Shown: positions 1 to 64,000 of the stretch, one piece after another
Position numbering within the stretch: the stretch's first letter is position 1
Layout of the letters: each line of letters starts with the position of its first letter
Source: Sphingopyxis sp.
Lineage (GTDB): Bacteria > Pseudomonadota > Alphaproteobacteria > Sphingomonadales > Sphingomonadaceae
Reading direction: 5' to 3'
Assembly (NCBI GenBank): GCA_040080745.1
Contig: JBEBHS010000001.1
Coordinates: forward strand, 69,469 to 133,468
Length of the DNA: 64,000 nt
Notes under the pieces: model-generated
What the model saw: the letters and a program-made list of their open reading frames with translations, nothing else
The model's database searches: none
What the model was told of the DNA's origin: nothing
Made by a program: the position numbers and the translations under genes

Positions 1-14
1 GGGTCGTGTGCTGG

Positions 15-1319
15 TCACTCTGCCGCCTCCCGCATTGCGCTACCCGCGCGCTCCGCGATCCGCCGTTCGAGTTCGGGGCGGAAGTGCTTGATCAGCCCCT
101 GGATCGGCCAGGCCGCCGCGTCGCCCAGCGCGCAAATGGTATGCCCCTCGACCTGCTTGGTGACCTGCTGGAGCATGTCGATCTCGCCCACGTCAGCCTC
201 GCCGGTGCGCAGCCGCTCCATCACCCGCCACATCCAGCCCGTCCCCTCGCGGCACGGCGTGCACTGGCCACAGCTTTCATGCTTGTAGAAATAGGATAGC
301 CGCGAAATCGCGCGGACAATGTCGGTTGATTTGTCCATGACGATGACCGCAGCCGTGCCGAGCCCCGAGCCGACTGCTTTCAGCCCGTCAAAATCCATCG
401 GCGCGTCCATGATCTCGGCTGCGGGAACCAGCGGCACCGATGACCCGCCGGGGATGACCGCGAGCAGATTGTCCCATCCTCCGGTTATGCCGCCGCAATG
501 CCGCTCGATCAGTTCGCGGAAGGGGATGCTCATTTCTTCTTCGACCACGCAAGGCCGCTCGACATGCCCCGAAATCTGGAACAGCTTGGTGCCCTTGTTA
601 CCCTCACGCCCGAACGAGGCGAACCACGCTGCGCCACGCCGCAAGATGGCAGGGACCACCGCGATACTCTCAACGTTGTTCACAGTAGTCGGGCAGCCAT
701 AGAGCCCAGCGCCAGCCGGAAATGGCGGTTTCAGGCGCGGTTGACCCTTTTTACCCTCAAGGCTTTCGATCATCGCGGTTTCTTCGCCGCAGATATAGGC
801 ACCCGCGCCCCGATGAACGAACACGTCAAAATCATAGCCCGAGCCACAAGCGTTTTTGCCGAGCAGCCCCGCGTCATAGGCCTGCCCAACCGCCGCGAAC
901 ATGGTTTCGGCCTCACGGATATATTCGCCGCGAATATAGATATAGGCGGCGCGCGCGCGCATCGCGAAGCCCGCGAGCAATGCCCCCTCGATCAGTTTGT
1001 GCGGGTCGTGGCGAAGGATTTCGCGGTCTTTGCAGCTACCTGGCTCGGATTCATCAGCATTGATGACAAGAAAATTCGGCCGCTCGGGCGTCGGGTTTTT
1101 GGGCATGAACGACCATTTGAGGCCAGTGGGGAACCCTGCCCCGCCGCGCCCGCGCAGGCCGCTCGCCTTGACCGTTTCGACAATTGCGTCCTGCCCAGCC
1201 GCCATCAGGGCCTTGGTCGCGTCCCAATCGCCGCGCGCCTGCGCCGCGCTCAACCCCCAGTCCTGATAGCCGTAAAGGTTGGTGAAGATGCGGTCTTTAT
1301 CGGCGAGGGTCACTTCCAC
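15..1319 (-). CDS. nuoF: NADH-quinone oxidoreductase subunit F
   Basis: 434-aa ORF with the FMN/NADH-site motif [13 protein letters not shown] and the 4Fe-4S cysteine motif [12 protein letters not shown]. It overlaps the nuoE stop, consistent with nuo operon order. Confidence 0.97.
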
Positions 1320-1984
1320 TCCTCCCGATAATCGTGGTTTGCCGTGACCATCGCCTGCAAAGTGGTCGGCCCGCCCAATGGCTCGACGGTGTGGCGGCCC
1401 GGCTCCTGCGTCCCCGCTTTGGGTTGTTTGCCCTCGGCCAGCGCATCCAGTATCGCGGTCATGCGGTCGTAGTCCAAATCTTCGTAATTATCGTCGTTGA
1501 TCTGGACCATCGGCGCGGACGAACAATTGCCCATACACTCGACCTCGGTCAGGGTGAACAGGCCGTCGGGCGTGGTTTTACCCTTGATCATCCCGCGATT
1601 TTTGCACGCTGTCATGACGTCATCGGACCCGCGCAGCATGCACGGCGTCGTCCCGCACACCTGCACATGGAAACGGCCGACGGGCGCAAGGTTGAACATC
1701 GTATAAAAGGACGCGACTTCGAGCGCGCGCATGAACGGCATGCCGAGCCCGCCCGCGACATATTCAATGACCGGAATCGGCAGCCAGCCTTGGGTGCTCG
1801 TCTGTGCCCCCACTTGCCGCTGTGCGAGGTCGAGCAACGGCATGATCGCGCTGCGTTGGCGACCAGCGGGATAACGCGCGATGATGGCCTTGGCCTGCTT
1901 GGCGTTGGCGGGCGTCCACGCAAACGCGCCCCACGCAGCGCGGACTTCGGTTTCATTGGGGGTGGTCGGGCTAGTCATCGGCAC
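1310..1984 (-). CDS. nuoE: NADH-quinone oxidoreductase subunit E (2Fe-2S)
   Basis: 224-aa ORF with thioredoxin-like 2Fe-2S cysteines ([11 protein letters not shown] ... [11 protein letters not shown]). It lies between nuoD and nuoF. Confidence 0.95.
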
Positions 1985-2159
1985 GCCCCTTATTGCGGCG
2001 ATATAATTCCCCCACCGTCAGGCCAGCAAGGATCGCGCCGGAAAAAGCGCTCTGGCGATAGTCGGGCACACCGTCGAGGAGATAGGAAACGAGGGCACCT
2101 GCCAGAAAACCCGCGCCAAACATCGCAGCGACAAGCCCAAGTGTTCGGATAAAGATCAC
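1971..2159 (-). CDS. small hydrophobic protein embedded in the nuo operon (function unknown)
   Basis: 62-aa ORF. Its start overlaps the nuoD stop (4 nt) and its stop overlaps the nuoE start (14 nt). It has one clear hydrophobic helix ([22 protein letters not shown]). Extra URFs inside alphaproteobacterial nuo/nqo clusters are known. Confidence 0.5.
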
Positions 2160-3373
2160 CGGTCACACTCCCCGAATACGATATCCATCGCGCTCAAAAT
2201 CGCGGTGATGTCGGCCAGCATATGCCCCTTGCAGACGAAATCCATCGCCTGAAGGTGCGAAAACGCGGTCGGGCGGATTTTGCAGCGATAGGGTTTGTTC
2301 GACCCGTCGCTGACCAGATAGACGCCAAACTCGCCCTTGGGGCTTTCGGTCGCGACATAGACCTCGCCAGCGGGGACGTGAAACCCCTCGGTATAGAGTT
2401 TGAAGTGATGGATCAGCGCCTCCATCGACGCCTTCATCTCGGCGCGCCCCGGCGGCACCACCTTGCGGTCTAGGCTGGCGACCGGACCTTCGGGCATGTC
2501 GCGCAAACATTGTTTCATGATGCGGATCGACTGGCGCACTTCCTCGGCGCGGACCATGAAGCGGTCGTAACAGTCGCCCTTGGTCCCCACCGGAATGTCG
2601 AAATCCATGCGGGCATAGACATCATAGGGCTGCGACTTGCGCAAATCCCACGCCACGCCCGCCGCGCGGATCATCGGGCCGGAAAAACCCCAGGCGAGCG
2701 CGTCCGCCGCGCTCACCACGCCGATGTCGACGTTGCGCTGTTTGAAAATGCGGTTGTCAACAACAAGCTTCAACCCGTCCTCGAACAGTCGGGTGAGCCG
2801 ATCATCGAGCCACGCGGCAATATCGTCGAGCAACCTTTGCGGCACATCCTGATGCACCCCGCCCGGGCGGAACCAGGCCATGTGCATCCGCGCTCCGCTC
2901 GCCCGCTCGAAAAAGCCGTAAGCGTCCTCGCGCGCTTCATACATCCACAGCCCCGGGGTCATCGCCCCGACATCGAGCGCGTGGTGCGCAAGGTTGAGCA
3001 GATGGTTGGAAATCCGCGTCAGCTCGGCGAACAGCACGCGCAGATATTGCGCGCGGAGCGGCACTTCCAAATCGAGCAGTTTCTCGATCGCCAGCACATA
3101 GCTGTGCTCCATGCTGAGCGGCGAGGCATAATCGAGCCGATCAAAATAGGGCAGCGCCTGAAGATAGGTCTTATGCTCGATCAACTTCTCGGTGCCACGA
3201 TGGAGCAAGCCGATATGCGGGTCGATCCGCTCGATAATCTCGCCGTCAAGCTCGGTCACCATCCGCAACACGCCGTGCGCCGCCGGGTGCTGAGGCCCGA
3301 AATTGATCGTTGTATTGTGGATGGTGCGATCGCCAGCGGTGCGGGCGGTATCAGCGGAGGCGGCTTCGCTCAT
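2156..3373 (-). CDS. nuoD: NADH-quinone oxidoreductase subunit D
   Basis: Motifs [14 protein letters not shown] and C-terminal [10 protein letters not shown] place the start at the internal Met (MSEAAS...) at 3373, which overlaps the nuoC stop as ATGA. The longer ORF to 3424 would overlap nuoC. Confidence 0.95.
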
Positions 3374-3987
3374 GACTTCGCCCCCTTCTCGTCGCCGGGC
3401 AAAATATAGTCGGCACCCTCCCACGGGCTCATGAAGTCAAAGCTGCGGAAATCCTGCGGTAATTGGACGGGTTCATAGACGATGCGCTGCTCGGCCTCCG
3501 AATAGCGCACCTCGACATGACCGGTCAGCGGGAAATCCTTGCGCTGCGGGTGGCCGACAAAGCCATAGTCGGTGAGGATCCTGCGCAAATCGGCGTGCCC
3601 CGCAAATGTGACGCCATAGAGGTCGAATATCTCGCGCTCCAGCCACCCCGCGACAGGGTAAACGCCCGTTACGCTGGGGATCGGCGCCCTCTCATCGGTG
3701 CAGGTGCGGATGCGCAGGCGGTGGTTTTTGGTGACGCTGAGCAGATGATAAACAACCTCGAACCGCTCGACGCGGTCGGGATAATCGACCCCGGCAATCT
3801 CCATCAACTGCTGATAGGCAAAATCATCGCGCAGCTTGGTAAGTACAGCGACAATGCTGTCGCGCTTGACGGTGATGCCAAGCTCGCCGTGCGCCTCTCC
3901 GCCCGTAACGAACGCCTTGCCAATCGCCTTTTTAACGGCGGAAACGACCCCTTTGTGGCCGATGATGAGCGGAGCGGGAGAGGCCAC
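3370..3987 (-). CDS. nuoC: NADH-quinone oxidoreductase subunit C
   Basis: 205-aa ORF with the 30-kDa subunit signature region ([27 protein letters not shown]) in the expected operon position. Confidence 0.93.
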
Positions 3988-3990
3988 GGC

Positions 3991-4518
3991 TCAGCGCTCT
4001 ACCGTGCCGGTGCGGCGGATTTTGCGCTGGAGCTGCATGACGCCATAGAGCAGCGCCTCGGCGGTCGGCGGGCAGCCGGGAACGTAGATGTCAACCGGAA
4101 CGATGCGATCGCACCCGCGCACGACGCTGTAGCTATAGTGATAATAGCCGCCGCCATTGGCACAGCTGCCCATCGAAATCACATATTTCGGCTCGGACAT
4201 CTGGTCGTACACCTTGCGCAGCGCCGGCGCCATTTTGTTGCACAGCGTGCCCGCGACGATCATCACGTCCGATTGACGTGGACTTCCGCGCGGAGCGATA
4301 CCGAACCGCTCAAAATCATAACGCGGCATATAGCCGTGGATCATCTCGACCCCGCAACACGCGAGGCCAAAGGTCATCGGCCACAGCGAGCCGGTGCGCG
4401 CCCAGTTGAAAATATCCTCGGTGGTCGTGATGACAAATCCCTTGTCATCAACCTCTGACGACACATCGTTGAAAAAGGCCGCATCGGGCATGGTGATTGC
4501 GCTCTGTGTCATTCCCAA
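3991..4518 (-). CDS. nuoB: NADH-quinone oxidoreductase subunit B
   Basis: 175-aa ORF with the N2-cluster cysteines ([25 protein letters not shown]). Confidence 0.96.
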
Positions 4519-4883
4519 TCCAGCGCTCCCTTTTTCCAGGCATAGACAAGGCCGAGCACCAGTTCACTCAGGAACACCATCATCGTCGCCCAGCCAGCCC
4601 AGCCGATTTCCTTGAGGCTGACCGCCCATGGGAACAGGAACGCGGCTTCGAGGTCAAAGATGATGAACAGGATGGCGACGAGATAGAAACGCACGTCAAA
4701 CTGGCCACGGCTATCCTCGAACGCGGGGAAACCACATTCATATTCGCTCAATTTTTCTGACCCAGGCTTATGCGATCCGGTCAGGCGCGAAACCCCCATC
4801 GGCAGGAACACAAACAGCGCAGACAAGCCCACCGCAACGAACAGAAATAGCAGGATTGGCGCATATTGCGACAGGTCAACCAC
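4509..4883 (-). CDS. nuoA: NADH-quinone oxidoreductase subunit A
   Basis: 124-aa three-helix membrane protein with YECGF and FDLE motifs; first gene of the nuo operon. Confidence 0.93.
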
Positions 4884-5004
4884 GCGGGATCTTTCTTGTC
4901 ATTGGGGATGTGATTCACCCCCCGATTGGCCGCGCTTCTAGGCCAGCAACAGCCCCTTCGCAAGGCCGTAAAGCGCCATTTTCGTCGCGAATGCGAATCC
5001 CCCT

Positions 5005-6189
5005 TTAACGCATGCGCACGCTTCTGATTTCGGTTGGCGCAAGCGGCTCTTCGCCAATGATTTGCGCGCCATCACCAAAGCGTCGCCACTGGCTGTTGCC
5101 AATGTAAACCAGATTGCGACCATCAATAACACCTGTTGTTGGCTCATCCCACTTGGGATTGGCGCGCTCCAGCACCTTGATAGCCGTAACGCGCCGCCCA
5201 TCGCGCGATAATATGATCTGAATGATTCGATGGGGAATCGTACCGTTTTGAATGGCAATCAGGGTTCCACGATACCATAGCAAGCCATCGATTCCGTCGA
5301 GAGCGGCGGGCACATCGCTGCTCAACCACGACACATACCCCGTATCGCGGTCAATGGTCGCGATCCCGTGCGCATAATCCGAAACATAAAGGCGCGAGCG
5401 GCGCTCATCGATTGCGATCCCTTGCGGACTGCGCAAAACGCCGGGCGGCACCAGCTGCTCGACATCTATGGAATCGGCCGCCCCGCGATAAATTGCCCCG
5501 TTAACCGGATCGGACACATACACCGCACCATCGGCAGCAACCGATAAGTCCCCCATCGACGCGCCAGCGGGGGCGTGGACAATCCTGTGGATGGTGCCGC
5601 TCGTCGCGTCCTGCGCCAGCAACCCGGCAAAATGCGGCATGGCTGGCGACTGCGGGACAATCACCCGCGCCGACCATAATATATTGCGGCGGCGGTCAAT
5701 CGCCAGGCCAAACACGCTGCCATGGCCGTCGCTGCCCGCCAGTGGAGCAGCCGCCCCACCGCTATCAACGCGGTATATTCTGGCATCGGCGACCGAAGAT
5801 ATAAACCATCCGCCACCACGGATCGGCGCAAGCGATTCGATGAGACGAGGTCCGCTAATGTTTGCCAATATGTTGCTGTCGCCAAAGGGGGCCGCGTTTG
5901 CGTCGAGCCTTGCGCTCCACTGCGCAAACATATCTGCATCCATAGCGGGGCGGACAGTCTGCCTGCCGTTCATCGACAAACTGCCGCCAAGCTCTGCGTA
6001 GCGATGCGCGGCTTGGGCAGCGCGGGTCAAGTCAGCAGTCTCCAATGACGCACCAATGGTGCGCCGCAATGCGGCAGAAGTTTGCTGATCGATCGGTACA
6101 GGCGGTTCCGATTGCTGTGCGACCGCGCCCAAGCTGAACAGCATCGCTGCGCCAATGAGCACGAAGCCGAAATGTTTAACCACCGCCAT
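5005..6189 (-). CDS. secreted beta-propeller protein (SMP-30/gluconolactonase/NHL-like)
   Basis: Start taken at the internal Met (MAVVKHFGFVLIGAAMLFSLGAVAQQ, a signal-peptide-like leader) so it does not overlap suhB. Repeated blade-like segments are visible (YVSDPVNGAIYR, PQGIAIDERRSRLYVSD, GLLWYRGTLIAI). Confidence 0.6.
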   Translation of the reverse strand: MAVVKHFGFVLIGAAMLFSLGAVAQQSEPPVPIDQQTSAALRRTIGASLETADLTRAAQAAHRYAELGGSLSMNGRQTVRPAMDADMFAQWSARLDANAAPFGDSNILANISGPRLIESLAPIRGGGWFISSVADARIYRVDSGGAAAPLAGSDGHGSVFGLAIDRRRNILWSARVIVPQSPAMPHFAGLLAQDATSGTIHRIVHAPAGASMGDLSVAADGAVYVSDPVNGAIYRGAADSIDVEQLVPPGVLRSPQGIAIDERRSRLYVSDYAHGIATIDRDTGYVSWLSSDVPAALDGIDGLLWYRGTLIAIQNGTIPHRIIQIILSRDGRRVTAIKVLERANPKWDEPTTGVIDGRNLVYIGNSQWRRFGDGAQIIGEEPLAPTEIRSVRMR

Positions 6190-6199
6190 CAAGCGATGG

Positions 6200-7021
6200 T
6201 TAAACGCCCCGCAACGCCCCCGCAACCAACTTGTGCAGCTTGCTGTGCAGTATGTCGTTGGCGGCGAGAAACTCGCTGCGTTCCATCGCGCGCTCGCCGC
6301 CGCGAAAATCAGTGATAAACCCGCCTGCTTCCTTGACCAGCAATATCCCCGCCGCGACATCCCATGGCGATAGATCAGATTCCCAAAAACCATCGAAGCG
6401 CCCCGCCGCGACCCATGCGAGGTCTAGGCTGGCCGCCCCAAAACGGCGGATACCCGCCACACCGGGGGCAATCGCGCCAAAAATCCTAGTCCACTGCGCC
6501 AAATCACCATGGCCGAAGAAGGGGATGCCCGTGGCGATGAGCGCATCGGCCAAATCGCGCCGGGCGGAAACCCGCAGCCTTTGACCATTGCGCCACGCCC
6601 CGCGTCCCCGCTCCGCCCAATAGCTTTCGTCGGTGATTGGTTGATAGACCAGACCAGCGACCATTTCACCCCAGCTGCCATCGCTGCGCGGTTCCTGCAC
6701 CGCGATGGAAATGGCGAAATGCGGGATGCCATGGAGGAAGTTCGATGTGCCATCGAGCGGATCGACCACCCAGCGCGGTTTGCCGGGGGCACCGTCGATG
6801 CTGCCGCCCTCCTCCATCAAAAAACCCCAGTCGGGCCGCGCACGCAGCAATTCATCATATAAAGTGCGCTCGGCCTGTCTGTCTGCGCGGCTAACGAAAT
6901 CCGCCGGTCCCTTGCGCGATACTTGCAGATGCTCGACCTCGCCAAAATCGCGGCGCAGCTTGCCCCCCGCCTTGCGCGCGGCGCGCTCCATCACGGTAAT
7001 GACGCCCGATTGTGCAGCCAT
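6200..7021 (-). CDS. suhB: inositol monophosphatase family protein
   Basis: 273-aa ORF with IMPase motifs (WVVDPLDGTSNFLHG, WDVAAGILLVKEAGG). Confidence 0.88.
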   Translation of the reverse strand: MAAQSGVITVMERAARKAGGKLRRDFGEVEHLQVSRKGPADFVSRADRQAERTLYDELLRARPDWGFLMEEGGSIDGAPGKPRWVVDPLDGTSNFLHGIPHFAISIAVQEPRSDGSWGEMVAGLVYQPITDESYWAERGRGAWRNGQRLRVSARRDLADALIATGIPFFGHGDLAQWTRIFGAIAPGVAGIRRFGAASLDLAWVAAGRFDGFWESDLSPWDVAAGILLVKEAGGFITDFRGGERAMERSEFLAANDILHSKLHKLVAGALRGV

Positions 7022-7584
7022 CAGTCGGCGCGCTTCACATATTCGCGGTCATAAACATTGACGACAATCCGCGTGCCGCTGGTGATATGCGGCGGCACCA
7101 TCACCCGCACCCCATTGTCGAGCATCGCGGGCTTATAGCTCGACGAAGCGGTCTGCCCTTTGACCACCGCATCGGCCTCAACCACCAGAGCCTCAATCTG
7201 TTCGGGCAGTTCGACCGAAATAGGCCGCTCGTCCCAAAGCTCAAGCACGACATCCATACCGTCCTGCAGGAAGTCCGCTGCTTCGCCGATCAATTCGCGC
7301 GACAGATTGATCTGTTCATATGTGTCCTTGTCCATGAACACCAGCGCGTCGCCATCGGCATAAAGATATTGGAAATCCTTGGTGTCGAGCCGCACCTTTT
7401 CAACCGTATCCTGTGACCGGAAACGCACATTGGTTTTGCGGCCATCGACGAGGTTTTTCATCTCGACTTGCATGAACGCGCCGCCTTTGCCGGGCTGGGT
7501 GTGCTGGATTTTGGCAACTTTCCAGATGCCTTTTTCATATTCGATGATATTTCCAGGACGAATGTCCACACCACTGATCTTCAT
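7021..7584 (-). CDS. efp: translation elongation factor P
   Basis: 187-aa ORF with typical EF-P N-terminus ([16 protein letters not shown]...[17 protein letters not shown]) and length. Confidence 0.96.
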
Positions 7585-7784
7585 AAGAGATCGCCTTTGC
7601 GCATATACGAGGTTAAAAGAGCCGGATGGCTAGCTGTAACCATCTATGGTGCGCGCCTAGCGGTGCCAGGTCACCAATGCAAGTATGCGGCGCATAGGAG
7701 TATGAGTGGGCAGCTTCAAGGCCCGCTCGATATGGTGCAAATGCTGCTTGACGAAATGGCGGCTCCACCACACAAGCGCATCGC

Positions 7785-9605
7785 ATGTGCGGAATCGCGG
7801 GCATCTTTTCATACGCTTCTTCTGCGGCCAATGTGGATGAGGGCGAACTCACCCGCATCCGCGACCATATGGCTGCGCGCGGACCGGATGGCTTTGCCAA
7901 TTGGGTGGACACGAATAGACGGATAGGACTGGCGCATCGCCGTCTGGCGATCATCGATTTGACCGACGGTGGTTTTCAGCCAATGTCCGATGGCGGCGCG
8001 CTGACCATCACGTTCAACGGCGAGATTTATAATTACCGCGCGCTTCGCACCGCGTTGGAGGCGAAGGGCCAGGTCTTTCGCACTGCGTCCGACACCGAGG
8101 TGATTTTGCGCGGCTTCGCACTAGAGGGGCCGGCGATATTCGCACGGCTGCGCGGGATGTTCGCCCTAGCAATCTGGGATGCGAATGCGCGTCGATTGAC
8201 GATGGCGCGCGACGGCTATGGCATCAAGCCGCTCTATTATGCAAATAATGGCAGCGCGATCCGCTTTGCCTCATCGGTCAAGGCGCTGCTGGCGGGCGGG
8301 CATATCTCGCGCGAGCCGGACTATGCGGGCCGCGCCGGGTTTTACATGCTGGGCAGCGTCCCCGAACCCTTCACATCCTTCGCCGCCATATCCGCGCTAC
8401 CCGCCGGATGCTGGATGACATGCGACGCGAATGGGGTCATAGAACCGCAAACCCACAGCTCGATTGCCGCCATATACACCCAAGCCGAAGACGAGGCACG
8501 TGACTTGCGGCTGAGCAGCGATGAAGCGACCGAAATCGCGCATGCCGCGTTGCTTGACAGTGTGCGCCACCACCTGATCGCCGATGTGCCGGTGGCCACT
8601 TTCCTCTCCGCCGGTGTCGACAGCGGTGCCATCCTCGGCCTTGCGTGCCAGGCAGGCGACCAGATCGCCGCGCTGACACTGGGTTTTGGCGAATATGTCG
8701 GGCTGGCTGATGATGAACGTACGCTGGCGGGGGTGACTGCCGCGCATTACGGTGTGACGATGCGCGCGCGCACCGTTGATCGCACTGAGTTCCTTGGCGA
8801 TGCCGAAGCGATCCTCGCGGGCATGGACCAACCGTCGATCGACGGGCCGAATACATGGTTCATTTCCAAATTCGCCCGCGAACAGGGGGTTAAGGCGGCG
8901 CTATCCGGCCTTGGCGGCGATGAATTGCTGGGCGGATATCCGGCCTTTACCGACGTGCCGCGCTGGACCAGGCGGATGGGCGCGCTGCACGCGACGCCGA
9001 TCCTCTCGTCCATCGTCAACATCATTGGCCATGCCGAAGGCGCGGTACGGCTGGGGTTGAACCCAAAGGCGCTTGGCCTGCTGCGCTATGGCAGATGTAT
9101 CGAGGGCGCGTATTTTGTGCGGCGCGGCCTATTCATGCCGTGGGAGCTGGACGCCATTATGGGCGGCGATGCAGCACGCGAAGGGCGCGCGCGGCTTGAT
9201 ATCCTTCCCCGTCTGGCCGCCGCGATGGATCAGGGCAGCCGCAACATGTTCGCCCGCGTCGCCACACTCGAATCATCGCAATATATGCGCAACCAGTTGC
9301 TGCGCGACGCCGACTGGGCCAGCATGGCGCACAGTCTCGAAATTCGGGTGCCCTTGGTCGATACCACTTTGCTCAAGATATTGGCACCGCTGATGCTGTC
9401 GAGCGTGATCGGCAATGGCAAGGCATTGCTGGCCAGCGCACCCCAAAAACCGCTGCCCGATGCGATTATCAGCCGCACCAAGACCGGTTTCAGTATCCCG
9501 GTTGGCCAGTGGATGGGGATGCAGCCACCGCATAAGCGGGGCAACCCCTATGGCTATACCCGCGACTGGGCACGACGCGTCGGCCAGATTGCCTTCGATG
9601 ACTGA
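7785..9605 (+). CDS. asparagine synthase-like glutamine amidotransferase (EPS-locus type)
   Basis: 606-aa ORF. N-terminal MCGIAG (Ntn Cys nucleophile) and a PP-loop-like FLSAGVDSGAI. First gene of the polysaccharide locus. Confidence 0.85.
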   Translation: MCGIAGIFSYASSAANVDEGELTRIRDHMAARGPDGFANWVDTNRRIGLAHRRLAIIDLTDGGFQPMSDGGALTITFNGEIYNYRALRTALEAKGQVFRTASDTEVILRGFALEGPAIFARLRGMFALAIWDANARRLTMARDGYGIKPLYYANNGSAIRFASSVKALLAGGHISREPDYAGRAGFYMLGSVPEPFTSFAAISALPAGCWMTCDANGVIEPQTHSSIAAIYTQAEDEARDLRLSSDEATEIAHAALLDSVRHHLIADVPVATFLSAGVDSGAILGLACQAGDQIAALTLGFGEYVGLADDERTLAGVTAAHYGVTMRARTVDRTEFLGDAEAILAGMDQPSIDGPNTWFISKFAREQGVKAALSGLGGDELLGGYPAFTDVPRWTRRMGALHATPILSSIVNIIGHAEGAVRLGLNPKALGLLRYGRCIEGAYFVRRGLFMPWELDAIMGGDAAREGRARLDILPRLAAAMDQGSRNMFARVATLESSQYMRNQLLRDADWASMAHSLEIRVPLVDTTLLKILAPLMLSSVIGNGKALLASAPQKPLPDAIISRTKTGFSIPVGQWMGMQPPHKRGNPYGYTRDWARRVGQIAFDD

Positions 9606-10695
9606 GGCCGCTGGTGCCCATATTCTGTTTCTTGCCACCGACGCGCATGGCGCGCCCGGCGGCATTGCCCAATATAATCGCGACGTCCTCGATGCACTGG
9701 CGGGCATGGGGTGCGTGGAACAGATCACCGTGCTGTCGCGCCACGGGAATGGACGGCATGACGACGCGCCAGCTAAAGCCAACTATCCCAAGCGCCAACC
9801 ACAAGGTCGCGTCGCCTATATTTGGCTGCTGCTCCGCGCAATTTTCGGGCGAAACACTGGCCTCATCTATTGCGCGCATATCAACCTGCTGCCGCTGGCA
9901 GTGCTGGCAAAATATATAACTAAATCGCCAACATTTCTCATGATTTATGGGATAGATGCTTGGAAAAGGCCATCGCGGCTGGTCGGTTGGATGGTACGGC
10001 ATATCGATGCGCTGGGGTCTATCAGTCAGATCACGCTCGATCGTTTCATTTCTTGGGCCGGGCCATCGACCTGCCCCCATTACATCCTGCCCAATGCCAT
10101 TGATGAAAAGATATTCGGTATCGCTGAACCAAACAAGGCGCTGACGGCGAGGCTTGGGCTGGATGGCGGGCCGGTCATTATGACCTTTGGCCGCATGTCG
10201 GCGAGTGAGCGGTATAAGGGGTTTGACGAGGTGCTGGAGGCTCTGCCGCATCTGCGTTCTGCCATGCCGAGCCTGCGTTATATGCTAGCCGGGGATGGCG
10301 ATGACCGCCCAAGGCTCGAGGCAAAAGCGCAGGCGCTCGGCGTCGCGCCACATTGTATTTTTACCGGTTATTTGCCCGAGAGCGAAAAGGCCGACGCATT
10401 CCGCCTCGCCGATGCCTATGTCATGCCCAGTCACGGCGAAGGGTTCGGCTTTGTCGTGCTCGAGGCGCTGGCGTGCGGTGTGCCGGTGGTCGCCAGCACA
10501 ACCGACGGTACGTTCGAGGCGGTGCGCGGCGGCACGCTTGGCCATGCGGTCGATCCCGCCGACAGGCAAGCGCTGATCGATGCGACCATCGCTGCGGTGC
10601 GGATGCCCAAAGCCGTCCCGGCGGGCCTCGAATATTTCAGCTCGGCGCAGTTTGCCGCACGGCTTCGCTTTGCACTCCTGCCAATGATTGCCTGA
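9598..10695 (+). CDS. glycosyltransferase, GT4-like (paralog of 18527-19645)
   Basis: Start taken at the ATG at 9598, overlapping the upstream stop; the longer ORF from 9415 would overlap 190 nt. C-terminal GT-B signature (VMPSHGEGFGFVVLEALACGVPVVAS). Confidence 0.85.
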   Translation: MTEAAGAHILFLATDAHGAPGGIAQYNRDVLDALAGMGCVEQITVLSRHGNGRHDDAPAKANYPKRQPQGRVAYIWLLLRAIFGRNTGLIYCAHINLLPLAVLAKYITKSPTFLMIYGIDAWKRPSRLVGWMVRHIDALGSISQITLDRFISWAGPSTCPHYILPNAIDEKIFGIAEPNKALTARLGLDGGPVIMTFGRMSASERYKGFDEVLEALPHLRSAMPSLRYMLAGDGDDRPRLEAKAQALGVAPHCIFTGYLPESEKADAFRLADAYVMPSHGEGFGFVVLEALACGVPVVASTTDGTFEAVRGGTLGHAVDPADRQALIDATIAAVRMPKAVPAGLEYFSSAQFAARLRFALLPMIA

Positions 10696-10708
10696 AATCG
10701 CCAAAAGG

Positions 10709-10785
10709 CTAGTGGAACGAATTGAACATTTGATTCCCTTGGGCGGCTGCTCTGGTTCAAATGTTCAATTCAAAAGTTCCACTAG
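10709..10785. repeat. 77-bp palindromic element, copy 1 (25-bp stem with 4-nt bulge, 23-nt loop, CTAGTGG termini)
   Basis: ctagtggaacgaattgaacatttga ... tcaaatgttcaattcaaaagttccactag. The arms are perfectly complementary apart from an aaaa bulge. AT-rich compared with flanking sequence. Confidence 0.8.
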
Positions 10786-10798
10786 AAATATAATGTTG

Positions 10799-10875
10799 CT
10801 AGTGGTTCTCATGATTCTGACATTTGCGCGCGCCCTAGCCGCAAGGGGATGCAAATGTCAGAATCGAACCACTAG
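10799..10875. repeat. 77-bp palindromic element, copy 2 (same architecture, inverted relative to copy 1)
   Basis: ctagtggttctcatgattctgacatttgc ... gcaaatgtcagaatcgaaccactag. 25-bp stem with the 4-nt bulge on the opposite arm and a 23-nt loop. Its reverse complement aligns with copy 1 (shared ctagtgg, acatttg, caaatgt, ccactag). Confidence 0.8.
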
Positions 10876-10938
10876 ACGTCGCGCACTGCACTGACTATGG
10901 GGCAAGCCACTCTCCCTCAGATACAAAGAGATGACATG

Positions 10939-11994
10939 ACCGCACCCCGTAAAGTTGCGCTGGTTACCGGAATTACTGGCCAGGATGGTGCCTATCTGGC
11001 ACAATTGCTGCTGGAAAAGGGCTATGAAGTGCACGGTGTCAAGCGCCGGTCCTCGTCGTTCAACACGGCACGGATAGAGGATATTTATCAGGACCCGCAC
11101 ATCGCCAATGCGCGCTTCTTTCTCCATCACGGCGACATGACCGACAGCACCAATTTGATCCGCCTGGTTCAGGAAACACAGCCGACCGAAATTTACAACC
11201 TTGCTGCGCAAAGCCATGTCCAGGTCAGTTTCGAGACGCCCGAATATACCGCCAATGCCGACGCCATCGGCACACTCCGCTTGCTGGAGGCGATGCGTAT
11301 ATTGGGTATCGAAAAGACCTGCCGTTTCTATCAGGCGTCAACGTCCGAGCTTTACGGTTTGGTGCAGGAAGTGCCGCAGCGCGAAACCACGCCTTTTTAC
11401 CCGCGTTCCCCCTATGCCGCCGCCAAGCTTTACGCCTATTGGATCGTCGTCAATTATCGCGAAGCCTATGGCATCCATGCATCGAACGGCATCTTGTTCA
11501 ACCACGAAAGCCCGCTGCGCGGCGAGACATTCGTCACCCGCAAAATTACCCGAGCCGCCGCCGCGATCAGCGCCGGTGTGCAAGACAAGCTCTATCTCGG
11601 CAATCTCGATGCAAAGCGCGATTGGGGCCACGCCCGCGAATATGTGCGCGGTATGTGGATGATGGTGCAGCAAGACGAGCCGGACGATTATGTCCTCGCC
11701 ACCGGAGCGACTACGCAAGTGCGGCAATTCGTCGAATGGGCATTTACCGATGTCAACATCACGCTCGAATGGCGTGGGTGTGGTGTCGAGGAAAAAGGAT
11801 ATTGCACCGCGACCGGGCGGTGCCTGGTCGAGGTCGACCCGCGCTATTTTCGCCCTACGGAAGTTGAACTGTTGATCGGCGATCCGGCCAAGGCACACCA
11901 GAAACTGGGCTGGAGACACGAAACCTCGGTACGCGAACTGGCGCGCGAAATGGTGGCCGCCGATGTCGAGGAACTCCGCAGGCGGCGGGCGTAG
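10939..11994 (+). CDS. gmd: GDP-mannose 4,6-dehydratase
   Basis: Collinear with E. coli Gmd as I recall it ([67 protein letters not shown]). Start at MTAPRK by alignment; an upstream ATG at 10897 is possible. Confidence 0.95.
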
Positions 11995-12005
11995 GGTCTG
12001 GGCGG

Positions 12006-12992
12006 GTGGCCAGTTTCGACCTTGCGGGCAGGAAAGTCTTTGTCGCCGGTCATGCCGGGATGGTTGGCGCAGCGCTGGTGCGGCGACTGGAGCGCGAAGA
12101 TTGCGTACTGATCACCGCGACGCGCCATGAGCTTGACCTGACACGTCAAAGCGAGGTGGAGATTTGGTTCGCCGCTAACCGCCCCGAGGCGGTGTTCTTG
12201 GCCGCAGCGCGCGTCGGTGGCATCCACGCCAACAATACACGGCCCGTCGATTTTCTGCGCGACAATATGTTGATCGAAACCAACGTCATCGACGCCGCGC
12301 ACCGCAATGGTTGTGCCAAGCTGATATTCCTCGGTTCGTCGTGCATCTATCCCAGGCTGGCCGCGCAGCCGATAACCGAAGATGCGCTGCTGACCGGTCC
12401 GCTAGAACCGACCAACGAATGGTATGCCGTGGCCAAAATCGCCGGCATTAAACTCTGTCAGGCCTATCGGCGGCAATATGGCTGCGATTTCATCGCTGCG
12501 CAGCCGACAAACCTTTATGGCCCCGGTGACAATTTCGACCTGAGTATCAGCCACGTCCTCCCCGCTTTACTGGTCAAGGCGCTGGCCGCGCAGGCCAATG
12601 GCGATACCAGCCTGCCGATCTGGGGATCGGGGACACCGCAGCGCGAGTTCATGCACGTCGATGATCTGGCCGATGCGCTGGTGTTCCTTGCCAAAAATTA
12701 TTCGGAAGAAGCGCACATCAATGTCGGCAGCGGGCAGGAAGTGACGATCCGCGAGCTGGCCAAGATGATTGCGGCGCTGGTCGGCTTCACCGGCACATTA
12801 GCATTCGACACCTCAAAACCCGACGGCACGCCGCGCAAACGGATCGATTCATCACGGCTCCAAGCGCTGGGCTGGTCGGCATCGATCAAACTCGATGCGG
12901 GGATTGCGTCGACCCTGACCTGGTATCAACAGCAGGTTGAATCGGGAGCAGATATCCGCGGGCGAACCGCCCCGGCGGCGATACAGGCGTGA
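12006..12992 (+). CDS. fcl: GDP-L-fucose synthase
   Basis: 328-aa ORF collinear with E. coli Fcl/WcaG (FLGSSCIYP, EPTNEWYAVAKIAGIKLC, PTNLYGPGDNF, SKPDGTPRK). Non-ATG (GTG) start at 12006. Confidence 0.93.
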   Translation: MASFDLAGRKVFVAGHAGMVGAALVRRLEREDCVLITATRHELDLTRQSEVEIWFAANRPEAVFLAAARVGGIHANNTRPVDFLRDNMLIETNVIDAAHRNGCAKLIFLGSSCIYPRLAAQPITEDALLTGPLEPTNEWYAVAKIAGIKLCQAYRRQYGCDFIAAQPTNLYGPGDNFDLSISHVLPALLVKALAAQANGDTSLPIWGSGTPQREFMHVDDLADALVFLAKNYSEEAHINVGSGQEVTIRELAKMIAALVGFTGTLAFDTSKPDGTPRKRIDSSRLQALGWSASIKLDAGIASTLTWYQQQVESGADIRGRTAPAAIQA

Positions 12993-14215
12993 TGGCAAAG
13001 CATCCTCAGCCCGCCCCCGCCATCTTCATTGTCAATCGTTTTTATTATCCAGACCATAGCGCCACCGCGCAGATCGCCAGCGATCTTGGTGCCTATCTTG
13101 CGACCCAGGGCTGGGGGGTGCGCGCGCTCGCCAGCCGATACCGCTACGAGTCGGGTGCACCCTTGCCCGCCACCGAAATCGCCGACAATGTCTCGATCCG
13201 CCGTCTGCCAAGCAGCGGATTTGGACGGAGGGGCAAGGTCGGGCGGCTGATCGACTATGCCAGCTTCACCCTGCTCGCATTCCTGCATATCCTGTGGCAT
13301 GCACGGCGCGGCGACATAGTCATCTGCAAAACCGACCCGCCGCTGCTGTCAGTCAGCATGGCTATCGCCTGCGGACTGCGCGGCGCGCGCCTGGTTAACT
13401 GGTTGCAGGATATGTTCCCCGAGATTGCCGCCGCGATGTTGCCGCGTGGCATCATCACCGCCCTGATATGGGCGCGTAACCGCTCGCTCAAAGCTGCGCG
13501 GCATAATGTGGTGATTGGCGAAGCGATGCGCGTGCGAATAGAGCGTGAAGGGGTTACGCCAGAGCGGATCACCGTCATCCCCAACTGGACCGACGAGGAT
13601 ATCACCCCGATTGCCGTCGCCGATAATGATTTGCGCCGCGCATGGGGGTTCGACGCGGACACGCTGGTTGTCAGCTATTCGGGTAATCTCGGCTTTGCGC
13701 ATGACTATGAGACGTTGCTGGGCGCGGCGGAGCAGATCGGCGAGAATCGCCTGATCCAGTTCCTGATGATCGGCGGTGGTGCGGGTTTTACAGCGCTGCA
13801 AGCCGAGGTGGCGCGCCGCAGCCTGGGCAATTTCCATTTTCGCCCCTATCAACCTCGCACTGAGCTTTCACACTCGCTTGGCGTTGGCGATGTCCACTGG
13901 CTGTCGCTGAAACCCGAGTTGGAGGGGTTGATCGTCCCCAGTAAATTATACGGGATATTGGCGGCGGGCCGCCCGTTCATCTTCATCGGCGATGGTGACG
14001 GTGAGGTCGGGCAATGCATCGCGCAGCATGGCGGCGGCACTGTCATCGCGGCGGGCGATGCGACAGGGTTGGCGGCGATTATCACCCGCCTCGCATCGGA
14101 TCGCAGCGAGCTCGCCGATCAGGCAGCGTGCGCGCTGGCCGCATCGCATCATTATCGGCGACCTATCGCGCTGGACCGCTGGAACAGCCTGCTCGCAGGG
14201 TTAGCGCCAGAGTAG
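12989..14215 (+). CDS. glycosyltransferase, GT4 (WcaI-like)
   Basis: 408-aa ORF. N-terminus FIVNRFYYPDHSATAQ resembles the WcaI subgroup. Start overlaps the fcl stop. Confidence 0.75.
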   Translation: MMAKHPQPAPAIFIVNRFYYPDHSATAQIASDLGAYLATQGWGVRALASRYRYESGAPLPATEIADNVSIRRLPSSGFGRRGKVGRLIDYASFTLLAFLHILWHARRGDIVICKTDPPLLSVSMAIACGLRGARLVNWLQDMFPEIAAAMLPRGIITALIWARNRSLKAARHNVVIGEAMRVRIEREGVTPERITVIPNWTDEDITPIAVADNDLRRAWGFDADTLVVSYSGNLGFAHDYETLLGAAEQIGENRLIQFLMIGGGAGFTALQAEVARRSLGNFHFRPYQPRTELSHSLGVGDVHWLSLKPELEGLIVPSKLYGILAAGRPFIFIGDGDGEVGQCIAQHGGGTVIAAGDATGLAAIITRLASDRSELADQAACALAASHHYRRPIALDRWNSLLAGLAPE

Positions 14216-15451
14216 ATTGACCGATTGAATCTCGATGAGGGTTTCGCTGGGGAACAGTGCCGCTTGTCCGATCAGGCTGAGATGCTGCGCGCGGCAGGTC
14301 GTGGGGATGACAATCTGTGCACTGGCGTGTTTCTGCTCCGCGCTCAATGCGGCCAGATCGAGCGTGCCAAGCACCGCAGCCGTGCCCGCGCAGCGGACTG
14401 TCCACGTCAGCCCTGCCCCCCTGATCGGGCGATCACCGCCATCGACGACCAGTATATAGCGCCCCGGTGGCATCACCAGCATCTGGCTGACCAATGTCAT
14501 GGCCCGTTGACCAGAGAATCGCACCTCAATGCCGCCACCATCAAGCGGGACAGCGCCATCGCCTCCGTCCTGACTCATCGTCCAGGCAAAGGGATGACCA
14601 CCAGGAAAATCGGTAAAGTCTGGCGCATTGACCTGCGGACGCGCTGGGCGATCGGCGGTGGGAAGTTGCCCGGTCCACAACGCATAAGCGCGATCATACG
14701 CACCGCGGCTAATCAGCGCGCCCAAAATTTCCTGCCGCGTGCCGGGGTCCGGATGGCGGATGAGGATGGCAGCAAATTGCTCCACCACCTGTGTGGGTAA
14801 GCGAGATCGCGCGATTTCTCCTGCCAGTTGCGCATGCCAGCTGCGCGGTTGCCGCAGGTTCTCCAACAAGGTCTGCCGCGCTTCCGGGTCATTGATCAGC
14901 AGCGCGATGAGCGGAACTGCAACCTGGCTATCCGCGGGCGCGATGCTCAAGAGTCGTTCAAAATTGTGCATCGCCTCTGGGAAACGGCGCGATAATGCGG
15001 CATCGACAATCTGCCAGGCACGCGCGCCGCGCGAACGCGGATCGCGCCGCAGCGCTTCGGTAATCAAGGGCCGCGCCGTTGCCCGCTTTGCGTTGCTGGT
15101 GGGATTGCCATTGGCCAGCACCAGTGCGTCGGCGCTGAGCGGTTCCTGTCCAAGCAGTTGGGCCGCGGCGGTTCGGCGACGCACTGGCTCACCGCCGCCC
15201 CGCATCCGCCCGCCTGCCTGTGCCTGCAGGTCCGCAGCCGCCAATTGTCGAAGCTCCAGCAGGCTGACCGCAGCGTCACCGCGCGTGGTGATGAACGGTG
15301 TATCGGGCAGGGCAACCGCATTGCCATAGCAAGATAAGACGGCATAGCAGCCGATGAGGAATACCCCGATCACCAGCGCCAACCGACCCATCACGGCGGG
15401 GGTCAGCGCAAATGAAGAATGCGCGCGTAAACGACGTTCATGACCGACCAC
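14201..15451 (-). CDS. membrane-anchored hypothetical protein adjacent to the Wzc-like kinase
   Basis: 416-aa ORF with one N-terminal TM helix (LALVIGVFLIGCYAVLSCYG), a helical middle and a beta-rich C-terminal part. I recognise no family. The start could be an internal Met. Confidence 0.5.
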   Translation of the reverse strand: MVGHERRLRAHSSFALTPAVMGRLALVIGVFLIGCYAVLSCYGNAVALPDTPFITTRGDAAVSLLELRQLAAADLQAQAGGRMRGGGEPVRRRTAAAQLLGQEPLSADALVLANGNPTSNAKRATARPLITEALRRDPRSRGARAWQIVDAALSRRFPEAMHNFERLLSIAPADSQVAVPLIALLINDPEARQTLLENLRQPRSWHAQLAGEIARSRLPTQVVEQFAAILIRHPDPGTRQEILGALISRGAYDRAYALWTGQLPTADRPARPQVNAPDFTDFPGGHPFAWTMSQDGGDGAVPLDGGGIEVRFSGQRAMTLVSQMLVMPPGRYILVVDGGDRPIRGAGLTWTVRCAGTAAVLGTLDLAALSAEQKHASAQIVIPTTCRAQHLSLIGQAALFPSETLIEIQSVNLLWR

Positions 15452-15457
15452 GGTGCG

Positions 15458-17689
15458 TCAATCCGCCAAAATCGGGAGCTTGCGACCGCCCTTTCCGGCC
15501 TTCCCACCCGTCGAGTCAGCGTAGAGATATTGATAGACACCGCTATAATAATAGCCGCCGCTATGCTGCGGAACGAAGGTCACCAGCGCACCGATGATGT
15601 TGGAGCCGCTCTGCATCAAGCGGCTCAATGCCCCCAGCACGACCTTGCGACGCGGCCCGCCCGAACGAACTACAAAAATCACCGCCTGGCATACGCCGCC
15701 GATCAACGGCGCATCGGCCAGGCCAAGAACCGGGGGTGCATCGACAATCACAAGGTCGTATACCTCTTCGGCGGCGCGAAGAACGTCGACCATCTTGCGG
15801 CTTGAGAGTAATTCGGTCGGGCTGGGCGGGACGGGTCCCGACGGAATGGCCCAGATATTATCGATGATCGTTTTTGTGACATGCAGTTCAAAGGCTGTAT
15901 CGCTGGTCAGCAATATCGACAGCCCGCTTGTGCTGTCTGATGTGCGGCCTTTGCCATTTTGCGTTGTCAGCGTCGGGCGGCGTAAATCGGCATCGATCAG
16001 CAAGACGCGTTTGCCATTTTTGGCAAAACTGCGTGCCAGCCCAAGCGCGGACGACGATTTTCCTTCGCCCGCCGTGGCACTGGTAAGCGCGATAGATTTG
16101 GGCGCTCCATGGCTAGTGGCAAAATCGATCGCCGCACGCGCGGAAAAATAGGCTTCGGAAACGGGTGACTGGCTGTCATCAGAAGCATCGACAAAGGATT
16201 TACCTTCATTCACTTCGGGAACGGCACCGAGCGCGGCAAGGCGCAGGCGATGTTTGATATCTTCCGGGCTCTTGATCGTATCGTCCATGATGAAGGCGAG
16301 GAACACGAGACCGCCGCCAAGCACCAATCCGCCGCCCAGTGCCAAAATCAGATTGAACAGCAGGTTTGGAGAAAAAGGGCGAGACGGCGGTGCCGCCGGA
16401 TCGACGGGCGAGGCAAGATCGCTGCCGATCTGGCCGGCAACCCCGATCTCCTTGAATCGTTGCAACAATGCGTCATAAAGTTGACGGTTAGTATCAACTT
16501 CGCGCTGCAAGATATTGTAATCGATGGAGCGGTTGCGCGTGTCGGTCAGGCGGCTAGACAATGATCCCACGCGGTCCCGCAATTCGTTTACCCGGGCCGA
16601 AGCTGCCTGATAATCGGCACGTAGCGCGCGCAGATATTGCCCTTCCTGACGGCCAAGTTCGCGTTGAATCTCGTTGATCCGCCCGCGCAATGCCTGTTGC
16701 GCAGGATAGCTATCCAGATATGTCTGCGATTGCTGCGCATATTCTGCCTGCAACTGTGCCAGCGTAGTGCGCATCGCCTGTGCCGCGCTGCTATCGAGTG
16801 CCGCGCGCGAAACGCCCGCAGCGCGCGCCTGTTCATAAACTTGTTGCGCGGCAATGCGTTCGTTCTCAGCCGTCGAGAGCGCCCCGGTTGTCGCCACCAG
16901 CAGCGTCGCATCGAGCGAACCGTTCGCGCTCGATTCCGAGCCTGTCGCCGTGTTGATCGGGTTGATCTCGATAATTCCATGCTGTTGCGCATAGGCCACC
17001 AGCGCGCGCTCAGACGTTTCCAGCGCGGTTTTCGCAGCGGCGACTCGCTCTGACAACAATTGCCGTGCCGAGGCCGTTGTCGCGACGCGGCGGTCGCTAT
17101 CCGAACGAATGAAGTTCTGAACATAACTGTTGGCAATCATCGCCGCAACCTGCGAGTCATTGCCGACAAAGCTGACATTGATCAACCGACTGTTGCCGAC
17201 CTGGCTGATCTTTATCCCTTGGGTGATATAGCGCAGCGCAGCGCCCTCGCGCGCTTCGCGCGTCAGGCCAGCGGGAAGGCCAAGCGCAGGGCTGCTCGCC
17301 AACCGCGTGTCGCGCGCCACGCGCACCGCCAGCGATCCACTGCGCAGCAGCGCAAATTGCGTTTCCATAAAGGTCGGATCGCGCACCGCGACCGCCTCAA
17401 CATCCGCACCTTCGAGCAATTCGACGCGCTGTTGTCTGATTTCGAGCGTCGCGTCCGCACGATAGAGCGGCGTTGCCAAAAAAGTATAGATGGCAGCAGC
17501 GAGCAAGCACAGCAAAAGCGCCCCCAGCATCAGCCACCGCCAGCGAATGAGCGCTGAAATCAGCGCTCCAGTGTCAAATGACGCGGCGTTAAACTGATTC
17601 TCGCCCTCGCCCTGACCCCAATCGACCGCATGATCGACCATTTGGCCGGACGAGTGGTTTAGACCGCGCGAAGTGTTGGCTGCATTCAT
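15458..17689 (-). CDS. polysaccharide co-polymerase / BY-tyrosine autokinase (Wzc/ExoP/GumC-like)
   Basis: 743-aa ORF with two TM segments flanking a long coiled periplasmic region. Walker A TSATAGEGKSSSA, Walker B-like LVIVDAPP and a C-terminal Tyr cluster GGYYYSGVYQYLYAD. Confidence 0.92.
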   Translation of the reverse strand: MNAANTSRGLNHSSGQMVDHAVDWGQGEGENQFNAASFDTGALISALIRWRWLMLGALLLCLLAAAIYTFLATPLYRADATLEIRQQRVELLEGADVEAVAVRDPTFMETQFALLRSGSLAVRVARDTRLASSPALGLPAGLTREAREGAALRYITQGIKISQVGNSRLINVSFVGNDSQVAAMIANSYVQNFIRSDSDRRVATTASARQLLSERVAAAKTALETSERALVAYAQQHGIIEINPINTATGSESSANGSLDATLLVATTGALSTAENERIAAQQVYEQARAAGVSRAALDSSAAQAMRTTLAQLQAEYAQQSQTYLDSYPAQQALRGRINEIQRELGRQEGQYLRALRADYQAASARVNELRDRVGSLSSRLTDTRNRSIDYNILQREVDTNRQLYDALLQRFKEIGVAGQIGSDLASPVDPAAPPSRPFSPNLLFNLILALGGGLVLGGGLVFLAFIMDDTIKSPEDIKHRLRLAALGAVPEVNEGKSFVDASDDSQSPVSEAYFSARAAIDFATSHGAPKSIALTSATAGEGKSSSALGLARSFAKNGKRVLLIDADLRRPTLTTQNGKGRTSDSTSGLSILLTSDTAFELHVTKTIIDNIWAIPSGPVPPSPTELLSSRKMVDVLRAAEEVYDLVIVDAPPVLGLADAPLIGGVCQAVIFVVRSGGPRRKVVLGALSRLMQSGSNIIGALVTFVPQHSGGYYYSGVYQYLYADSTGGKAGKGGRKLPILAD

Positions 17690-17710
17690 GGTGCAATTGA
17701 TACTCTAAAA

Positions 17711-18406
17711 TCAGAAAGGGCGGAAAATGGCGATGAGCGGCACGGTTGAGAGAAAGTCCCGGAACAATTGCCGCGAAGTCGAGCCATCGACATAGACGAT
17801 ATCTCCGGCATAAATCTCGGGGTCTGGGGCCAATCCGCCGCGAATATCGGTAAGATCAAACGCGGCGGCGTTTCGACGCCCGTCTATCTGGCGGAACACC
17901 ACAACACGGCGCGGGTTGGCGTTTTCGGTCAACCCCTGCCCCATCGCCACCGCACGCATCAACGTCATATTGCCTGAAAAAGCGTATATGCCCGGTGTGC
18001 GCAGCGACCCGTCGAGCGTCACGCGGCGCCCGATTTGCGTCTTGAAATTAACAACGGCGTCAGGGTGTCGCAAATAGCGTGCGGCCAGCCTGGTCTCCAG
18101 AAGTGTGCTGATTTCGGCGGTGGTCAGGCCCATGACGGCAACATCGCCAATCAGCGGCATCTGGAGATTGCCGCGCTCGTCGATGGTGTAATCACCCGAA
18201 AACTCTGGTGCAGCAAACACGCGCACCGACAATTCATCGCCAATCCCGGCGCGGTAAACTCGCGATTCTTCGAGCGCAGCAGGGATGTCGGGTGATCCGA
18301 AATCGGCAACGCCATAGGGAACCGGCCCGCCGCGGCTACCAGCGCAACCGGCAAGCAACAGGCACATCAAAATCGCAAAAGGCCGCATCCAAGACATTGA
18401 AATCAC
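17711..18406 (-). CDS. polysaccharide export outer-membrane lipoprotein (Wza-like)
   Basis: 231-aa ORF with lipobox LLAGCAG and a Poly_export-like motif (YRAGIGDELSVRVF), followed by an SLBB-like segment. Confidence 0.85.
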   Translation of the reverse strand: MISMSWMRPFAILMCLLLAGCAGSRGGPVPYGVADFGSPDIPAALEESRVYRAGIGDELSVRVFAAPEFSGDYTIDERGNLQMPLIGDVAVMGLTTAEISTLLETRLAARYLRHPDAVVNFKTQIGRRVTLDGSLRTPGIYAFSGNMTLMRAVAMGQGLTENANPRRVVVFRQIDGRRNAAAFDLTDIRGGLAPDPEIYAGDIVYVDGSTSRQLFRDFLSTVPLIAIFRPF

Positions 18407-18526
18407 AACGACCCTCGTTCTAAAATAATCTGTTCAGGCGGGCTGAATCATCGCCCAGATGCCCGCAAAACTAGCGGTACAGGACCCGTCTCTGCTAGAC
18501 GAACGCCCGCACAGGGTCAAGCGTAT

Positions 18527-19645
18527 CTACGCCACCGCAGCGTCAACAACTTTGCGTAGCCGCGCCGCAAATTGCGGCAATGCATAGTGGTTCAAGCGTT
18601 CCGGAATATGCTTTGCATCGTCCAAGCCCTCGATCAGCTGCTGCGCGAGAGCGTTGATATCGCCAGGGTCCACACCGCGCCCCATGCCCCCGTGCATGAT
18701 CGCTTCATAACCGCCATCGACGGTGCTGGACAGAACCGGAATGCCGCACGCCAGCGCCTCGATAAACACAAAGCCAAAGCCGTCGCCGCTGCTGGGCATC
18801 GCAAACAGATCGGCCAAGCGATAGAAATCGGCCTTGCGTCCCTCCGCAATTTCGCCAGCAAAGATCACATGATCGCCGATCCCCAGAGTGTCGGCCTTTT
18901 GCCTCAGGCGCTCGGCATCCTCACCGCGCCCGCCTATCACATAGAGCGCATCGGGCACCGCTTTGATGACGCGGGGCATCGCCTCGAGCATAGCATCGAA
19001 CCCCTTGGTGGCATTTTCAGGCATCCGCGCCAAGGTGAGGATGATGCGGCGGTCGCTTAAGTTAAAGCGCGCCATCAGATCGGCAGATTTTGGTGCCATG
19101 CCATAAAGCGACAGATCAACCGCATTGGGCAAAATATCGAGCGGCAACCCGGCAATAGGCGCGATTTCGGCAAAACGATCGGCCGTAAAGCGGCTTATGG
19201 AGGCGAGGCGCGTCACTTGCCGCAGCGCCCAGCGCGTCAATGGCCCGGGCGCGTCCTGCCACACCTCAAGCCCATAAATCATCAGCACCAACGGCACTTT
19301 GCGCAGCCTCGCGATCAAGGCGCACAGCGGGAGGAGGTTGATATGCGCGCACCAGATCAAATCGGCGCGCGGAGCGAACAGGCCATGGCGCAGCAGGCGC
19401 ACGATGAAGGCCAATTTCCCTTGCGCCGCCGCCGCATCAAAAATGACTTTCGCGGGAATATCGCCGAGCGATTCAGAAATCAGGCGTGGAACCGCCACTA
19501 TCTGATCGACTTGCGGCACGTCCGATAATGTGCGCAAAACGTCGCGGTTATACTGCGCAATACCGCCAAAGCCGCCGTAAGCGTCGGACAGCGGCATCAG
19601 GATGCGCAATTTTACACCCTTCGCGTGCAGGCCAGTCATGGGCAC
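18527..19645 (-). CDS. glycosyltransferase, GT4-like (paralog of 9598-10695)
   Basis: 372-aa ORF. It shares GGIAQYNRDVL, CAHINLLPL, LMIYG and the C-terminal GDGFGFVFIEALACGIPVLSS with the GT at 9598. Confidence 0.85.
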   Translation of the reverse strand: MPMTGLHAKGVKLRILMPLSDAYGGFGGIAQYNRDVLRTLSDVPQVDQIVAVPRLISESLGDIPAKVIFDAAAAQGKLAFIVRLLRHGLFAPRADLIWCAHINLLPLCALIARLRKVPLVLMIYGLEVWQDAPGPLTRWALRQVTRLASISRFTADRFAEIAPIAGLPLDILPNAVDLSLYGMAPKSADLMARFNLSDRRIILTLARMPENATKGFDAMLEAMPRVIKAVPDALYVIGGRGEDAERLRQKADTLGIGDHVIFAGEIAEGRKADFYRLADLFAMPSSGDGFGFVFIEALACGIPVLSSTVDGGYEAIMHGGMGRGVDPGDINALAQQLIEGLDDAKHIPERLNHYALPQFAARLRKVVDAAVA

Positions 19646-19666
19646 GCGAGGGCGCTGGCTTGACAG

Positions 19667-19759
19667 TGTGTCAAGTTAAGTAGCGGTAATTTATTATTAT
19701 TTTTCAAATACTAACCGTTCTTTACGACAGTGGTGGGAAACGCAATGTGTCAAGTTAAG
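19667..19759. repeat. perfect 14-bp direct repeat tgtgtcaagttaag (19667-19680 and 19746-19759)
   Basis: Read directly. The first copy is part of the palindrome cttgaca-gtg-tgtcaag. It lies in the AT-rich divergent intergenic region of the EPS locus. Confidence 0.85.
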
Positions 19760-19837
19760 CCCTCAGTTCAGGGGCACTATTACGCTGCGCGCAGATGACG
19801 AACGGGCTAAAAGAATGTTTCATATTCAACCGTCCGC

Positions 19838-19885
19838 ACATCATAGCCTACATCATAGCCTACATCATAGCCCACATTATAGCGC
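19838..19885. repeat. 12-bp tandem repeat, about 4 copies (acatcatagcct)
   Basis: acatcatagcct acatcatagcct acatcatagccc acattatagcgc, read directly. Confidence 0.9.
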
Positions 19886-20179
19886 ATCGCGGCACCTGTA
19901 GGACAGTGCGAAATTTGCCCCCCCTCGCTCCCTTCTATCGCGCGCGCTTTGAGTCATAGTATGTCAAAATTGTCGCACCTGCTGTCGCACCTACTATTGC
20001 GAACTATTGCCTGTAATGTTTTGCGATAGACAAAGATGGGTATTGCGTCGGCCGCTATGATCGCAATCACATTGCAAGGTGAATGCGCTTGTTGTCAAAT
20101 CGGCGTGCCACGCTAAGAGGACACGCTATCGCTGCAAGGCTATCCGCAATAGTGGCTTCATGGCCCCCAGAAACGATGA

Positions 20180-21148
20180 ATGGACGACATGGCACGACAA
20201 TATGATAGCGTGAAGCGGATTTTGGTGACGGGCGGGTCGGGCTTTGTTGGTTCGCACCTGATCGACCGGTTGCTTGAGATGGGGCACGAAGTGCTGTGTG
20301 TCGACAATCTGTTCACCGGGTCGAAACGCAACATCGCGCATCTGCACAACCACAGCCGGCTCGAGTTTATGCGCCACGACGTGTGTTTTCCGCTCTATGT
20401 CGAGGTCGACGAGATTTACAACCTCGCCTGCCCAGCCTCGCCGGTCCATTATCAGCACGATCCCGTCGCCACCACCAAGACCAGCGTGCACGGCGCGATC
20501 AACATGCTGGGCCTTGCCAAACGGTTGAAATGCAAGATTTTTCAGGCATCGACCAGCGAGGTTTACGGCGATCCCACCGTCCACCCGCAACCTGAGGATT
20601 ATTGGGGTAACGTCAACCCGATCGGCATCCGTTCCTGCTATGACGAGGGCAAGCGCTGCGCCGAAACGCTGTTTTTCGATTACCACCGCCAGCACGGCGT
20701 GGAGATAAAGGTCGCGCGGATTTTCAACACCTATGGCCCGCGGATGCACCCCGCCGATGGCCGCGTCGTTTCAAACTTCATCATGCAGGCGATCGAGGGC
20801 GAAGACATCACCATCTATGGCGATGGCTCGCAAACCCGCTCATTCTGCTATGTCGAGGATCTGGTCGAAGGGTTCATCCGCCTGATGGCGACCGGCGCTG
20901 ATGTGACCGGCCCGGTCAACCTCGGCAATCCGGTCGAGTTCACGATCCGCGAGCTGGCCGAACTGGTGATCCGCAAGACCGGCTCCAAATCGCGGCTCAT
21001 CACCATGCCGCTGCCCGCCGATGATCCGCGCCAGCGCAAGCCCGACATTGCCCAGGCCAGGGCGCTGCTCGATTGGCAGCCGAAGGTGCCGCTCGAAGAC
21101 GGGCTGGACCGAACGATCGATTATTTCCGTGGCCTGGCAAAGAAATAG
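20180..21148 (+). CDS. UDP-glucuronate decarboxylase (UDP-xylose synthase)
   Basis: 322-aa short-chain dehydrogenase. Motifs [26 protein letters not shown] and [10 protein letters not shown] (YxxxK) are typical of UXS. Confidence 0.88.
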
Positions 21149-21156
21149 GCGCGGCG

Positions 21157-21879
21157 ATGGACAATGCCCGCCAGGCCCAGCGCGATTATTACGCCGACAC
21201 CGCGCACGATTATGATGCGATGCACGGTAATGAGGGCGGCGAACATGACTTTGCCTTTGCGGTGATGCGCGGCCTTGCCGAACGGTTCGCGTTCAAGACC
21301 ATCCTCGATGTCGGGTCGGGCACCGGGCGGATACCGCTGGCGTTTAAAGCCGCCGGATCGGGGATAGCGTGCACCGGGGTCGAGCCGGTCGCGGCGCTGC
21401 GTGCCATCGGCCATGGCAAGGGGTTGAGCGAAGCGGCCTTGCGCGATGGCGATGCGCTGGACCTTGATTTCCCTGACAACAGCTTTGATCTGGTGTGCGC
21501 CTACGCGGTGCTCCATCACATCAAGGATCACGCGCGCGCGGTGCGCGAAATGGTGCGGGTCGCGCGCTATGGCGTGTTTCTGTCCGATGCCAATAATTTC
21601 GGGCAAGGCTCGGCGATGGCGCGCACCGTCAAACAGGCGATCAACGCGGTCGGGCTGTGGCGCGCCTATGACTGGCTGGCGACGCGCGGCAAGGGCTATC
21701 ATTATTCCGAAGGCGATGGTGTATTCTACAGCTATTCGCTGACCAATGCCGTGCCCGTTTTGCGCGCCAAGTTCCCGACGCTCCACGCCATCAATACGCT
21801 GCCATCGGCGGGATTAAACCTCGGTCGGCAGGCACCGCATATGGCGCTGTTCGCCACCAATCGGTCGCTGGCAGGATAG
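21157..21879 (+). CDS. class I SAM-dependent methyltransferase
   Basis: Motif I ILDVGSGTGRI and the post-I/II region FDLVCAYAVLHHI. Start at MDNARQ (21157), 9 nt after the UXS stop. Confidence 0.8.
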   Translation: MDNARQAQRDYYADTAHDYDAMHGNEGGEHDFAFAVMRGLAERFAFKTILDVGSGTGRIPLAFKAAGSGIACTGVEPVAALRAIGHGKGLSEAALRDGDALDLDFPDNSFDLVCAYAVLHHIKDHARAVREMVRVARYGVFLSDANNFGQGSAMARTVKQAINAVGLWRAYDWLATRGKGYHYSEGDGVFYSYSLTNAVPVLRAKFPTLHAINTLPSAGLNLGRQAPHMALFATNRSLAG

Positions 21880-21883
21880 GCGT

Positions 21884-22852
21884 ATGAAAACGGCACTCAT
21901 CTGCGGTGTATCGGGACAGGACGGCAGCTATCTGGCGCGGTTGTTGCTGGACAAGGGCTACCGCGTCGTCGGCACCTCGCGCGATGCCGAACTGTCGCGA
22001 TTTGGCAATTTGCATCGGCTGGGCATCGCCGATCGCGTCGAATGCCGTTCGATGCAATTGACCGATTTCCGTAGCGTGTTGCAGGTGCTTTCGCAGGTCG
22101 AGCCGGACGAAATCTATAACCTTGCAGGGCAAAGTTCGGTCGGGCTGTCGTTCGATTTGCCGATGGAAACATTGGAATCGATCGCCTTTGGCACGCTCAA
22201 CCTGCTCGAGGCGGTGCGGTTTCGCGCGATGCCGGTGCGGATATACAACGCCGCGTCGAGCGAATGTTTCGGCGTCACCTCCGCCGCCCATCCGGCGAAT
22301 GAGGACAGCGCCTTTCAGCCACGCAGCCCCTATGGTCTGGCCAAGGCAACGTCGTTCTGGTCGGTCGCCAATTACCGCGAAGCCTATGGCCTGTTCGCCT
22401 GCTCGGGCATATTGTTCAACCACGAATCGCCGCTGCGTCCATCGCGTTTTGTGACGCAAAAGGTAGCGGCGGCGGCAACCGCGATTGCCAAGGGGAGCGG
22501 GGCGCGGCTGGGGCTGGGTAACCTCGATGTCGTGCGCGACTGGGGCTGGGCACCAGAATATGTCGATGCGATGTGGCGGATGCTCCAGACCGACCAGCCC
22601 GAGGATTTCGTGATCGCCACCGGCCGGAGCCACGCGCTGTCGGCGTTTGTCGAGCGGTGCTTTGCGCATGTCGGGCTTGATTGGCGCGACCATGTGGACA
22701 GCGACGCGGGCCTGATGCGCGCGACCGACATCAAGGCCAGCCACGGCGACCCGTCGAAAGCTTTGGCAAAGCTGGGCTGGCGCGCGGAAAGCGATTTTCA
22801 CGCTGTCATCGCACGGTTGATGGATGCGGCGGCGGGCGGCGCGCTCGACTGA
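21884..22852 (+). CDS. GDP-mannose 4,6-dehydratase-like NDP-sugar dehydratase (second, divergent, short form)
   Basis: 322-aa ORF with [56 protein letters not shown] and VRDWGWAPEYV. GMD family, but clearly diverged from the copy at 10939. Confidence 0.8.
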   Translation: MKTALICGVSGQDGSYLARLLLDKGYRVVGTSRDAELSRFGNLHRLGIADRVECRSMQLTDFRSVLQVLSQVEPDEIYNLAGQSSVGLSFDLPMETLESIAFGTLNLLEAVRFRAMPVRIYNAASSECFGVTSAAHPANEDSAFQPRSPYGLAKATSFWSVANYREAYGLFACSGILFNHESPLRPSRFVTQKVAAAATAIAKGSGARLGLGNLDVVRDWGWAPEYVDAMWRMLQTDQPEDFVIATGRSHALSAFVERCFAHVGLDWRDHVDSDAGLMRATDIKASHGDPSKALAKLGWRAESDFHAVIARLMDAAAGGALD

Positions 22853-22857
22853 CCCGC

Positions 22858-23988
22858 ATGACACGCGCATTGCTCCAGATTGTGCCGCACCGATCGCTGG
22901 ATTCGGACGGGATTGGCGATTATGCCGTAGCGATTGCTGAGCGACTGCGCGCCGCCCATGACCTCACGTCGCGCTTCATCGTTGCCCGCCCCGATGCGAC
23001 CACGCACGCGGTTGATGACGGGTTTGACACAATCGCGTTGCCAGCGCGTAGCGGATGGGGGGCCGCCGAAGCGGATTTACTGGCCGTGCTTGACACCGCG
23101 CACAGTGCAAAGGCCGCCGCGCTGATCGTCCACATTTCTGGCTATGGCTATGCGCGTTACGGCGCACCGTTCTGGCTGGCACGCGCCACCGCGCGCTGGA
23201 AACGCCAGCACGGGCGTTCCATCCCCATCATCGGCGTGTTTCACGAGCTGTTTTCCCAAGGAGCACCATGGGACCGGCGCTATTGGTACGGGCTGCGGCA
23301 CAAACGCTTTGTTCGCAACATGGCGGCGCTGTGCGACCATGTGATTACCCCGACACAGGCCTATGCGGACTGGCTGACCGCGCATTGCCGCCTTTCATCG
23401 CCGCCCATCACCATGCCGGTCGTCTCGAACGTTGGCGAAGCCGCACCGTCCGATGATAGTGCGCAGCGCCTGAACCGGATGGCCATTTTTGCGCGGAGCG
23501 GGTCCGCCGAGGCCGTTTACAGCCGGTGGCATGCGCAGATTGCACAAGCCGTGGCCGCCTATGGCATCGAGGAAATCATCGACATCGGCGCGCGGGCAAG
23601 CGCGCCGCCCGCGTCGATAGGCGGCGTGCGCGTCACTGCGCATGGGCGATTGCCGGCACCAGCCATTGCCGTATTGCTCAGCACCTGCCGCGTGGGCTTT
23701 CTTGCCTATCAGCATATGCCGCTGGCGAAATCGACGATATTGGCGGCCTATGCCGCGCACGGCGTGGTGTCGTTGTGCGGTGCTGATGATGCCGGGCCGC
23801 AAGACGGACTTGTCGCACCCGATAATTTTGTGCACGTAGGCACGGTGCCAGACGCCGCTCCCTTTCCGGTCGAACGAGAAGCCGATATGCGGCGGCGCAT
23901 AGGTGCGTGGTATGCACAGCATGACTGTGCCGCGCAGGCAAGGATGATCGCGTGCATGGTCGGCGATGAAGAGGCATGCCGACCATGA
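22858..23988 (+). CDS. hypothetical protein, possibly a divergent GT-B glycosyltransferase
   Basis: Start at the ATG at 22858, 6 nt after the upstream stop. About 376 aa, soluble, with two-lobed alpha/beta-looking composition. No canonical EX7E seen. The call rests on context only. Confidence 0.35.
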   Translation: MTRALLQIVPHRSLDSDGIGDYAVAIAERLRAAHDLTSRFIVARPDATTHAVDDGFDTIALPARSGWGAAEADLLAVLDTAHSAKAAALIVHISGYGYARYGAPFWLARATARWKRQHGRSIPIIGVFHELFSQGAPWDRRYWYGLRHKRFVRNMAALCDHVITPTQAYADWLTAHCRLSSPPITMPVVSNVGEAAPSDDSAQRLNRMAIFARSGSAEAVYSRWHAQIAQAVAAYGIEEIIDIGARASAPPASIGGVRVTAHGRLPAPAIAVLLSTCRVGFLAYQHMPLAKSTILAAYAAHGVVSLCGADDAGPQDGLVAPDNFVHVGTVPDAAPFPVEREADMRRRIGAWYAQHDCAAQARMIACMVGDEEACRP

Positions 23989-25409
23989 CCACCCTGCTCA
24001 TCCTCATGATCCCGATCGCGATTGTGCTTGGTCTGCTGTGTGCACGCAATTGGCGGATCGCCATAGCTGGCGTCATATTATGGACGCTGGTCGAAGGCGC
24101 GGCGCGCAAATGGGGTTTTCCGCAATTTCAGGGGCAAATATACCTTCTCAAAGACGCGGTGCTGCTCGCCGCCTATGTCGGCTTTTTCTCCGAATACCGG
24201 CGCGTCAACCCAGCGCGTTATATGGATACTTCGCTGATGGTGTTGGCGGGAATATATATAATATTCCTGCTCTTGCTCATCTTCAATCCCGAATCACCAT
24301 CGCGTTTGCTATCGCTAGTGGGGCTGAAAAATCATCTGACCTATTTACCGCTGGCGCTTGTGGTGCCCGCGCTTATCAACAGCGAACAGCATCTGTATAA
24401 GTTTCTGCGGTGGTTCATTTTCGCGACGATCATCATCAGCCTGATCGGCCTCTATCAATTCACCCAGCCCGCCGACGCCTGGATCAACCTGTCGGTCAGT
24501 TTCGATAATGTCGCGGTCGAAGCCGTCTCGCGCTTTGGCGAGCAAGGCGAAGGGGCGTTCCGCTATGGCCGCGTGCGGACATCGGGCACCTTCAGTTACA
24601 TTGGCGGCATGATAACCTATGTCATTCTGGTGGTGCCGATGATCAGCGCGATGCTGTTCACCGACCGGTTGACGCCGATGGACCGGCGCTGGGCCTATCT
24701 GGCGCTGATGCTCAGCCTCGGTGCATCGTTCACGACCGGTGCGCGGACGCCAATCTTTATCCTGGGGTTGGGCTTGCCTATCCTGTTCGCCATCGCGGTG
24801 ATGCGCGGACTGTTGTCGACAAAGATGTTCTTCCGACTGATCGGCGCGGCTGTTTTCGTCGGCCTTGGCGCGGCATTCATTTTCAACGATGCCATTGCCG
24901 CGCTGATATTTCGCTCGGAAAATGCCGACAGCAGCGTGACGCGATTGCTGTCGCCCATCATTGAAACGGTGGATGCCTTTGCGTTTTCGCCGATATTCGG
25001 GACCGGTCTTGGCACCAACAGCAATGCCGCGCCGACCATCATGCAATCGCCGTTTTCGTGGTGGTTAGGCGGCCATTATTTCGAGCTCGAATCGGCGCGG
25101 ATCATGCAAGAAGTCGGCTTTTTCGGCTTCGTACTGGCCTATGCGCTGCGGATCTATATCGTCTATCTCGGCATGCGTTACGCCTTCAGGCACACCAACC
25201 CCTATTTCATAGCATTATGCCTGGCCGCCACATTCTTTTTTGCCGTCCACCTCGTGCTGTTCGTGGTCAACAATCCGCTCGCAGCGGTCTATTATTACGC
25301 GCTGCTCGGCATGGTAATGGCAACCGGAAAATTGGCCAATAATCAAGCCCGCAAAGCCAGAACGCTGAGGCAACCGGTGCGCGAACCAACAGCGGTTAGC
25401 CGCGCTTAA
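23976..25409 (+). CDS. O-antigen polymerase/ligase-like membrane protein (Wzy_C-type)
   Basis: 477-aa polytopic membrane protein with a large loop followed by SPIFGTGLGTNS...HYFELESARIMQEVGFFGF, resembling the Wzy_C pattern. Locally AT-rich codons, as is typical of wzy. Confidence 0.65.
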   Translation: MPTMTTLLILMIPIAIVLGLLCARNWRIAIAGVILWTLVEGAARKWGFPQFQGQIYLLKDAVLLAAYVGFFSEYRRVNPARYMDTSLMVLAGIYIIFLLLLIFNPESPSRLLSLVGLKNHLTYLPLALVVPALINSEQHLYKFLRWFIFATIIISLIGLYQFTQPADAWINLSVSFDNVAVEAVSRFGEQGEGAFRYGRVRTSGTFSYIGGMITYVILVVPMISAMLFTDRLTPMDRRWAYLALMLSLGASFTTGARTPIFILGLGLPILFAIAVMRGLLSTKMFFRLIGAAVFVGLGAAFIFNDAIAALIFRSENADSSVTRLLSPIIETVDAFAFSPIFGTGLGTNSNAAPTIMQSPFSWWLGGHYFELESARIMQEVGFFGFVLAYALRIYIVYLGMRYAFRHTNPYFIALCLAATFFFAVHLVLFVVNNPLAAVYYYALLGMVMATGKLANNQARKARTLRQPVREPTAVSRA

Positions 25410-25413
25410 CAGC

Positions 25414-26433
25414 CTAATAGGCGCGCGCGACCGCAAACTCCGCCGCTTCGACCAGCGCGGCGCGGGCCTGCCCCGCCGGGAAAATAGCCAGCGCGTCGAT
25501 GGCCCGCTGGGCATAATGGCGCGCGCGCGTCAAAGTGTCGGCGATCGCCCCATGCGCCAGCAAAATCCGGGTTGCATGCGCCAGGTCCTCATCATCGGTG
25601 CGGTGGCCAAGCATGGCCTCTTGCCAAAAGCGCCGCTCATCCGCCTGCCCGCGCGCATAGGCCAAGATGACGGGCAGCGTCACCTTGCCATCGCGAAAAT
25701 CGTCGCCGACCCCCTTGCCCATCGTCGCCGCGTCGGACACATAATCGATCGCGTCATCAACCAGCTGGAACGCGATGCCAAGGTTGCGGCCATAGGCATC
25801 GAGCGCGCATTCGACCGCTTCGTCGCGCTCGGCAATCACGGCGGCGATGCGGCACGCGGCGGCGAACAAAGCTGCCGTCTTGGCTCCGATAATGGCGAGA
25901 TATTTGTCCTCGCTCGTCGCGATCTGGCGCTGCGCGGTCAATTGGTTCACCTCGCCCTCGGCGATCACCGCACTGGCCCCCGACAGGATGCGCAGCACCT
26001 TGAGGCTGCCATCCTCGACCATCAGTTCGAACGAACGGCTGAACAGGAAATCGCCGACCAGCACGCTCGCGGGATTGCCCCAGATGATGTTGGCGGTGCG
26101 CCGCCCGCGGCGCAGGTCGGACCCATCGACCACATCGTCGTGCAGCAATGTCGCGGTGTGGATGAACTCGACCGTCGCGGCCAGCAAATGGTGGCGCGTC
26201 CCGCCATAATCGAGCAATTTTGCGCAGGCGAGGGTCAGCATCGGCCGCATCCGTTTGCCGCCGCCCGCAATCAAATGCCCGGCAAGTTCCGGTATCAACG
26301 GGATTTCCGACTGCATCCGCGCGAGGATGACGGCGTTGACCGCGTTCATATCCGCCGAAACCAGCACCATTATCGCATCGAGCGACGGGACGCGGGCAGC
26401 GGGCAAATGATGGATTTCAGCGCTCATGCACAC
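25414..26433 (-). CDS. ispB: polyprenyl (octaprenyl-type) diphosphate synthase
   Basis: 339-aa ORF with first and second Asp-rich motifs (LLHDDVVDGS, FQLVDDAIDY). Confidence 0.9.
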   Translation of the reverse strand: MCMSAEIHHLPAARVPSLDAIMVLVSADMNAVNAVILARMQSEIPLIPELAGHLIAGGGKRMRPMLTLACAKLLDYGGTRHHLLAATVEFIHTATLLHDDVVDGSDLRRGRRTANIIWGNPASVLVGDFLFSRSFELMVEDGSLKVLRILSGASAVIAEGEVNQLTAQRQIATSEDKYLAIIGAKTAALFAAACRIAAVIAERDEAVECALDAYGRNLGIAFQLVDDAIDYVSDAATMGKGVGDDFRDGKVTLPVILAYARGQADERRFWQEAMLGHRTDDEDLAHATRILLAHGAIADTLTRARHYAQRAIDALAIFPAGQARAALVEAAEFAVARAY

Positions 26434-26538
26434 CCTCTGCCTAGCTATGCGCGCGCATGCAAATGGTTTTGGCTTGTCACGGCGCGCAAAGGCGGCAATT
26501 GAACATGCAGAAGTTGCACTCGCTCAAGGGATTTTCGC

Positions 26539-26844
26539 ATGGATGACCGGCTGATCGGCTATCGTCAAAGCATCGACAATATCGACGCGGCGCTGGTCGC
26601 GATGCTAGCCGAACGGTTCAAGGTGACGCAAGCGGTTGGGCAGCTCAAGGCCGAGCTCGCGCTCCCCCCCGCCGACACGGACCGCGAAGCAGCACAGGTC
26701 GCGCGGTTGCGGCGATTGGCGGCAGAAGCCAATCTCGACCCCGACTTCACCGAAAAATTCCTGCGCTTCATCATCGACGAGGTTATCCGCCATCATCAGC
26801 GCGCACAGGGCGGCGGGAATGACCCCGTCACGCCGCCGGTATAG
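26539..26844 (+). CDS. chorismate mutase (AroQ class)
   Basis: 101-aa all-helical ORF. YRQSIDNIDAALVAMLAERF and REAAQVARLRRLA are typical of CM type 2. Confidence 0.8.
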   Translation: MDDRLIGYRQSIDNIDAALVAMLAERFKVTQAVGQLKAELALPPADTDREAAQVARLRRLAAEANLDPDFTEKFLRFIIDEVIRHHQRAQGGGNDPVTPPV

Positions 26845-28219
26845 TCAGGCGCACCGCAAGTCCGCCCATATCCTCGCTTTTCGCCAGCGAGACCGATCCG
26901 CCATAAATCTCGGCGACATCGCGGACAATCGCCAGCCCCAGCCCGGTGCCGGGCTTGTTGCTATCGAGCCGCGCACCGCGATTGAACAGCCGGTCACGGT
27001 CTGCGGCCGGAATCCCCGGCCCGTCATCCTCGACCCACAAGATGGCATTATCCCCGTCGCGCTCGACCGTGACGAACACGCTGCCGCCGCCATATTTCGC
27101 CGCATTTTCCATCAGATTGCCGAGGATTTCGTCGAGATCCTGCCGCTCGATCCGTACCATCACATCGCGCACCCCATCGGCGTCAAAGCGCGTGTCGGGA
27201 TAAAGCCGCGACACCACCCGCTCGACCCCCTCGATACTGTCCCACACCGATGCGCGCAGCTGCGTGGTCCCGCGCCGCCCGACCGCACGCGCCCGCGCCA
27301 GATGATGTTCGATCTGGCGGCGCATCGTCACCGATTCACGGGTCACCAGCTCGCCAAGTTCGGGATCGTTCGCCTCGGCGGCGTTGATGATGACGGTCAG
27401 CGGGGTTTTGAGCGCATGCGCCAGATTGCCCGCGTGGCGGCGCGCTTCTTCGGCCTGGCGGCTATTGTGGGTGATGAGACCATCAAGCTCGGCGACCATC
27501 GGTAATACTTCGATCGGCATCGGCTCATTGAGCAGCGCGGTATCGCCCTCCTTAAGCGCCGCAATCCCGCGGCGAATACGCCTGAGCGGCCACAGGCCAT
27601 AGACGGTCTGCAATGCAGCCAGGATGATGAGACCGAGCGCAAGTATCGCAAAGCTACGCACCAATGTGCGGCGCACCGTGAGCAATTGCGCATCGAGCGC
27701 GGCACGCGATTGCGCCACCTGAAAGCGCCAGATGATCGGAGAATTAGGCAGCACCACGTCGCGTTCGACAATCCGCAGAGGTTCGTCGGTAAACTGGCTG
27801 CTGTCGCGCATATGCGGGTGACTGTCGCTGTGCGATCCGGCAATATCCAATGTGCGATCCCACAGCGAGCGCGAGCGTTCCGGCTCGTTCCCGGTCCCCG
27901 ATATTTGCCAATAGAGGCCGCTATATGGCTCAAAAAAACGCTGTTCGCCTAAAGGTTCGTTCAGACGGACATTGCCATCGGGCCCAACTTCGGAAGTGCG
28001 GATCATCGACACGAGCAGATATTCGATATTATCGTCGAAATTTTTGGTGATCGCCTGGTCAATGACGCGTTCGAGCGTCAGTCCGCCAATAACGAGCAAC
28101 AGCAATATCCACGCGGCAGCAACGCCGATCATCCGCCGGCCCAATGACCCTGAACTGCGCAAAGTGGGGGGGGGCGACACTGTCGGCGTGCTTACAGGCG
28201 AGTCGGAAGTGCCTGGCAT
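26828..28219 (-). CDS. two-component sensor histidine kinase
   Basis: 463-aa ORF with two TM segments around a periplasmic domain. H-box NLAHALKTPLT, N-box LGNLMENAAKYG, G-box GTGLGLAIV. Its start overlaps the regulator stop by 1 nt. Confidence 0.9.
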   Translation of the reverse strand: MPGTSDSPVSTPTVSPPPTLRSSGSLGRRMIGVAAAWILLLLVIGGLTLERVIDQAITKNFDDNIEYLLVSMIRTSEVGPDGNVRLNEPLGEQRFFEPYSGLYWQISGTGNEPERSRSLWDRTLDIAGSHSDSHPHMRDSSQFTDEPLRIVERDVVLPNSPIIWRFQVAQSRAALDAQLLTVRRTLVRSFAILALGLIILAALQTVYGLWPLRRIRRGIAALKEGDTALLNEPMPIEVLPMVAELDGLITHNSRQAEEARRHAGNLAHALKTPLTVIINAAEANDPELGELVTRESVTMRRQIEHHLARARAVGRRGTTQLRASVWDSIEGVERVVSRLYPDTRFDADGVRDVMVRIERQDLDEILGNLMENAAKYGGGSVFVTVERDGDNAILWVEDDGPGIPAADRDRLFNRGARLDSNKPGTGLGLAIVRDVAEIYGGSVSLAKSEDMGGLAVRLTIPAA

Positions 28220-28884
28220 CAGGTGCCGGTATCATCCAGCTGATAGCCAAGTCCGCGGATGGTCGAGATGACATCGGCACCCAGTTTTTTGCGGATTCGC
28301 GTCACGAACACCTCGATCGTGTTCGAATCGCGGTCAAAATCCTGATCGTAGATATGCTCGATCAATTCGGTGCGGCTGACCACCTTACCCTTGTGGTGGA
28401 GCAGATAGGATAGCAGCTTATATTCCTGCGCGGTCAGTTTGACCGGATCGCCGGCCAGCGTCACCTTGCCCGACCGCGTGTCGAGCCGCACATCGCCCGC
28501 GGTCAGCTCGCTCGACGCATTGCCGCTCGACCGGCGGATGAGCGCACGCAGCCGCGCAATCAGTTCCTCGGTCTGGAACGGTTTGGCGAGATAATCATCG
28601 GCGCCCGCGTCCAGCCCCGCCACCTTGTCCGACCAGCTATCGCGCGCGGTCAGCACCAGCACCGGAAAGTTGCGCTTTTCACGCCGCCAACGGTCGAGCA
28701 CCGTCAACCCGTCCACCTCTGGCAGCCCAAGGTCAAGAATGGCCGCATCGTAGCTTTCGCTCGAGCCGAGATAATGACCGTCCTCACCATCGGTCGCCAG
28801 ATCAACGGCATAGCCCGCCGATTCGAGCGTCGCCTTCAATTGGCGGCCCAGCGTAGGCTCATCCTCTACGATCAGGATACGCAT
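28219..28884 (-). CDS. OmpR-family response regulator
   Basis: 221-aa ORF with a receiver domain (MRILIVEDE, AAILDLGLPEVDG, LTARD) and a winged-helix output domain (IEVFVTRIRKKL, IRGLGYQL). Confidence 0.93.
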   Translation of the reverse strand: MRILIVEDEPTLGRQLKATLESAGYAVDLATDGEDGHYLGSSESYDAAILDLGLPEVDGLTVLDRWRREKRNFPVLVLTARDSWSDKVAGLDAGADDYLAKPFQTEELIARLRALIRRSSGNASSELTAGDVRLDTRSGKVTLAGDPVKLTAQEYKLLSYLLHHKGKVVSRTELIEHIYDQDFDRDSNTIEVFVTRIRKKLGADVISTIRGLGYQLDDTGT

Positions 28885-28942
28885 AATCGATTTCCCTCAA
28901 TGTCGGCGGCACGCCGTGCGAACAGTGGCTTAGATGAAAAAA

Positions 28943-29284
28943 TTACGGTGCGCGACTGACAATTCGCCCCGATCGCGCATCGACGTGCACCACCACCACC
29001 TGGCGACCATCGATGAACCGCAAAACATAGATCATCCGTCGCACCTGAAACCCCGCAACGCCGATATAGTCCATCCTATTATAGGGCGGGGTTGCCTGCA
29101 CCCGCGCGACGATTTCGGGCAAGGGTCGCGTTTGCGACGGATCGGGACGTTGTTCTGAATCCTGACGTTGCGAGCCGGAACGCGACTGCGCAGCGGCGGG
29201 AGCCGATCCAAAAACGAGCGTCGCCAGGATGAGCGCAGAGGCACAGGCTAGCGTCGGTTCCCAGTATTTCAAGCCACTTGCCAT
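28943..29284 (-). CDS. PepSY-domain periplasmic protein
   Basis: Start at the internal Met (MASGLKYW...) followed by a hydrophobic leader. C-terminal PepSY-like segment (LPEIVARVQATPPY...YVLRFIDGRQVVVVHVDARSGRIV). It sits directly downstream of the RR-HK pair. Confidence 0.6.
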   Translation of the reverse strand: MASGLKYWEPTLACASALILATLVFGSAPAAAQSRSGSQRQDSEQRPDPSQTRPLPEIVARVQATPPYNRMDYIGVAGFQVRRMIYVLRFIDGRQVVVVHVDARSGRIVSRAP

Positions 29285-29604
29285 CGCTGCGCTATCATGA
29301 ACCGACCGAGTATAATACACGGCAGAACAAAACGATCCATGGCCGAGCGCCGGACCGCATGCAAACCCAAATAGCATCTGCCATTTAATGGCCCATGAAC
29401 GCGACCGTGGGCGATTTGTAATATATGTGACCGATGGCACAGACGCGGTGGCGCACAAATGGGACAGCTGCGAAGTTGATTATGACTTTCATTCGTCACG
29501 TGCCGCGTCTAGGGTTGCGTCAGCCAACGAGAACAATAGCGTTCCGGGTCGCCTCTTTGATTGATTGGATCGGCGGAAATATCCGCGCATCCCAGGAGGT
29601 AAAA

Positions 29605-32600
29605 ATGGTGGAGGAGAGCGGGCTAATCAGCCCGATTAGCAACAAGCACGGGCGTGCCCGCCTGTTCGGTGCGGCGAGCCTGGTTGCGGCGTTGGCGATG
29701 GCACCGAACTGTGCGCAGGCACAAACGGCGACGCGCGACCCGACACTGCGCGACAGTTTCCCGATCGGCAGCAGCGACGGCGCATTGTGCCGGGTGCAAT
29801 CCGAAATATCTGACCCCGCATTTTCAGGAATGTTCGACCGCGCGTGGACCATCATCTGCCGCGATGCCGCGCAGCCTGTGGGCCGGATATTTGGCTTGCG
29901 CGGTGATGATGCGCTCACCCGGGTCAACGCGCGGCCATCCGCCCCCACCTGCCCCGCTGGCACGGCACAAGGCTTTGCCGATTGCAGCAATTATTTTGGC
30001 GGCCTGCCCGGTGTGCGCACCGTGGTGCGGCGCGGCGAGACGACATATATAGGCGAAGGGCTGGCGGTATACCGCGATGCGGTGCGCCTCGCGCTGGAAA
30101 GCGTAACCGAAGGGCGGATTGTCGCGGGCAAGATTGACGTGGCGACCACCAGCGTCGGCGACAGCGAGGCGATGGCGCGGGTGCAGGTCGCCAACCTGCC
30201 CGCCGACCAGGCACTGGCCGAGGGGTATCGGCGCAACAATAGCGGCGATTTTGCCGAAGCCTCCGTCTATTTCGAGGCGCTGGAGCGGCGCCCCACAGAG
30301 GCCGCAAGCGGGCTTGACCCCAGCGAGTTCAGCCTCAATCGCGCGCTGCAAATGTCGAACCTTGGCGATTTCGGCGAGGCGGAACGGCTGCTCGATGCGG
30401 TATCTGCGCAGCCGACCACCGATGGTGTGCAATTGCGGTTGCGGCGTAATTTCCGCGCGATGCACATGCTCAATCGCCGCGATTATGATGGCGCTTTGGC
30501 CGCGCTTGATGTGCCCGTCGCAGCCATTTTTGACGCAGGCGGAGCAGCGGGCAGCACGCTGAGCATCACGCCGGCCATCGCATCGGGGCTGAATAGCGAC
30601 GCCAGCGCACGCGTATTGACCCAGCTTTATGGCGAGGAGCGGCTGTCCCCGCAAGAACGCAGCATCGCCATCGACGCACAGGCCGGCCAGTTGCGCGCCA
30701 CGGTGCAACGCCTGTCGGGCGATATGACGGGGGCCAGACGCTCGCTCACCGTCGCATTGGCACAGACCATCACCGTCCGCGATGGCCGCGTGACCTCGAT
30801 CCTCCGCTTGCAGGCGCAGATGCTCGGCGAAATGGCGCTGGTCGATGAGGGTGAGAACAACCTCTCCGCCGCCGAGGCGCGTTTTGGCGACGCGATTGCG
30901 CTGCTGGAGCGCGAATATCCCGAAACCATGGCGCTCGCCGCTTCGCGCGCACGACTGGCGGCATTTTTGTCGCGCCACAACCGCACCGACGATGCGCTGA
31001 CACATTATCGCCAGGTCATTACCGCGCTCACGCAGGCGCGGCGGCAATTGACCGGCATTTATAACCAGATGGGGCCATATTATCAGATATTGGCCGACCG
31101 TCAGGCGCGCGACCCATCAGCCGCCGCCGAGTTTTTTGCTGCAGCACAGCTGTTGGTGCGCCCTGGGGTCGCCAGCACACAGGCGCAGCTGGCGCGCGAG
31201 CTATCGGGTGGCAGCGACGAAGCGGCCACCTTGTTTCGTCAGGCGAATAATCTGGCGCGTGATCTGGAACGGACCAGGATCGAGTTGGGGCGGCTCAGCG
31301 CTATCGCCGGCGCGGAGGCTGTGCAGTTGCAGACCGAAGCACAGGTCCGGGTCGACAATCTGGCTGCAGAGCAAACCGTTACCCTCGCGCGTTTGGCCGA
31401 GTTTCCGCAATATCGCGCGGTGTCGCAGGAAGCCTTGCCGCTCGCCGAGTTGCAGGCAGCGCTGGGCGCAGATGAGGCCTATGCCAAGCTCGCGATTGTT
31501 GGCGAGGATGTCTATGTCATGCTGGTCACGCGGACCAGCGCGCGTGCGTGGAAAGCGGCGGTGGGGCGCGGTGCGCTCGATGCTGCGGTCGACCAGATCC
31601 GCAACAGCATTTCGGTGCAGGAGGGCGGGCAATACACCACTTACCCGTTCGATGCCGAGGCCGCGCACAGGCTGTTTGTCGATCTGTTTACCCCGGCAGC
31701 GGCAGAATTGACCGCGACGCGCCACGTGATTTTCGAACCCGACGGCGCGATGTTGCGCCTGCCGCTCGGGCTGCTGATTACCGATGCGACGAGCGTTGCC
31801 GCTTACGCTGCGCGGAGCAATGCGCCGGGCGGCGACCCGTTCGACATGCGCGGAATGGCGTGGCTAGGCCGCACCAGCCGCGTCAGCACCGCCGTTTCCC
31901 CGCTGGCATTTCGCAATACGCGCCAGGCTCCATCATCGCGCGCGCACCGCAGCTATCTGGGGTTCGGCAATAATTTACCGGTCGGCGCGACCGTGGGCGC
32001 GGCAGGTGTGCGCGGCGGCGGCGGCGGATGTGATTGGGGGGCAAGCGCCTGGAACCGCCCGATTGCGCCAACCGAACTGTATAGCGCGCGCGACCTGATC
32101 GGCGCGGCAGGCAGCGAAGTCGTGACCGGCGCGGATTTTACTGATCGCCAATTGCGCAACCGCAGCGACCTGTCCGATTATCGCATTCTCCATTTTGCTA
32201 CCCACGGGCTGGTGACGCCGCCGCGCGCGGGATGCCAGGTGAAACCGGCATTGCTGACATCGTTTGACAGTCAAGATTCGGACGGGCTGCTCAGCTTTGA
32301 CGAGATTTTCGCACTGCGACTCGATGCCGACCTCGTCATCCTGTCGGCGTGCGACACCGCTGGCGAGGCGAGCGTCGCAGCAACGCGCGCGGCTGGGGTC
32401 AGCACCGGCGGCGGCAGCGCGCTCGACGGGCTGGTGCGCGCTTTCATCGGCGCGGGCGGCCGATCGATCATCGCCAGCCATTGGCCAGCGCCCGACGATT
32501 TTGACGCAACCCAGCGCCTGATTGGCGGCATATTCCGCGCGGGTGCGGGTGTCAGCATGGCCGAAGCATTGGGACAGGCGCAAGACGCGCTGATGGCCGA

Positions 32601-32730
32601 CGCGGCGACATCGCACCCATATTATTGGGCGGGCTTCGCAATCATCGGTGACGGCGCGCACAGCATGTTTCGCGCCACCACGGCAGAACGCGATGAACAG
32701 AGCGGCACTGGCCAGCGCACGGGACGATGA
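29605..32730 (+). CDS. secreted TPR-like / CHAT-domain protease
   Basis: Start at the ATG at 29605, preceded by aggaggtaaaa. Leader LVAALAMAPNCAQA. CHAT hallmarks: RHVIFEPDGAMLRLPLGLL, ILHFATHG (His), LVILSACDTAGE (Cys), HPYYWAGFAIIGDG. Confidence 0.85.
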   Translation: MVEESGLISPISNKHGRARLFGAASLVAALAMAPNCAQAQTATRDPTLRDSFPIGSSDGALCRVQSEISDPAFSGMFDRAWTIICRDAAQPVGRIFGLRGDDALTRVNARPSAPTCPAGTAQGFADCSNYFGGLPGVRTVVRRGETTYIGEGLAVYRDAVRLALESVTEGRIVAGKIDVATTSVGDSEAMARVQVANLPADQALAEGYRRNNSGDFAEASVYFEALERRPTEAASGLDPSEFSLNRALQMSNLGDFGEAERLLDAVSAQPTTDGVQLRLRRNFRAMHMLNRRDYDGALAALDVPVAAIFDAGGAAGSTLSITPAIASGLNSDASARVLTQLYGEERLSPQERSIAIDAQAGQLRATVQRLSGDMTGARRSLTVALAQTITVRDGRVTSILRLQAQMLGEMALVDEGENNLSAAEARFGDAIALLEREYPETMALAASRARLAAFLSRHNRTDDALTHYRQVITALTQARRQLTGIYNQMGPYYQILADRQARDPSAAAEFFAAAQLLVRPGVASTQAQLARELSGGSDEAATLFRQANNLARDLERTRIELGRLSAIAGAEAVQLQTEAQVRVDNLAAEQTVTLARLAEFPQYRAVSQEALPLAELQAALGADEAYAKLAIVGEDVYVMLVTRTSARAWKAAVGRGALDAAVDQIRNSISVQEGGQYTTYPFDAEAAHRLFVDLFTPAAAELTATRHVIFEPDGAMLRLPLGLLITDATSVAAYAARSNAPGGDPFDMRGMAWLGRTSRVSTAVSPLAFRNTRQAPSSRAHRSYLGFGNNLPVGATVGAAGVRGGGGGCDWGASAWNRPIAPTELYSARDLIGAAGSEVVTGADFTDRQLRNRSDLSDYRILHFATHGLVTPPRAGCQVKPALLTSFDSQDSDGLLSFDEIFALRLDADLVILSACDTAGEASVAATRAAGVSTGGGSALDGLVRAFIGAGGRSIIASHWPAPDDFDATQRLIGGIFRAGAGVSMAEALGQAQDALMADAATSHPYYWAGFAIIGDGAHSMFRATTAERDEQSGTGQRTGR

Positions 32731-34547
32731 GGATGAGCGACGGGGGAGACATGGCATTGGCGAGGCAAACTGAACAGCATTGGCACCGCTCTGCGATGAT
32801 CGGGGTTATCGCCCTGTCCGCATTGGCGCTGGGCCTTGCCGCACCTGCCACTGCGCAAAATGCCCCGACCCGCGAAGAGATTTTGCGCACCCCGCTGGGT
32901 GATACCGCTGCGGCCGCGAACCTTGAGATTGACGCCGAGGATGGCATCGAACGCGCGCCCTGCCCGCTCGCCAATCCTGAGTTTGCGAACACGCGCTTCG
33001 TGCTGCGCGACGTGCAATTCAGCGGCGCGGAACCGATCGAGCGCGCTACGCTTGATGCGTCGTGGCGCGCATTGGCTGGCACCGAGGTGCCGGTGGCGGC
33101 GATATGCGAGATCCGCGACCGCGCCGCGACCCAGCTTCGCCGCGACGGCTATCTGGCGGCGGTGCGGGTGCCGGTCCAGACAATAGCCGATGGCGTGGTG
33201 CGGCTCGATATATTGGCGGCGCACCTGTCCGCCATTCGGGTGCGCGGCAATGCCGGTGCGTCCGAACGGCAATTGGCGCGCTACCTCGCCAAAATCGAGG
33301 GGCAGCCGCTGTTCAATATCCATGAGGCCGAACGCTATCTGCTGCTCGCCAACAGCCTGCCCGGCACCTCGGCGCGCCTCACATTGCGCCCCGGCAGCAC
33401 TCCCGGCGATGTCATCGGCGAAGTCACCGTCGAGCGCACGCCGATCATGCTCGACGCCAATATCCAAAACTTTGGCGGCCGCGCCGTCGGCAGAGAAGGT
33501 GGCATAGTGCGCGCGCGGTTGGGCGGCATCACCGGGCTTGGCGATGAAACGACGCTGGCGATATACAGCACCGCCAATGTCGATGAACAGCAAGTCGTGC
33601 AGGGCGGCCATGAGTTTCGGCTTGGCAGCGAAGGGGTGACCGTCGGCACCAGCCTGACCTATGCCTGGACCCGCCCGACGATTACCGCCGGACTGAACAT
33701 CGACACACGGACATTGGTGTGGACGTCCCAGGTGCGCACGCCAACGCTGCTCAGGCAATCGCGCAGCATCTGGCTCGGAGCGGGGTTTGACTGGATCGAC
33801 CAGGATGTGTTCGCGCTTGGCACATTGTTGAGCCGCGATCATTTGCGCGTCGCCTGGCTCAATATGGATGGCGCATGGACCGACCCCGATGCCTTTAGCG
33901 CTCGCGGCGGCTACAGCCCCGCCGAACCGCGCTGGTCGATCGCGCTCAATGTGCAGCTTCGACAAGGGTTGGGGCTATTGGACGCGAGCAACCCATGCGG
34001 CGCGGGTGGCGCGGGCTGTTTCGGCGCGGGCGGCACACCGATCAGCCGCATCGAGGCGGATACGACGGCAACCGTGCTGCGCGCCGAGGGCGAAATGGTG
34101 TGGCGGCCCACCCCGACCATCGCTTTCGCGCTGTCGCCGCGCGGCCAATATGCCCATCGGCCGCTATTGTCTTACGAAGAGTTTTCGGCGGGCAATTATA
34201 CCGCCGGGCGCGGCTATGACCCCGGCATATTGACCGGCGACAGCGGCGTTGGCTTTGGCGTAGAGGCGCGCATCGGCTCGCTCGTCCCGCAAACGCGCCG
34301 CGCTTTGGCGTTACAGCCGTTCGTCTTTTTCGATGCCGCATGGGTGTGGAACAAGGACACCGCCTTTGCCGGCATCAGCCCGCAGCACATCACCTCGGCG
34401 GGCGGCGGCGTGCGCCTGGCGTGGGGCGATCGGGCGCGGATTGACGTGACGGTGGCGGAGCCGCTCCGCCGCGTCGGCATACCGCCCGCGCGCGCGGCGA
34501 CGCGGGTGCTGATTTCTTTCACAACGCAATTGGGTATTGGCCACTGA
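32727..34547 (+). CDS. ShlB/FhaC/HecB-family two-partner secretion transporter (TpsB)
   Basis: 606-aa ORF with signal peptide (ALSALALGLAAPATAQ), a POTRA-like N-terminal region and a long beta-barrel-like remainder. Its start overlaps the CHAT stop (ATGA). Confidence 0.85.
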   Translation: MRMSDGGDMALARQTEQHWHRSAMIGVIALSALALGLAAPATAQNAPTREEILRTPLGDTAAAANLEIDAEDGIERAPCPLANPEFANTRFVLRDVQFSGAEPIERATLDASWRALAGTEVPVAAICEIRDRAATQLRRDGYLAAVRVPVQTIADGVVRLDILAAHLSAIRVRGNAGASERQLARYLAKIEGQPLFNIHEAERYLLLANSLPGTSARLTLRPGSTPGDVIGEVTVERTPIMLDANIQNFGGRAVGREGGIVRARLGGITGLGDETTLAIYSTANVDEQQVVQGGHEFRLGSEGVTVGTSLTYAWTRPTITAGLNIDTRTLVWTSQVRTPTLLRQSRSIWLGAGFDWIDQDVFALGTLLSRDHLRVAWLNMDGAWTDPDAFSARGGYSPAEPRWSIALNVQLRQGLGLLDASNPCGAGGAGCFGAGGTPISRIEADTTATVLRAEGEMVWRPTPTIAFALSPRGQYAHRPLLSYEEFSAGNYTAGRGYDPGILTGDSGVGFGVEARIGSLVPQTRRALALQPFVFFDAAWVWNKDTAFAGISPQHITSAGGGVRLAWGDRARIDVTVAEPLRRVGIPPARAATRVLISFTTQLGIGH

Positions 34548-34600
34548 TCGGGGGCCACAGACAAGGTCCCATTGATCGGGGGCCACTGATCGAGGCCCAC
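34544..34600. repeat. three copies of the 14-mer TGATCG(G/A)GG(G/C)CCAC between tpsB and tpsA
   Basis: tgatcgggggccac at 34544 and 34573, and tgatcgaggcccac at 34587, read directly. Confidence 0.8.
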
Positions 34601-34604
34601 CGAT

Positions 34605-37600
34605 ATGGTGGGCAACAGCAGGACGACGATGATGATTGATGACCAGAAAAACACCGCGACCACCATGCGGCGCAGCATTATGAGGCGATTGCTCAGCGGC
34701 GGGGCGATGGCGCTGTGCCTCGGCGCGCTGGTCGCGCATGCCCCCGCCATGGCGCAGGCCTCTACTGCTGGGCAGGCGTTTCAAGGCACGCCAACGGTCG
34801 CGGCGGGCAGCGCGACGATCATCCAGACCGCGCCGCTCGACACCATTACCGTCGATACACCGCAAGCGGTCATCAACTGGAAGCCCAACGACACTAGCGG
34901 CACCGGAACGATCGATTTCCTCCCGGTCGGGCGCGCCGCGCGCTTTACCGGATTTGGCGATTTCACCGTGCTCAACCGCATCATTCCGGTTGACGGCAAC
35001 GATATTCCGATCGCGCGGATGATCGCGCTCAACGGCACGATAACATCGGACCTGTTCGGCCAGCAACCCGGCGGCAATGTGTGGTTTTACAGCCCGGGCG
35101 GCATATTCGTTGGCGCAAGCGGCGTCATCAATGTCGGGTCGCTGGTGCTGACCTCGCGCGACATCAACACAACCGGCGGATTGTTCGGCCCCAGCGGTCA
35201 GATCCGCTTCCGCGACCCGGCGCTTGCGGGAACGGGCGCATCGCGCGTTGAGATCGCGAACGGCGCCAGCATTACCGCGTTTAATGGCGTGGCGGGGAGC
35301 AGCTATATCGCGCTGGTCGCGCCGCGCATCGCCCAGGCGGGCACGGTCCGCGTCGATGGGTCGGTGGCGCTGGTCGCGGCGGAGCAAGCGGACATCCGCA
35401 TCAATAACGGCCTGTTCGACATCAACATTCTGGCGGGAAGCAGCGACGCCAACGGCATCGTCCACAGCGGGCGCACCGGTGGGCCATCGGGTGCTGCAAA
35501 CCGCGCCTATCTGGTCGCGGTGCCCAAGAATCAGGCGATGACGATGCTATTGTCGGGCACCATCGGTTTTGAAACCGTGAGCACGGTGACGGTGACCGAA
35601 GGCGGGATTGTCTTGTCGGCGGGGCATAATATCGTCGGCGGCGTGCTCAGCGATAGTGTCAACGGCAACACCAGCGCCAACATCCGGATTGGCGATACGA
35701 CCTTCCTCAACACGCTCGATGCCGCGGCGACCGACAGCATCACCGCTCGCCCGACCACGAGCTGCGCCCCGGTGTGCAGCGCGGCCTCGACCATGGGCCA
35801 GATACAATTCCGCAAGGACGCGACGCTCAGCGCCCGCCGCCTCGTCGATCTCAGCATAGGCCAGGCACAGCAGATCATCGCCGGCGGCAATTTAACGATG
35901 CGCGCGGGGGCAAACGGCACCGGCGGCTCGGTGCATCTGAGCATAGATAGCAACCCACCGCCAAGCGCGGGGACATCGGGCGGCGGGCTGATCAGCGTTG
36001 CCGGACAGTTGATCCTCGATGCCAGCGGGCACGGTTTTTCGCCCAATGGCGGCGTCGCCTTGGGCGGCAGTGCTGCAATCGACATTGGACCGGGTCAATT
36101 GACTTCCGCGTCAATCCTCGTGCGCGCCAATGGCAATGGCGATCAGGACGACGGCGGCACCGGTGCCAATGGCACGGGCGGGACCGCTTTTGTCTCGGCG
36201 GGTGTTGGCGGCACTATCACCACTGGCGATATGGCCGTCGAGGCCAATGGCACCAGCACGGCGCTTGTCGATACGGCGGGCAGCGGATTTGGCGGCACGG
36301 TCACTGTCGAAGCAGCAGGGGGCAGTATCAATGTCACCAACGCTTTGCGCATCCAGGCGCTCGGCGTTGGGCAGATCGGCACCACCACATCGGGCAACGG
36401 CACCGGCGGGCAGGCTAGCCTCGAAAACTTTAGTGGCACGCTCACCGCCGGATCGACCACCATCGACGCCAGCGGGACGGGCGGCGGCATTCTCGATCAA
36501 CTCACCAATCCGCTCACGCCTAACACGCTGGTCGGCGGCCATGGCACGGGCGGCACCGCGACGCTTTCTAATAACGGCACCTCCAATCTGGGCGCGCTGG
36601 CCATGCACGCCGACGGCATTGGCGGCGAATCGCAACCAACCAACAACCGCGACACCGCGCGCGGCGGCAATGGCGTGGGCGGGACGGTCTCGTTGAGGCC
36701 GCAAAGCGGCACGCTCACCGTGCCACTGGCGAACTTGAGCGCCAACGGCCATGGCGGATCGTCGGGCGGGACGCTTGGGTTGACCGGGTCGGCGCGCGGC
36801 GGCAGCGTCAACCTGACCAGCTTTGGCGGCGTGATGCAGGTCGGCGTCATCCCGCTGGTCGATGGCAACCTCACAGCCACCGCCAATGCAGATATTGATA
36901 TATCGGACGGTGGGACCGTAGCCACAGCGGACGGCGGCACGGCTGCCATCAGCTCCCCTTTTGGCGGGCAGATCATTGTCAACAACCAGATCGACATCCA
37001 AGCAACTGCCCATGCGGCAGGCAACATCTTCTCGCCGCTGGTCACCGCATCGGGCAATGCCACGGGCGGGGCGGTCAGTTTGAACGCTCAAGCCTTTGGC
37101 GTGATCCGCGCAGATACTGTTCGCGTCGACACCAGCGCCAGCAGCGCCAACGCCACCGGCACGGCGGGCGATGCGACGGGCGGGTACATCGAGCTGGTAT
37201 CGTTCGGCACAGGCTTGCTCAGCTTTACCGGCACCGCGACCAACAGGCTCGACGCCAACGGCGTTGCTGGCAGCGGCGCTATCGGCGGCGCGGGCCACGG
37301 CGGCACCGTCAACATCCGCGCGGCATCGGGCGCGATCATGCTTGGTGCGGAAACGCTGATCAACATCAACGGCTTATCGGGTGCATCGGCGCTCAGCAAT
37401 CCGCCGAAAACCGCGACCGGCGGCGACCTTGTCATCGAAGTGACCGACGAATCCGGCTCGCTGCTGACATTCGACCAGATTTACGCCGCGATGAACGGCG
37501 GCAGATTCGACCAGTCCGGCCCCTACCAAGGTGCCATCGGCCAAATCCACGGGGTCGGCGGCACCGCGACCATCAGCTTTGGCGGCACGACGCGCGGCAA

Positions 37601-40600
37601 TCTGTTGTCGGTTATCGCCAACGGCATCGGCGTCAATGGCGGCGACGGCACAGGCGGCACGATATTGTTCGACCAATTTGCCGGCCAGACCAACCTCACG
37701 TCACTCACCTTCGACGCCGATGGGTTTGGCGGCGATGGCACGCCAGGTGTCAATGCGGGCAGAGGCGGCAATGGGCTTGGCGGCACCGTCACCAGCAATT
37801 TCAGCGGCGGGCGCTATTCCGGCGATGAGATATTCCTCTCGGCGCGCGGCACCGGCGGGGTCGGCACGATGGGCGGCACGGCGTTCCAAGGCCCCGGGCC
37901 GGGGCCAATAATCGCGGGCAATGGCGGCCAAGGCGCGGGCGGCCTCATCACCATCCTGATCGGCGGACCGACAGACGGCAACGCACAGGTCAGCATCGCG
38001 GTGGGCCTAGCCGCCGATGCCAGCGCGGAAGGCGGCGCGGGCGGCGATGTATTGATGCTGGCGGCCACCGATTATACGACCCCTGGCCATGGCGGCGCAG
38101 CGCAGGGGGGCGTTGTGCGGCTCACCCATAGCGGCAATCAGCTCAGCGATGGCGGCGACGCGGCAGCCAATATCGCCCTCTTCGCACGCGCCGTTGGCGG
38201 ACGCGGCGGCGCGTTCGGCTATGACTTGAGTAGCAACGTCCTGCCCACCGACGCGAGCCATCCCGATGGCGGCGATGCTCATGGCGGCACGGTTGATGTG
38301 ACCCTGTTGACCCGCGCAGCCCCCGATTTTGGTGGGGCCTATACGCTCGACACCGGCGGACACGGCGGCGATGGCGGAACCTCGCTGACCGGCGGCAATG
38401 GCGGCAATGGTATAGGCGGCACGTCGCGCCTGACCGTCGATAATGTCGATGCCGGATTGGTTGCAGCCAATTTCCTCAGCGAGGGGACGGGTGGCAATGG
38501 CGCGGACGGCATCAACGGCGCGGGCGGCAATGGCGGCCGTGGCAGCGGCGGCCTCGCGACCGCGCGGGTCGATGGCATCGACGGCGCGCTATCCTTGTTG
38601 GGCAGCGGATTCCAGACCAGTGGCTATGGCGGGCGCGGGGGCCATGGCTTTGTCAGCCTGATTAGCGCAACTATCCCGACCAATGGCGGCGATGGCGGCC
38701 AGGGCGGCGATGGTACTGGCGGCACGATTGCGCTCGAGGCCAATGACGGCACGCTGGCGCTCGCCGACCCGAACGGCAACGGCGTGCTGCTCGCCAGCCG
38801 CGGATTTGGCGGCAATGCCGGTAACGGCGCGGACAATAGCGCCGGACCAGCGGGCACCGCGCGCACGGGCGGCAATGCCGGGTTCGGCGGGGTCGGCAAT
38901 GGCGGCACGGTCACCATGCTCGCCAATGGCGGGACGATAACGAGCGATGCCAATGCGCTGTCGATCGACGTCGAGGTGAGCGGATTTGGCGGTGCGGGGG
39001 CGAACGGCGGTGCGGGCAATGCGGTGACCACCACCGATCCGGTCACCGGACTGCCCGTGACCACTGGCGGCGCGGGTTACAACACTGGGCAAAGCTATTC
39101 GCAAGCTGGCCTCATCCGGCTCGAGGCGAATGACAGCGCGGACGGACAAGGGTTGATCGACCTCAGCGAAACCCGCCTGCTCGCCAATGGCAGCGTTGCC
39201 GGGCGGGTTGAACTGATCGACAATTCCCTGGGCGCTGGCCTCAGCTTTGCGGATCTTAACCCACAAGCCTATGGCGGCACATCGAGCTGCGGCGACTTCA
39301 CCCAGTGCGGCAGCGGCATCTATGTCCGCTCGGTTACGGGCGCGATCCGCGTCGATGGCCTCGCCGAACTGGGGACCGATGGCACCATCCAGATCGATGC
39401 GGCCGGCAGTGGCGGCCTCGATGTCGGCGGCGCGTTTAACACCAGTTCCGCGCTGCTGATCGCGCGCCACACCAATCGCGGGGCCATGGATCGCACCGTC
39501 AATGCGCTCAGCATCCAGTCGGTAGCGAGTGGGGTGATCGATCTTCAATCCGGGACATTGTTCAACACCGATGGCGAATTGTTGCTGTCATCGGGCGCCA
39601 CCGTCGCTTTCGATCAGCTAAACTCGGACAACGGCACCATCCGCGTGTCGGCGCTCTCGAACATCGTTGGCAATTCGGCGCGCGCACTGGGTTCGGCCTT
39701 TTTCAACGCCTTTGGCAACGGCGCCAATGTCACGCTTGGCACTGTGCGGGCCAGCGAAGGAGACATATTCATCAATGCGGGCGGTGCCGTCGTGGGCGGA
39801 AACATTGCCTTGGGCAAACTCAATGCGGCTGGCGTAATCGATATCCGCGCCGCCACGCTGAGCGGTGCAACGAGCACGTTGAGCGCGGGCGAGACCATCG
39901 GGATATTCACATCAAGCGACGCGCAATTCGGCACGCTTGATGCCGATGAAAGTATCACTGTCACCGCTGGCGGGGCGATAACGGGCACGCGCGCGACCAC
40001 GCTGGCCGGCAGCGCTGGCATCGCGCTTTCCGGTGTGACCGGCGTCAATGTCGGCTCGGTCATGTCTGGCGGTGAAACCGAATTGATCGCCGATGATGGC
40101 GCGATCGTGGTCGGTAATCTTCGCTCGAGCGGATTGATCCGCGCTGATGGCCGATCGGTCACGATCGCAGGATCGGGCGGGCTCAAATTTTCTGCGCTGA
40201 ATGCTACGGCAGGCGATGCTCGTGTCACCGCGACCAGCGGCGATTTGACCGTACAAAGCGGCACAGTGTCGGGCACAGCCACATTGATAACACAGGGCGG
40301 GGACCTCACCGCGCAAAACTTCACCGGAAATCGCGTCGTGCTCAACAGCAACGCCACCGCGCGGATTGCGGGCACCGTCACCGCCGCAACCGAATTGCTG
40401 CTCACCGCGACTGGCGCGGCGATTATCGACGGTATCGCGACCGGCGGCACGGTGCGGATGACATCGGGCGACATCGTAATCGGCAGCGGCGGGCGGATCG
40501 GCACGGCGGGCACCACCAGCCTGGTCGATCTGACCAACGGCGACAGCAGCGTGCGCACATACATCGGCGGGGCCGATCAAGCCAACGCCTACAGCCTCTC

Positions 40601-41594
40601 CGCCGCCGAAATGCTGCGGCTGTTCGGCACCAACGTCACCATCCGCGCGCCGCGCGTCACGGCGCAGAACAATGCCGCGCTCGGCTCGTCATCGCCGCCC
40701 GATGTCATCATCGGCGCCTTCGCCTTTAACGGCGCGATGGCCAGCGCGGGCAACCTTGGCGCGGGCGGCACATTGTCGATCATCACGCCGGGTTCGGCAC
40801 GCGTTGTCGGCGCGGCAGAGCTGACCAATATGACCAGCGGCAACGGCTTTGCGATCCGTGCCGATCAGTCGATCGAGGTCATCCTTGGTCAAGGGTCGAT
40901 CCGCCTCGGCGGCAGCGGATCGAATGGCCTCGGCGGCATATTGACGCTGGCGTCCGAGGACATTGCGGTCGCCACCGCAAGCGCGATCAGCGACATTGCC
41001 AGCGCGCCGGACATTGCCGCCATCAACACGCGGCTGGGGCGCAACGACGGCATGACCAGCCAGGACGGCGCGCTGGTGGCCGACACGATCAACCTCAACG
41101 TGCTGAACGGCGTCTATATCCAGAACAGTGGCGCGTCGGACCGCACCAGCGACCGGCGCGGTTTCACCGCCAATGCGTTTAACATCGAAACCGAAGACAG
41201 CAGCACGCGGATCGTCATCAATGGTCGGGTCGCCAATCCAGCGGGGCTGTTGCAAACCGGCGTCGACGCCATCAGGCCGACGATGATCAATGGCGTTCCG
41301 GCCGGAGCCGGCGGCACCTTTGCCCAAGGCTCGACGATCAACGGCTGCCAGATTGCCAACCCCGCTGCGTGCCGACTGTCGTTTGATTTTGATCCGCGCG
41401 ACATCCTTCACAGCAATTTTTCGAGCACCAGGCGCGACCGCCGCCACGTCCGCAGCCGGATACTGCTCGGCCTTGGTCGCATGGCTATCCACATCCGCGA
41501 CGTCGACCAGCTGACCGATCAGCCGCTGCTCGACGAACCGATCACCGGATCGGGCAATGACGATCTGTGGATCGAGGACGGTGACGGGGAGTAA
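34605..41594 (+). CDS. filamentous-haemagglutinin-type TpsA exoprotein, glycine-repeat rich
   Basis: 2329-aa ORF with an extended leader (MRRSIMRRLLSGGAMALCLGALVAHAPAMA). TPS-domain-like N-terminus (ITVDTPQAVINWKPN, FTVLNRI, NVWFYSPGGIFVGASGVINVGSLVLTS). The true start may be a downstream Met. Confidence 0.88.
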   Translation: MVGNSRTTMMIDDQKNTATTMRRSIMRRLLSGGAMALCLGALVAHAPAMAQASTAGQAFQGTPTVAAGSATIIQTAPLDTITVDTPQAVINWKPNDTSGTGTIDFLPVGRAARFTGFGDFTVLNRIIPVDGNDIPIARMIALNGTITSDLFGQQPGGNVWFYSPGGIFVGASGVINVGSLVLTSRDINTTGGLFGPSGQIRFRDPALAGTGASRVEIANGASITAFNGVAGSSYIALVAPRIAQAGTVRVDGSVALVAAEQADIRINNGLFDINILAGSSDANGIVHSGRTGGPSGAANRAYLVAVPKNQAMTMLLSGTIGFETVSTVTVTEGGIVLSAGHNIVGGVLSDSVNGNTSANIRIGDTTFLNTLDAAATDSITARPTTSCAPVCSAASTMGQIQFRKDATLSARRLVDLSIGQAQQIIAGGNLTMRAGANGTGGSVHLSIDSNPPPSAGTSGGGLISVAGQLILDASGHGFSPNGGVALGGSAAIDIGPGQLTSASILVRANGNGDQDDGGTGANGTGGTAFVSAGVGGTITTGDMAVEANGTSTALVDTAGSGFGGTVTVEAAGGSINVTNALRIQALGVGQIGTTTSGNGTGGQASLENFSGTLTAGSTTIDASGTGGGILDQLTNPLTPNTLVGGHGTGGTATLSNNGTSNLGALAMHADGIGGESQPTNNRDTARGGNGVGGTVSLRPQSGTLTVPLANLSANGHGGSSGGTLGLTGSARGGSVNLTSFGGVMQVGVIPLVDGNLTATANADIDISDGGTVATADGGTAAISSPFGGQIIVNNQIDIQATAHAAGNIFSPLVTASGNATGGAVSLNAQAFGVIRADTVRVDTSASSANATGTAGDATGGYIELVSFGTGLLSFTGTATNRLDANGVAGSGAIGGAGHGGTVNIRAASGAIMLGAETLININGLSGASALSNPPKTATGGDLVIEVTDESGSLLTFDQIYAAMNGGRFDQSGPYQGAIGQIHGVGGTATISFGGTTRGNLLSVIANGIGVNGGDGTGGTILFDQFAGQTNLTSLTFDADGFGGDGTPGVNAGRGGNGLGGTVTSNFSGGRYSGDEIFLSARGTGGVGTMGGTAFQGPGPGPIIAGNGGQGAGGLITILIGGPTDGNAQVSIAVGLAADASAEGGAGGDVLMLAATDYTTPGHGGAAQGGVVRLTHSGNQLSDGGDAAANIALFARAVGGRGGAFGYDLSSNVLPTDASHPDGGDAHGGTVDVTLLTRAAPDFGGAYTLDTGGHGGDGGTSLTGGNGGNGIGGTSRLTVDNVDAGLVAANFLSEGTGGNGADGINGAGGNGGRGSGGLATARVDGIDGALSLLGSGFQTSGYGGRGGHGFVSLISATIPTNGGDGGQGGDGTGGTIALEANDGTLALADPNGNGVLLASRGFGGNAGNGADNSAGPAGTARTGGNAGFGGVGNGGTVTMLANGGTITSDANALSIDVEVSGFGGAGANGGAGNAVTTTDPVTGLPVTTGGAGYNTGQSYSQAGLIRLEANDSADGQGLIDLSETRLLANGSVAGRVELIDNSLGAGLSFADLNPQAYGGTSSCGDFTQCGSGIYVRSVTGAIRVDGLAELGTDGTIQIDAAGSGGLDVGGAFNTSSALLIARHTNRGAMDRTVNALSIQSVASGVIDLQSGTLFNTDGELLLSSGATVAFDQLNSDNGTIRVSALSNIVGNSARALGSAFFNAFGNGANVTLGTVRASEGDIFINAGGAVVGGNIALGKLNAAGVIDIRAATLSGATSTLSAGETIGIFTSSDAQFGTLDADESITVTAGGAITGTRATTLAGSAGIALSGVTGVNVGSVMSGGETELIADDGAIVVGNLRSSGLIRADGRSVTIAGSGGLKFSALNATAGDARVTATSGDLTVQSGTVSGTATLITQGGDLTAQNFTGNRVVLNSNATARIAGTVTAATELLLTATGAAIIDGIATGGTVRMTSGDIVIGSGGRIGTAGTTSLVDLTNGDSSVRTYIGGADQANAYSLSAAEMLRLFGTNVTIRAPRVTAQNNAALGSSSPPDVIIGAFAFNGAMASAGNLGAGGTLSIITPGSARVVGAAELTNMTSGNGFAIRADQSIEVILGQGSIRLGGSGSNGLGGILTLASEDIAVATASAISDIASAPDIAAINTRLGRNDGMTSQDGALVADTINLNVLNGVYIQNSGASDRTSDRRGFTANAFNIETEDSSTRIVINGRVANPAGLLQTGVDAIRPTMINGVPAGAGGTFAQGSTINGCQIANPAACRLSFDFDPRDILHSNFSSTRRDRRHVRSRILLGLGRMAIHIRDVDQLTDQPLLDEPITGSGNDDLWIEDGDGE

Positions 41595-41610
41595 GGCGGC
41601 GCAGACCACC

Positions 41611-41830
41611 GCGCCCCCTCGCGTGCGCTCGGGATTTCCATGCTCGGCCATCCTGCGGTGCTGACCCGAACCGGAGGATTGTGTCGTTAGGGTGCCCCTG
41701 CGCTTCGCTTCGGGATTTCCATGCTCGGCCATCCCCCGGCGCTGACCGGAACCGTAGGATTGTATCGTTAGGGTGCCCCTGCGCTTCGCTTCGGGATTTC
41801 CATGCTCGGCCATCCCCCGGATGGCCTGCG
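41611..41830. repeat. 81-bp tandem repeat, about 2.7 copies
   Basis: The core gggatttccatgctcggccatcc recurs at 41631, 41712 and 41793 (period 81). Copies 2 and 3 are nearly identical. The array ends in the hairpin ggccatcc-ccc-ggatggcc (41808-41826). Confidence 0.85.
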
Positions 41831-41838
41831 CGTGGAAA

Positions 41839-41913
41839 TGGTGGGCGCGGCAGGGATTGAACCTGCGACCCCACCCGTGTGAAGGGTGTGCTCTACCACT
41901 GAGCTACGCGCCC
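41839..41913 (-). tRNA. tRNA-Val (anticodon CAC)
   Basis: 75 nt, folded by hand. Acceptor GGGCGCG/CGCGCCC, D-arm GCTC-AGTGGTA-GAGC, anticodon arm CACCC-TTCACAC-GGGTG, T-arm GCAGG-TTCAATC-CCTGC, encoded CCA. Confidence 0.93.
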
Positions 41914-41983
41914 GCCTGGGTGGCAGACAAGCCAAGCCATGACGTGACGAGCGCCCTAATCAACCCCGCCGTCTATGGCAAGC

Positions 41984-42014
41984 AAAAGGCAGGTCACTCC
42001 AAAGAGTGCCTGCC
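41984..42014 (-). terminator. probable Rho-independent terminator of hup
   Basis: On the minus strand: ggcaggcactc-tttg-gagtgacctgcc followed by ttttgcttg, about 50 nt after the hup stop. Confidence 0.6.
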
Positions 42015-42061
42015 CATTGCCCCATGAAAGGTGGCTGACCGCGCGGCCAACCCGCTTCACA

Positions 42062-42334
42062 TCAGTTGACCGCGTCTTTCAGGCCCTTGCCAGCCTTGAA
42101 CTTCGGCTGGGTCGATGCCTTGATGGTCATCGCTTCGCCGGTGCGCGGATTGCGACCGGTCGAAGCCTTGCGCTTGGTGACCGAGAAGGTGCCAAAACCG
42201 ACCAGACGGACATCGCCGCCCTTTTTCAATTCGCCGGTGATGGCATCGAAAACGGCGTCAACGGCCTTGGCCGCATCACCTTTGGTAAGGCCGGTGTGAT
42301 CTGCAACCGATCCGACTAGTTCCTGCTTGTTCAT
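42062..42334 (-). CDS. hup: HU-family DNA-binding protein
   Basis: 90-aa ORF with MNKQELV...GFGTFSV..R.ARTGRNPRTGE-type signature. Conserved lon-hup-tRNA-Val context. Confidence 0.96.
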   Translation of the reverse strand: MNKQELVGSVADHTGLTKGDAAKAVDAVFDAITGELKKGGDVRLVGFGTFSVTKRKASTGRNPRTGEAMTIKASTQPKFKAGKGLKDAVN

Positions 42335-42525
42335 GCTGAAGGATTCCCCTTAATTCGAATATCATTATGACTCGACGTGAAGTCGCACCGCAATAAGGAC
42401 GTTTTGCAAGGCGTTGTCAAAGGCAAAAATCGTAGAAATCAGCCCATCCCATGTCATTGTAATAATATGCATGTGTGCGCGGCCAATATCGCACAGATAT
42501 TACGCATTGTGGCGCGATTCCCCCG

Positions 42526-44928
42526 CTAATGCCGGACCGGCACCCCGCCATCACCTGCGCTTGGCGGCGCAATCGACGCCAAATCATCGGCCTCGCTCCA
42601 TTCGATCGGCGTCACACCCTTGGTTAACGCGATCCGCAGCACGTCATCGACGTGCCAAACTGGGACAATCGTCAACGCATCCTTCACGGCTTCGGGGATT
42701 TCGGCCAAATCTTTCTCATTATCACCGGGGATAAGAACGGTGGTGATGTTGCCGCGCTGAGCCGCCAGCAATTTCTCCTTGAGCCCGCCAATCGGCAAAA
42801 CCCGCCCGCGCAGCGTTACCTCGCCGGTCATCGCCACGTCGCGACGCACCGCGATGCCGGTCAGCGTCGAAACCATCGCCGTCACCATGCCGACGCCGGC
42901 CGATGGTCCGTCCTTGGGCACCGCGCCTTCGGGCAAGTGGATGTGGATGTCCTTGCGCTGGAACAGGCTGGGTTTGATGCCAAAGCTGGGCGCGCGCGAT
43001 TTGACAAAACTCATCGCCGCCTGGATCGATTCGGTCATGACATCGCCCAGCTTGCCGGTGGTGCGCACCTGCCCCTTGCCCGGCACCGTCACCGCTTCGA
43101 TGGTCAGCAATTCGCCGCCAACCTCGGTCCACGCCAGGCCGGTGACCGCGCCGATCTGGTCCTCGGCCTCGCCAACGCCAAAGCGATATTTCTGCACGCC
43201 GGCAAACGCGCCCAGATTATCCGGCGTCACGGTGATACTGGTCGCCTTGCCCTCAAGGATGCGGCGCAGCACCTTGCGCGCCAGCCGCGCGATTTCGCGC
43301 TCCAGCGTGCGCACCCCGGCCTCGCGCGTGTAATAGCGGATAAGGTCGCGCAGCGCCGCATCATCAAGCGCGAACTCGCCGGCTTTGAGCCCGTGTGCCT
43401 CGATCTGCTTGGGCAGCAAATGCCGCTTGGCGATCTCGATCTTTTCGACCTCGGTATAGCCTTCGAGCCGGATAATCTCCATCCGGTCGAGCAGCGCCTG
43501 CGGCAGGTTGAGGCTGTTGGCGGTGGTGACGAACATGACGTTCGACAGGTCCATATCGAGTTCGAGATAATGATCCTGAAACTTGCCATTCTGTTCGGGG
43601 TCGAGCACTTCGAGCAGAGCCGAGGCGGGGTCCCCGCGATAATCCTGCCCCAATTTGTCGATTTCATCGAGCAGAAACAGCGGGTTCATCGTTTCCGCCC
43701 GTTTGAGATTGGCGACAATCTTGCCAGGCATCGAACCGATATAGGTGCGGCGATGGCCGCGGATTTCGGCCTCGTCACGCACCCCGCCCAGCGACTGGCG
43801 GACGAACTTGCGCCCCGTCGCGCGCGCGATCGAGCGGCCCAGCGAGGTTTTACCAACCCCGGGCGGGCCGACCAGGCACAATATCGGGCCCTTCAGCTTG
43901 TTGGTGCGCGCCTGCACCGCCAGATATTCGACGATCCGTTCCTTGACTTTCTCCAGCCCGAAATGGTCCTCATCGAGAATCGTCTGCGCGTCGGCGATGT
44001 TGCGGTTCAGCTTGGACGCCTTGCCCCACGGCACGCCGAGCAACGCATCGAGATAGTTGCGCACCACCGTCGATTCCGCCGACATTGGGGCCATGCCGCT
44101 CAGCTTCTTATATTCGCTCAGCGCGCGGGTGCGCACCTCCTTGGGCATTTTTGCCTTGTCGATCCGCGTCATCAACTCGGCCAGCTCGTCCTCGCCATCG
44201 CCGTCCGGCCCCTCGCCGCCCAGTTCGCGCTTGATCGCCTTCATCTGCTCGTTGAGATAATATTCGCGCTGGGTCTTTTCCATCTGGCGTTTCACCCGCC
44301 CGCGAACGCGCTTGTCGACCTGCAGCGCGCCAAGCTCGTCGGCCATCAGTTCGAGCAGGCGTTCGATCCGTTTGACGACATCGCGCTGCTCAAGCAGCGT
44401 CTGTTTTTCTGAAACGCGAATGTTGAGGTTGGCGGCTATCGCATCGGCCAGCGGTCCCGCCCGGTCAATCTGTTCGATCTGTGCGAGCGTTTCGGGCGGA
44501 AGCCGCTTGTTGAGCTTGGCATAGTCGCCAAACTGCGCGACGGTCGAACGCACCAGCGCCGACAGGTCATCGCTCTCACCTGTCACATCGTCCAGCGTTG
44601 CCACCTGCGCATTGATCACCGCGCCGTCATCATCGAGCGACACGAGCGACGCGCGTTCTGCCCCCTCAATCAGCACGCGCACCGTGCCATCGGGCAGTTT
44701 GAGCATCTGCAGCACGCTCGCCACCACGCCAACCGGATACAGGTCCGCCGCGCCAGGGTCATCGACCGCCGGGTCAATCTGCGACACGAGGAAGATGCTC
44801 TTGTCGCCCGCCATCGCGCGTTCTAGCGCGGCAACAGATTTATCGCGCCCGACGAACAGCGGCACCACCATTGACGGAAAAACAACAATGTCGCGCAGCG
44901 GCAATAATGGAAGGGTCAGCGTCATCAT
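42526..44928 (-). CDS. lon: ATP-dependent Lon protease
   Basis: 800-aa ORF with Walker [10 protein letters not shown] and catalytic Ser in PKDGPSAG. N-terminal [13 protein letters not shown]. Confidence 0.98.
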
Positions 44929-44978
44929 ATCTCCGTCGGCGCGTTTATCGCCGCGCCACCATAGCGTTTAGACAAAGC

Positions 44979-45007
44979 AAATGGGGATGGCGATGGCCTG
45001 CGTCAAG
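44979..45007 (-). promoter_or_regulatory. sigma-32 (RpoH)-type heat-shock promoter candidate for lon
   Basis: The minus strand reads CTTGAC-N15-CCCCATTT, close to the CTTGAA-N13-15-CCCCATNT consensus. The -10 element is about 50 nt upstream of the lon ATG. Confidence 0.55.
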
Positions 45008-45049
45008 CTTTGGCTGGGGACCGGGCGTTTCGCCTGAGGGGTCGAGGTC

Positions 45050-45745
45050 CTAACGCGCCGCGGCTATCGCTTGATTGAGTTCAGCCACAGCATATTCGCC
45101 GCCGCGCGCGTCGTCCCACACGGCCGATGATACCGCGATAAAATCGGCCCCCGAGCGCACCAGCGGCGCACAGTTCGCGGCATTGATGCCGCCTATCGCG
45201 ACGCACGCGATTTCCGACACCGTCGTCCACCAGCCGAGCAGCGGGGCTTGCGCGAAATGCACGACCGGCTTGGTCGTGGTCGGGTAAAAGGCCCCGAACG
45301 CGACATAATCCGCCCCCGCCTCGCCCGCCTCCATCGCCAGATGGCGGCTGTTGTGACAGGTCACGCCTACTTGCGCATCGCGCCCCAATAGCACGCGCGC
45401 ATCGCGCGGGTCGCCGTCACCCTGCCCCAAATGAACGCCATCCGCGCCCAATCGTTTGGCCAGCGCCATATCGTCGTTGATAATGAAAGCGACGTCGGCA
45501 TCGGCGCAGATCCGCTGGAGCGGTTCGGCCAACCGTGCGGCTTCGTGCTGATCGACGCCTTTGACGCGAAACTGGAACGCCGCAACCGGCCCGCCGTTCA
45601 GCGCAGCCTTGAGCCGGTCAGCAAAAGCCCCGCCCACATCGAGCGGCGAAACAAGGTAGAGCTGGCACGCCGGGCGAAATTGTTCGCCAAAGCGCGCGGC
45701 GAAATCGGGGTCAAGCGCTAGACCATTATCATCTGGGTCGATCAT
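45050..45745 (-). CDS. thiE: thiamine-phosphate synthase
   Basis: 231-aa TIM-barrel ORF with FIINDDMALAKRLGADGVHLGQ and IGGINAAN motifs. Confidence 0.85.
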   Translation of the reverse strand: MIDPDDNGLALDPDFAARFGEQFRPACQLYLVSPLDVGGAFADRLKAALNGGPVAAFQFRVKGVDQHEAARLAEPLQRICADADVAFIINDDMALAKRLGADGVHLGQGDGDPRDARVLLGRDAQVGVTCHNSRHLAMEAGEAGADYVAFGAFYPTTTKPVVHFAQAPLLGWWTTVSEIACVAIGGINAANCAPLVRSGADFIAVSSAVWDDARGGEYAVAELNQAIAAAR

Positions 45746-46650
45746 TCCTCGCCTTTATAGATCCGCACCAGCTTGTCGAGCATCGCGAGCGCATCGGCGC
45801 GCGGGCGCTGGAAGGTGTTGCGACCGATGATCGAGCCATTGCCGCCGCCATCGCGGATGTCGCGCGCGTCCTGATAGACGGCGTCGATGCCCTTGGCCGC
45901 GCCGCCCGAGAAGATGATGATCCGCCGCGCGTTAAACGCGCACTGCACCATATGCGCGACGCGCATTGCCTGGTTCGATGTGTCAAGCGCGGCATAAGCG
46001 GGCTTCGCGTCACCCTGTTCGATATGGTCGCTCGGCAATTTGACCTTGATGATGTGCGCGCCCAACAGCGCCGCCATATGCGCGGCATAGGCCCCGACAT
46101 CGAGCGCCAATTCGCCCGATTTCGGCAACATCCCGCCGCGCGGATAGGACCACAGCACGCTCGCCAGCCCCGCCATTTTGGCCTCGCGCGACAGTTCGCG
46201 AAACTCCTCCATCATATCAAAGCAATCGTCGCTGCCGGGATAGATAGTGAATCCGATGGCCGCGCAGCCCAGCCGCAGCGCATCGGCGACGCTCGCGGTC
46301 ACCGCCGAATTGGCTCCACCAGCCCAGCTGTTTGAACTGTTGAGTTTGAGGATGGTCGGGACTTGCCCCGCAAATGTCTCCGCTCCCGCCTCGAGCATCC
46401 CCAGCGGCGCGGCATAGGCATTGAGGCCGGCATCGATTGCCAGCTGGTAATGGTAATGCGGGTCATAGGCTGCCGGATTGACCGCAAAGCTGCGCGCGGG
46501 GCCGTGTTCAAACCCCTGGTCGACGGGCAGGATGATCATCTTGCCGCTCCCGCCCAGCCGCCCGTGCATCAACATCCGGTGGAGGTTGGCCTTCACCTCG
46601 GTCGGGGTCGCTTCATAACGGTCGAGGATGGCTGTGACGATGGCGGACAT
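45742..46650 (-). CDS. class I fructose-bisphosphate aldolase (DeoC/FbaB-like)
   Basis: 302-aa ORF with ILPVDQGFEHGP and IIKVKLP (Schiff-base Lys region). It sits in the glycolytic cluster with pgk and gap. Confidence 0.85.
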   Translation of the reverse strand: MSAIVTAILDRYEATPTEVKANLHRMLMHGRLGGSGKMIILPVDQGFEHGPARSFAVNPAAYDPHYHYQLAIDAGLNAYAAPLGMLEAGAETFAGQVPTILKLNSSNSWAGGANSAVTASVADALRLGCAAIGFTIYPGSDDCFDMMEEFRELSREAKMAGLASVLWSYPRGGMLPKSGELALDVGAYAAHMAALLGAHIIKVKLPSDHIEQGDAKPAYAALDTSNQAMRVAHMVQCAFNARRIIIFSGGAAKGIDAVYQDARDIRDGGGNGSIIGRNTFQRPRADALAMLDKLVRIYKGEE

Positions 46651-46738
46651 GGCGGCTCCAGTTCAGCAATAGGCATTCGAATGCGTAACCAAGTGGAAGC
46701 GCCCATAATCACAGTTGACGATGCTGGCAACCGCTTGA

Positions 46739-47935
46739 TTAGCGCATCAAGGCGGCGACGCCGGGCAGCGCGCGCCCTTCCATCCATTCGAGGAACGCGC
46801 CGCCAGCGGTCGAGACAAAGCTGAAATCATGCGCAACGCCCGCATGATGGAGTGCGGCCACCGTATCGCCGCCGCCTGCGACCGACACCAGCGATCCATC
46901 GCGGGTCAGCGCCGCTGCGGTGCGCGCCAACGCCACCGTCGCCGCGTCGAACGGCGGGGTTTCAAACGCGCCCAATGGCCCGTTCCACACCAGCGTGCGG
47001 CATGTTTTCAGCACATCGGCTAGTGCCTCAACCGCCGCCGGGCCGATGTCGAGGATCATCTCGTCCGCCGCAACTTCGTGGACATTGCAGATGCGCGTTG
47101 GCGGATTTGCGCGGAATTCGCGTGACGTCACGACGTCATAGGGCAGATGGATGGTGCACGCGGCCGCCTCCGCCGCATCAAATATCGCATGGGCGGTGGC
47201 GATCAGATCATGCTCGCACAGCGACTTGCCAACATCGACGCCGCGCGCCGCCAGGAAGCTATTGGCCATGCCGCCGCCGATAATCAGATGATCGACGCGG
47301 GCGACCAGATGGCGCAGCACGTCGATTTTTGACGAGACCTTGGCCCCGCCGACCACCGCCGCGACCGGATGCGCCGGATTGCCGAGCGCGGCATCGAGCG
47401 CACGCAGTTCCGCCTCCATCGCGCGGCCGGCAAAGGCGGGCAGGACATGCGCCAGTCCTTCGGTCGAGGCATGCGCGCGGTGCGCGGCGGAAAAGGCGTC
47501 GTTGACGTAACGGTCGCCGAGCAGCGCCATTTGCGCGGTAAACGCCGCGTCATTCGCTTCCTCACCGCTGTGAAAGCGCGTGTTTTCGAGCAGGGTGATC
47601 GAGCCATTGAGCAGCGCGCGCGTCTGATCGGCGATGGCCTCTCCCGCGCAGTCATCGAAAAAACCGACCTCGCGCCCCAGCACCGCAGCCAGCACCGGCG
47701 CAATCGGGCGCAGCGACATCGCCGGATCGACCTGCCCCTTTGGTCGTCCAAAATGCGATAATATCAATACTTTGGCGTTGCTATCTGCCAATTCACATAA
47801 AGTTTCGCGCGCCGCCTCCAGCCGTGTCACATCAGAAACAGCACCATCCGCCATCGGCACATTGGCATCGATGCGGACCAGCACGCGCTGTGCGGCAACA
47901 TCACCGATATCGTCGAGCGAGCGAAACCCAGCCAT
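46739..47935 (-). CDS. pgk: phosphoglycerate kinase
   Basis: 398-aa ORF with RIDANVP, SHFGRPKG and GGGDT motifs. Confidence 0.97.
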   Translation of the reverse strand: MAGFRSLDDIGDVAAQRVLVRIDANVPMADGAVSDVTRLEAARETLCELADSNAKVLILSHFGRPKGQVDPAMSLRPIAPVLAAVLGREVGFFDDCAGEAIADQTRALLNGSITLLENTRFHSGEEANDAAFTAQMALLGDRYVNDAFSAAHRAHASTEGLAHVLPAFAGRAMEAELRALDAALGNPAHPVAAVVGGAKVSSKIDVLRHLVARVDHLIIGGGMANSFLAARGVDVGKSLCEHDLIATAHAIFDAAEAAACTIHLPYDVVTSREFRANPPTRICNVHEVAADEMILDIGPAAVEALADVLKTCRTLVWNGPLGAFETPPFDAATVALARTAAALTRDGSLVSVAGGGDTVAALHHAGVAHDFSFVSTAGGAFLEWMEGRALPGVAALMR

Positions 47936-47938
47936 CGG

Positions 47939-48946
47939 TCAGATCAGCCCGGCCATCACGCCCGCGGTATCGACCATGCGGTTGGAAAAACCCCATTCAT
48001 TGTCATACCAGGACAGGACGCGGACCAATTTGCCGTCGATCACCGCGGTTTCCAGGCTGTCGATGGTCGAACTGGCCGGGCAATGATTATAATCGATCGA
48101 CACCAGCGGCTCGTCCGAATAGGCCAATACACCCTTGAACGCGCCGTCCGCCGCCGCTTTCAGTAGCGCGTTGACCTCTTCGCGGGTCGTGTCGCGGCCC
48201 GGCGTGAAGGTCAGGTCGACGATGCTGACATTGGGGGTCGGCACGCGGATCGCCGAGCCGTCGAGCTTGCCCTTAAGCTCGGGCAGCACCTCGCCGACCG
48301 CACGCGCAGCCCCGGTGGTGGTCGGGATCATCGACATCGCGGCGGCGCGCGCGCGGCGCATATCGCCGTGGATCTGGTCGAGGATTTTCTGATCGTTGGT
48401 GTAGCTGTGGATCGTGGTCATCAGCCCGCGCTCGATACCGATCGCATCGTTGAGCACTTTGGCCAGCGGAGCCAGGCAATTGGTGGTGCAACTGGCGTTG
48501 GAAACGATCGTATCGTCGGCGGTCAGGACAGCGTGATTGACGCCATAAACCACTGTCCGGTCAACGTTTTTGCCCGGAGCAGAGATCAGCACCCGTTTGG
48601 CCCCGGCGGTGATATGCTTGCCCGCAGCGTCGCGGTCGGTGAAAAATCCGGTGCATTCGAGCGCGATATCCACCCCCATCGCACCGTGCGGCAGGCTGGC
48701 GGGGTCGCGCTCCGCCGTGACGGCAATCCGCCTGCCATTGACCACCATCGCGTCGCCATCGGCGTGCACCTCGCCCGGAAAGGCACCGTGGACGCTGTCG
48801 CGCTTGAACAGCAGCGCATTCGACCTGGCATCGGCCAGATCGTTGATCGCCACCAGTTCAAGATCATGGTCGTTGCGTTCCAATATCGCGCGTGCGACCA
48901 GCCGCCCGATACGCCCGAAACCGTTGATTGCAACTTTAGTCGCCAT
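47939..48946 (-). CDS. gap: glyceraldehyde-3-phosphate dehydrogenase
   Basis: 335-aa ORF with INGFGRIGR and the active-site SNASCTTNC. Confidence 0.97.
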
Positions 48947-48960
48947 GACAGGTTCTCCTC

Positions 48961-50928
48961 TTAACTATTTAATTTTGCGATAATTTGCTTTGAAATCTTA
49001 TCCGCCGTCAGCCCAAAATGTTCGTAGAGGTCGCTTGCCGGAGCCGACGCGCCAAAGCGGTTGATGCCAAAATTGAGGCCGCTGCGCCCGGTATAACGCT
49101 CCCAGCCCATCGTCACCCCGGCCTCAACCGAGACAATCAGCGCATCGTGCGGTAATATGTCGGCGCGATAGGTGGCGTCTTGCGCATCGAACAGCGCGGT
49201 GCACACCATCGACACCACGTCCGCGCCAATACCCTGCCCCGCCAGAACGTCCGCAACATCGCATGCCAGACTGACCTCGGATCCGGTGGCGACCAGCACC
49301 ACGCGGCGCGCCGCAACCGCACCGCGCATGCGATAGCCACCGCGCGCCGACCTCATGGTGGCATCGCTCCGCAGCGCGGGCAAGGTCTGCCGCGACAGCG
49401 CGAGCAGCGACGGGCCATCGGCACGGTCCAGCGCCAGCGCCCAGCATTCGGCGGTTTCAATCGCGTCGCACGGGCGGAAAACATGCAGGTCCGGCATCAT
49501 CCGCAACGACATCAGATGTTCGATCGGCTGGTGCGTCGGCCCGTCCTCGCCAAGCCCGATGCTGTCATGCGTCATGACGTAAATGACCCGCGCGCGCTGG
49601 ATCGCGGACAGGCGGATGGCGTTGCGGCAATAGTCCGAAAACACCAGGAACGTTCCGCCATAAGGGATGATGCCGCCGTGCAGCGCCATGCCGTTCATCG
49701 CAGCGGCCATGCCAAATTCGCGGATGCCATAATAGATATAGCGCCCGCCGTAATTGCCCGCCGAAAGCGGCGCGGTCGATGGCGTTTTGGTGTTGTTCGA
49801 TCCGGTCAGATCGGCCGAGCCGCCGACCAGCTCTGGCAGCGCGGCGGTCAGCACCTCGAGCGCCATCTCGCTCGCCTTGCGGCTGGCGACCGTCGGCGGA
49901 TTCGCCACCAAACCCGTGATATAGTTTTGCAACACGTCCGCCGCAGCCATCCCGTCGCCACGCATCCGCTGGGCAAACTCCGCCGAGCGTGGGTGCGCGG
50001 CCAGCCGCTCCTCCCACGCCTTGCGCGCCGCAGCCCCGCGCGCTCCCGCTGCGCGCCATGCGTCCGCAATCGGCGCGGGGATGAAGAACGGCGGCGCATC
50101 CCAGCCCAGCCCTTCGCGCACCGCCGCCGCCTCAACCGCGCCCAGCGGCGATCCGTGCGTCGCCGATGTGCCCTGTTTGGTCGGTGCACCCTTGCCAATG
50201 ATGGTGCGGCACGCGATCAGCGACGGGCGGTCATCGGCCATCGCCGCCTCTATCGCACGCGCGATGTCATCCATATCGTGGCCATCGCAGCTTATCGTAT
50301 GCCAGCCGGTCGCGCGGAACCGCGCGGGAATATCCTCGCTGGTCGACAGCGACGTCGCGCCGTCGATGGTGATGCGATTATCGTCCCACAGCACGACCAT
50401 CCGCCCCAGTTTGAGGTGTCCGGCGAGGCCAATCGCCTCGTGGTTGACGCCCTCCATCAAACAGCCGTCGCCCGCGATCACCCAGGTGCGGTGATCGACC
50501 AACGCATCGCCAAACTCCGCATTCAAATGCCGTTCGGCGATAGCCATGCCGACCGCCATCGCCAGCCCCTGCCCCAAAGGCCCGGTGGTGCATTCGACGC
50601 CGTCAAGCTCGGTATTTTCGGGGTGGCCCGCGCACGGGCTGTGCAGTGCGCGAAAATGGCGGATGTCGTCGATCGTCGGGCGCGCATAGCCGCTGAGGTG
50701 GAGCAAGCCGTAGAGCAGCATCGAGCCGTGCCCGGCGGACAGGATAAAACGGTCGCGGTCCGCCCATTTCGGTGCGCTCGCGTCATATTTCAGATAGCGC
50801 GTGAACAGCGTGGTCGCCACATCCGCCATCCCCATCGGCATGCCCGGATGGCCGCTGTTGGCGGCCTCAACGGCGTCCATGGCCAAGATGCGCAAGGCAT
50901 TGGCGAGTGGGCGGGATTCAGCAGGCAT
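48961..50928 (-). CDS. tkt: transketolase
   Basis: 655-aa ORF with [17 protein letters not shown] and [16 protein letters not shown] motifs. Confidence 0.97.
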
Positions 50929-51070
50929 CCAGGCATTCTCCGCGAGAGGGGCAGGCAGGCGATTCGGATGCCGCTCCTTTGCGCAGGCGCGACCACCCGC
51001 GTCAACCGCATGCGCGCCATCAGAGCTTTCTGATTTGCGATTTGGTGAAAAATATGTCTAATATGCCCGC

Positions 51071-51259
51071 ATGGGGAATATCACGACGTCTCTGCAACGA
51101 TTGGACGCGGCTATCGACAGGCTGGACACTGCGGTAGCGGGCATCCCCGCCAGGGCGCGGCCAACATCGCCAGCGCCGGGTTCGCAAGACAAATTGCGTG
51201 CCGAAGTTGCGGCAACCATTGCCGAGCTCGACCAGTTGATCGGACAGCATCGTGGCTGA
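51071..51259 (+). CDS. small coiled-coil protein upstream of zapA (DUF4164-like)
   Basis: 62-aa ORF, helical at both ends, overlapping the zapA start. The call is by position; weak. Confidence 0.45.
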   Translation: MGNITTSLQRLDAAIDRLDTAVAGIPARARPTSPAPGSQDKLRAEVAATIAELDQLIGQHRG

Positions 51260-51572
51260 GGTGATGCTCCACATCGGTGGCTATAATTATCAGGTTGCGT
51301 GCGGCGATGACGAGCTTGATGCGCTTGGCCGATTGGGCAATATCGTCAACCAGCAGATTGAATCAGCGCGGTTGATGGCAGGCGGATTGACCGAAGAGCG
51401 GCAATTGCTGTTCGCCGCGATATTGCTCGCGGACAAATTGGAAACGGCGCAAAACGGCGCTGCCCCTACCCCATCCCCCGCCGACTATGCTGAGGCCGCG
51501 CATATTGCGACGATCGACCGACTGACCGAGCGGATTGTGGCGGTGGCAGAGCGTTTAGAAGCGATTTCTTGA
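51252..51572 (+). CDS. zapA: cell division protein ZapA
   Basis: 106-aa ORF. IGGYNYQVACGDDELDAL resembles the ZapA N-terminal pattern. The start may be the ATG at 51264. Confidence 0.75.
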   Translation: MAEVMLHIGGYNYQVACGDDELDALGRLGNIVNQQIESARLMAGGLTEERQLLFAAILLADKLETAQNGAAPTPSPADYAEAAHIATIDRLTERIVAVAERLEAIS

Positions 51573-51589
51573 GCTTTGGCCACTTGAGA

Positions 51590-51752
51590 ATTGAGGCTCA
51601 GCGCCCTATCTTCGCCCTGACGGGTGCTGCATGGTGCGAGGCTATACGAATATCCCTGAGGCGATAAAAACATCCAAGGGGGCTGTCTCTATCAGGGTCT
51701 TGACCCGAAATATATGGTTCCCACCTGACGTAAAAGGCGTCAGAGGATTTTC
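51590..51752 (+). ncRNA. ssrS: candidate 6S RNA (ssrS)
   Basis: A 209-nt non-coding gap between zapA and the 5-formyl-THF cyclo-ligase gene, the conserved ssrS position. Hairpins ccctga...tcaggg (51654-51697) and cctgacg-taaaagg-cgtcagagg followed by atttt (51724-51751). Ends are approximate. Confidence 0.45.
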
Positions 51753-51781
51753 ACAGTCAACGGCTTACGCGGTCCCGTCAC

Positions 51782-52351
51782 ATGGCACATATGACTAGTG
51801 ATTTATCTCATATAAAGAGCGCTTTGCGGGCAAAAGCTCGCAGCAAACGTGAGCATTTTGTGGCGGCGCAAATGGGTCAGAAATGGTCCCCGGCGCGCGC
51901 GCATTTTGATGATATTTTCACAACAGGCGCAACCATCGCCAGCTATCGCGCGGTGGCAAGCGAGGCTAACCCCGCCGCAATCGACCGCGCGGCCAGCGCC
52001 GCAAACATGCGCATCAGCTACCCCCGAATCGATGGCGATGGGGTCATGCGCTTCTATGGGCTGGGGCCGGGCGGTGCGATGGACAAAGGGTACTATGGCA
52101 TTGATGTTCCAGATAAAAATGGCTGGCTGGCGTGCCCATCTGTCGTTTTGATTCCGTTGCTGGCGTTTGACAGGCGCGGCACGCGGCTCGGGCAAGGCGG
52201 CGGATATTATGACCGCGCTTTGGCGTCGCTGCCCAATGCTACGCGCATTGGCATTGCCTGGTCAGTTCAGGAGATGGCAGAATTGCCCATCGACCCGTGG
52301 GATGTTCCGTTGCATTATATCGCCACCGAAAAGGAGTGGATTAGGGTATGA
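51782..52351 (+). CDS. 5-formyltetrahydrofolate cyclo-ligase
   Basis: 189-aa ORF with LIPLLAFDRRGTRLGQGGGYYDR, the family signature. Confidence 0.88.
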   Translation: MAHMTSDLSHIKSALRAKARSKREHFVAAQMGQKWSPARAHFDDIFTTGATIASYRAVASEANPAAIDRAASAANMRISYPRIDGDGVMRFYGLGPGGAMDKGYYGIDVPDKNGWLACPSVVLIPLLAFDRRGTRLGQGGGYYDRALASLPNATRIGIAWSVQEMAELPIDPWDVPLHYIATEKEWIRV

Positions 52352-52587
52352 ATGGCCATCAGCCATCGTGGCGCAAACCTGCGGGTATGCTGATCATTCT
52401 ATGCTTCATAGCGTTTTGGGCGTGGCTGGTGGCAACGCTCATGGCGATGCTGGGCCCCCTGCCCACGGCGGCGAACATTGCCATCTATGCGATCGCGGGA
52501 ACCATCTGGATCGCGCCGCTCGGGCCGTTGCTGCGCTGGATGGAAAGCGGGCGGATGCGACCGCCCGGCGGCCCGAACCATGAATAA
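52348..52587 (+). CDS. small two-helix membrane protein (DUF2842-like)
   Basis: 79-aa ORF with two hydrophobic helices. Its start overlaps the upstream stop, and its own stop abuts the 3' end of tRNA-Asp on the opposite strand with no spacer. Confidence 0.55.
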   Translation: MNGHQPSWRKPAGMLIILCFIAFWAWLVATLMAMLGPLPTAANIAIYAIAGTIWIAPLGPLLRWMESGRMRPPGGPNHE

Positions 52588-52664
<77 letters not shown>

Positions 52665-52742
52665 ATAGATGATTTCCCCTTCCCCTAACGGAGCCGCTAG
52701 CGGAATGTGGAGCAGGGCCGATATGGGCAAGCCTTGCGCAAG

Positions 52743-53870
52743 TCAACCTTGTGTTGCACTCGTGGCGGAATATTTCACATCATCGTGCTGATCATCTCCA
52801 TGATCGTGGCTGCGCACCGATTGAATGACGGTTTGAATGATGATGAGCAAGGGCACCGCCAAAAAGGCACCGGGTGCCCCCCATATCCAGCCCCACAGAC
52901 TGAGCGACACAAGGATCAGCAGCGGGTTGATGGTCAGCCTGCGCCCCAGGACCAATGGCGTAATGAAATTGGCTTCGACCAGATGCAGCGCGATTTGAAT
53001 CGATGCTGGAAGAAGCGCCAGCGCTACGCTGTCAAAGCTCATCAGCCCGCCCATCGCCAGCAATAGCGCGGCAATAATCGGCCCGACATAGGGCACGAAA
53101 TTGCACAGTGCGACGATGCCGCCCCACATCAACGGCGATGGCATCCCCAAAATCCACAGGAAAAATGCGACCGCCAGCCCCAGCATGACGTTGATGAAGA
53201 CGATGGTCGTCATATAGGCCGAGGTCGCTTCGACCACGCTGCGAATGGTCCGCGATGTCTGGAGCGCGCTGTCATAGCTGGTGCGGCTGCGGATGGTTGA
53301 TCGGCGCAGCCGCGTCCACCCCGACAGGAAGAAAAAGATGAACAATATGGCAAAAAAGGTCTGGATAGCCGCGGCGGGCGCGCTGCCCGTCAGATAACCG
53401 AGCACAGAACGCGGCGTTTCAATGGCCACGGCCTGCGCCTGTGCGGCGGTATTGGTCGCAAAACCCTGAAGCGCGTCATCGACAAACCGCTGGAGCGAGG
53501 CGTAAAAATCGATCAGCGGGGCGAGATTTTCGCGGATACGCGGCAATCGTTCGGGCAGGCGGATGAACCAGTCGCTCGCGGGAAAGACGATCAGCGCCAG
53601 CGCGCCGTTGATCAACAGGACAAAGCCGATCACGCACAAAAGCGCGGCGAAAATCGACGGTAATCCGCGCCGTTCCAGCCATTCAAGCGCCGGGACCAAT
53701 ATGATAGCGATGACCAGTGCGGCGGTCAGCGGCAGGAAGAACTCGGCCCCGGCAATCAACGCGAACGGCATGCCCATGACGAGCGCGGTGAGCAAGATGT
53801 AAACGATCAGGCGCAACGGATCGCTGCCGAAAACGGGGCGAAATGGCTGGGGAGGCGGGTCGCTATCCAT
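52743..53870 (-). CDS. AI-2E family (PerM-like) transporter
   Basis: Polytopic membrane protein with CNFVPYVGPII, typical of the family. Start taken at the internal Met (MDSDPPP). Confidence 0.8.
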   Translation of the reverse strand: MDSDPPPQPFRPVFGSDPLRLIVYILLTALVMGMPFALIAGAEFFLPLTAALVIAIILVPALEWLERRGLPSIFAALLCVIGFVLLINGALALIVFPASDWFIRLPERLPRIRENLAPLIDFYASLQRFVDDALQGFATNTAAQAQAVAIETPRSVLGYLTGSAPAAAIQTFFAILFIFFFLSGWTRLRRSTIRSRTSYDSALQTSRTIRSVVEATSAYMTTIVFINVMLGLAVAFFLWILGMPSPLMWGGIVALCNFVPYVGPIIAALLLAMGGLMSFDSVALALLPASIQIALHLVEANFITPLVLGRRLTINPLLILVSLSLWGWIWGAPGAFLAVPLLIIIQTVIQSVRSHDHGDDQHDDVKYSATSATQG

Positions 53871-54036
53871 CCTGCGCTTATGGCAGGCGAAAATCACCGC
53901 GTCACTAGGGCAGTGGACAAAGTCGATGCCGACGCGGGTCGGTTTGACGTCACGACTGCGCAAAATTGGCCGCTTTAACGGTTTCTTTGCCATTTTCCGT
54001 CACAAGGACCGGGTAATTTTAGTGGCAAGGATCCCA

Positions 54037-55044
54037 ATGTCCAACGCAACGGCATATCCGCGCCTTGGCGCGCAACAATTTTATATCTACAGATCAGCCG
54101 TTTGTGCTGGATTGGCGCTGTTGGTTCCGCACACGGCCATGGCCGCGGGAACGCGCGCGGGCACGCTGATCGACAATGTCGCGTCCGCCACTTACGACCC
54201 GGGCAGCGGTCCGGTGACCGTCAATTCCAACACCCACAGCCTGAAAGTCGATGAGTTGATCGACACGACGGTGGCGTGGAGCGACAGCGCCGATGTGGTG
54301 ACAACGCCGGGCGCGACGTCGCAGGTGTTGAAATATCAGGTCACCAACACCGGCAACGGCGTCGAAACATTCGGCCTGTCGACCGTCGCCAATATCGGCG
54401 GCGATCAATATGACCCGACCGTCACCTCGATCGTGATCGACGATGGCGACGGCGTTTACGAACCGGGCATCGACACCGTCTATGTCGCGGGTGCGGGCGA
54501 TCTGGTGCTCAATCCGGACCAAAGCATCACCGTCTTTGTGGTTTCAACAACGCCTGGCAGCGTGGTTGATGGCGATCGCGGCGGCGTGCGGCTTGTTTCG
54601 ACCTCGAAAACCGGCATCGGAGCGCCCGGAACCAGCTTTGCCGGTGCGGGTGAAGGCGGCGGCAATGCCGTGCTTGGCATCACCGGCGGTGACGGCGAGA
54701 ATGACGGATTCTATCTCGTTTCCTCAGCCACGGTCGTGCTCAACAAATCGGCCAAAGTCATCGACCCGTTTGGCGGAACAACATCGGTTCCAGGGTCGCG
54801 CATCACCTACACCATTGTCGCGACAACGACCGGAACGGGCAGTCTGCCCGGCCTCGGCATCAGCGACGCGGTGCCAGCAGGGACGACCTATGTCCCCGGC
54901 TCGATCACGCTGGGCGGAACCGCGCAAAGCGATGTCGCAGACGCTGATGCGGGCAGTTTTGCCAGCAATATCGTTGCGGTCGCGCTCGGCACCGTTGCCG
55001 GCGGGCAGACCCGCACCGTCACCTTTCAAGTCACGATTAATTGA
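54037..55044 (+). CDS. secreted DUF11 / conserved-repeat-domain protein A
   Basis: Start at MSNATAY. Leader ends LLVPHTAMA. C-terminal DUF11-like module VPGSRITYTIVATTTGTGSLPGLGISDAVPAGTTYVPGSITLGG...RTVTFQVTIN. Paralogous to protein C. Confidence 0.75.
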   Translation: MSNATAYPRLGAQQFYIYRSAVCAGLALLVPHTAMAAGTRAGTLIDNVASATYDPGSGPVTVNSNTHSLKVDELIDTTVAWSDSADVVTTPGATSQVLKYQVTNTGNGVETFGLSTVANIGGDQYDPTVTSIVIDDGDGVYEPGIDTVYVAGAGDLVLNPDQSITVFVVSTTPGSVVDGDRGGVRLVSTSKTGIGAPGTSFAGAGEGGGNAVLGITGGDGENDGFYLVSSATVVLNKSAKVIDPFGGTTSVPGSRITYTIVATTTGTGSLPGLGISDAVPAGTTYVPGSITLGGTAQSDVADADAGSFASNIVAVALGTVAGGQTRTVTFQVTIN

Positions 55045-55055
55045 GGAACATCAAG

Positions 55056-55529
55056 ATGATCCGTAAGCTTGCCCCCCTATTTGCCGCGCTGATGATCGCC
55101 AGCCCTGCCTTGGCGCAAAACGCCAATGCCGTTTCACTGAGCAGTGATGTCATGGTCGAACGGACCGTGACCGGTACCGATGGCCGTTCATCGGTGACGC
55201 TCGAGGAACCGCGCGTTGTGGTTCCGGGCGACCATCTGGTGTTCGTGCTGCGCTATCGCAATAATGGCGCGCAGCCAGCCGGCGCGTTCGTCGTGACCAA
55301 CCCCCTGCCCGCAGCCGTCGCTTTCCAAGGCACCGCTGACGCATCGGCCAGTGTTTCGGTCGATGGCGGGCGCAATTGGGGCGCGCTCAGCACTCTTGAA
55401 ATCAGCAATGCGGACGGAACCAAACGCCCGGCGCGCAGCGAAGATGTCACGCACATCCGCTGGGCATTCGCTGAAGCCATTCCGGCGGGTCAAGCCGGTC
55501 GATTGATGTTCCGTGGCATCGTTCGATAA
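55056..55529 (+). CDS. small secreted single-DUF11-domain protein B
   Basis: ATG at 55056 preceded by gagga. Leader MIRKLAPLFAALMIASPALA. VPGDHLVFVLRYRNNGAQPAGAFVVTNPLPAAVAF matches the DUF11 pattern. Confidence 0.75.
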   Translation: MIRKLAPLFAALMIASPALAQNANAVSLSSDVMVERTVTGTDGRSSVTLEEPRVVVPGDHLVFVLRYRNNGAQPAGAFVVTNPLPAAVAFQGTADASASVSVDGGRNWGALSTLEISNADGTKRPARSEDVTHIRWAFAEAIPAGQAGRLMFRGIVR

Positions 55530-55600
55530 CCTCCCTCGCGGAAACCGCATCGTTGCCAGCGGACTTCGGCAACAAACACAACGCCCTAAGGAGCACAGCA

Positions 55601-56659
55601 ATGACCAGTAAGCTGTATCATCTTGGGTCTTGCAGCGTCGTTGCGCTCGCCATTGTCGGTTCTGTACCGGCGATGGCTGGCGGCACGTTGGCCGGATCCA
55701 CCATAACCAATAACGCATCGGTGACCTATCAGGTCGGCGGTGTGGCGCAAACTCCGCCTCCGCCCGCAGTCAATGTGTTCACGGTTGACCGCAAGGTCAA
55801 TCTGACCGTGGCCGAAAGCGGCGCGGCGACCACCACTGTTGTCCCCGGCCAAAGCGGCGCTGTGACGACATTCACCTTGCAGAACACATCGAACGCGGTG
55901 CTCGATTTTGCCTTGTCAGCGACACAATCGGCTGGCGGCGTATCGGCACACGGCGGCACCGACAGTTTCGACGTGACCGGCGTTGCCATCTATCGCGATG
56001 CCAATGCCAACGGCACCTATGAAGCCGGCACCGACGTGCTTGTGACTTATATCGACGAGCTTGGCATCGACGCGAGCGTTACCCTGTTTGTCGTCGCCAA
56101 CGTGCCAGCCAGTCTGGCAACAGGCGCAGTTGCCGAAGTCAATCTAGTGGCCACGGGTCGCGAAGGCGGCGCCGCCGGTTCGCAAGGCGCAGCGCTGACC
56201 GAAACCGCTGGTGCCAACACCGCCGGTATGGACACGGTGTTTGCCGATGCGGCGGGCGTAACTGACGCGGCGCGCGATGCTTCGCACAGCGACGATGACG
56301 ATTACACCGTCGCCACCGCGACATTGACGCTGTCGAAAACCGCAACCGTCATCAGCGATCCGGTCAATGGCACTACCAACCCGAAAATGATTCCGGGTGC
56401 GGTGGTCGAATATTGCATCGCGGTTGCCAATGCGGCGGGCGGTGCTTCGGCAACGTCGGTGGCGGTCAGCGACGTTCTGCCTGGTCAAGTCACGTTCAAC
56501 GCCGGTTCGATCCTGCTCAACGGCACGGTCACGGGCGTTACCTGTAACGCCGATGGCGTTGCTGGCGGCGCGTTCGGTGCCGGAACGGTCACGGGCACCA
56601 TCGCCACGATAACGGCGGGCGACACACGCACGCTCGTTTTCCGCGCGACTGTGAACTGA
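55601..56659 (+). CDS. secreted DUF11 / conserved-repeat-domain protein C
   Basis: ATG at 55601 preceded by aaggag. Leader ends GSVPAMA. C-terminal module IPGAVVEYCIAVANAAGGASATSVAVSDVLPGQVTFNAGSILLNG...RTLVFRATVN. Confidence 0.75.
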   Translation: MTSKLYHLGSCSVVALAIVGSVPAMAGGTLAGSTITNNASVTYQVGGVAQTPPPPAVNVFTVDRKVNLTVAESGAATTTVVPGQSGAVTTFTLQNTSNAVLDFALSATQSAGGVSAHGGTDSFDVTGVAIYRDANANGTYEAGTDVLVTYIDELGIDASVTLFVVANVPASLATGAVAEVNLVATGREGGAAGSQGAALTETAGANTAGMDTVFADAAGVTDAARDASHSDDDDYTVATATLTLSKTATVISDPVNGTTNPKMIPGAVVEYCIAVANAAGGASATSVAVSDVLPGQVTFNAGSILLNGTVTGVTCNADGVAGGAFGAGTVTGTIATITAGDTRTLVFRATVN

Positions 56660-56667
56660 TTGAGGCT

Positions 56668-56710
56668 GCGATGGGCGGCGTGTCGTTTCTATGCGGCCGC
56701 CGCCCATCGC
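56668..56710 (+). terminator. strong hairpin (13-bp GC-rich stem) just after the protein C gene; possible intra-operon attenuator
   Basis: gcgatgggcggcg-(17 nt)-cgccgcccatcgc, starting 9 nt after the stop at 56659. No clear U-tract follows. Confidence 0.45.
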
Positions 56711-56735
56711 GCTTTCGCAAGTATTTGCGTTAACC

Positions 56736-59700
56736 ATGTTCACCTGGAACAAAACCCTGATTTCCATCGCAGCCAGCGCTGTTGCGGCCTTTGTGCCCAG
56801 CAGCGCGGTGGCGCGTATAATCAGCAATGTGGCGCAGGCGAATTGGGATAGTGTGTCGGGGCAACGCTCCGTCCGTTCAAATCAGGTCGATATCGCCGTT
56901 GATAGCGTTCCGACGCCCATCCAGACGATGATTTACGCCATAAATCCGCCGGGCTCCGGCCAACAAAGCCAGATTAACAGCAGCGGATGCCATGGATCAG
57001 GACAAGGCAGCGCCGGCGTGTTTGAACCACCGCCGACAAGCTCTGGCGGAGCCGTTTCGCTCACCCCTGCGAATGAGTTTGCCGCCGGACAACCGGTGGC
57101 TTTTGGTATTACGTCGGCCGCCGATAATCTGAGCGCGACCACCCGCGACACGATCGAGGTCACCATCCGCACCGCATTGGGCGATGAAGAACAGCTAACC
57201 CTGACCGAAGATGCTGAAAATAGCGGGTTTTTTGTCGGGTATTTGCCAACGGTGCGGATGCCGCCGGCCTTGGTGCAGCGCGATTGCCGATTATCGGTTG
57301 CGCCGGGCAGCCCGGTCCGCCTCTCGCTCTATCGCCAGGGGGCGCCAGACCCGCTCGCCAGCGCCACGGTCAGTTTCCTCGTCGATCCGTTCGGTATCGT
57401 GTTTGATAGCGGCGACGGCGCGCCGGTCGCGGGCGCGCGCGTGACGCTCATCAACGATGCGACGGGCCAACCCGCGCAGGTTTTTGGCGATGATGGGGTG
57501 TCCTCCTATCCCAGCACCATCGTTACCGGCTCGACCGTCACCGATTCTGGGGGGCAAAGCTATGTTTTCCCCGCAGGGGACTATCGTTTTCCGTTTGTCG
57601 CACCTGGCACCTATCGCTTGGTGGTGCAGCCACCCGATCCCTATAGCTGGCCATCCACCGCGAGCATCACCGATCTGGCCGCGTTTCGCAGGCCCGACAA
57701 TGGTGCACCCTATACGCTCGGCACGTTCAGCTATGGCGCAGCGTTTCAGCTGTTTACGCCAGCTCCGGTGCGCGTCGACATCCCCATTGACCGCCCCAAC
57801 GCGGCGCTGAGTGTTATCAAGAGCGCCAGCACGGCAGAGGCGGTGCCGGGCCAAGCGGTGCAATACCGCATCGAGATCCGCAACGGCGACGCACGGAGGA
57901 CGACGGGCGCGATCACGCTGACCGACGACCTGCCGCATGTTGTTCATTTACGCATAAATACAATACGTTATAATGGAAACCTCATAACTCCTATCATTGC
58001 GCCGGATGGCCGCCGCTTTACCGTCACCCTGCCAGCGCTCGCGCCTGCGACCAGCGGTATTTTGACCTATCTAGCCGACATTCGCCCCGATTCAGCACCT
58101 GGAGACGCCATAAATCTGGCGGTTGCCCGCGATAATCGCGGCTCGGTGTCAAACACCGGCGAGGCCAATATCCGCATCCACCGCGATACATTGGGCGACC
58201 GGATGACCATCATCGGCCGCCTGACCAATGGCGGCTGCGCAGCCAATCCCGACACCGCCAACGGCATCGGTGGTGTGCGCGTGATGATGCAGGACGGCAG
58301 CTTTGCGATCACCGACAGCGACGGGCGCTACCATTTCGAGGGGGTTCGCCCCGGCACGCATGTGGTGCAGATCGACCCGTCATCGCTCCCCCCCGCACAT
58401 GTTGCGCTCGATTGCGCACGCAATTCGCGCAGTGCCGACAGCGCGATTTCACGCTTTGTCGATGGCAGGGGCGGCGAGCTGCGCCGCGCCGATTTCCACG
58501 CCGCGCCGGTCACGTCGGAAGAAGTGCCCGCCGACGCCGCGCCCGAAACCATCGCGCGCACCGCCGCGCCTGCCCACCCAGCCGTGGCCGAAGATGTCGC
58601 GGCTTCGGGCGGCTCGACAGACTTTTTCGCCGGACAAAGCGCTGGTATCGACTGGCTGTTCCCTGCCCCAGAGCATAACCCGCGCAACCCATCGACCCGC
58701 ATCGCGATCAAGTTGCTCGCCGGACAATCGGTGCAGCTCAGCCTCGATGGCAATCCAGTCAATCCGCTCAATTTTGACGGGTCGGAAACCTCCGCCGATG
58801 GCACATTCAAAATCAGTGTGTGGCGCGGGGTCGAACTGCACGAAGGCGACAACCGCTTTACCGCGCAGGTGACCAACGCCGATGGCAGCGTTGCCGCAAC
58901 GCTGGACCGCACCGTCCACCTTTCGGGTGGGCCGCTGTCGGTAACGATGGTGCCGAGCCTGTCGCTACCCATAGCCGATGGCCTCAACCGCCCGGTGATC
59001 GCGGTGCGCTTGACCGACCGCAATGGTCACCCGATCCGTCAGGGTGTGGTTGGTGATTTTGCGGTCGAACCGCCGCACCGTGCTGCGCTCGACATTGATA
59101 CCGAACAGGATCGACAATTGTCGGGGCTTGACCGTGGCCGCACCACCTGGCGGGTCGAGGGCGACGACGGCATCGCTTATATCGAGCTGCAACCGACTAC
59201 CGCATCGGGCACCGCACGGCTGAGCTTCACCTTTCGCGACGATGAAGTGGTGCGCAACCAGCAGCTTGACGTCTGGCTCAACCCCGGGAACCGCCCGTGG
59301 ACCGTGGTTGGCTTTGCCGCTGGAACGGTGGGATACAACACGCTCGATGATCGGATGGAACCGGTGGCTGAAACGCTGGACAGCGAAAATGTCGACGGCC
59401 GCATCGCGCTTTATGCCAAGGGGCGGATCAGCGGCCAGTGGCTGATGACGCTGGCCTATGACAGCGACCATGAGGAGGATGAGGCACGCTTTGGCGGGGT
59501 GATCGACCCGCGCGCTTACTACACCATCTATGCCGACCGCGCCGACCATGGTTTTGATGCCGCATCGGTGCGCGGCCTCTATCTGCGACTCGAACGCCCG
59601 CAATTTTACGCGCTGTTCGGTGATTTCGAGACCGGTATCAACGAGCCCGAACTGGCGCGCTATCAACGTGCGATGAACGGGGCCAAAGCCGAATATCGCG

Positions 59701-61817
59701 GGCCACAGCTCGCCGCGACCGCCTTTGTCGCCGACACCCCCTATCGCCACCGTCGCGACGAATTGCAGGGCAATGGCCTCAGCGGCCCTTACCAGCTTGG
59801 CGCGCGCGATGTACTGGCCAACAGCGAGCGGATCATCATCGAGACACGCGACCGGCTGCGCTCGGACATCGTCGTGCGCAGCGTCACCTTGGCGCGCCAC
59901 ATCGATTACGACATCGACTATTTTGCCGGAACGCTACGCTTTCGCGAGCCTATCTTGAGCCGCGACCTGGGGCAGAACCCGCAATTCATCATCGCCGATT
60001 ACGAGGTTGCGGGCGTTGGCCAGCGCGTGCTCAACGCGGGTGGGCACGCCAGCTGGACCAGCACGGATGGCGCGCTGCGGATCGGCGGCACCTTCATCCA
60101 CGACGAAAGCGACGTCGCCCGCACCAATTTGGGCGGGGTTGACGTGCGTTTACGCCCCGATGCCAGCACCGAAATACGCGCCGAGTTTGCGATGAGCGAC
60201 ACCAGCGGCGCCAGCGTAAGCGGTGACGGCCGCGCGCACGGCTGGCTGATCGAGGCCGAACATCATGGCCGCACCTTTGACCTGCTCGCTTATGCCCGCG
60301 AACGTCAGGCCGGCTTTGGCGTCGGGCAACTCTCTGCTGCCGGTGAATCGAGCCGCCGCGTCGGCTTTGACGGCAAAGTGCGCGTGTCGCAAAGCGTTTC
60401 GCTGCTCGCCTCGGCATGGCAGGAGGACTATCTGAGCCGCAATGCCCGCCGCCGCGCCGCGCGGATGCTGGGCGAATGGCAGTCGCAGAACACGACGCTG
60501 CGCGCTGGCTTCACCTATGCCGATGATCATCTGTCCACGGGACAGCGCAACCGTTCGACCATCGCGCAATTGGGCGGCACCCAGCGGCTGTTCAATCAGC
60601 GGCTGGAACTGAGTGCGCAGACCGAGTTCGCGCTTGGCGGTCACAATGACAGCGTCGATTTTCCCGCGCGGCACAGCGTCGGCGCGCGGTTCAACGTGTC
60701 GCCCACGCTGGCGTTGGTTGGCAATTACGAGGTCGCTAGCGGCGGCACCATCGATGCCCGCACGCTGCGGGTCGGCTTTGATGTCCAGCCGTGGGAGGGC
60801 GCGCGCGCCAACCTGTCCGGTGCCAACCAAAATCTCGGCGAATATGGTCCGCGCAGCTTTGCCGCTTATGGCCTCACCCAATCGCTGGTGGTCAATGAGC
60901 GTGTGACGGTCGATGTGACACTCGACGGACAGCGCACGCTTGGCGGTATCAGCCTCAGCGACGTGCTCGACCCCGCGCACCCGCTGGCATCGGGCGGGTT
61001 CCTCGATGGCAGCGGCAGCATAACCGAAGATTTCATGGCGATGACGGCGGGCGCGACATACCGCACCGAGGATTGGAGCATCGCGCTGCGCGGTGAATAT
61101 CGTGACGGTGAAATCGTCAACCGCAGCGGCTTCACGCTCGGCGCTATTCGCCGGATTGGCGATGGACGCGCCTTTGGCGGCCTGTTCAGCTGGACCCGCG
61201 CAACCAGCAGCATCGCCGCGTCAACCGAAACGATGGCGGCCGAGCTGAGCTGGGCGCACCGCCCATCGGACAGCCGCTGGAGCGTGCTCGACAAGCTCGA
61301 GTTCCGGCTCGATGACGTGCGCGGCGCGGTTGCTGGCCTGCCTGGCCCGATCGGCGGCCCGGCGCTCACCGTGTCGGGCGATGTGCGTTCGCGCCGGGTG
61401 GTCAACAGCCTGGCGGTCAATTTCACCCCGCTGCGCCATCGTGGCGGCCTGTGGCGCGAAGCGGGCGAAGTCAGCCTGTTCTGGGGCGTTCGCTATGCCA
61501 GTGACCGCTTTGGCGTCGATGATGTCGCGGGCTGGTCAACCGTGATCGGCGCTGATTTTCGCTTTGATTTGCGCGAGATGGTGGCGCTCGGCGTTTCCGC
61601 CAATGCGCGGGTCGGCACGGGTGCGCGCACCACCGCGTGGAGCGTCGGCCCGCAAATCACCCTCACCCCGATGGCCAATGCCAACATCATCATTGGGTAT
61701 AACGTCCACGGCTTTAGCGACCGCGATTTCGAGGAAAACCGCTATAGCCGCCGCGGCGTCTATGCGACGTTCCGGCTCAAGTTCGACCAGACCAGCCTCA
61801 GCCGATTGGGGCTGTGA
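56736..61817 (+). CDS. giant multidomain outer-membrane protein (Ig-like/DUF11/CarboxypepD_reg-like N-terminal half, beta-barrel-like C-terminal half)
   Basis: About 1694 aa from MFTWNKTLISIAASAVAAFVPSSAVA; the ORF opens at 56691. DUF11 module VPGQAVQYRIEIRNGD...LTDDLP. SdrD-B/CarboxypepD_reg-like modules (DGRYHFEGVRPGTHVV, GDYRFPFVAPGTYRLVV). The last roughly 900 aa show amphipathic beta-strand periodicity. Confidence 0.7.
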   Translation: MFTWNKTLISIAASAVAAFVPSSAVARIISNVAQANWDSVSGQRSVRSNQVDIAVDSVPTPIQTMIYAINPPGSGQQSQINSSGCHGSGQGSAGVFEPPPTSSGGAVSLTPANEFAAGQPVAFGITSAADNLSATTRDTIEVTIRTALGDEEQLTLTEDAENSGFFVGYLPTVRMPPALVQRDCRLSVAPGSPVRLSLYRQGAPDPLASATVSFLVDPFGIVFDSGDGAPVAGARVTLINDATGQPAQVFGDDGVSSYPSTIVTGSTVTDSGGQSYVFPAGDYRFPFVAPGTYRLVVQPPDPYSWPSTASITDLAAFRRPDNGAPYTLGTFSYGAAFQLFTPAPVRVDIPIDRPNAALSVIKSASTAEAVPGQAVQYRIEIRNGDARRTTGAITLTDDLPHVVHLRINTIRYNGNLITPIIAPDGRRFTVTLPALAPATSGILTYLADIRPDSAPGDAINLAVARDNRGSVSNTGEANIRIHRDTLGDRMTIIGRLTNGGCAANPDTANGIGGVRVMMQDGSFAITDSDGRYHFEGVRPGTHVVQIDPSSLPPAHVALDCARNSRSADSAISRFVDGRGGELRRADFHAAPVTSEEVPADAAPETIARTAAPAHPAVAEDVAASGGSTDFFAGQSAGIDWLFPAPEHNPRNPSTRIAIKLLAGQSVQLSLDGNPVNPLNFDGSETSADGTFKISVWRGVELHEGDNRFTAQVTNADGSVAATLDRTVHLSGGPLSVTMVPSLSLPIADGLNRPVIAVRLTDRNGHPIRQGVVGDFAVEPPHRAALDIDTEQDRQLSGLDRGRTTWRVEGDDGIAYIELQPTTASGTARLSFTFRDDEVVRNQQLDVWLNPGNRPWTVVGFAAGTVGYNTLDDRMEPVAETLDSENVDGRIALYAKGRISGQWLMTLAYDSDHEEDEARFGGVIDPRAYYTIYADRADHGFDAASVRGLYLRLERPQFYALFGDFETGINEPELARYQRAMNGAKAEYRGPQLAATAFVADTPYRHRRDELQGNGLSGPYQLGARDVLANSERIIIETRDRLRSDIVVRSVTLARHIDYDIDYFAGTLRFREPILSRDLGQNPQFIIADYEVAGVGQRVLNAGGHASWTSTDGALRIGGTFIHDESDVARTNLGGVDVRLRPDASTEIRAEFAMSDTSGASVSGDGRAHGWLIEAEHHGRTFDLLAYARERQAGFGVGQLSAAGESSRRVGFDGKVRVSQSVSLLASAWQEDYLSRNARRRAARMLGEWQSQNTTLRAGFTYADDHLSTGQRNRSTIAQLGGTQRLFNQRLELSAQTEFALGGHNDSVDFPARHSVGARFNVSPTLALVGNYEVASGGTIDARTLRVGFDVQPWEGARANLSGANQNLGEYGPRSFAAYGLTQSLVVNERVTVDVTLDGQRTLGGISLSDVLDPAHPLASGGFLDGSGSITEDFMAMTAGATYRTEDWSIALRGEYRDGEIVNRSGFTLGAIRRIGDGRAFGGLFSWTRATSSIAASTETMAAELSWAHRPSDSRWSVLDKLEFRLDDVRGAVAGLPGPIGGPALTVSGDVRSRRVVNSLAVNFTPLRHRGGLWREAGEVSLFWGVRYASDRFGVDDVAGWSTVIGADFRFDLREMVALGVSANARVGTGARTTAWSVGPQITLTPMANANIIIGYNVHGFSDRDFEENRYSRRGVYATFRLKFDQTSLSRLGL

Positions 61818-61837
61818 TTTAGGGTCCTGACCCAAGG

Positions 61838-63109
61838 TTAATCCGCGAACAGCAGCACCGGAGTTTCAAGCAATTTTTTGAGCGCCTGAACAAAACAGGC
61901 AGCATCATAGCCATCGACGACGCGGTGATCGCAGCTGATCGACAGGTTCATCAGCTTGGCACGGGCAATGATTTCGGCACCGCTGGCATCGCGCGCGAAT
62001 ACGGGCCGCTCGACGATCCTGTTCGGGCCGATGATCGCCACTTCGGGGCGGTTGATGACCGGCGTGGTGGCAATGCCGCCGAGTGGACCGAGCGATGTGA
62101 CCGTCAGGGTCGAGCCGCTCAATTCCTCGCTCTTTGCAGAACCATTGCGAGAATTATCCGCCAATCTACTGATTTCATTAGCAAGTTGCCATATGTTCAG
62201 GCTTTGCGCATCGCGGATGACCGGAACCATCAGTCCGGCATCGCTCTGCGTCGCCATCCCCATGTGCACCGCCCCGTGCCGCGTCACCACCCCCGCCTCG
62301 TCGTCATAGCGCGCGTTGATCATCGGGAACGCGGGCACCGTGCGGCAAATCGCGGCGATCAGCAGCGGCAACATCGTCAGCTTGGGCTTGTTCCCGCGAT
62401 GGGCATTGAGGTCGGCGCGCATCGCTTCCAATGCGGTGACGTCGATCTCCTCGACATAGGTGAAATGCGGGATGGCGCGTTTTGACGCTGCCATATTTTC
62501 GGCGATGCGGCGGCGCATACCGATAACCCTAACCTGCTCGTCGGGGCGGGTCGTCGCGGGTACAGCGTAGCCCGCGCCGCTGTTATAGCGCAGATAGGCA
62601 TCAAGGTCGGCGTGGCGGACGCGGCCGTCGGCCGAAGGCTTCACCGCACACAAATCGATGCCGAGGTCGCTGGCCCGCGCCCGCACCGCCGGGGACGCGA
62701 GGGCCGCCATTTTCTCCCTCGCCCCTTCAGGGGAGAGGGTCGGGGAGAGGGGAGTATCAGCAGTTGCGCCCCCCTCTCCCAACCCTCTCCCCTGAAGGGG
62801 AGAGGGCTTTTCCGTAACCTCGGCCAGTATCGATTCTACGCTCGCCTCACCGCTCTCCTCCTCCTCAGCATCGGTCTCAATCACCATCAGCGCGGAACCG
62901 ATAGCAATCACATCGCCCTCACCGCCGCCAATTTCGACGACCACACCCGATACCGGCGATTCCATTTCAACCGTCGCCTTGTCGGTCATCATGTCGGCTA
63001 TTTGCTGATCCTCCTCGACCCTGTCCCCCACCGCAACGTGCAGCGCGACAATCTCTGCCTCGGCGATGCCTTCGCCAATATCGGGCAAGCGGAATGTGAA
63101 GCGCGCCAT
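61838..63109 (-). CDS. bkdB: branched-chain alpha-keto acid dehydrogenase E2 (lipoamide acyltransferase)
   Basis: Start at MARFTFRLPDIGEGIAEAEI. Lipoyl-Lys motif MTDKATVEMESP and catalytic DHRVVDG near the C-terminus. Confidence 0.92.
   Translation of the reverse strand: MARFTFRLPDIGEGIAEAEIVALHVAVGDRVEEDQQIADMMTDKATVEMESPVSGVVVEIGGGEGDVIAIGSALMVIETDAEEEESGEASVESILAEVTEKPSPLQGRGLGEGGATADTPLSPTLSPEGAREKMAALASPAVRARASDLGIDLCAVKPSADGRVRHADLDAYLRYNSGAGYAVPATTRPDEQVRVIGMRRRIAENMAASKRAIPHFTYVEEIDVTALEAMRADLNAHRGNKPKLTMLPLLIAAICRTVPAFPMINARYDDEAGVVTRHGAVHMGMATQSDAGLMVPVIRDAQSLNIWQLANEISRLADNSRNGSAKSEELSGSTLTVTSLGPLGGIATTPVINRPEVAIIGPNRIVERPVFARDASGAEIIARAKLMNLSISCDHRVVDGYDAACFVQALKKLLETPVLLFAD
62716..62806. 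repeat. compound palindromic repeat element inside the bkdB linker
   Basis: Arms ccctcgccccttcaggggagagggtcggggagagggg (62716-62752) and cccctctcccaaccctctcccctgaaggggagaggg (62771-62806) are about 34/37 complementary. Each arm also contains its own ccctc.cccc-ttca-ggggagaggg hairpin. Confidence 0.8.
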
Positions 63110-63114
63110 GATCG

Positions 63115-64000
63115 TTAGTCCTTCAACAATTTCTCTATCGCCGTGGCGATGCGGACAGGCCCCGGAAAATACGCCCATTCGAGGCTGTGTGGATAGGGGG
63201 TATCAAAACCGGTCACGCGCTCTATCGGCGCTTCGAGCTGGTAAAAACAGCGTTCCTGGACCTGCGCCGACAGTTCGGCACCGAACCCCGATGTCTTTGT
63301 GGCTTCGTGGACGATCAGGCAGCGGCCGGTCTTTTTCACCGAGCCCTCAATAGTTGCAATGTCGAGCGGAACCAGCGTGCGCAGGTCGATAATCTCGGCG
63401 TCAACGCCCATTTCCGCGACCATCACCTCCACCACATGGACCATCGTGCCATAAGCGAGGATGGTCATCGCCTCGCCCGCGCGGGCAATCCGCGCCTGGC
63501 CTAGCGCGATGCGATAATAGCCTTCGGGAACTTCGCTGCCGGCATGCTTGGCCCACGGTTCGACCGGGCGGTCATAATAGCCCGAAAACGGCCCGTTATA
63601 GATGCGTTTGGGTTCAAAGAAGATCGTCGGGTCATTATCCTCTATCGCCGCGATCAGCAGCCCCTTGGCGTCATAGGGCGTCGCGGGAATGACGGTTCTA
63701 ACCCCCGACACATGGGTGAAAATCCCCTCTGGCGACTGGCTGTGCGTCTGTCCGCCAAATATGCCGCCGCCAAACGGTGAGCGCACCGTCATCGGCGCAA
63801 TGAAATCGCACGCCGAGCGATAGCGCAGCCGCGCCGCCTCGCTCACCAATTGATCGAGCGCGGGGTAAATATAATCAGCGAATTGGATTTCGGGAACGGG
63901 GCGCAGGCCATAGGCCCCCATCCCCACCGCAACACCAATGATCCCGCATTCGGTGATCGGCGTGTCAAACACTCGCGTCTTGCCGTGCCTGGCCTGCAAA
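63115..64000 (-). CDS. bkdA2: branched-chain alpha-keto acid dehydrogenase E1 beta subunit (5' end outside the window)
   Basis: 294 aa visible, with VFDTPITECGIIG and transketolase-C-like regions. It lies directly upstream of bkdB. Truncated by the window edge. Confidence 0.9.
   Translation of the reverse strand, partial: LQARHGKTRVFDTPITECGIIGVAVGMGAYGLRPVPEIQFADYIYPALDQLVSEAARLRYRSACDFIAPMTVRSPFGGGIFGGQTHSQSPEGIFTHVSGVRTVIPATPYDAKGLLIAAIEDNDPTIFFEPKRIYNGPFSGYYDRPVEPWAKHAGSEVPEGYYRIALGQARIARAGEAMTILAYGTMVHVVEVMVAEMGVDAEIIDLRTLVPLDIATIEGSVKKTGRCLIVHEATKTSGFGAELSAQVQERCFYQLEAPIERVTGFDTPYPHSLEWAYFPGPVRIATAIEKLLKD

Follow-up and report, generated by a model that had tools for sequence, protein, structure and literature searches.

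A Sphingopyxis gene cassette that may build an outer-membrane-rooted fibre by donor-hairpin complementation of split CLIPPER (DUF11) domains

Overview

The four-gene cassette A-B-C-D of Sphingopyxis sp. encodes three secreted proteins and a giant protein with a predicted outer-membrane barrel. With moderate confidence we read it as a chaperone-free stalk or pilus that would be put together by donor-hairpin complementation of split CLIPPER (DUF11, CnaA-like) domains and rooted in D. Such a DUF11-based surface fibre appears to be previously undescribed, and a literature search found no paper describing the A-B-C-D cassette. The preliminary description had proposed a surface polymer built by a route other than that of chaperone-usher pili, a proposal which the present analysis, computational in all that it says of A-B-C-D, supports, none of the findings named there as contrary having been made. 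The central mechanism, in which a domain and its isopeptide triad are both split, was absent from that description.

The locus and its domains

The genes occupy the following positions of the window (the whole stretch of 64,000 nucleotides analysed):

54037..55044, + strand: gene A (ORF), 335 aa, two-domain putative shaft subunit with donor hairpin and acceptor domain
55056..55529, + strand: gene B, 157 aa, single truncated CLIPPER-like domain (DUF11 profile match), acceptor-only
55601..56659, + strand: gene C, 352 aa, paralog of A with donor hairpin and acceptor domain
56691..61817, + strand: gene D, 1708 aa as longest ORF, donor-only giant

Opposite-strand genes lie on both sides of the block. 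Orthologue comparison places the likely start of D at M16 (nt 56736). The four genes are, as first described, co-directional and closely set (spacing 11, 71 and 31 nt for A/B, B/C and C/D), and each begins with a typical Sec/SPI signal (h-region and AxA), with cleavage predicted from the sequence after A36 in A, A20 in B, A26 in C and A41 in D. The paralogy of A and C is likewise borne out over the full length (34% identity, E=3e-31), whereas the T-[IV]-N ending ascribed to both holds within the window but not across the family, where the end is x-[IV]-[N/D]. DUF11 (PF01345) is the domain family now named CLIPPER (PMC12617251). Matches to DUF11/TIGR01451 were found in all four proteins, in keeping with the modules originally assigned; for TIGR01451 they exceed the cut-off in A (34.6 bits) and C (27.3 bits) and fall just under it in B and D.

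Split CLIPPER domains and a split isopeptide triad

As judged from profiles and models, the CLIPPER domains with which A, B and C terminate really do stop after the seventh of nine strands. The Pfam DUF11 match covers positions 11-84 of 114 in A, 9-84 in C and 12-65 in B, and AF2 gives the acceptor domain of A seven strands as against nine in the CLIPPER crystal structure 9IFR, in which the triad is K715/D748/N806 (PMC12617251). The elements concerned in A and C are these:

54037..54144, + strand: A signal peptide, aa 1-36, ending in HTAMA before AGT (read from sequence)
54145..54252, + strand: A donor hairpin, aa 37-72, AGTRAGTLIDNVASATYDPGSGPVTVNSNTHSLKVD, equivalent to strands 8-9 of a CLIPPER domain
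54175-54177, + strand: Asn47 of the A hairpin, aligned with N475 of D (hhalign)
54253..54720, + strand: Ig-like domain in the middle of A, aa 73-228, bearing an acidic DGDG loop (AF2 secondary structure)
54721..55041, + strand: A acceptor domain, aa 229-335, CLIPPER ending after strand 7
54745-54747 and 54865-54867, + strand: acceptor residues Lys237 and Asp277 of A
55679-55789, + strand: C donor hairpin, aa 27-63, with Asn37, behind the signal peptide (aa 1-26)
56312-56656, + strand: C acceptor domain, aa 238-352, with Lys246 and Asp291

By sequence comparison, the missing strands 8-9 are the mature N-termini of A, C and D, as made by the predicted signal-peptidase cleavage. When the mature N-terminus of A, C or D is appended, the Pfam match reaches position 97-102 and its score rises, and the hhalign alignment to the intact CLIPPER domains of the giants is ungapped where C-terminus and N-terminus join, scoring 75.2 with the hairpin, 63.9 without it and 63.8 when a control peptide takes its place. 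Each of the six acceptor-donor pairings of A/C outscores every control window (20 and 23 windows), and B with an appended donor hairpin is matched as far as template column 123; the gains are modest, at 4-11 hhalign units and 1-6 Pfam bits. Clear hairpin-acceptor contacts were not found by direct-coupling analysis. The incomplete Ig folds suspected earlier in A and C are thus seen at the profile level, with the missing strands at the mature N-termini.

The triad is split in the same manner, Lys and the catalytic Asp residing in the truncated acceptor domain and the partner Asn in the donor hairpin, and the residues are 87-100% conserved: N47 in 70/72, K237 in 72/72 and D277 in 72/72 A sequences; N37 in 78/88, K246 in 84/88 and D291 in 83/88 C sequences. 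The intact CLIPPER domain of D has the spacing Lys-Asp +35 and Lys-Asn +98, matching that of the crystal structure, and C weakly matches the isopeptide pilin domain TIGR04226 (RrgB isopeptide domain model). A has 1436 homologues at E<=1e-3; the mature N-terminus A37-G38-T39 does not vary in the family, and in the middle domain D123, D135, G139, D146 and D161 are invariant.

A and C would accordingly be both donor and acceptor, B acceptor only and D donor only, D carrying a hairpin yet no incomplete domain of its own. In B (signal peptide aa 1-20) E35/R36 stand at the Lys position and N82 at the Asp position, and the donor motif occurs in 0/74 orthologues; B is a candidate tip cap, and since it has neither Lys nor Asp, at least one junction would be non-covalent. 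In other genomes, large acceptor-only adhesin-like proteins are encoded directly after the giant. They have a signal peptide and a C-terminal truncated CLIPPER domain, keep Lys and Asp in most cases and show no donor motif; examples are 1369 aa with SpaA_4 (locus L085), about 2400 aa with beta-helix/CLIPPER/SdrD_B modules (L088) and 345-590 aa (L051, L052, L058, L059, L076), and acceptor-only proteins of this kind, larger than B, share its ending, VTHIR...F-R-x-x-V-K-stop. Having no hairpin, these proteins could not be completed in cis.

It is in this context that a circular permutation without any polymer has to be weighed. The hairpin of A or C would then fold into its own C-terminal domain and form an intramolecular isopeptide bond, giving compact secreted or periplasmic proteins, and D would be an adhesin-porin in its own right, with B as the only possible partner of its N-terminus. 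A same-chain hairpin and acceptor are compatible by sequence; the AF2 model of monomeric A (pLDDT 88.8, pTM 0.71) is confident throughout, including the hairpin (strands 44-53 and 60-70, pLDDT 92-94), as self-complementation would allow; and type 1 pilins are known to self-complement as monomers (PMC6615685). Such permutations would, however, be needed separately in A and C, with orphan halves in B and D, and would explain neither the acceptor-only accessory proteins, which have Lys and Asp without a hairpin, nor a D that is donor-only and conserves Asn46, for which B offers no Lys partner. All the termini are instead accounted for by a single principle, namely that of a stalk which has been cut in its strand 7-8 loops, and we regard the permutation as unlikely.

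The giant protein D

D consists, in order, of a donor hairpin, a stalk, two Ig-like domains and a giant outer-membrane barrel, and 819 homologues were obtained with the full-length protein as query.

56814..56924, + strand: donor hairpin, aa 42-78, RIISNVAQANWDSVSGQRSVRSNQVDIAVD..., with Asn46, right behind the signal peptide
56925..58379, + strand: stalk, made up of a domain without assignment at aa 79-230, CarboxypepD_reg 235-314, CLIPPER 373-480, SdrD_B-like 522-563 (Pfam)
58494..58640, + strand: Pro/Ala-rich linker, aa 602-650 (sequence)
58650..59285, + strand: Ig-like (Big-like) pair before the barrel, aa 654-753 and 769-865 (AF2 pLDDT 85-94)
59298..59567, + strand: highly conserved segment, aa 870-959, WTVVGFAAGTVGYNT..., with many invariant columns
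59577..61778, + strand: predicted giant beta-barrel region, aa 963-1696 (AF2 DSSP)
59769..59954, + strand: small beta-rich insert, aa 1027-1088, past the first 5-7 long strands (AF2)

The hairpin is homologous to that of A (hhalign probability 94%) and conserved (N46 in 76/81, W52 in 74/81), and an I-x-N-x-A motif also stands just behind the signal peptide in giants of other phyla. The stack of modules first described is confirmed, with CarboxypepD_reg above cut-off (47.7 bits), an SdrD_B-like match (27.4 against a cut-off of 29.7), Ig-like domains and an intact CLIPPER domain with the full K377/D412/N475 triad, each residue of which is kept in 76/81; the peptides quoted at that time were all located in D. 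The Ig-like pair has a profile match to the Ig domain of a glycoside hydrolase, and the conserved segment 870-959 is modelled only at pLDDT 28-50.

The C-terminal barrel postulated at the outset is predicted by AF2 (model of D 640-1708, pLDDT 75, pTM 0.69, barrel confidence moderate) as about 34-38 long strands in some 740 residues, the conserved ones ending with YATFRLKF, behind which stands a DQ motif. Foldseek returned only giant outer-membrane barrels, namely SlpA, MtrB, SprA, LptD and TonB-dependent receptors, at TM-scores <=0.26, and no usher among the top 50 matches. Pfam and NCBIfam gave no match over D 600-1708 and PDB sequence searches were empty, so that the giant stands outside characterised families. 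The barrel module is always C-terminal (2768 representative clusters at E<=1e-3). The compact insert noticed behind the first few strands was recovered as four short strands (model residues 408-445); it is among the most conserved stretches of D and is a candidate plug or gate.

The residues of an outer-membrane protein that precede its first barrel strand are periplasmic by default. In most non-sphingomonad giants an OmpA peptidoglycan-binding domain occupies the position of the Pro/Ala-rich linker (at about aa 730-890 in P0460, P0420, P0480 and P0398), and, lying as it does between stalk and barrel, it suggests a default periplasmic location for the N-terminal part, at least some of which would probably remain there; surface exposure would then require the chain to pass through its own barrel. 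The N-terminal part of D, with A, B and C, might stay in the periplasm altogether, linking the outer membrane to peptidoglycan or deeper layers without any surface fibre. The best structural match, Deinococcus SlpA, has indeed a barrel of 30 strands and, in the periplasm, an N-terminal part that binds peptidoglycan. Nevertheless, the stalk of D together with A, C and B would measure about 50 nm (estimated at ~4 nm per domain), longer than the periplasm end-on, and some 36 strands far exceed the need of an anchor. Furthermore, the OmpA domain is lost in sphingomonad D, and surface adhesins are the typical setting of CLIPPER, SdrD_B, cadherin-like and beta-helix modules, the last two of which occur in giants and accessory proteins of other genomes. 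We consider a purely periplasmic tether rather improbable, and from sequence we infer surface location and polymerisation of A/B/C/D.

Conservation of the cassette

Motifs of the D insert, used as search patterns, recovered at least 591 genome loci, and the cassette is conserved in Sphingomonadales, Gammaproteobacteria and Nitrospirota. Its conservation as a unit is seen in 58 of the 82 fetched loci, which have the order A-B-C-D (Sphingomonadales), the other 24 being mostly contigs too short for the whole cassette or having extra C-like genes, and in cassettes with the same termini in Woeseiaceae, Moraxellaceae and Nitrospirota. Across the loci compared, no other outer-membrane or assembly gene is conserved beside it. 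The cassette lacks a PapD-like chaperone, an usher, a sortase and a lipoprotein pilin, and, in agreement with the initial impression, no homology to ushers, chaperones or pilins was found, nor any to autotransporters (Pfam, PDB sequence search, Foldseek top 50).

These data also bear on whether the four genes are mere neighbours. D would then act alone, as a giant porin or a protein of S-layer type, and A, B and C would be DUF11 surface proteins of the ordinary kind that use some other export route, their N-terminal motif being simply the first strand of the first domain. In one genome, indeed, no subunit genes lie next to the giant; moreover, strands of the DUF11 'NtAtv' type are frequent and of low complexity, and the gains in HMM score are small. 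Yet co-conservation of the gene order is strict in several phyla, three protein types have the motif exactly at the site of signal-peptidase cleavage, no control window reaches the hairpin scores, and A, B, C and the accessory proteins are all truncated at one structural position, all of which makes an unrelated neighbourhood very improbable.

Relation to known systems

The cassette shares with chaperone-usher pili (FimA/FimH/FimC/FimD) an incomplete Ig-like subunit that is made whole by the next one's N-terminal extension, known here from sequence and models, as well as, on the reading proposed here, an acceptor-only tip (with two-part tip adhesins in some genomes), a basal terminator that only donates and assembly without ATP; in both, the operon also encodes a large outer-membrane barrel, here a predicted one, with an internal insert. 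It differs in having neither a PapD-like chaperone nor usher homology, in donating two strands instead of one, in a split fold that is CLIPPER/CnaA-like with an isopeptide triad, and in a barrel of about 34-38 rather than 24 strands that forms one chain with stalk and basal subunit. The covalent, isopeptide-linked shafts of sortase-assembled Gram-positive pili (SpaA/RrgB type), which consist of CnaA/CnaB-type domains, resemble the shaft proposed here, but the cassette has no LPXTG motif, sortase gene or pilin-motif lysine, and its linkage would be autocatalytic, inside a reconstituted domain. SlpA, SprA, LptD and MtrB are the best structural matches to the C-terminal region of D, and in SlpA, too, a very large barrel goes together with an N-terminal part that binds peptidoglycan; against this stand the low TM-scores, the lack of sequence similarity, other accessory domains and the absence there of associated subunit genes.

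The CLIPPER stalk domains of fibrillar adhesins (PMC12617251; 9IFR) have the same family, triad and spacing, and one intact copy is found in D; there, however, the bond is intramolecular within one long polypeptide, whereas here domain and triad are split over two, and that work describes no split domains, subunit cassettes or barrel. The archaeal thread Saci_0406 (PMC9715654) and Clostridium perfringens BsaA (bioRxiv 10.1101/2024.11.04.621531) join their subunits both by donor-strand complementation and by intermolecular isopeptide bonds that need no sortase. Their folds are type-1-pilin-like and TasA-like, respectively, bond chemistry and positions differ (threads link the alpha-amine to Asn, between subunits n and n+2), and the organisms have no outer membrane and no dedicated barrel.

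Proposed assembly and significance

In the fibre that we favour, the hairpin of one protein would complete the domain of the preceding protein in trans, resulting in a stalk like that of fibrillar adhesins, continuous except for nicks. The order would run from a tip (B or a large acceptor-only adhesin) through one or more A/C units, forming either an open-ended polymer or a defined short stack, to D, an order that differs from that of the genes. A spontaneous Lys-Asn isopeptide bond would probably lock each junction, that to B being non-covalent. D would serve as the base, its ~36-strand barrel anchoring the structure in the outer membrane and the pre-barrel Ig-like domains (with OmpA in most relatives) tying it to peptidoglycan from the periplasm. 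Since D is the sole outer-membrane component of the cassette, its barrel probably also passes the folded subunits, making D usher-like in role without being an usher. Energy would come from folding and bond formation, the cassette encoding no chaperone, ATPase, sortase or protease.

SpyTag/SpyCatcher is an engineered split CnaB2 domain of Streptococcus pyogenes FbaB, in which a reactive strand docks into a truncated Ig-like domain with Lys and a catalytic acid and a spontaneous isopeptide bond results. In that man-made pair the fold is CnaB, one strand is donated and the bond joins Lys to Asp, whereas the present system would be a natural, CnaA-like one that uses a two-strand hairpin and a Lys-Asn bond for polymerisation. 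If the proposal is true, the cassette would be the natural counterpart of SpyTag/SpyCatcher.

The cassette and its genomic setting

The cassette comprises four co-directional genes, and opposite-strand genes flank the block on both sides:

54037-55044, + strand, gene A, 335 aa
55056-55529, + strand, gene B, 157 aa
55601-56659, + strand, gene C, 352 aa
56691-61817, + strand, gene D, the giant with a predicted outer-membrane barrel, 1708 aa as the longest open reading frame

Comparison with orthologues suggests that the true start of D is M16 (nt 56736, MFTWNK...), 15 codons inside the longest frame; residues of D are numbered here from the 56691 start. Several features proposed in the preliminary description are borne out. 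All four products carry a classical Sec signal peptide, with predicted signal-peptidase cleavage between ...TAMA and AGT in A, ...PALA and QNA in B, ...PAMA and GGT in C and ...SAVA and RII in D; the pair A and C is paralogous (34% identity, E=3e-31); DUF11/TIGR01451 is found in all four proteins (Pfam, NCBIfam); and the fourth protein, which had been described as modular, matches CarboxypepD_reg and an SdrD_B-like family (Pfam/NCBIfam) besides DUF11.

The immediate neighbours are an AI-2E-family transporter gene on the 5' side and a 2-oxoacid dehydrogenase E2 gene on the 3' side. The GC content of the cassette is that of its flanks, and the closest relatives are from Sphingopyxis. The order of the flanks (48961-53993 and 61838-64000) is the same in Sphingopyxis alaskensis, with genes for transketolase, zapA, 5-formyltetrahydrofolate (5-FTHF) cyclo-ligase and the AI-2E transporter common to both upstream and those for branched-chain 2-oxoacid dehydrogenase E2/E1 downstream, and on the strength of this chromosomal context we regard the cassette as vertically inherited at a stable locus and not as a mobile island. 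No further members of the cassette families occur elsewhere in the 64-kb window.

A terminator-like hairpin (56665-56679) lies between the stop codon of C and D, and could reduce the expression of D relative to that of the subunits; taken overall, the promoter and terminator scan did not exceed shuffled expectation. Further upstream, a tRNA-Asp (GTC) gene (52588-52664, - strand) has the genes for 5-FTHF cyclo-ligase and DUF2842 on one side and that for the AI-2E transporter on the other. In E. coli ssrS is located between zapA and ygfA; between zapA and the cyclo-ligase gene of the window no 6S RNA reached the Rfam threshold. The GC content is 0.65-0.66 at 30001-42000, as against 0.57-0.63 in the remainder of the window.

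A CLIPPER domain divided between the two protein termini

CLIPPER is the recent new name of the DUF11 family (PF01345), whose nine-strand, CnaA-like Ig fold owes its stability to an intramolecular Lys-Asn isopeptide bond, with an Asp as the catalyst (K715, D748 and N806 in crystal structure 9IFR) (PMC12617251). In the cassette proteins this domain is cut short. Of the 114 positions of the DUF11 profile, the match ends at 84 in both A and C and at 65 in B, and the end of the match coincides with the C-terminus of the protein itself, ...TVTFQVTIN in A, ...TLVFRATVN in C and ...RLMFRGIVR in B, each followed by the stop codon. The AlphaFold2 (AF2) model of A (pLDDT 88.8) has seven strands in the last domain, henceforth the acceptor, and, directly after the signal peptide, a hairpin of two strands (residues 44-53 and 60-70) that is modelled with confidence. 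This hairpin, the donor, is what the truncated domain lacks by profile: in mature form A begins with AGTRAGTLIDNVASATYD..., C with GGTLAGSTITNNASVTYQ... and D with RIISNVAQANWD..., all of which resemble CLIPPER strand 8 ('G-t-l-x-N-t-A-t-v') and strand 9, and when the hairpin of any of the three is added to a truncated domain, the Pfam match reaches positions 97-102 with a higher score. At the level of sequence profiles, the incomplete Ig folds envisaged earlier for A and C are recovered, both in the early end of the profile match and in the N-terminal hairpin that matches the missing part.

The domain assignments themselves are of graded strength. A and C score 34.6 and 27.3 against TIGR01451, above the cut-off of 24, and the isolated acceptor domains reach 27.8 and 25.5 bits, where the Pfam cut-off is 24.6, rising to 29-31 bits after addition of the hairpin, whereas the DUF11 match is borderline for B (21.9-26 bits) and D (22.8 bits). 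When the intact CLIPPER domain of 80 giants was used as the reference in hhalign, ...VTIN followed directly by AAGTRAGTLIDNVA aligned without a gap across the junction with ...ADIRPDSAPGDAINLA, at a score of 75.2 with the hairpin, compared with 63.9 without it and 63.8 with a control peptide. All six of the A/C acceptor-hairpin combinations outscored every control window (20 for A, 23 for C), and B aligned over its full length only after the hairpin had been appended. By the same method the hairpins of A and D are homologous (probability 94%). No other part of A and C is as conserved as the hairpin, in which G38, T39, A41, G42, I45, N47 and A49 are invariant even across the two paralogs.

Other approaches were less informative. 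Mean-field direct-coupling analysis of 281 A/C sequences (Meff 136) recovered the internal pairing of the hairpin, while hairpin-domain contacts were noise; with the A model as query, Foldseek matched nothing but tandem-Ig arrays of a generic kind (integrin legs, SafDAA, PrgB); and the PDB, searched by sequence with D, A, the reconstituted A domain, the D CLIPPER and the barrel profile, gave nothing relevant and no match to 9IFR.

The isopeptide triad is divided in the same way

The giant contains, in addition to its hairpin, an internal CLIPPER domain with a complete triad (K377, D412 and N475, each in 76/81 orthologues), whose spacing of +35 from Lys to Asp and +98 from Lys to Asn matches that of the crystal structure (+33 and +91). 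The Asn of the A hairpin, N47, aligns with D-N475 in hhalign. On this sequence evidence the triad is present in A and C but divided, with Lys and Asp in the C-terminal domain and Asn in the N-terminal hairpin.

Conservation of the triad positions among 72-88 orthologues per protein type, from 84 loci
A: hairpin N47, 70/72; acceptor K237, 72/72; acceptor D277, 72/72
C: hairpin N37, 78/88; acceptor K246, 84/88; acceptor D291, 83/88
D: hairpin N46, 76/81; acceptor Lys and Asp, none (no incomplete domain)

In B the Lys and Asp positions are occupied by E35/R36 and N82, and B is therefore taken to be devoid of isopeptide chemistry.

A separate regularity concerns the last residue of the subunits, which is nearly always Asn or Asp, both in A (codon 55039-55041; D in 47 and N in 22 of 72) and in C (codon 56654-56656; N in 63 and D in 11 of 88). 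Intact CLIPPER domains have no conserved residue at the equivalent position. This final residue would adjoin the free alpha-amine of the donor in a completed domain, and by analogy with archaeal threads a second, nick-sealing bond is conceivable there.

Donor-only and acceptor-only proteins: completion in cis or in trans

A hairpin could in principle complete the acceptor of its own chain, and the AF2 monomer of A is compatible with such self-insertion. Completion in cis would, however, require several independent permutations plus orphan halves, and three observations favour completion in trans. D is a donor only, with the conserved, putatively reactive Asn and no incomplete domain. B is an acceptor only, the donor motif being found in 0 of 74 orthologues. 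In other genomes further acceptor-only secreted proteins, the accessory proteins, are encoded directly 3' of the giant; they have a signal peptide, lack the donor motif and end in a C-terminal CLIPPER domain cut at the same place (...F-x-x-x-V/I-K/N-stop), with Lys and Asp retained in most of them. Having no donor hairpin, they are unable to complete themselves. From these donor-only and acceptor-only proteins we infer that completion occurs in trans.

Accessory proteins in other genomes, by fetched locus
L085, 12159-16268: 1369 aa, SpaA_4; Moraxellaceae MAG
L088, 16240-23328, true start upstream at ~16100: ~2400 aa, beta-helix/CLIPPER/SdrD_B
L051, 11655-13367
L052, 11655-12695 and 12790-14556
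L058, 11673-12710
L059, 11673-13385
L076, 10287-11939

The last five loci belong to several Allosphingosinicella and Sphingomonas genomes and encode accessory proteins of 345-590 aa; the window encodes no accessory protein. The N-terminal parts of the accessory proteins are variable (SpaA_4, beta-helix, CLIPPER, SdrD_B), and by analogy with FimH and PapG these proteins are candidates for exchangeable tip adhesins. The accessory protein of L085 escaped an HMM built from the B orthologues of sphingomonads, and a more diverse B HMM matched it weakly; the relationship between B and the accessory proteins is drawn from their collinear alignment and shared termini. B might instead be a chaperone of the periplasm, capping donor hairpins reversibly, a possible but less favoured role, since the larger, adhesin-like acceptor-only proteins with B's type of domain favour a position at the tip. 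One principle, that of a fibrillar-adhesin stalk cut in its strand 7-8 loops, explains every terminus.

The giant protein and its predicted barrel

Residues 640-1708 of D were modelled by AF2 from an alignment of 44 sequences (34-89% identity), with pLDDT 75 and pTM 0.69. The architecture originally read from the sequence reappears in this model: two confident Ig-like domains (654-865), a C-terminal series of ~34-38 long beta-strands (963-1696; the strand count is an estimate) and, after the first 5-7 of these long strands, the soluble-looking insert as four short ones (1027-1088), which may be a plug. Foldseek against the PDB retrieved only very large outer-membrane barrels, namely SlpA of Deinococcus (E=5e-8), MtrB, SprA, LptD and TonB-dependent receptors, at TM-scores of no more than 0.26, while a profile search of PDB sequences with the barrel and Pfam/NCBIfam searches with D 600-1708 gave no match. 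We therefore assign a giant barrel to the C-terminal part of D with moderate confidence, as a model-based prediction. The impression that no recognisable usher is encoded also holds, PF00577 being absent by Pfam/NCBIfam (D 600-1708), by PDB sequence search and among the top 50 Foldseek matches, and homology of the D barrel to ushers is not supported. The stretch 870-959 (59298-59567) is among the most conserved of all giants and contains numerous invariant residues (Gly, Asp, Tyr and Trp); it is of low confidence in AF2 (pLDDT 28-50), and may need a partner, either a subunit or the lumen, to fold.

The barrel module, which is without family annotation, is represented by 2768 clusters (50% identity) when the limit is E<=1e-3 and by 1093 when it is E<=1e-30, and is always C-terminal, in proteins of 1000-3000 aa. 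Across phyla the giants are built in the same order: hairpin, unassigned domain, CarboxypepD_reg and intact CLIPPER, then CarboxypepD_reg/SdrD_B, OmpA (PF00691), two Ig-like domains and the barrel. In most giants from outside the Sphingomonadales the OmpA domain separates the stalk from the Ig domains that precede the barrel (homologues P0460, P0420, P0480 and P0398 were compared); in sphingomonad D a Pro/Ala-rich linker (aa 602-650; 58494-58640) takes its place. OmpA domains bind peptidoglycan in the periplasm, and the pre-barrel part of the giant is therefore probably periplasmic. The N-terminal stalk of D could possibly thread its own barrel to the outside or, alternatively, remain inside and tether the last subunit from below.

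Conservation and spread of the cassette

A scan of GTDB species-representative genomes recovered at least 591 loci, among them loci of environmentally dominant Sphingomonadales, Woeseiaceae, Lysobacterales and Nitrospirota. Sources known by name include Sphingomonadales, Woeseiaceae, Steroidobacteraceae, Luteimonas/Novilysobacter, Moraxellaceae, Desulfobacteraceae, Nitrospirota and Eisenbacteria. The four genes are co-conserved as a unit, the order A-B-C-D being found in 58 of the 82 fetched loci, and in most of the others the contig is too short for the whole cassette or extra C-like genes are present. The four-gene layout recurs, with the same terminal motifs, in one Woeseiaceae and one Moraxellaceae genome, and on a Nitrospirota contig (L003) an A/C-like gene truncated by the contig end is followed by B, C and the giant, again with these motifs. 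No conserved chaperone, ATPase, sortase or protease gene adjoins the cassette.

Two further arrangements were observed. In a complete genome (CP070719.1; L086, 6001-11820) a giant with a donor hairpin occurs without adjacent A, B and C, its neighbours being the type IV pilus genes pilC, pilS and pilR on the opposite strand. GGDEF (diguanylate cyclase) genes directly adjoin the cassette in two distant lineages (L003, 9435-10727; L088, 6780-8012), an adjacency which hints at c-di-GMP- or biofilm-linked control.

A proposed route of assembly

The idea of a surface-fibre assembly system with a logic resembling the one in chaperone-usher pili is supported by this wholly computational evidence, and sharpened by the finding of the split domain. 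Cleavage by signal peptidase after Sec export would expose the hairpins; the hairpin of an A or C subunit would complete an acceptor-only tip, either B or a large adhesin, and more A/C units would be added likewise, a spontaneous Lys-Asn bond locking each A/C junction. The donor-only D would terminate the chain and fix it to the outer membrane, and to the peptidoglycan as well in most lineages, and its barrel of ~36 strands, with its insert, would be the only candidate conduit for folded subunits.

In its full form, the proposal is that of a new and widespread class of diderm pilus, in which donation of a two-strand hairpin completes the split CLIPPER domain of a neighbour with neither chaperone nor sortase and an autocatalytic intermolecular Lys-Asn bond seals each junction as a natural SpyTag/SpyCatcher, such that a covalent chain with exchangeable acceptor-only adhesin tips passes out through a single giant barrel of ~36 strands, in which it also has its covalent root, the one protein serving as usher, terminator, anchor and peptidoglycan tether. 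We advance this tentatively, considering it a serious possibility of somewhat less than even likelihood.

Comparison with known systems

We rate the cassette as being of the donor-strand-pilus type, put together from non-homologous parts. Chaperone-usher pili follow the same logic as that proposed here, but the parts of the cassette are unrelated to theirs, what would be donated is a hairpin, and covalent joints are probable. They encode a PapD-like periplasmic chaperone with the subunits, whereas no Pfam match to such a chaperone (PF00345/PF02753) was found in A-D or in the flanking genes of L001 (S. alaskensis), L003, L004, L085 and L088; and the usher is a 24-strand barrel with a plug and N- and C-terminal periplasmic domains, compared with the ~34-38 strands predicted for D. 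Sortase-dependent pili rely on an LPXTG-type C-terminus and a sortase, and the cassette has neither: no LPXTG-type signal or hydrophobic tail occurs at ...FQVTIN (A), ...FRGIVR (B) or ...FRATVN (C), and no sortase gene in the cassette neighbourhoods examined.

Barrels of type V secretion have 12-16 strands and translocate a passenger that belongs either to their own chain or to a partner; A-D have no Pfam match to them (PF03797/PF11924/PF03865), the predicted D barrel is 2-3x larger, and the likeness of D to the autotransporter layout of N-terminal passenger and C-terminal barrel is superficial. The type V pili of Bacteroidota (FimA/Mfa1) depend on a lipobox Cys and protease-mediated strand exchange, whereas the cassette signal peptides are of the SPI (AxA) type with no Cys at +1, and A-D have no FimA/Mfa Pfam match. 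The SlpA connector is a trimer with an N-terminal SLH domain, a coiled coil and a 30-strand barrel; Pfam finds no SLH domain or coiled coil in D, its giant relatives have OmpA instead of SLH, the D of the window has neither, and the structural match is weak (TM 0.2).

Closest in concept are chaperone-usher pili, CLIPPER stalks and the engineered pair SpyTag/SpyCatcher. In CLIPPER stalks the bond is intramolecular (PMC12617251); A and C have their triad split over the two termini. The Acinetobacter adhesin of the CLIPPER crystal was considered as a possible member of the family; what is described for it is only a C-terminal OmpA-like anchor, and no barrel (PMC12617251). Also close are two further systems. 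Donor-strand complementation is combined with sortase-independent intermolecular isopeptides in an archaeal thread (PMC9715654) and in BsaA of C. perfringens (bioRxiv 10.1101/2024.11.04.621531). None of these systems, chaperone-usher pili included, has components in common with the cassette, of which no description was found in the literature searched. Papers on the haloarchaeal tafi, F-ENA and the Litorilinea 'grappling hook' mention DUF11 or DUF1102, and these systems differ from the cassette.

Implications

If confirmed, the cassette would add a further route of Gram-negative surface-fibre assembly to the chaperone-usher, type IV, curli and type V pili, one that makes do with Sec, the general machinery for barrel insertion and four proteins that assemble by themselves. 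It would likewise provide the first natural split isopeptide domain and the first covalent sortase-independent pilus in a diderm, and so bears on a question that the CLIPPER paper poses, namely what use is made of isopeptide chemistry beyond Gram-positive bacteria (PMC12617251). Judged by its number of strands, the D barrel would belong with SprA to the largest outer-membrane barrels made of a single chain, and new orthogonal Tag/Catcher pairs could be mined from the sequences by setting the hairpins of A, C and D against the acceptors of A, C and the accessory proteins.
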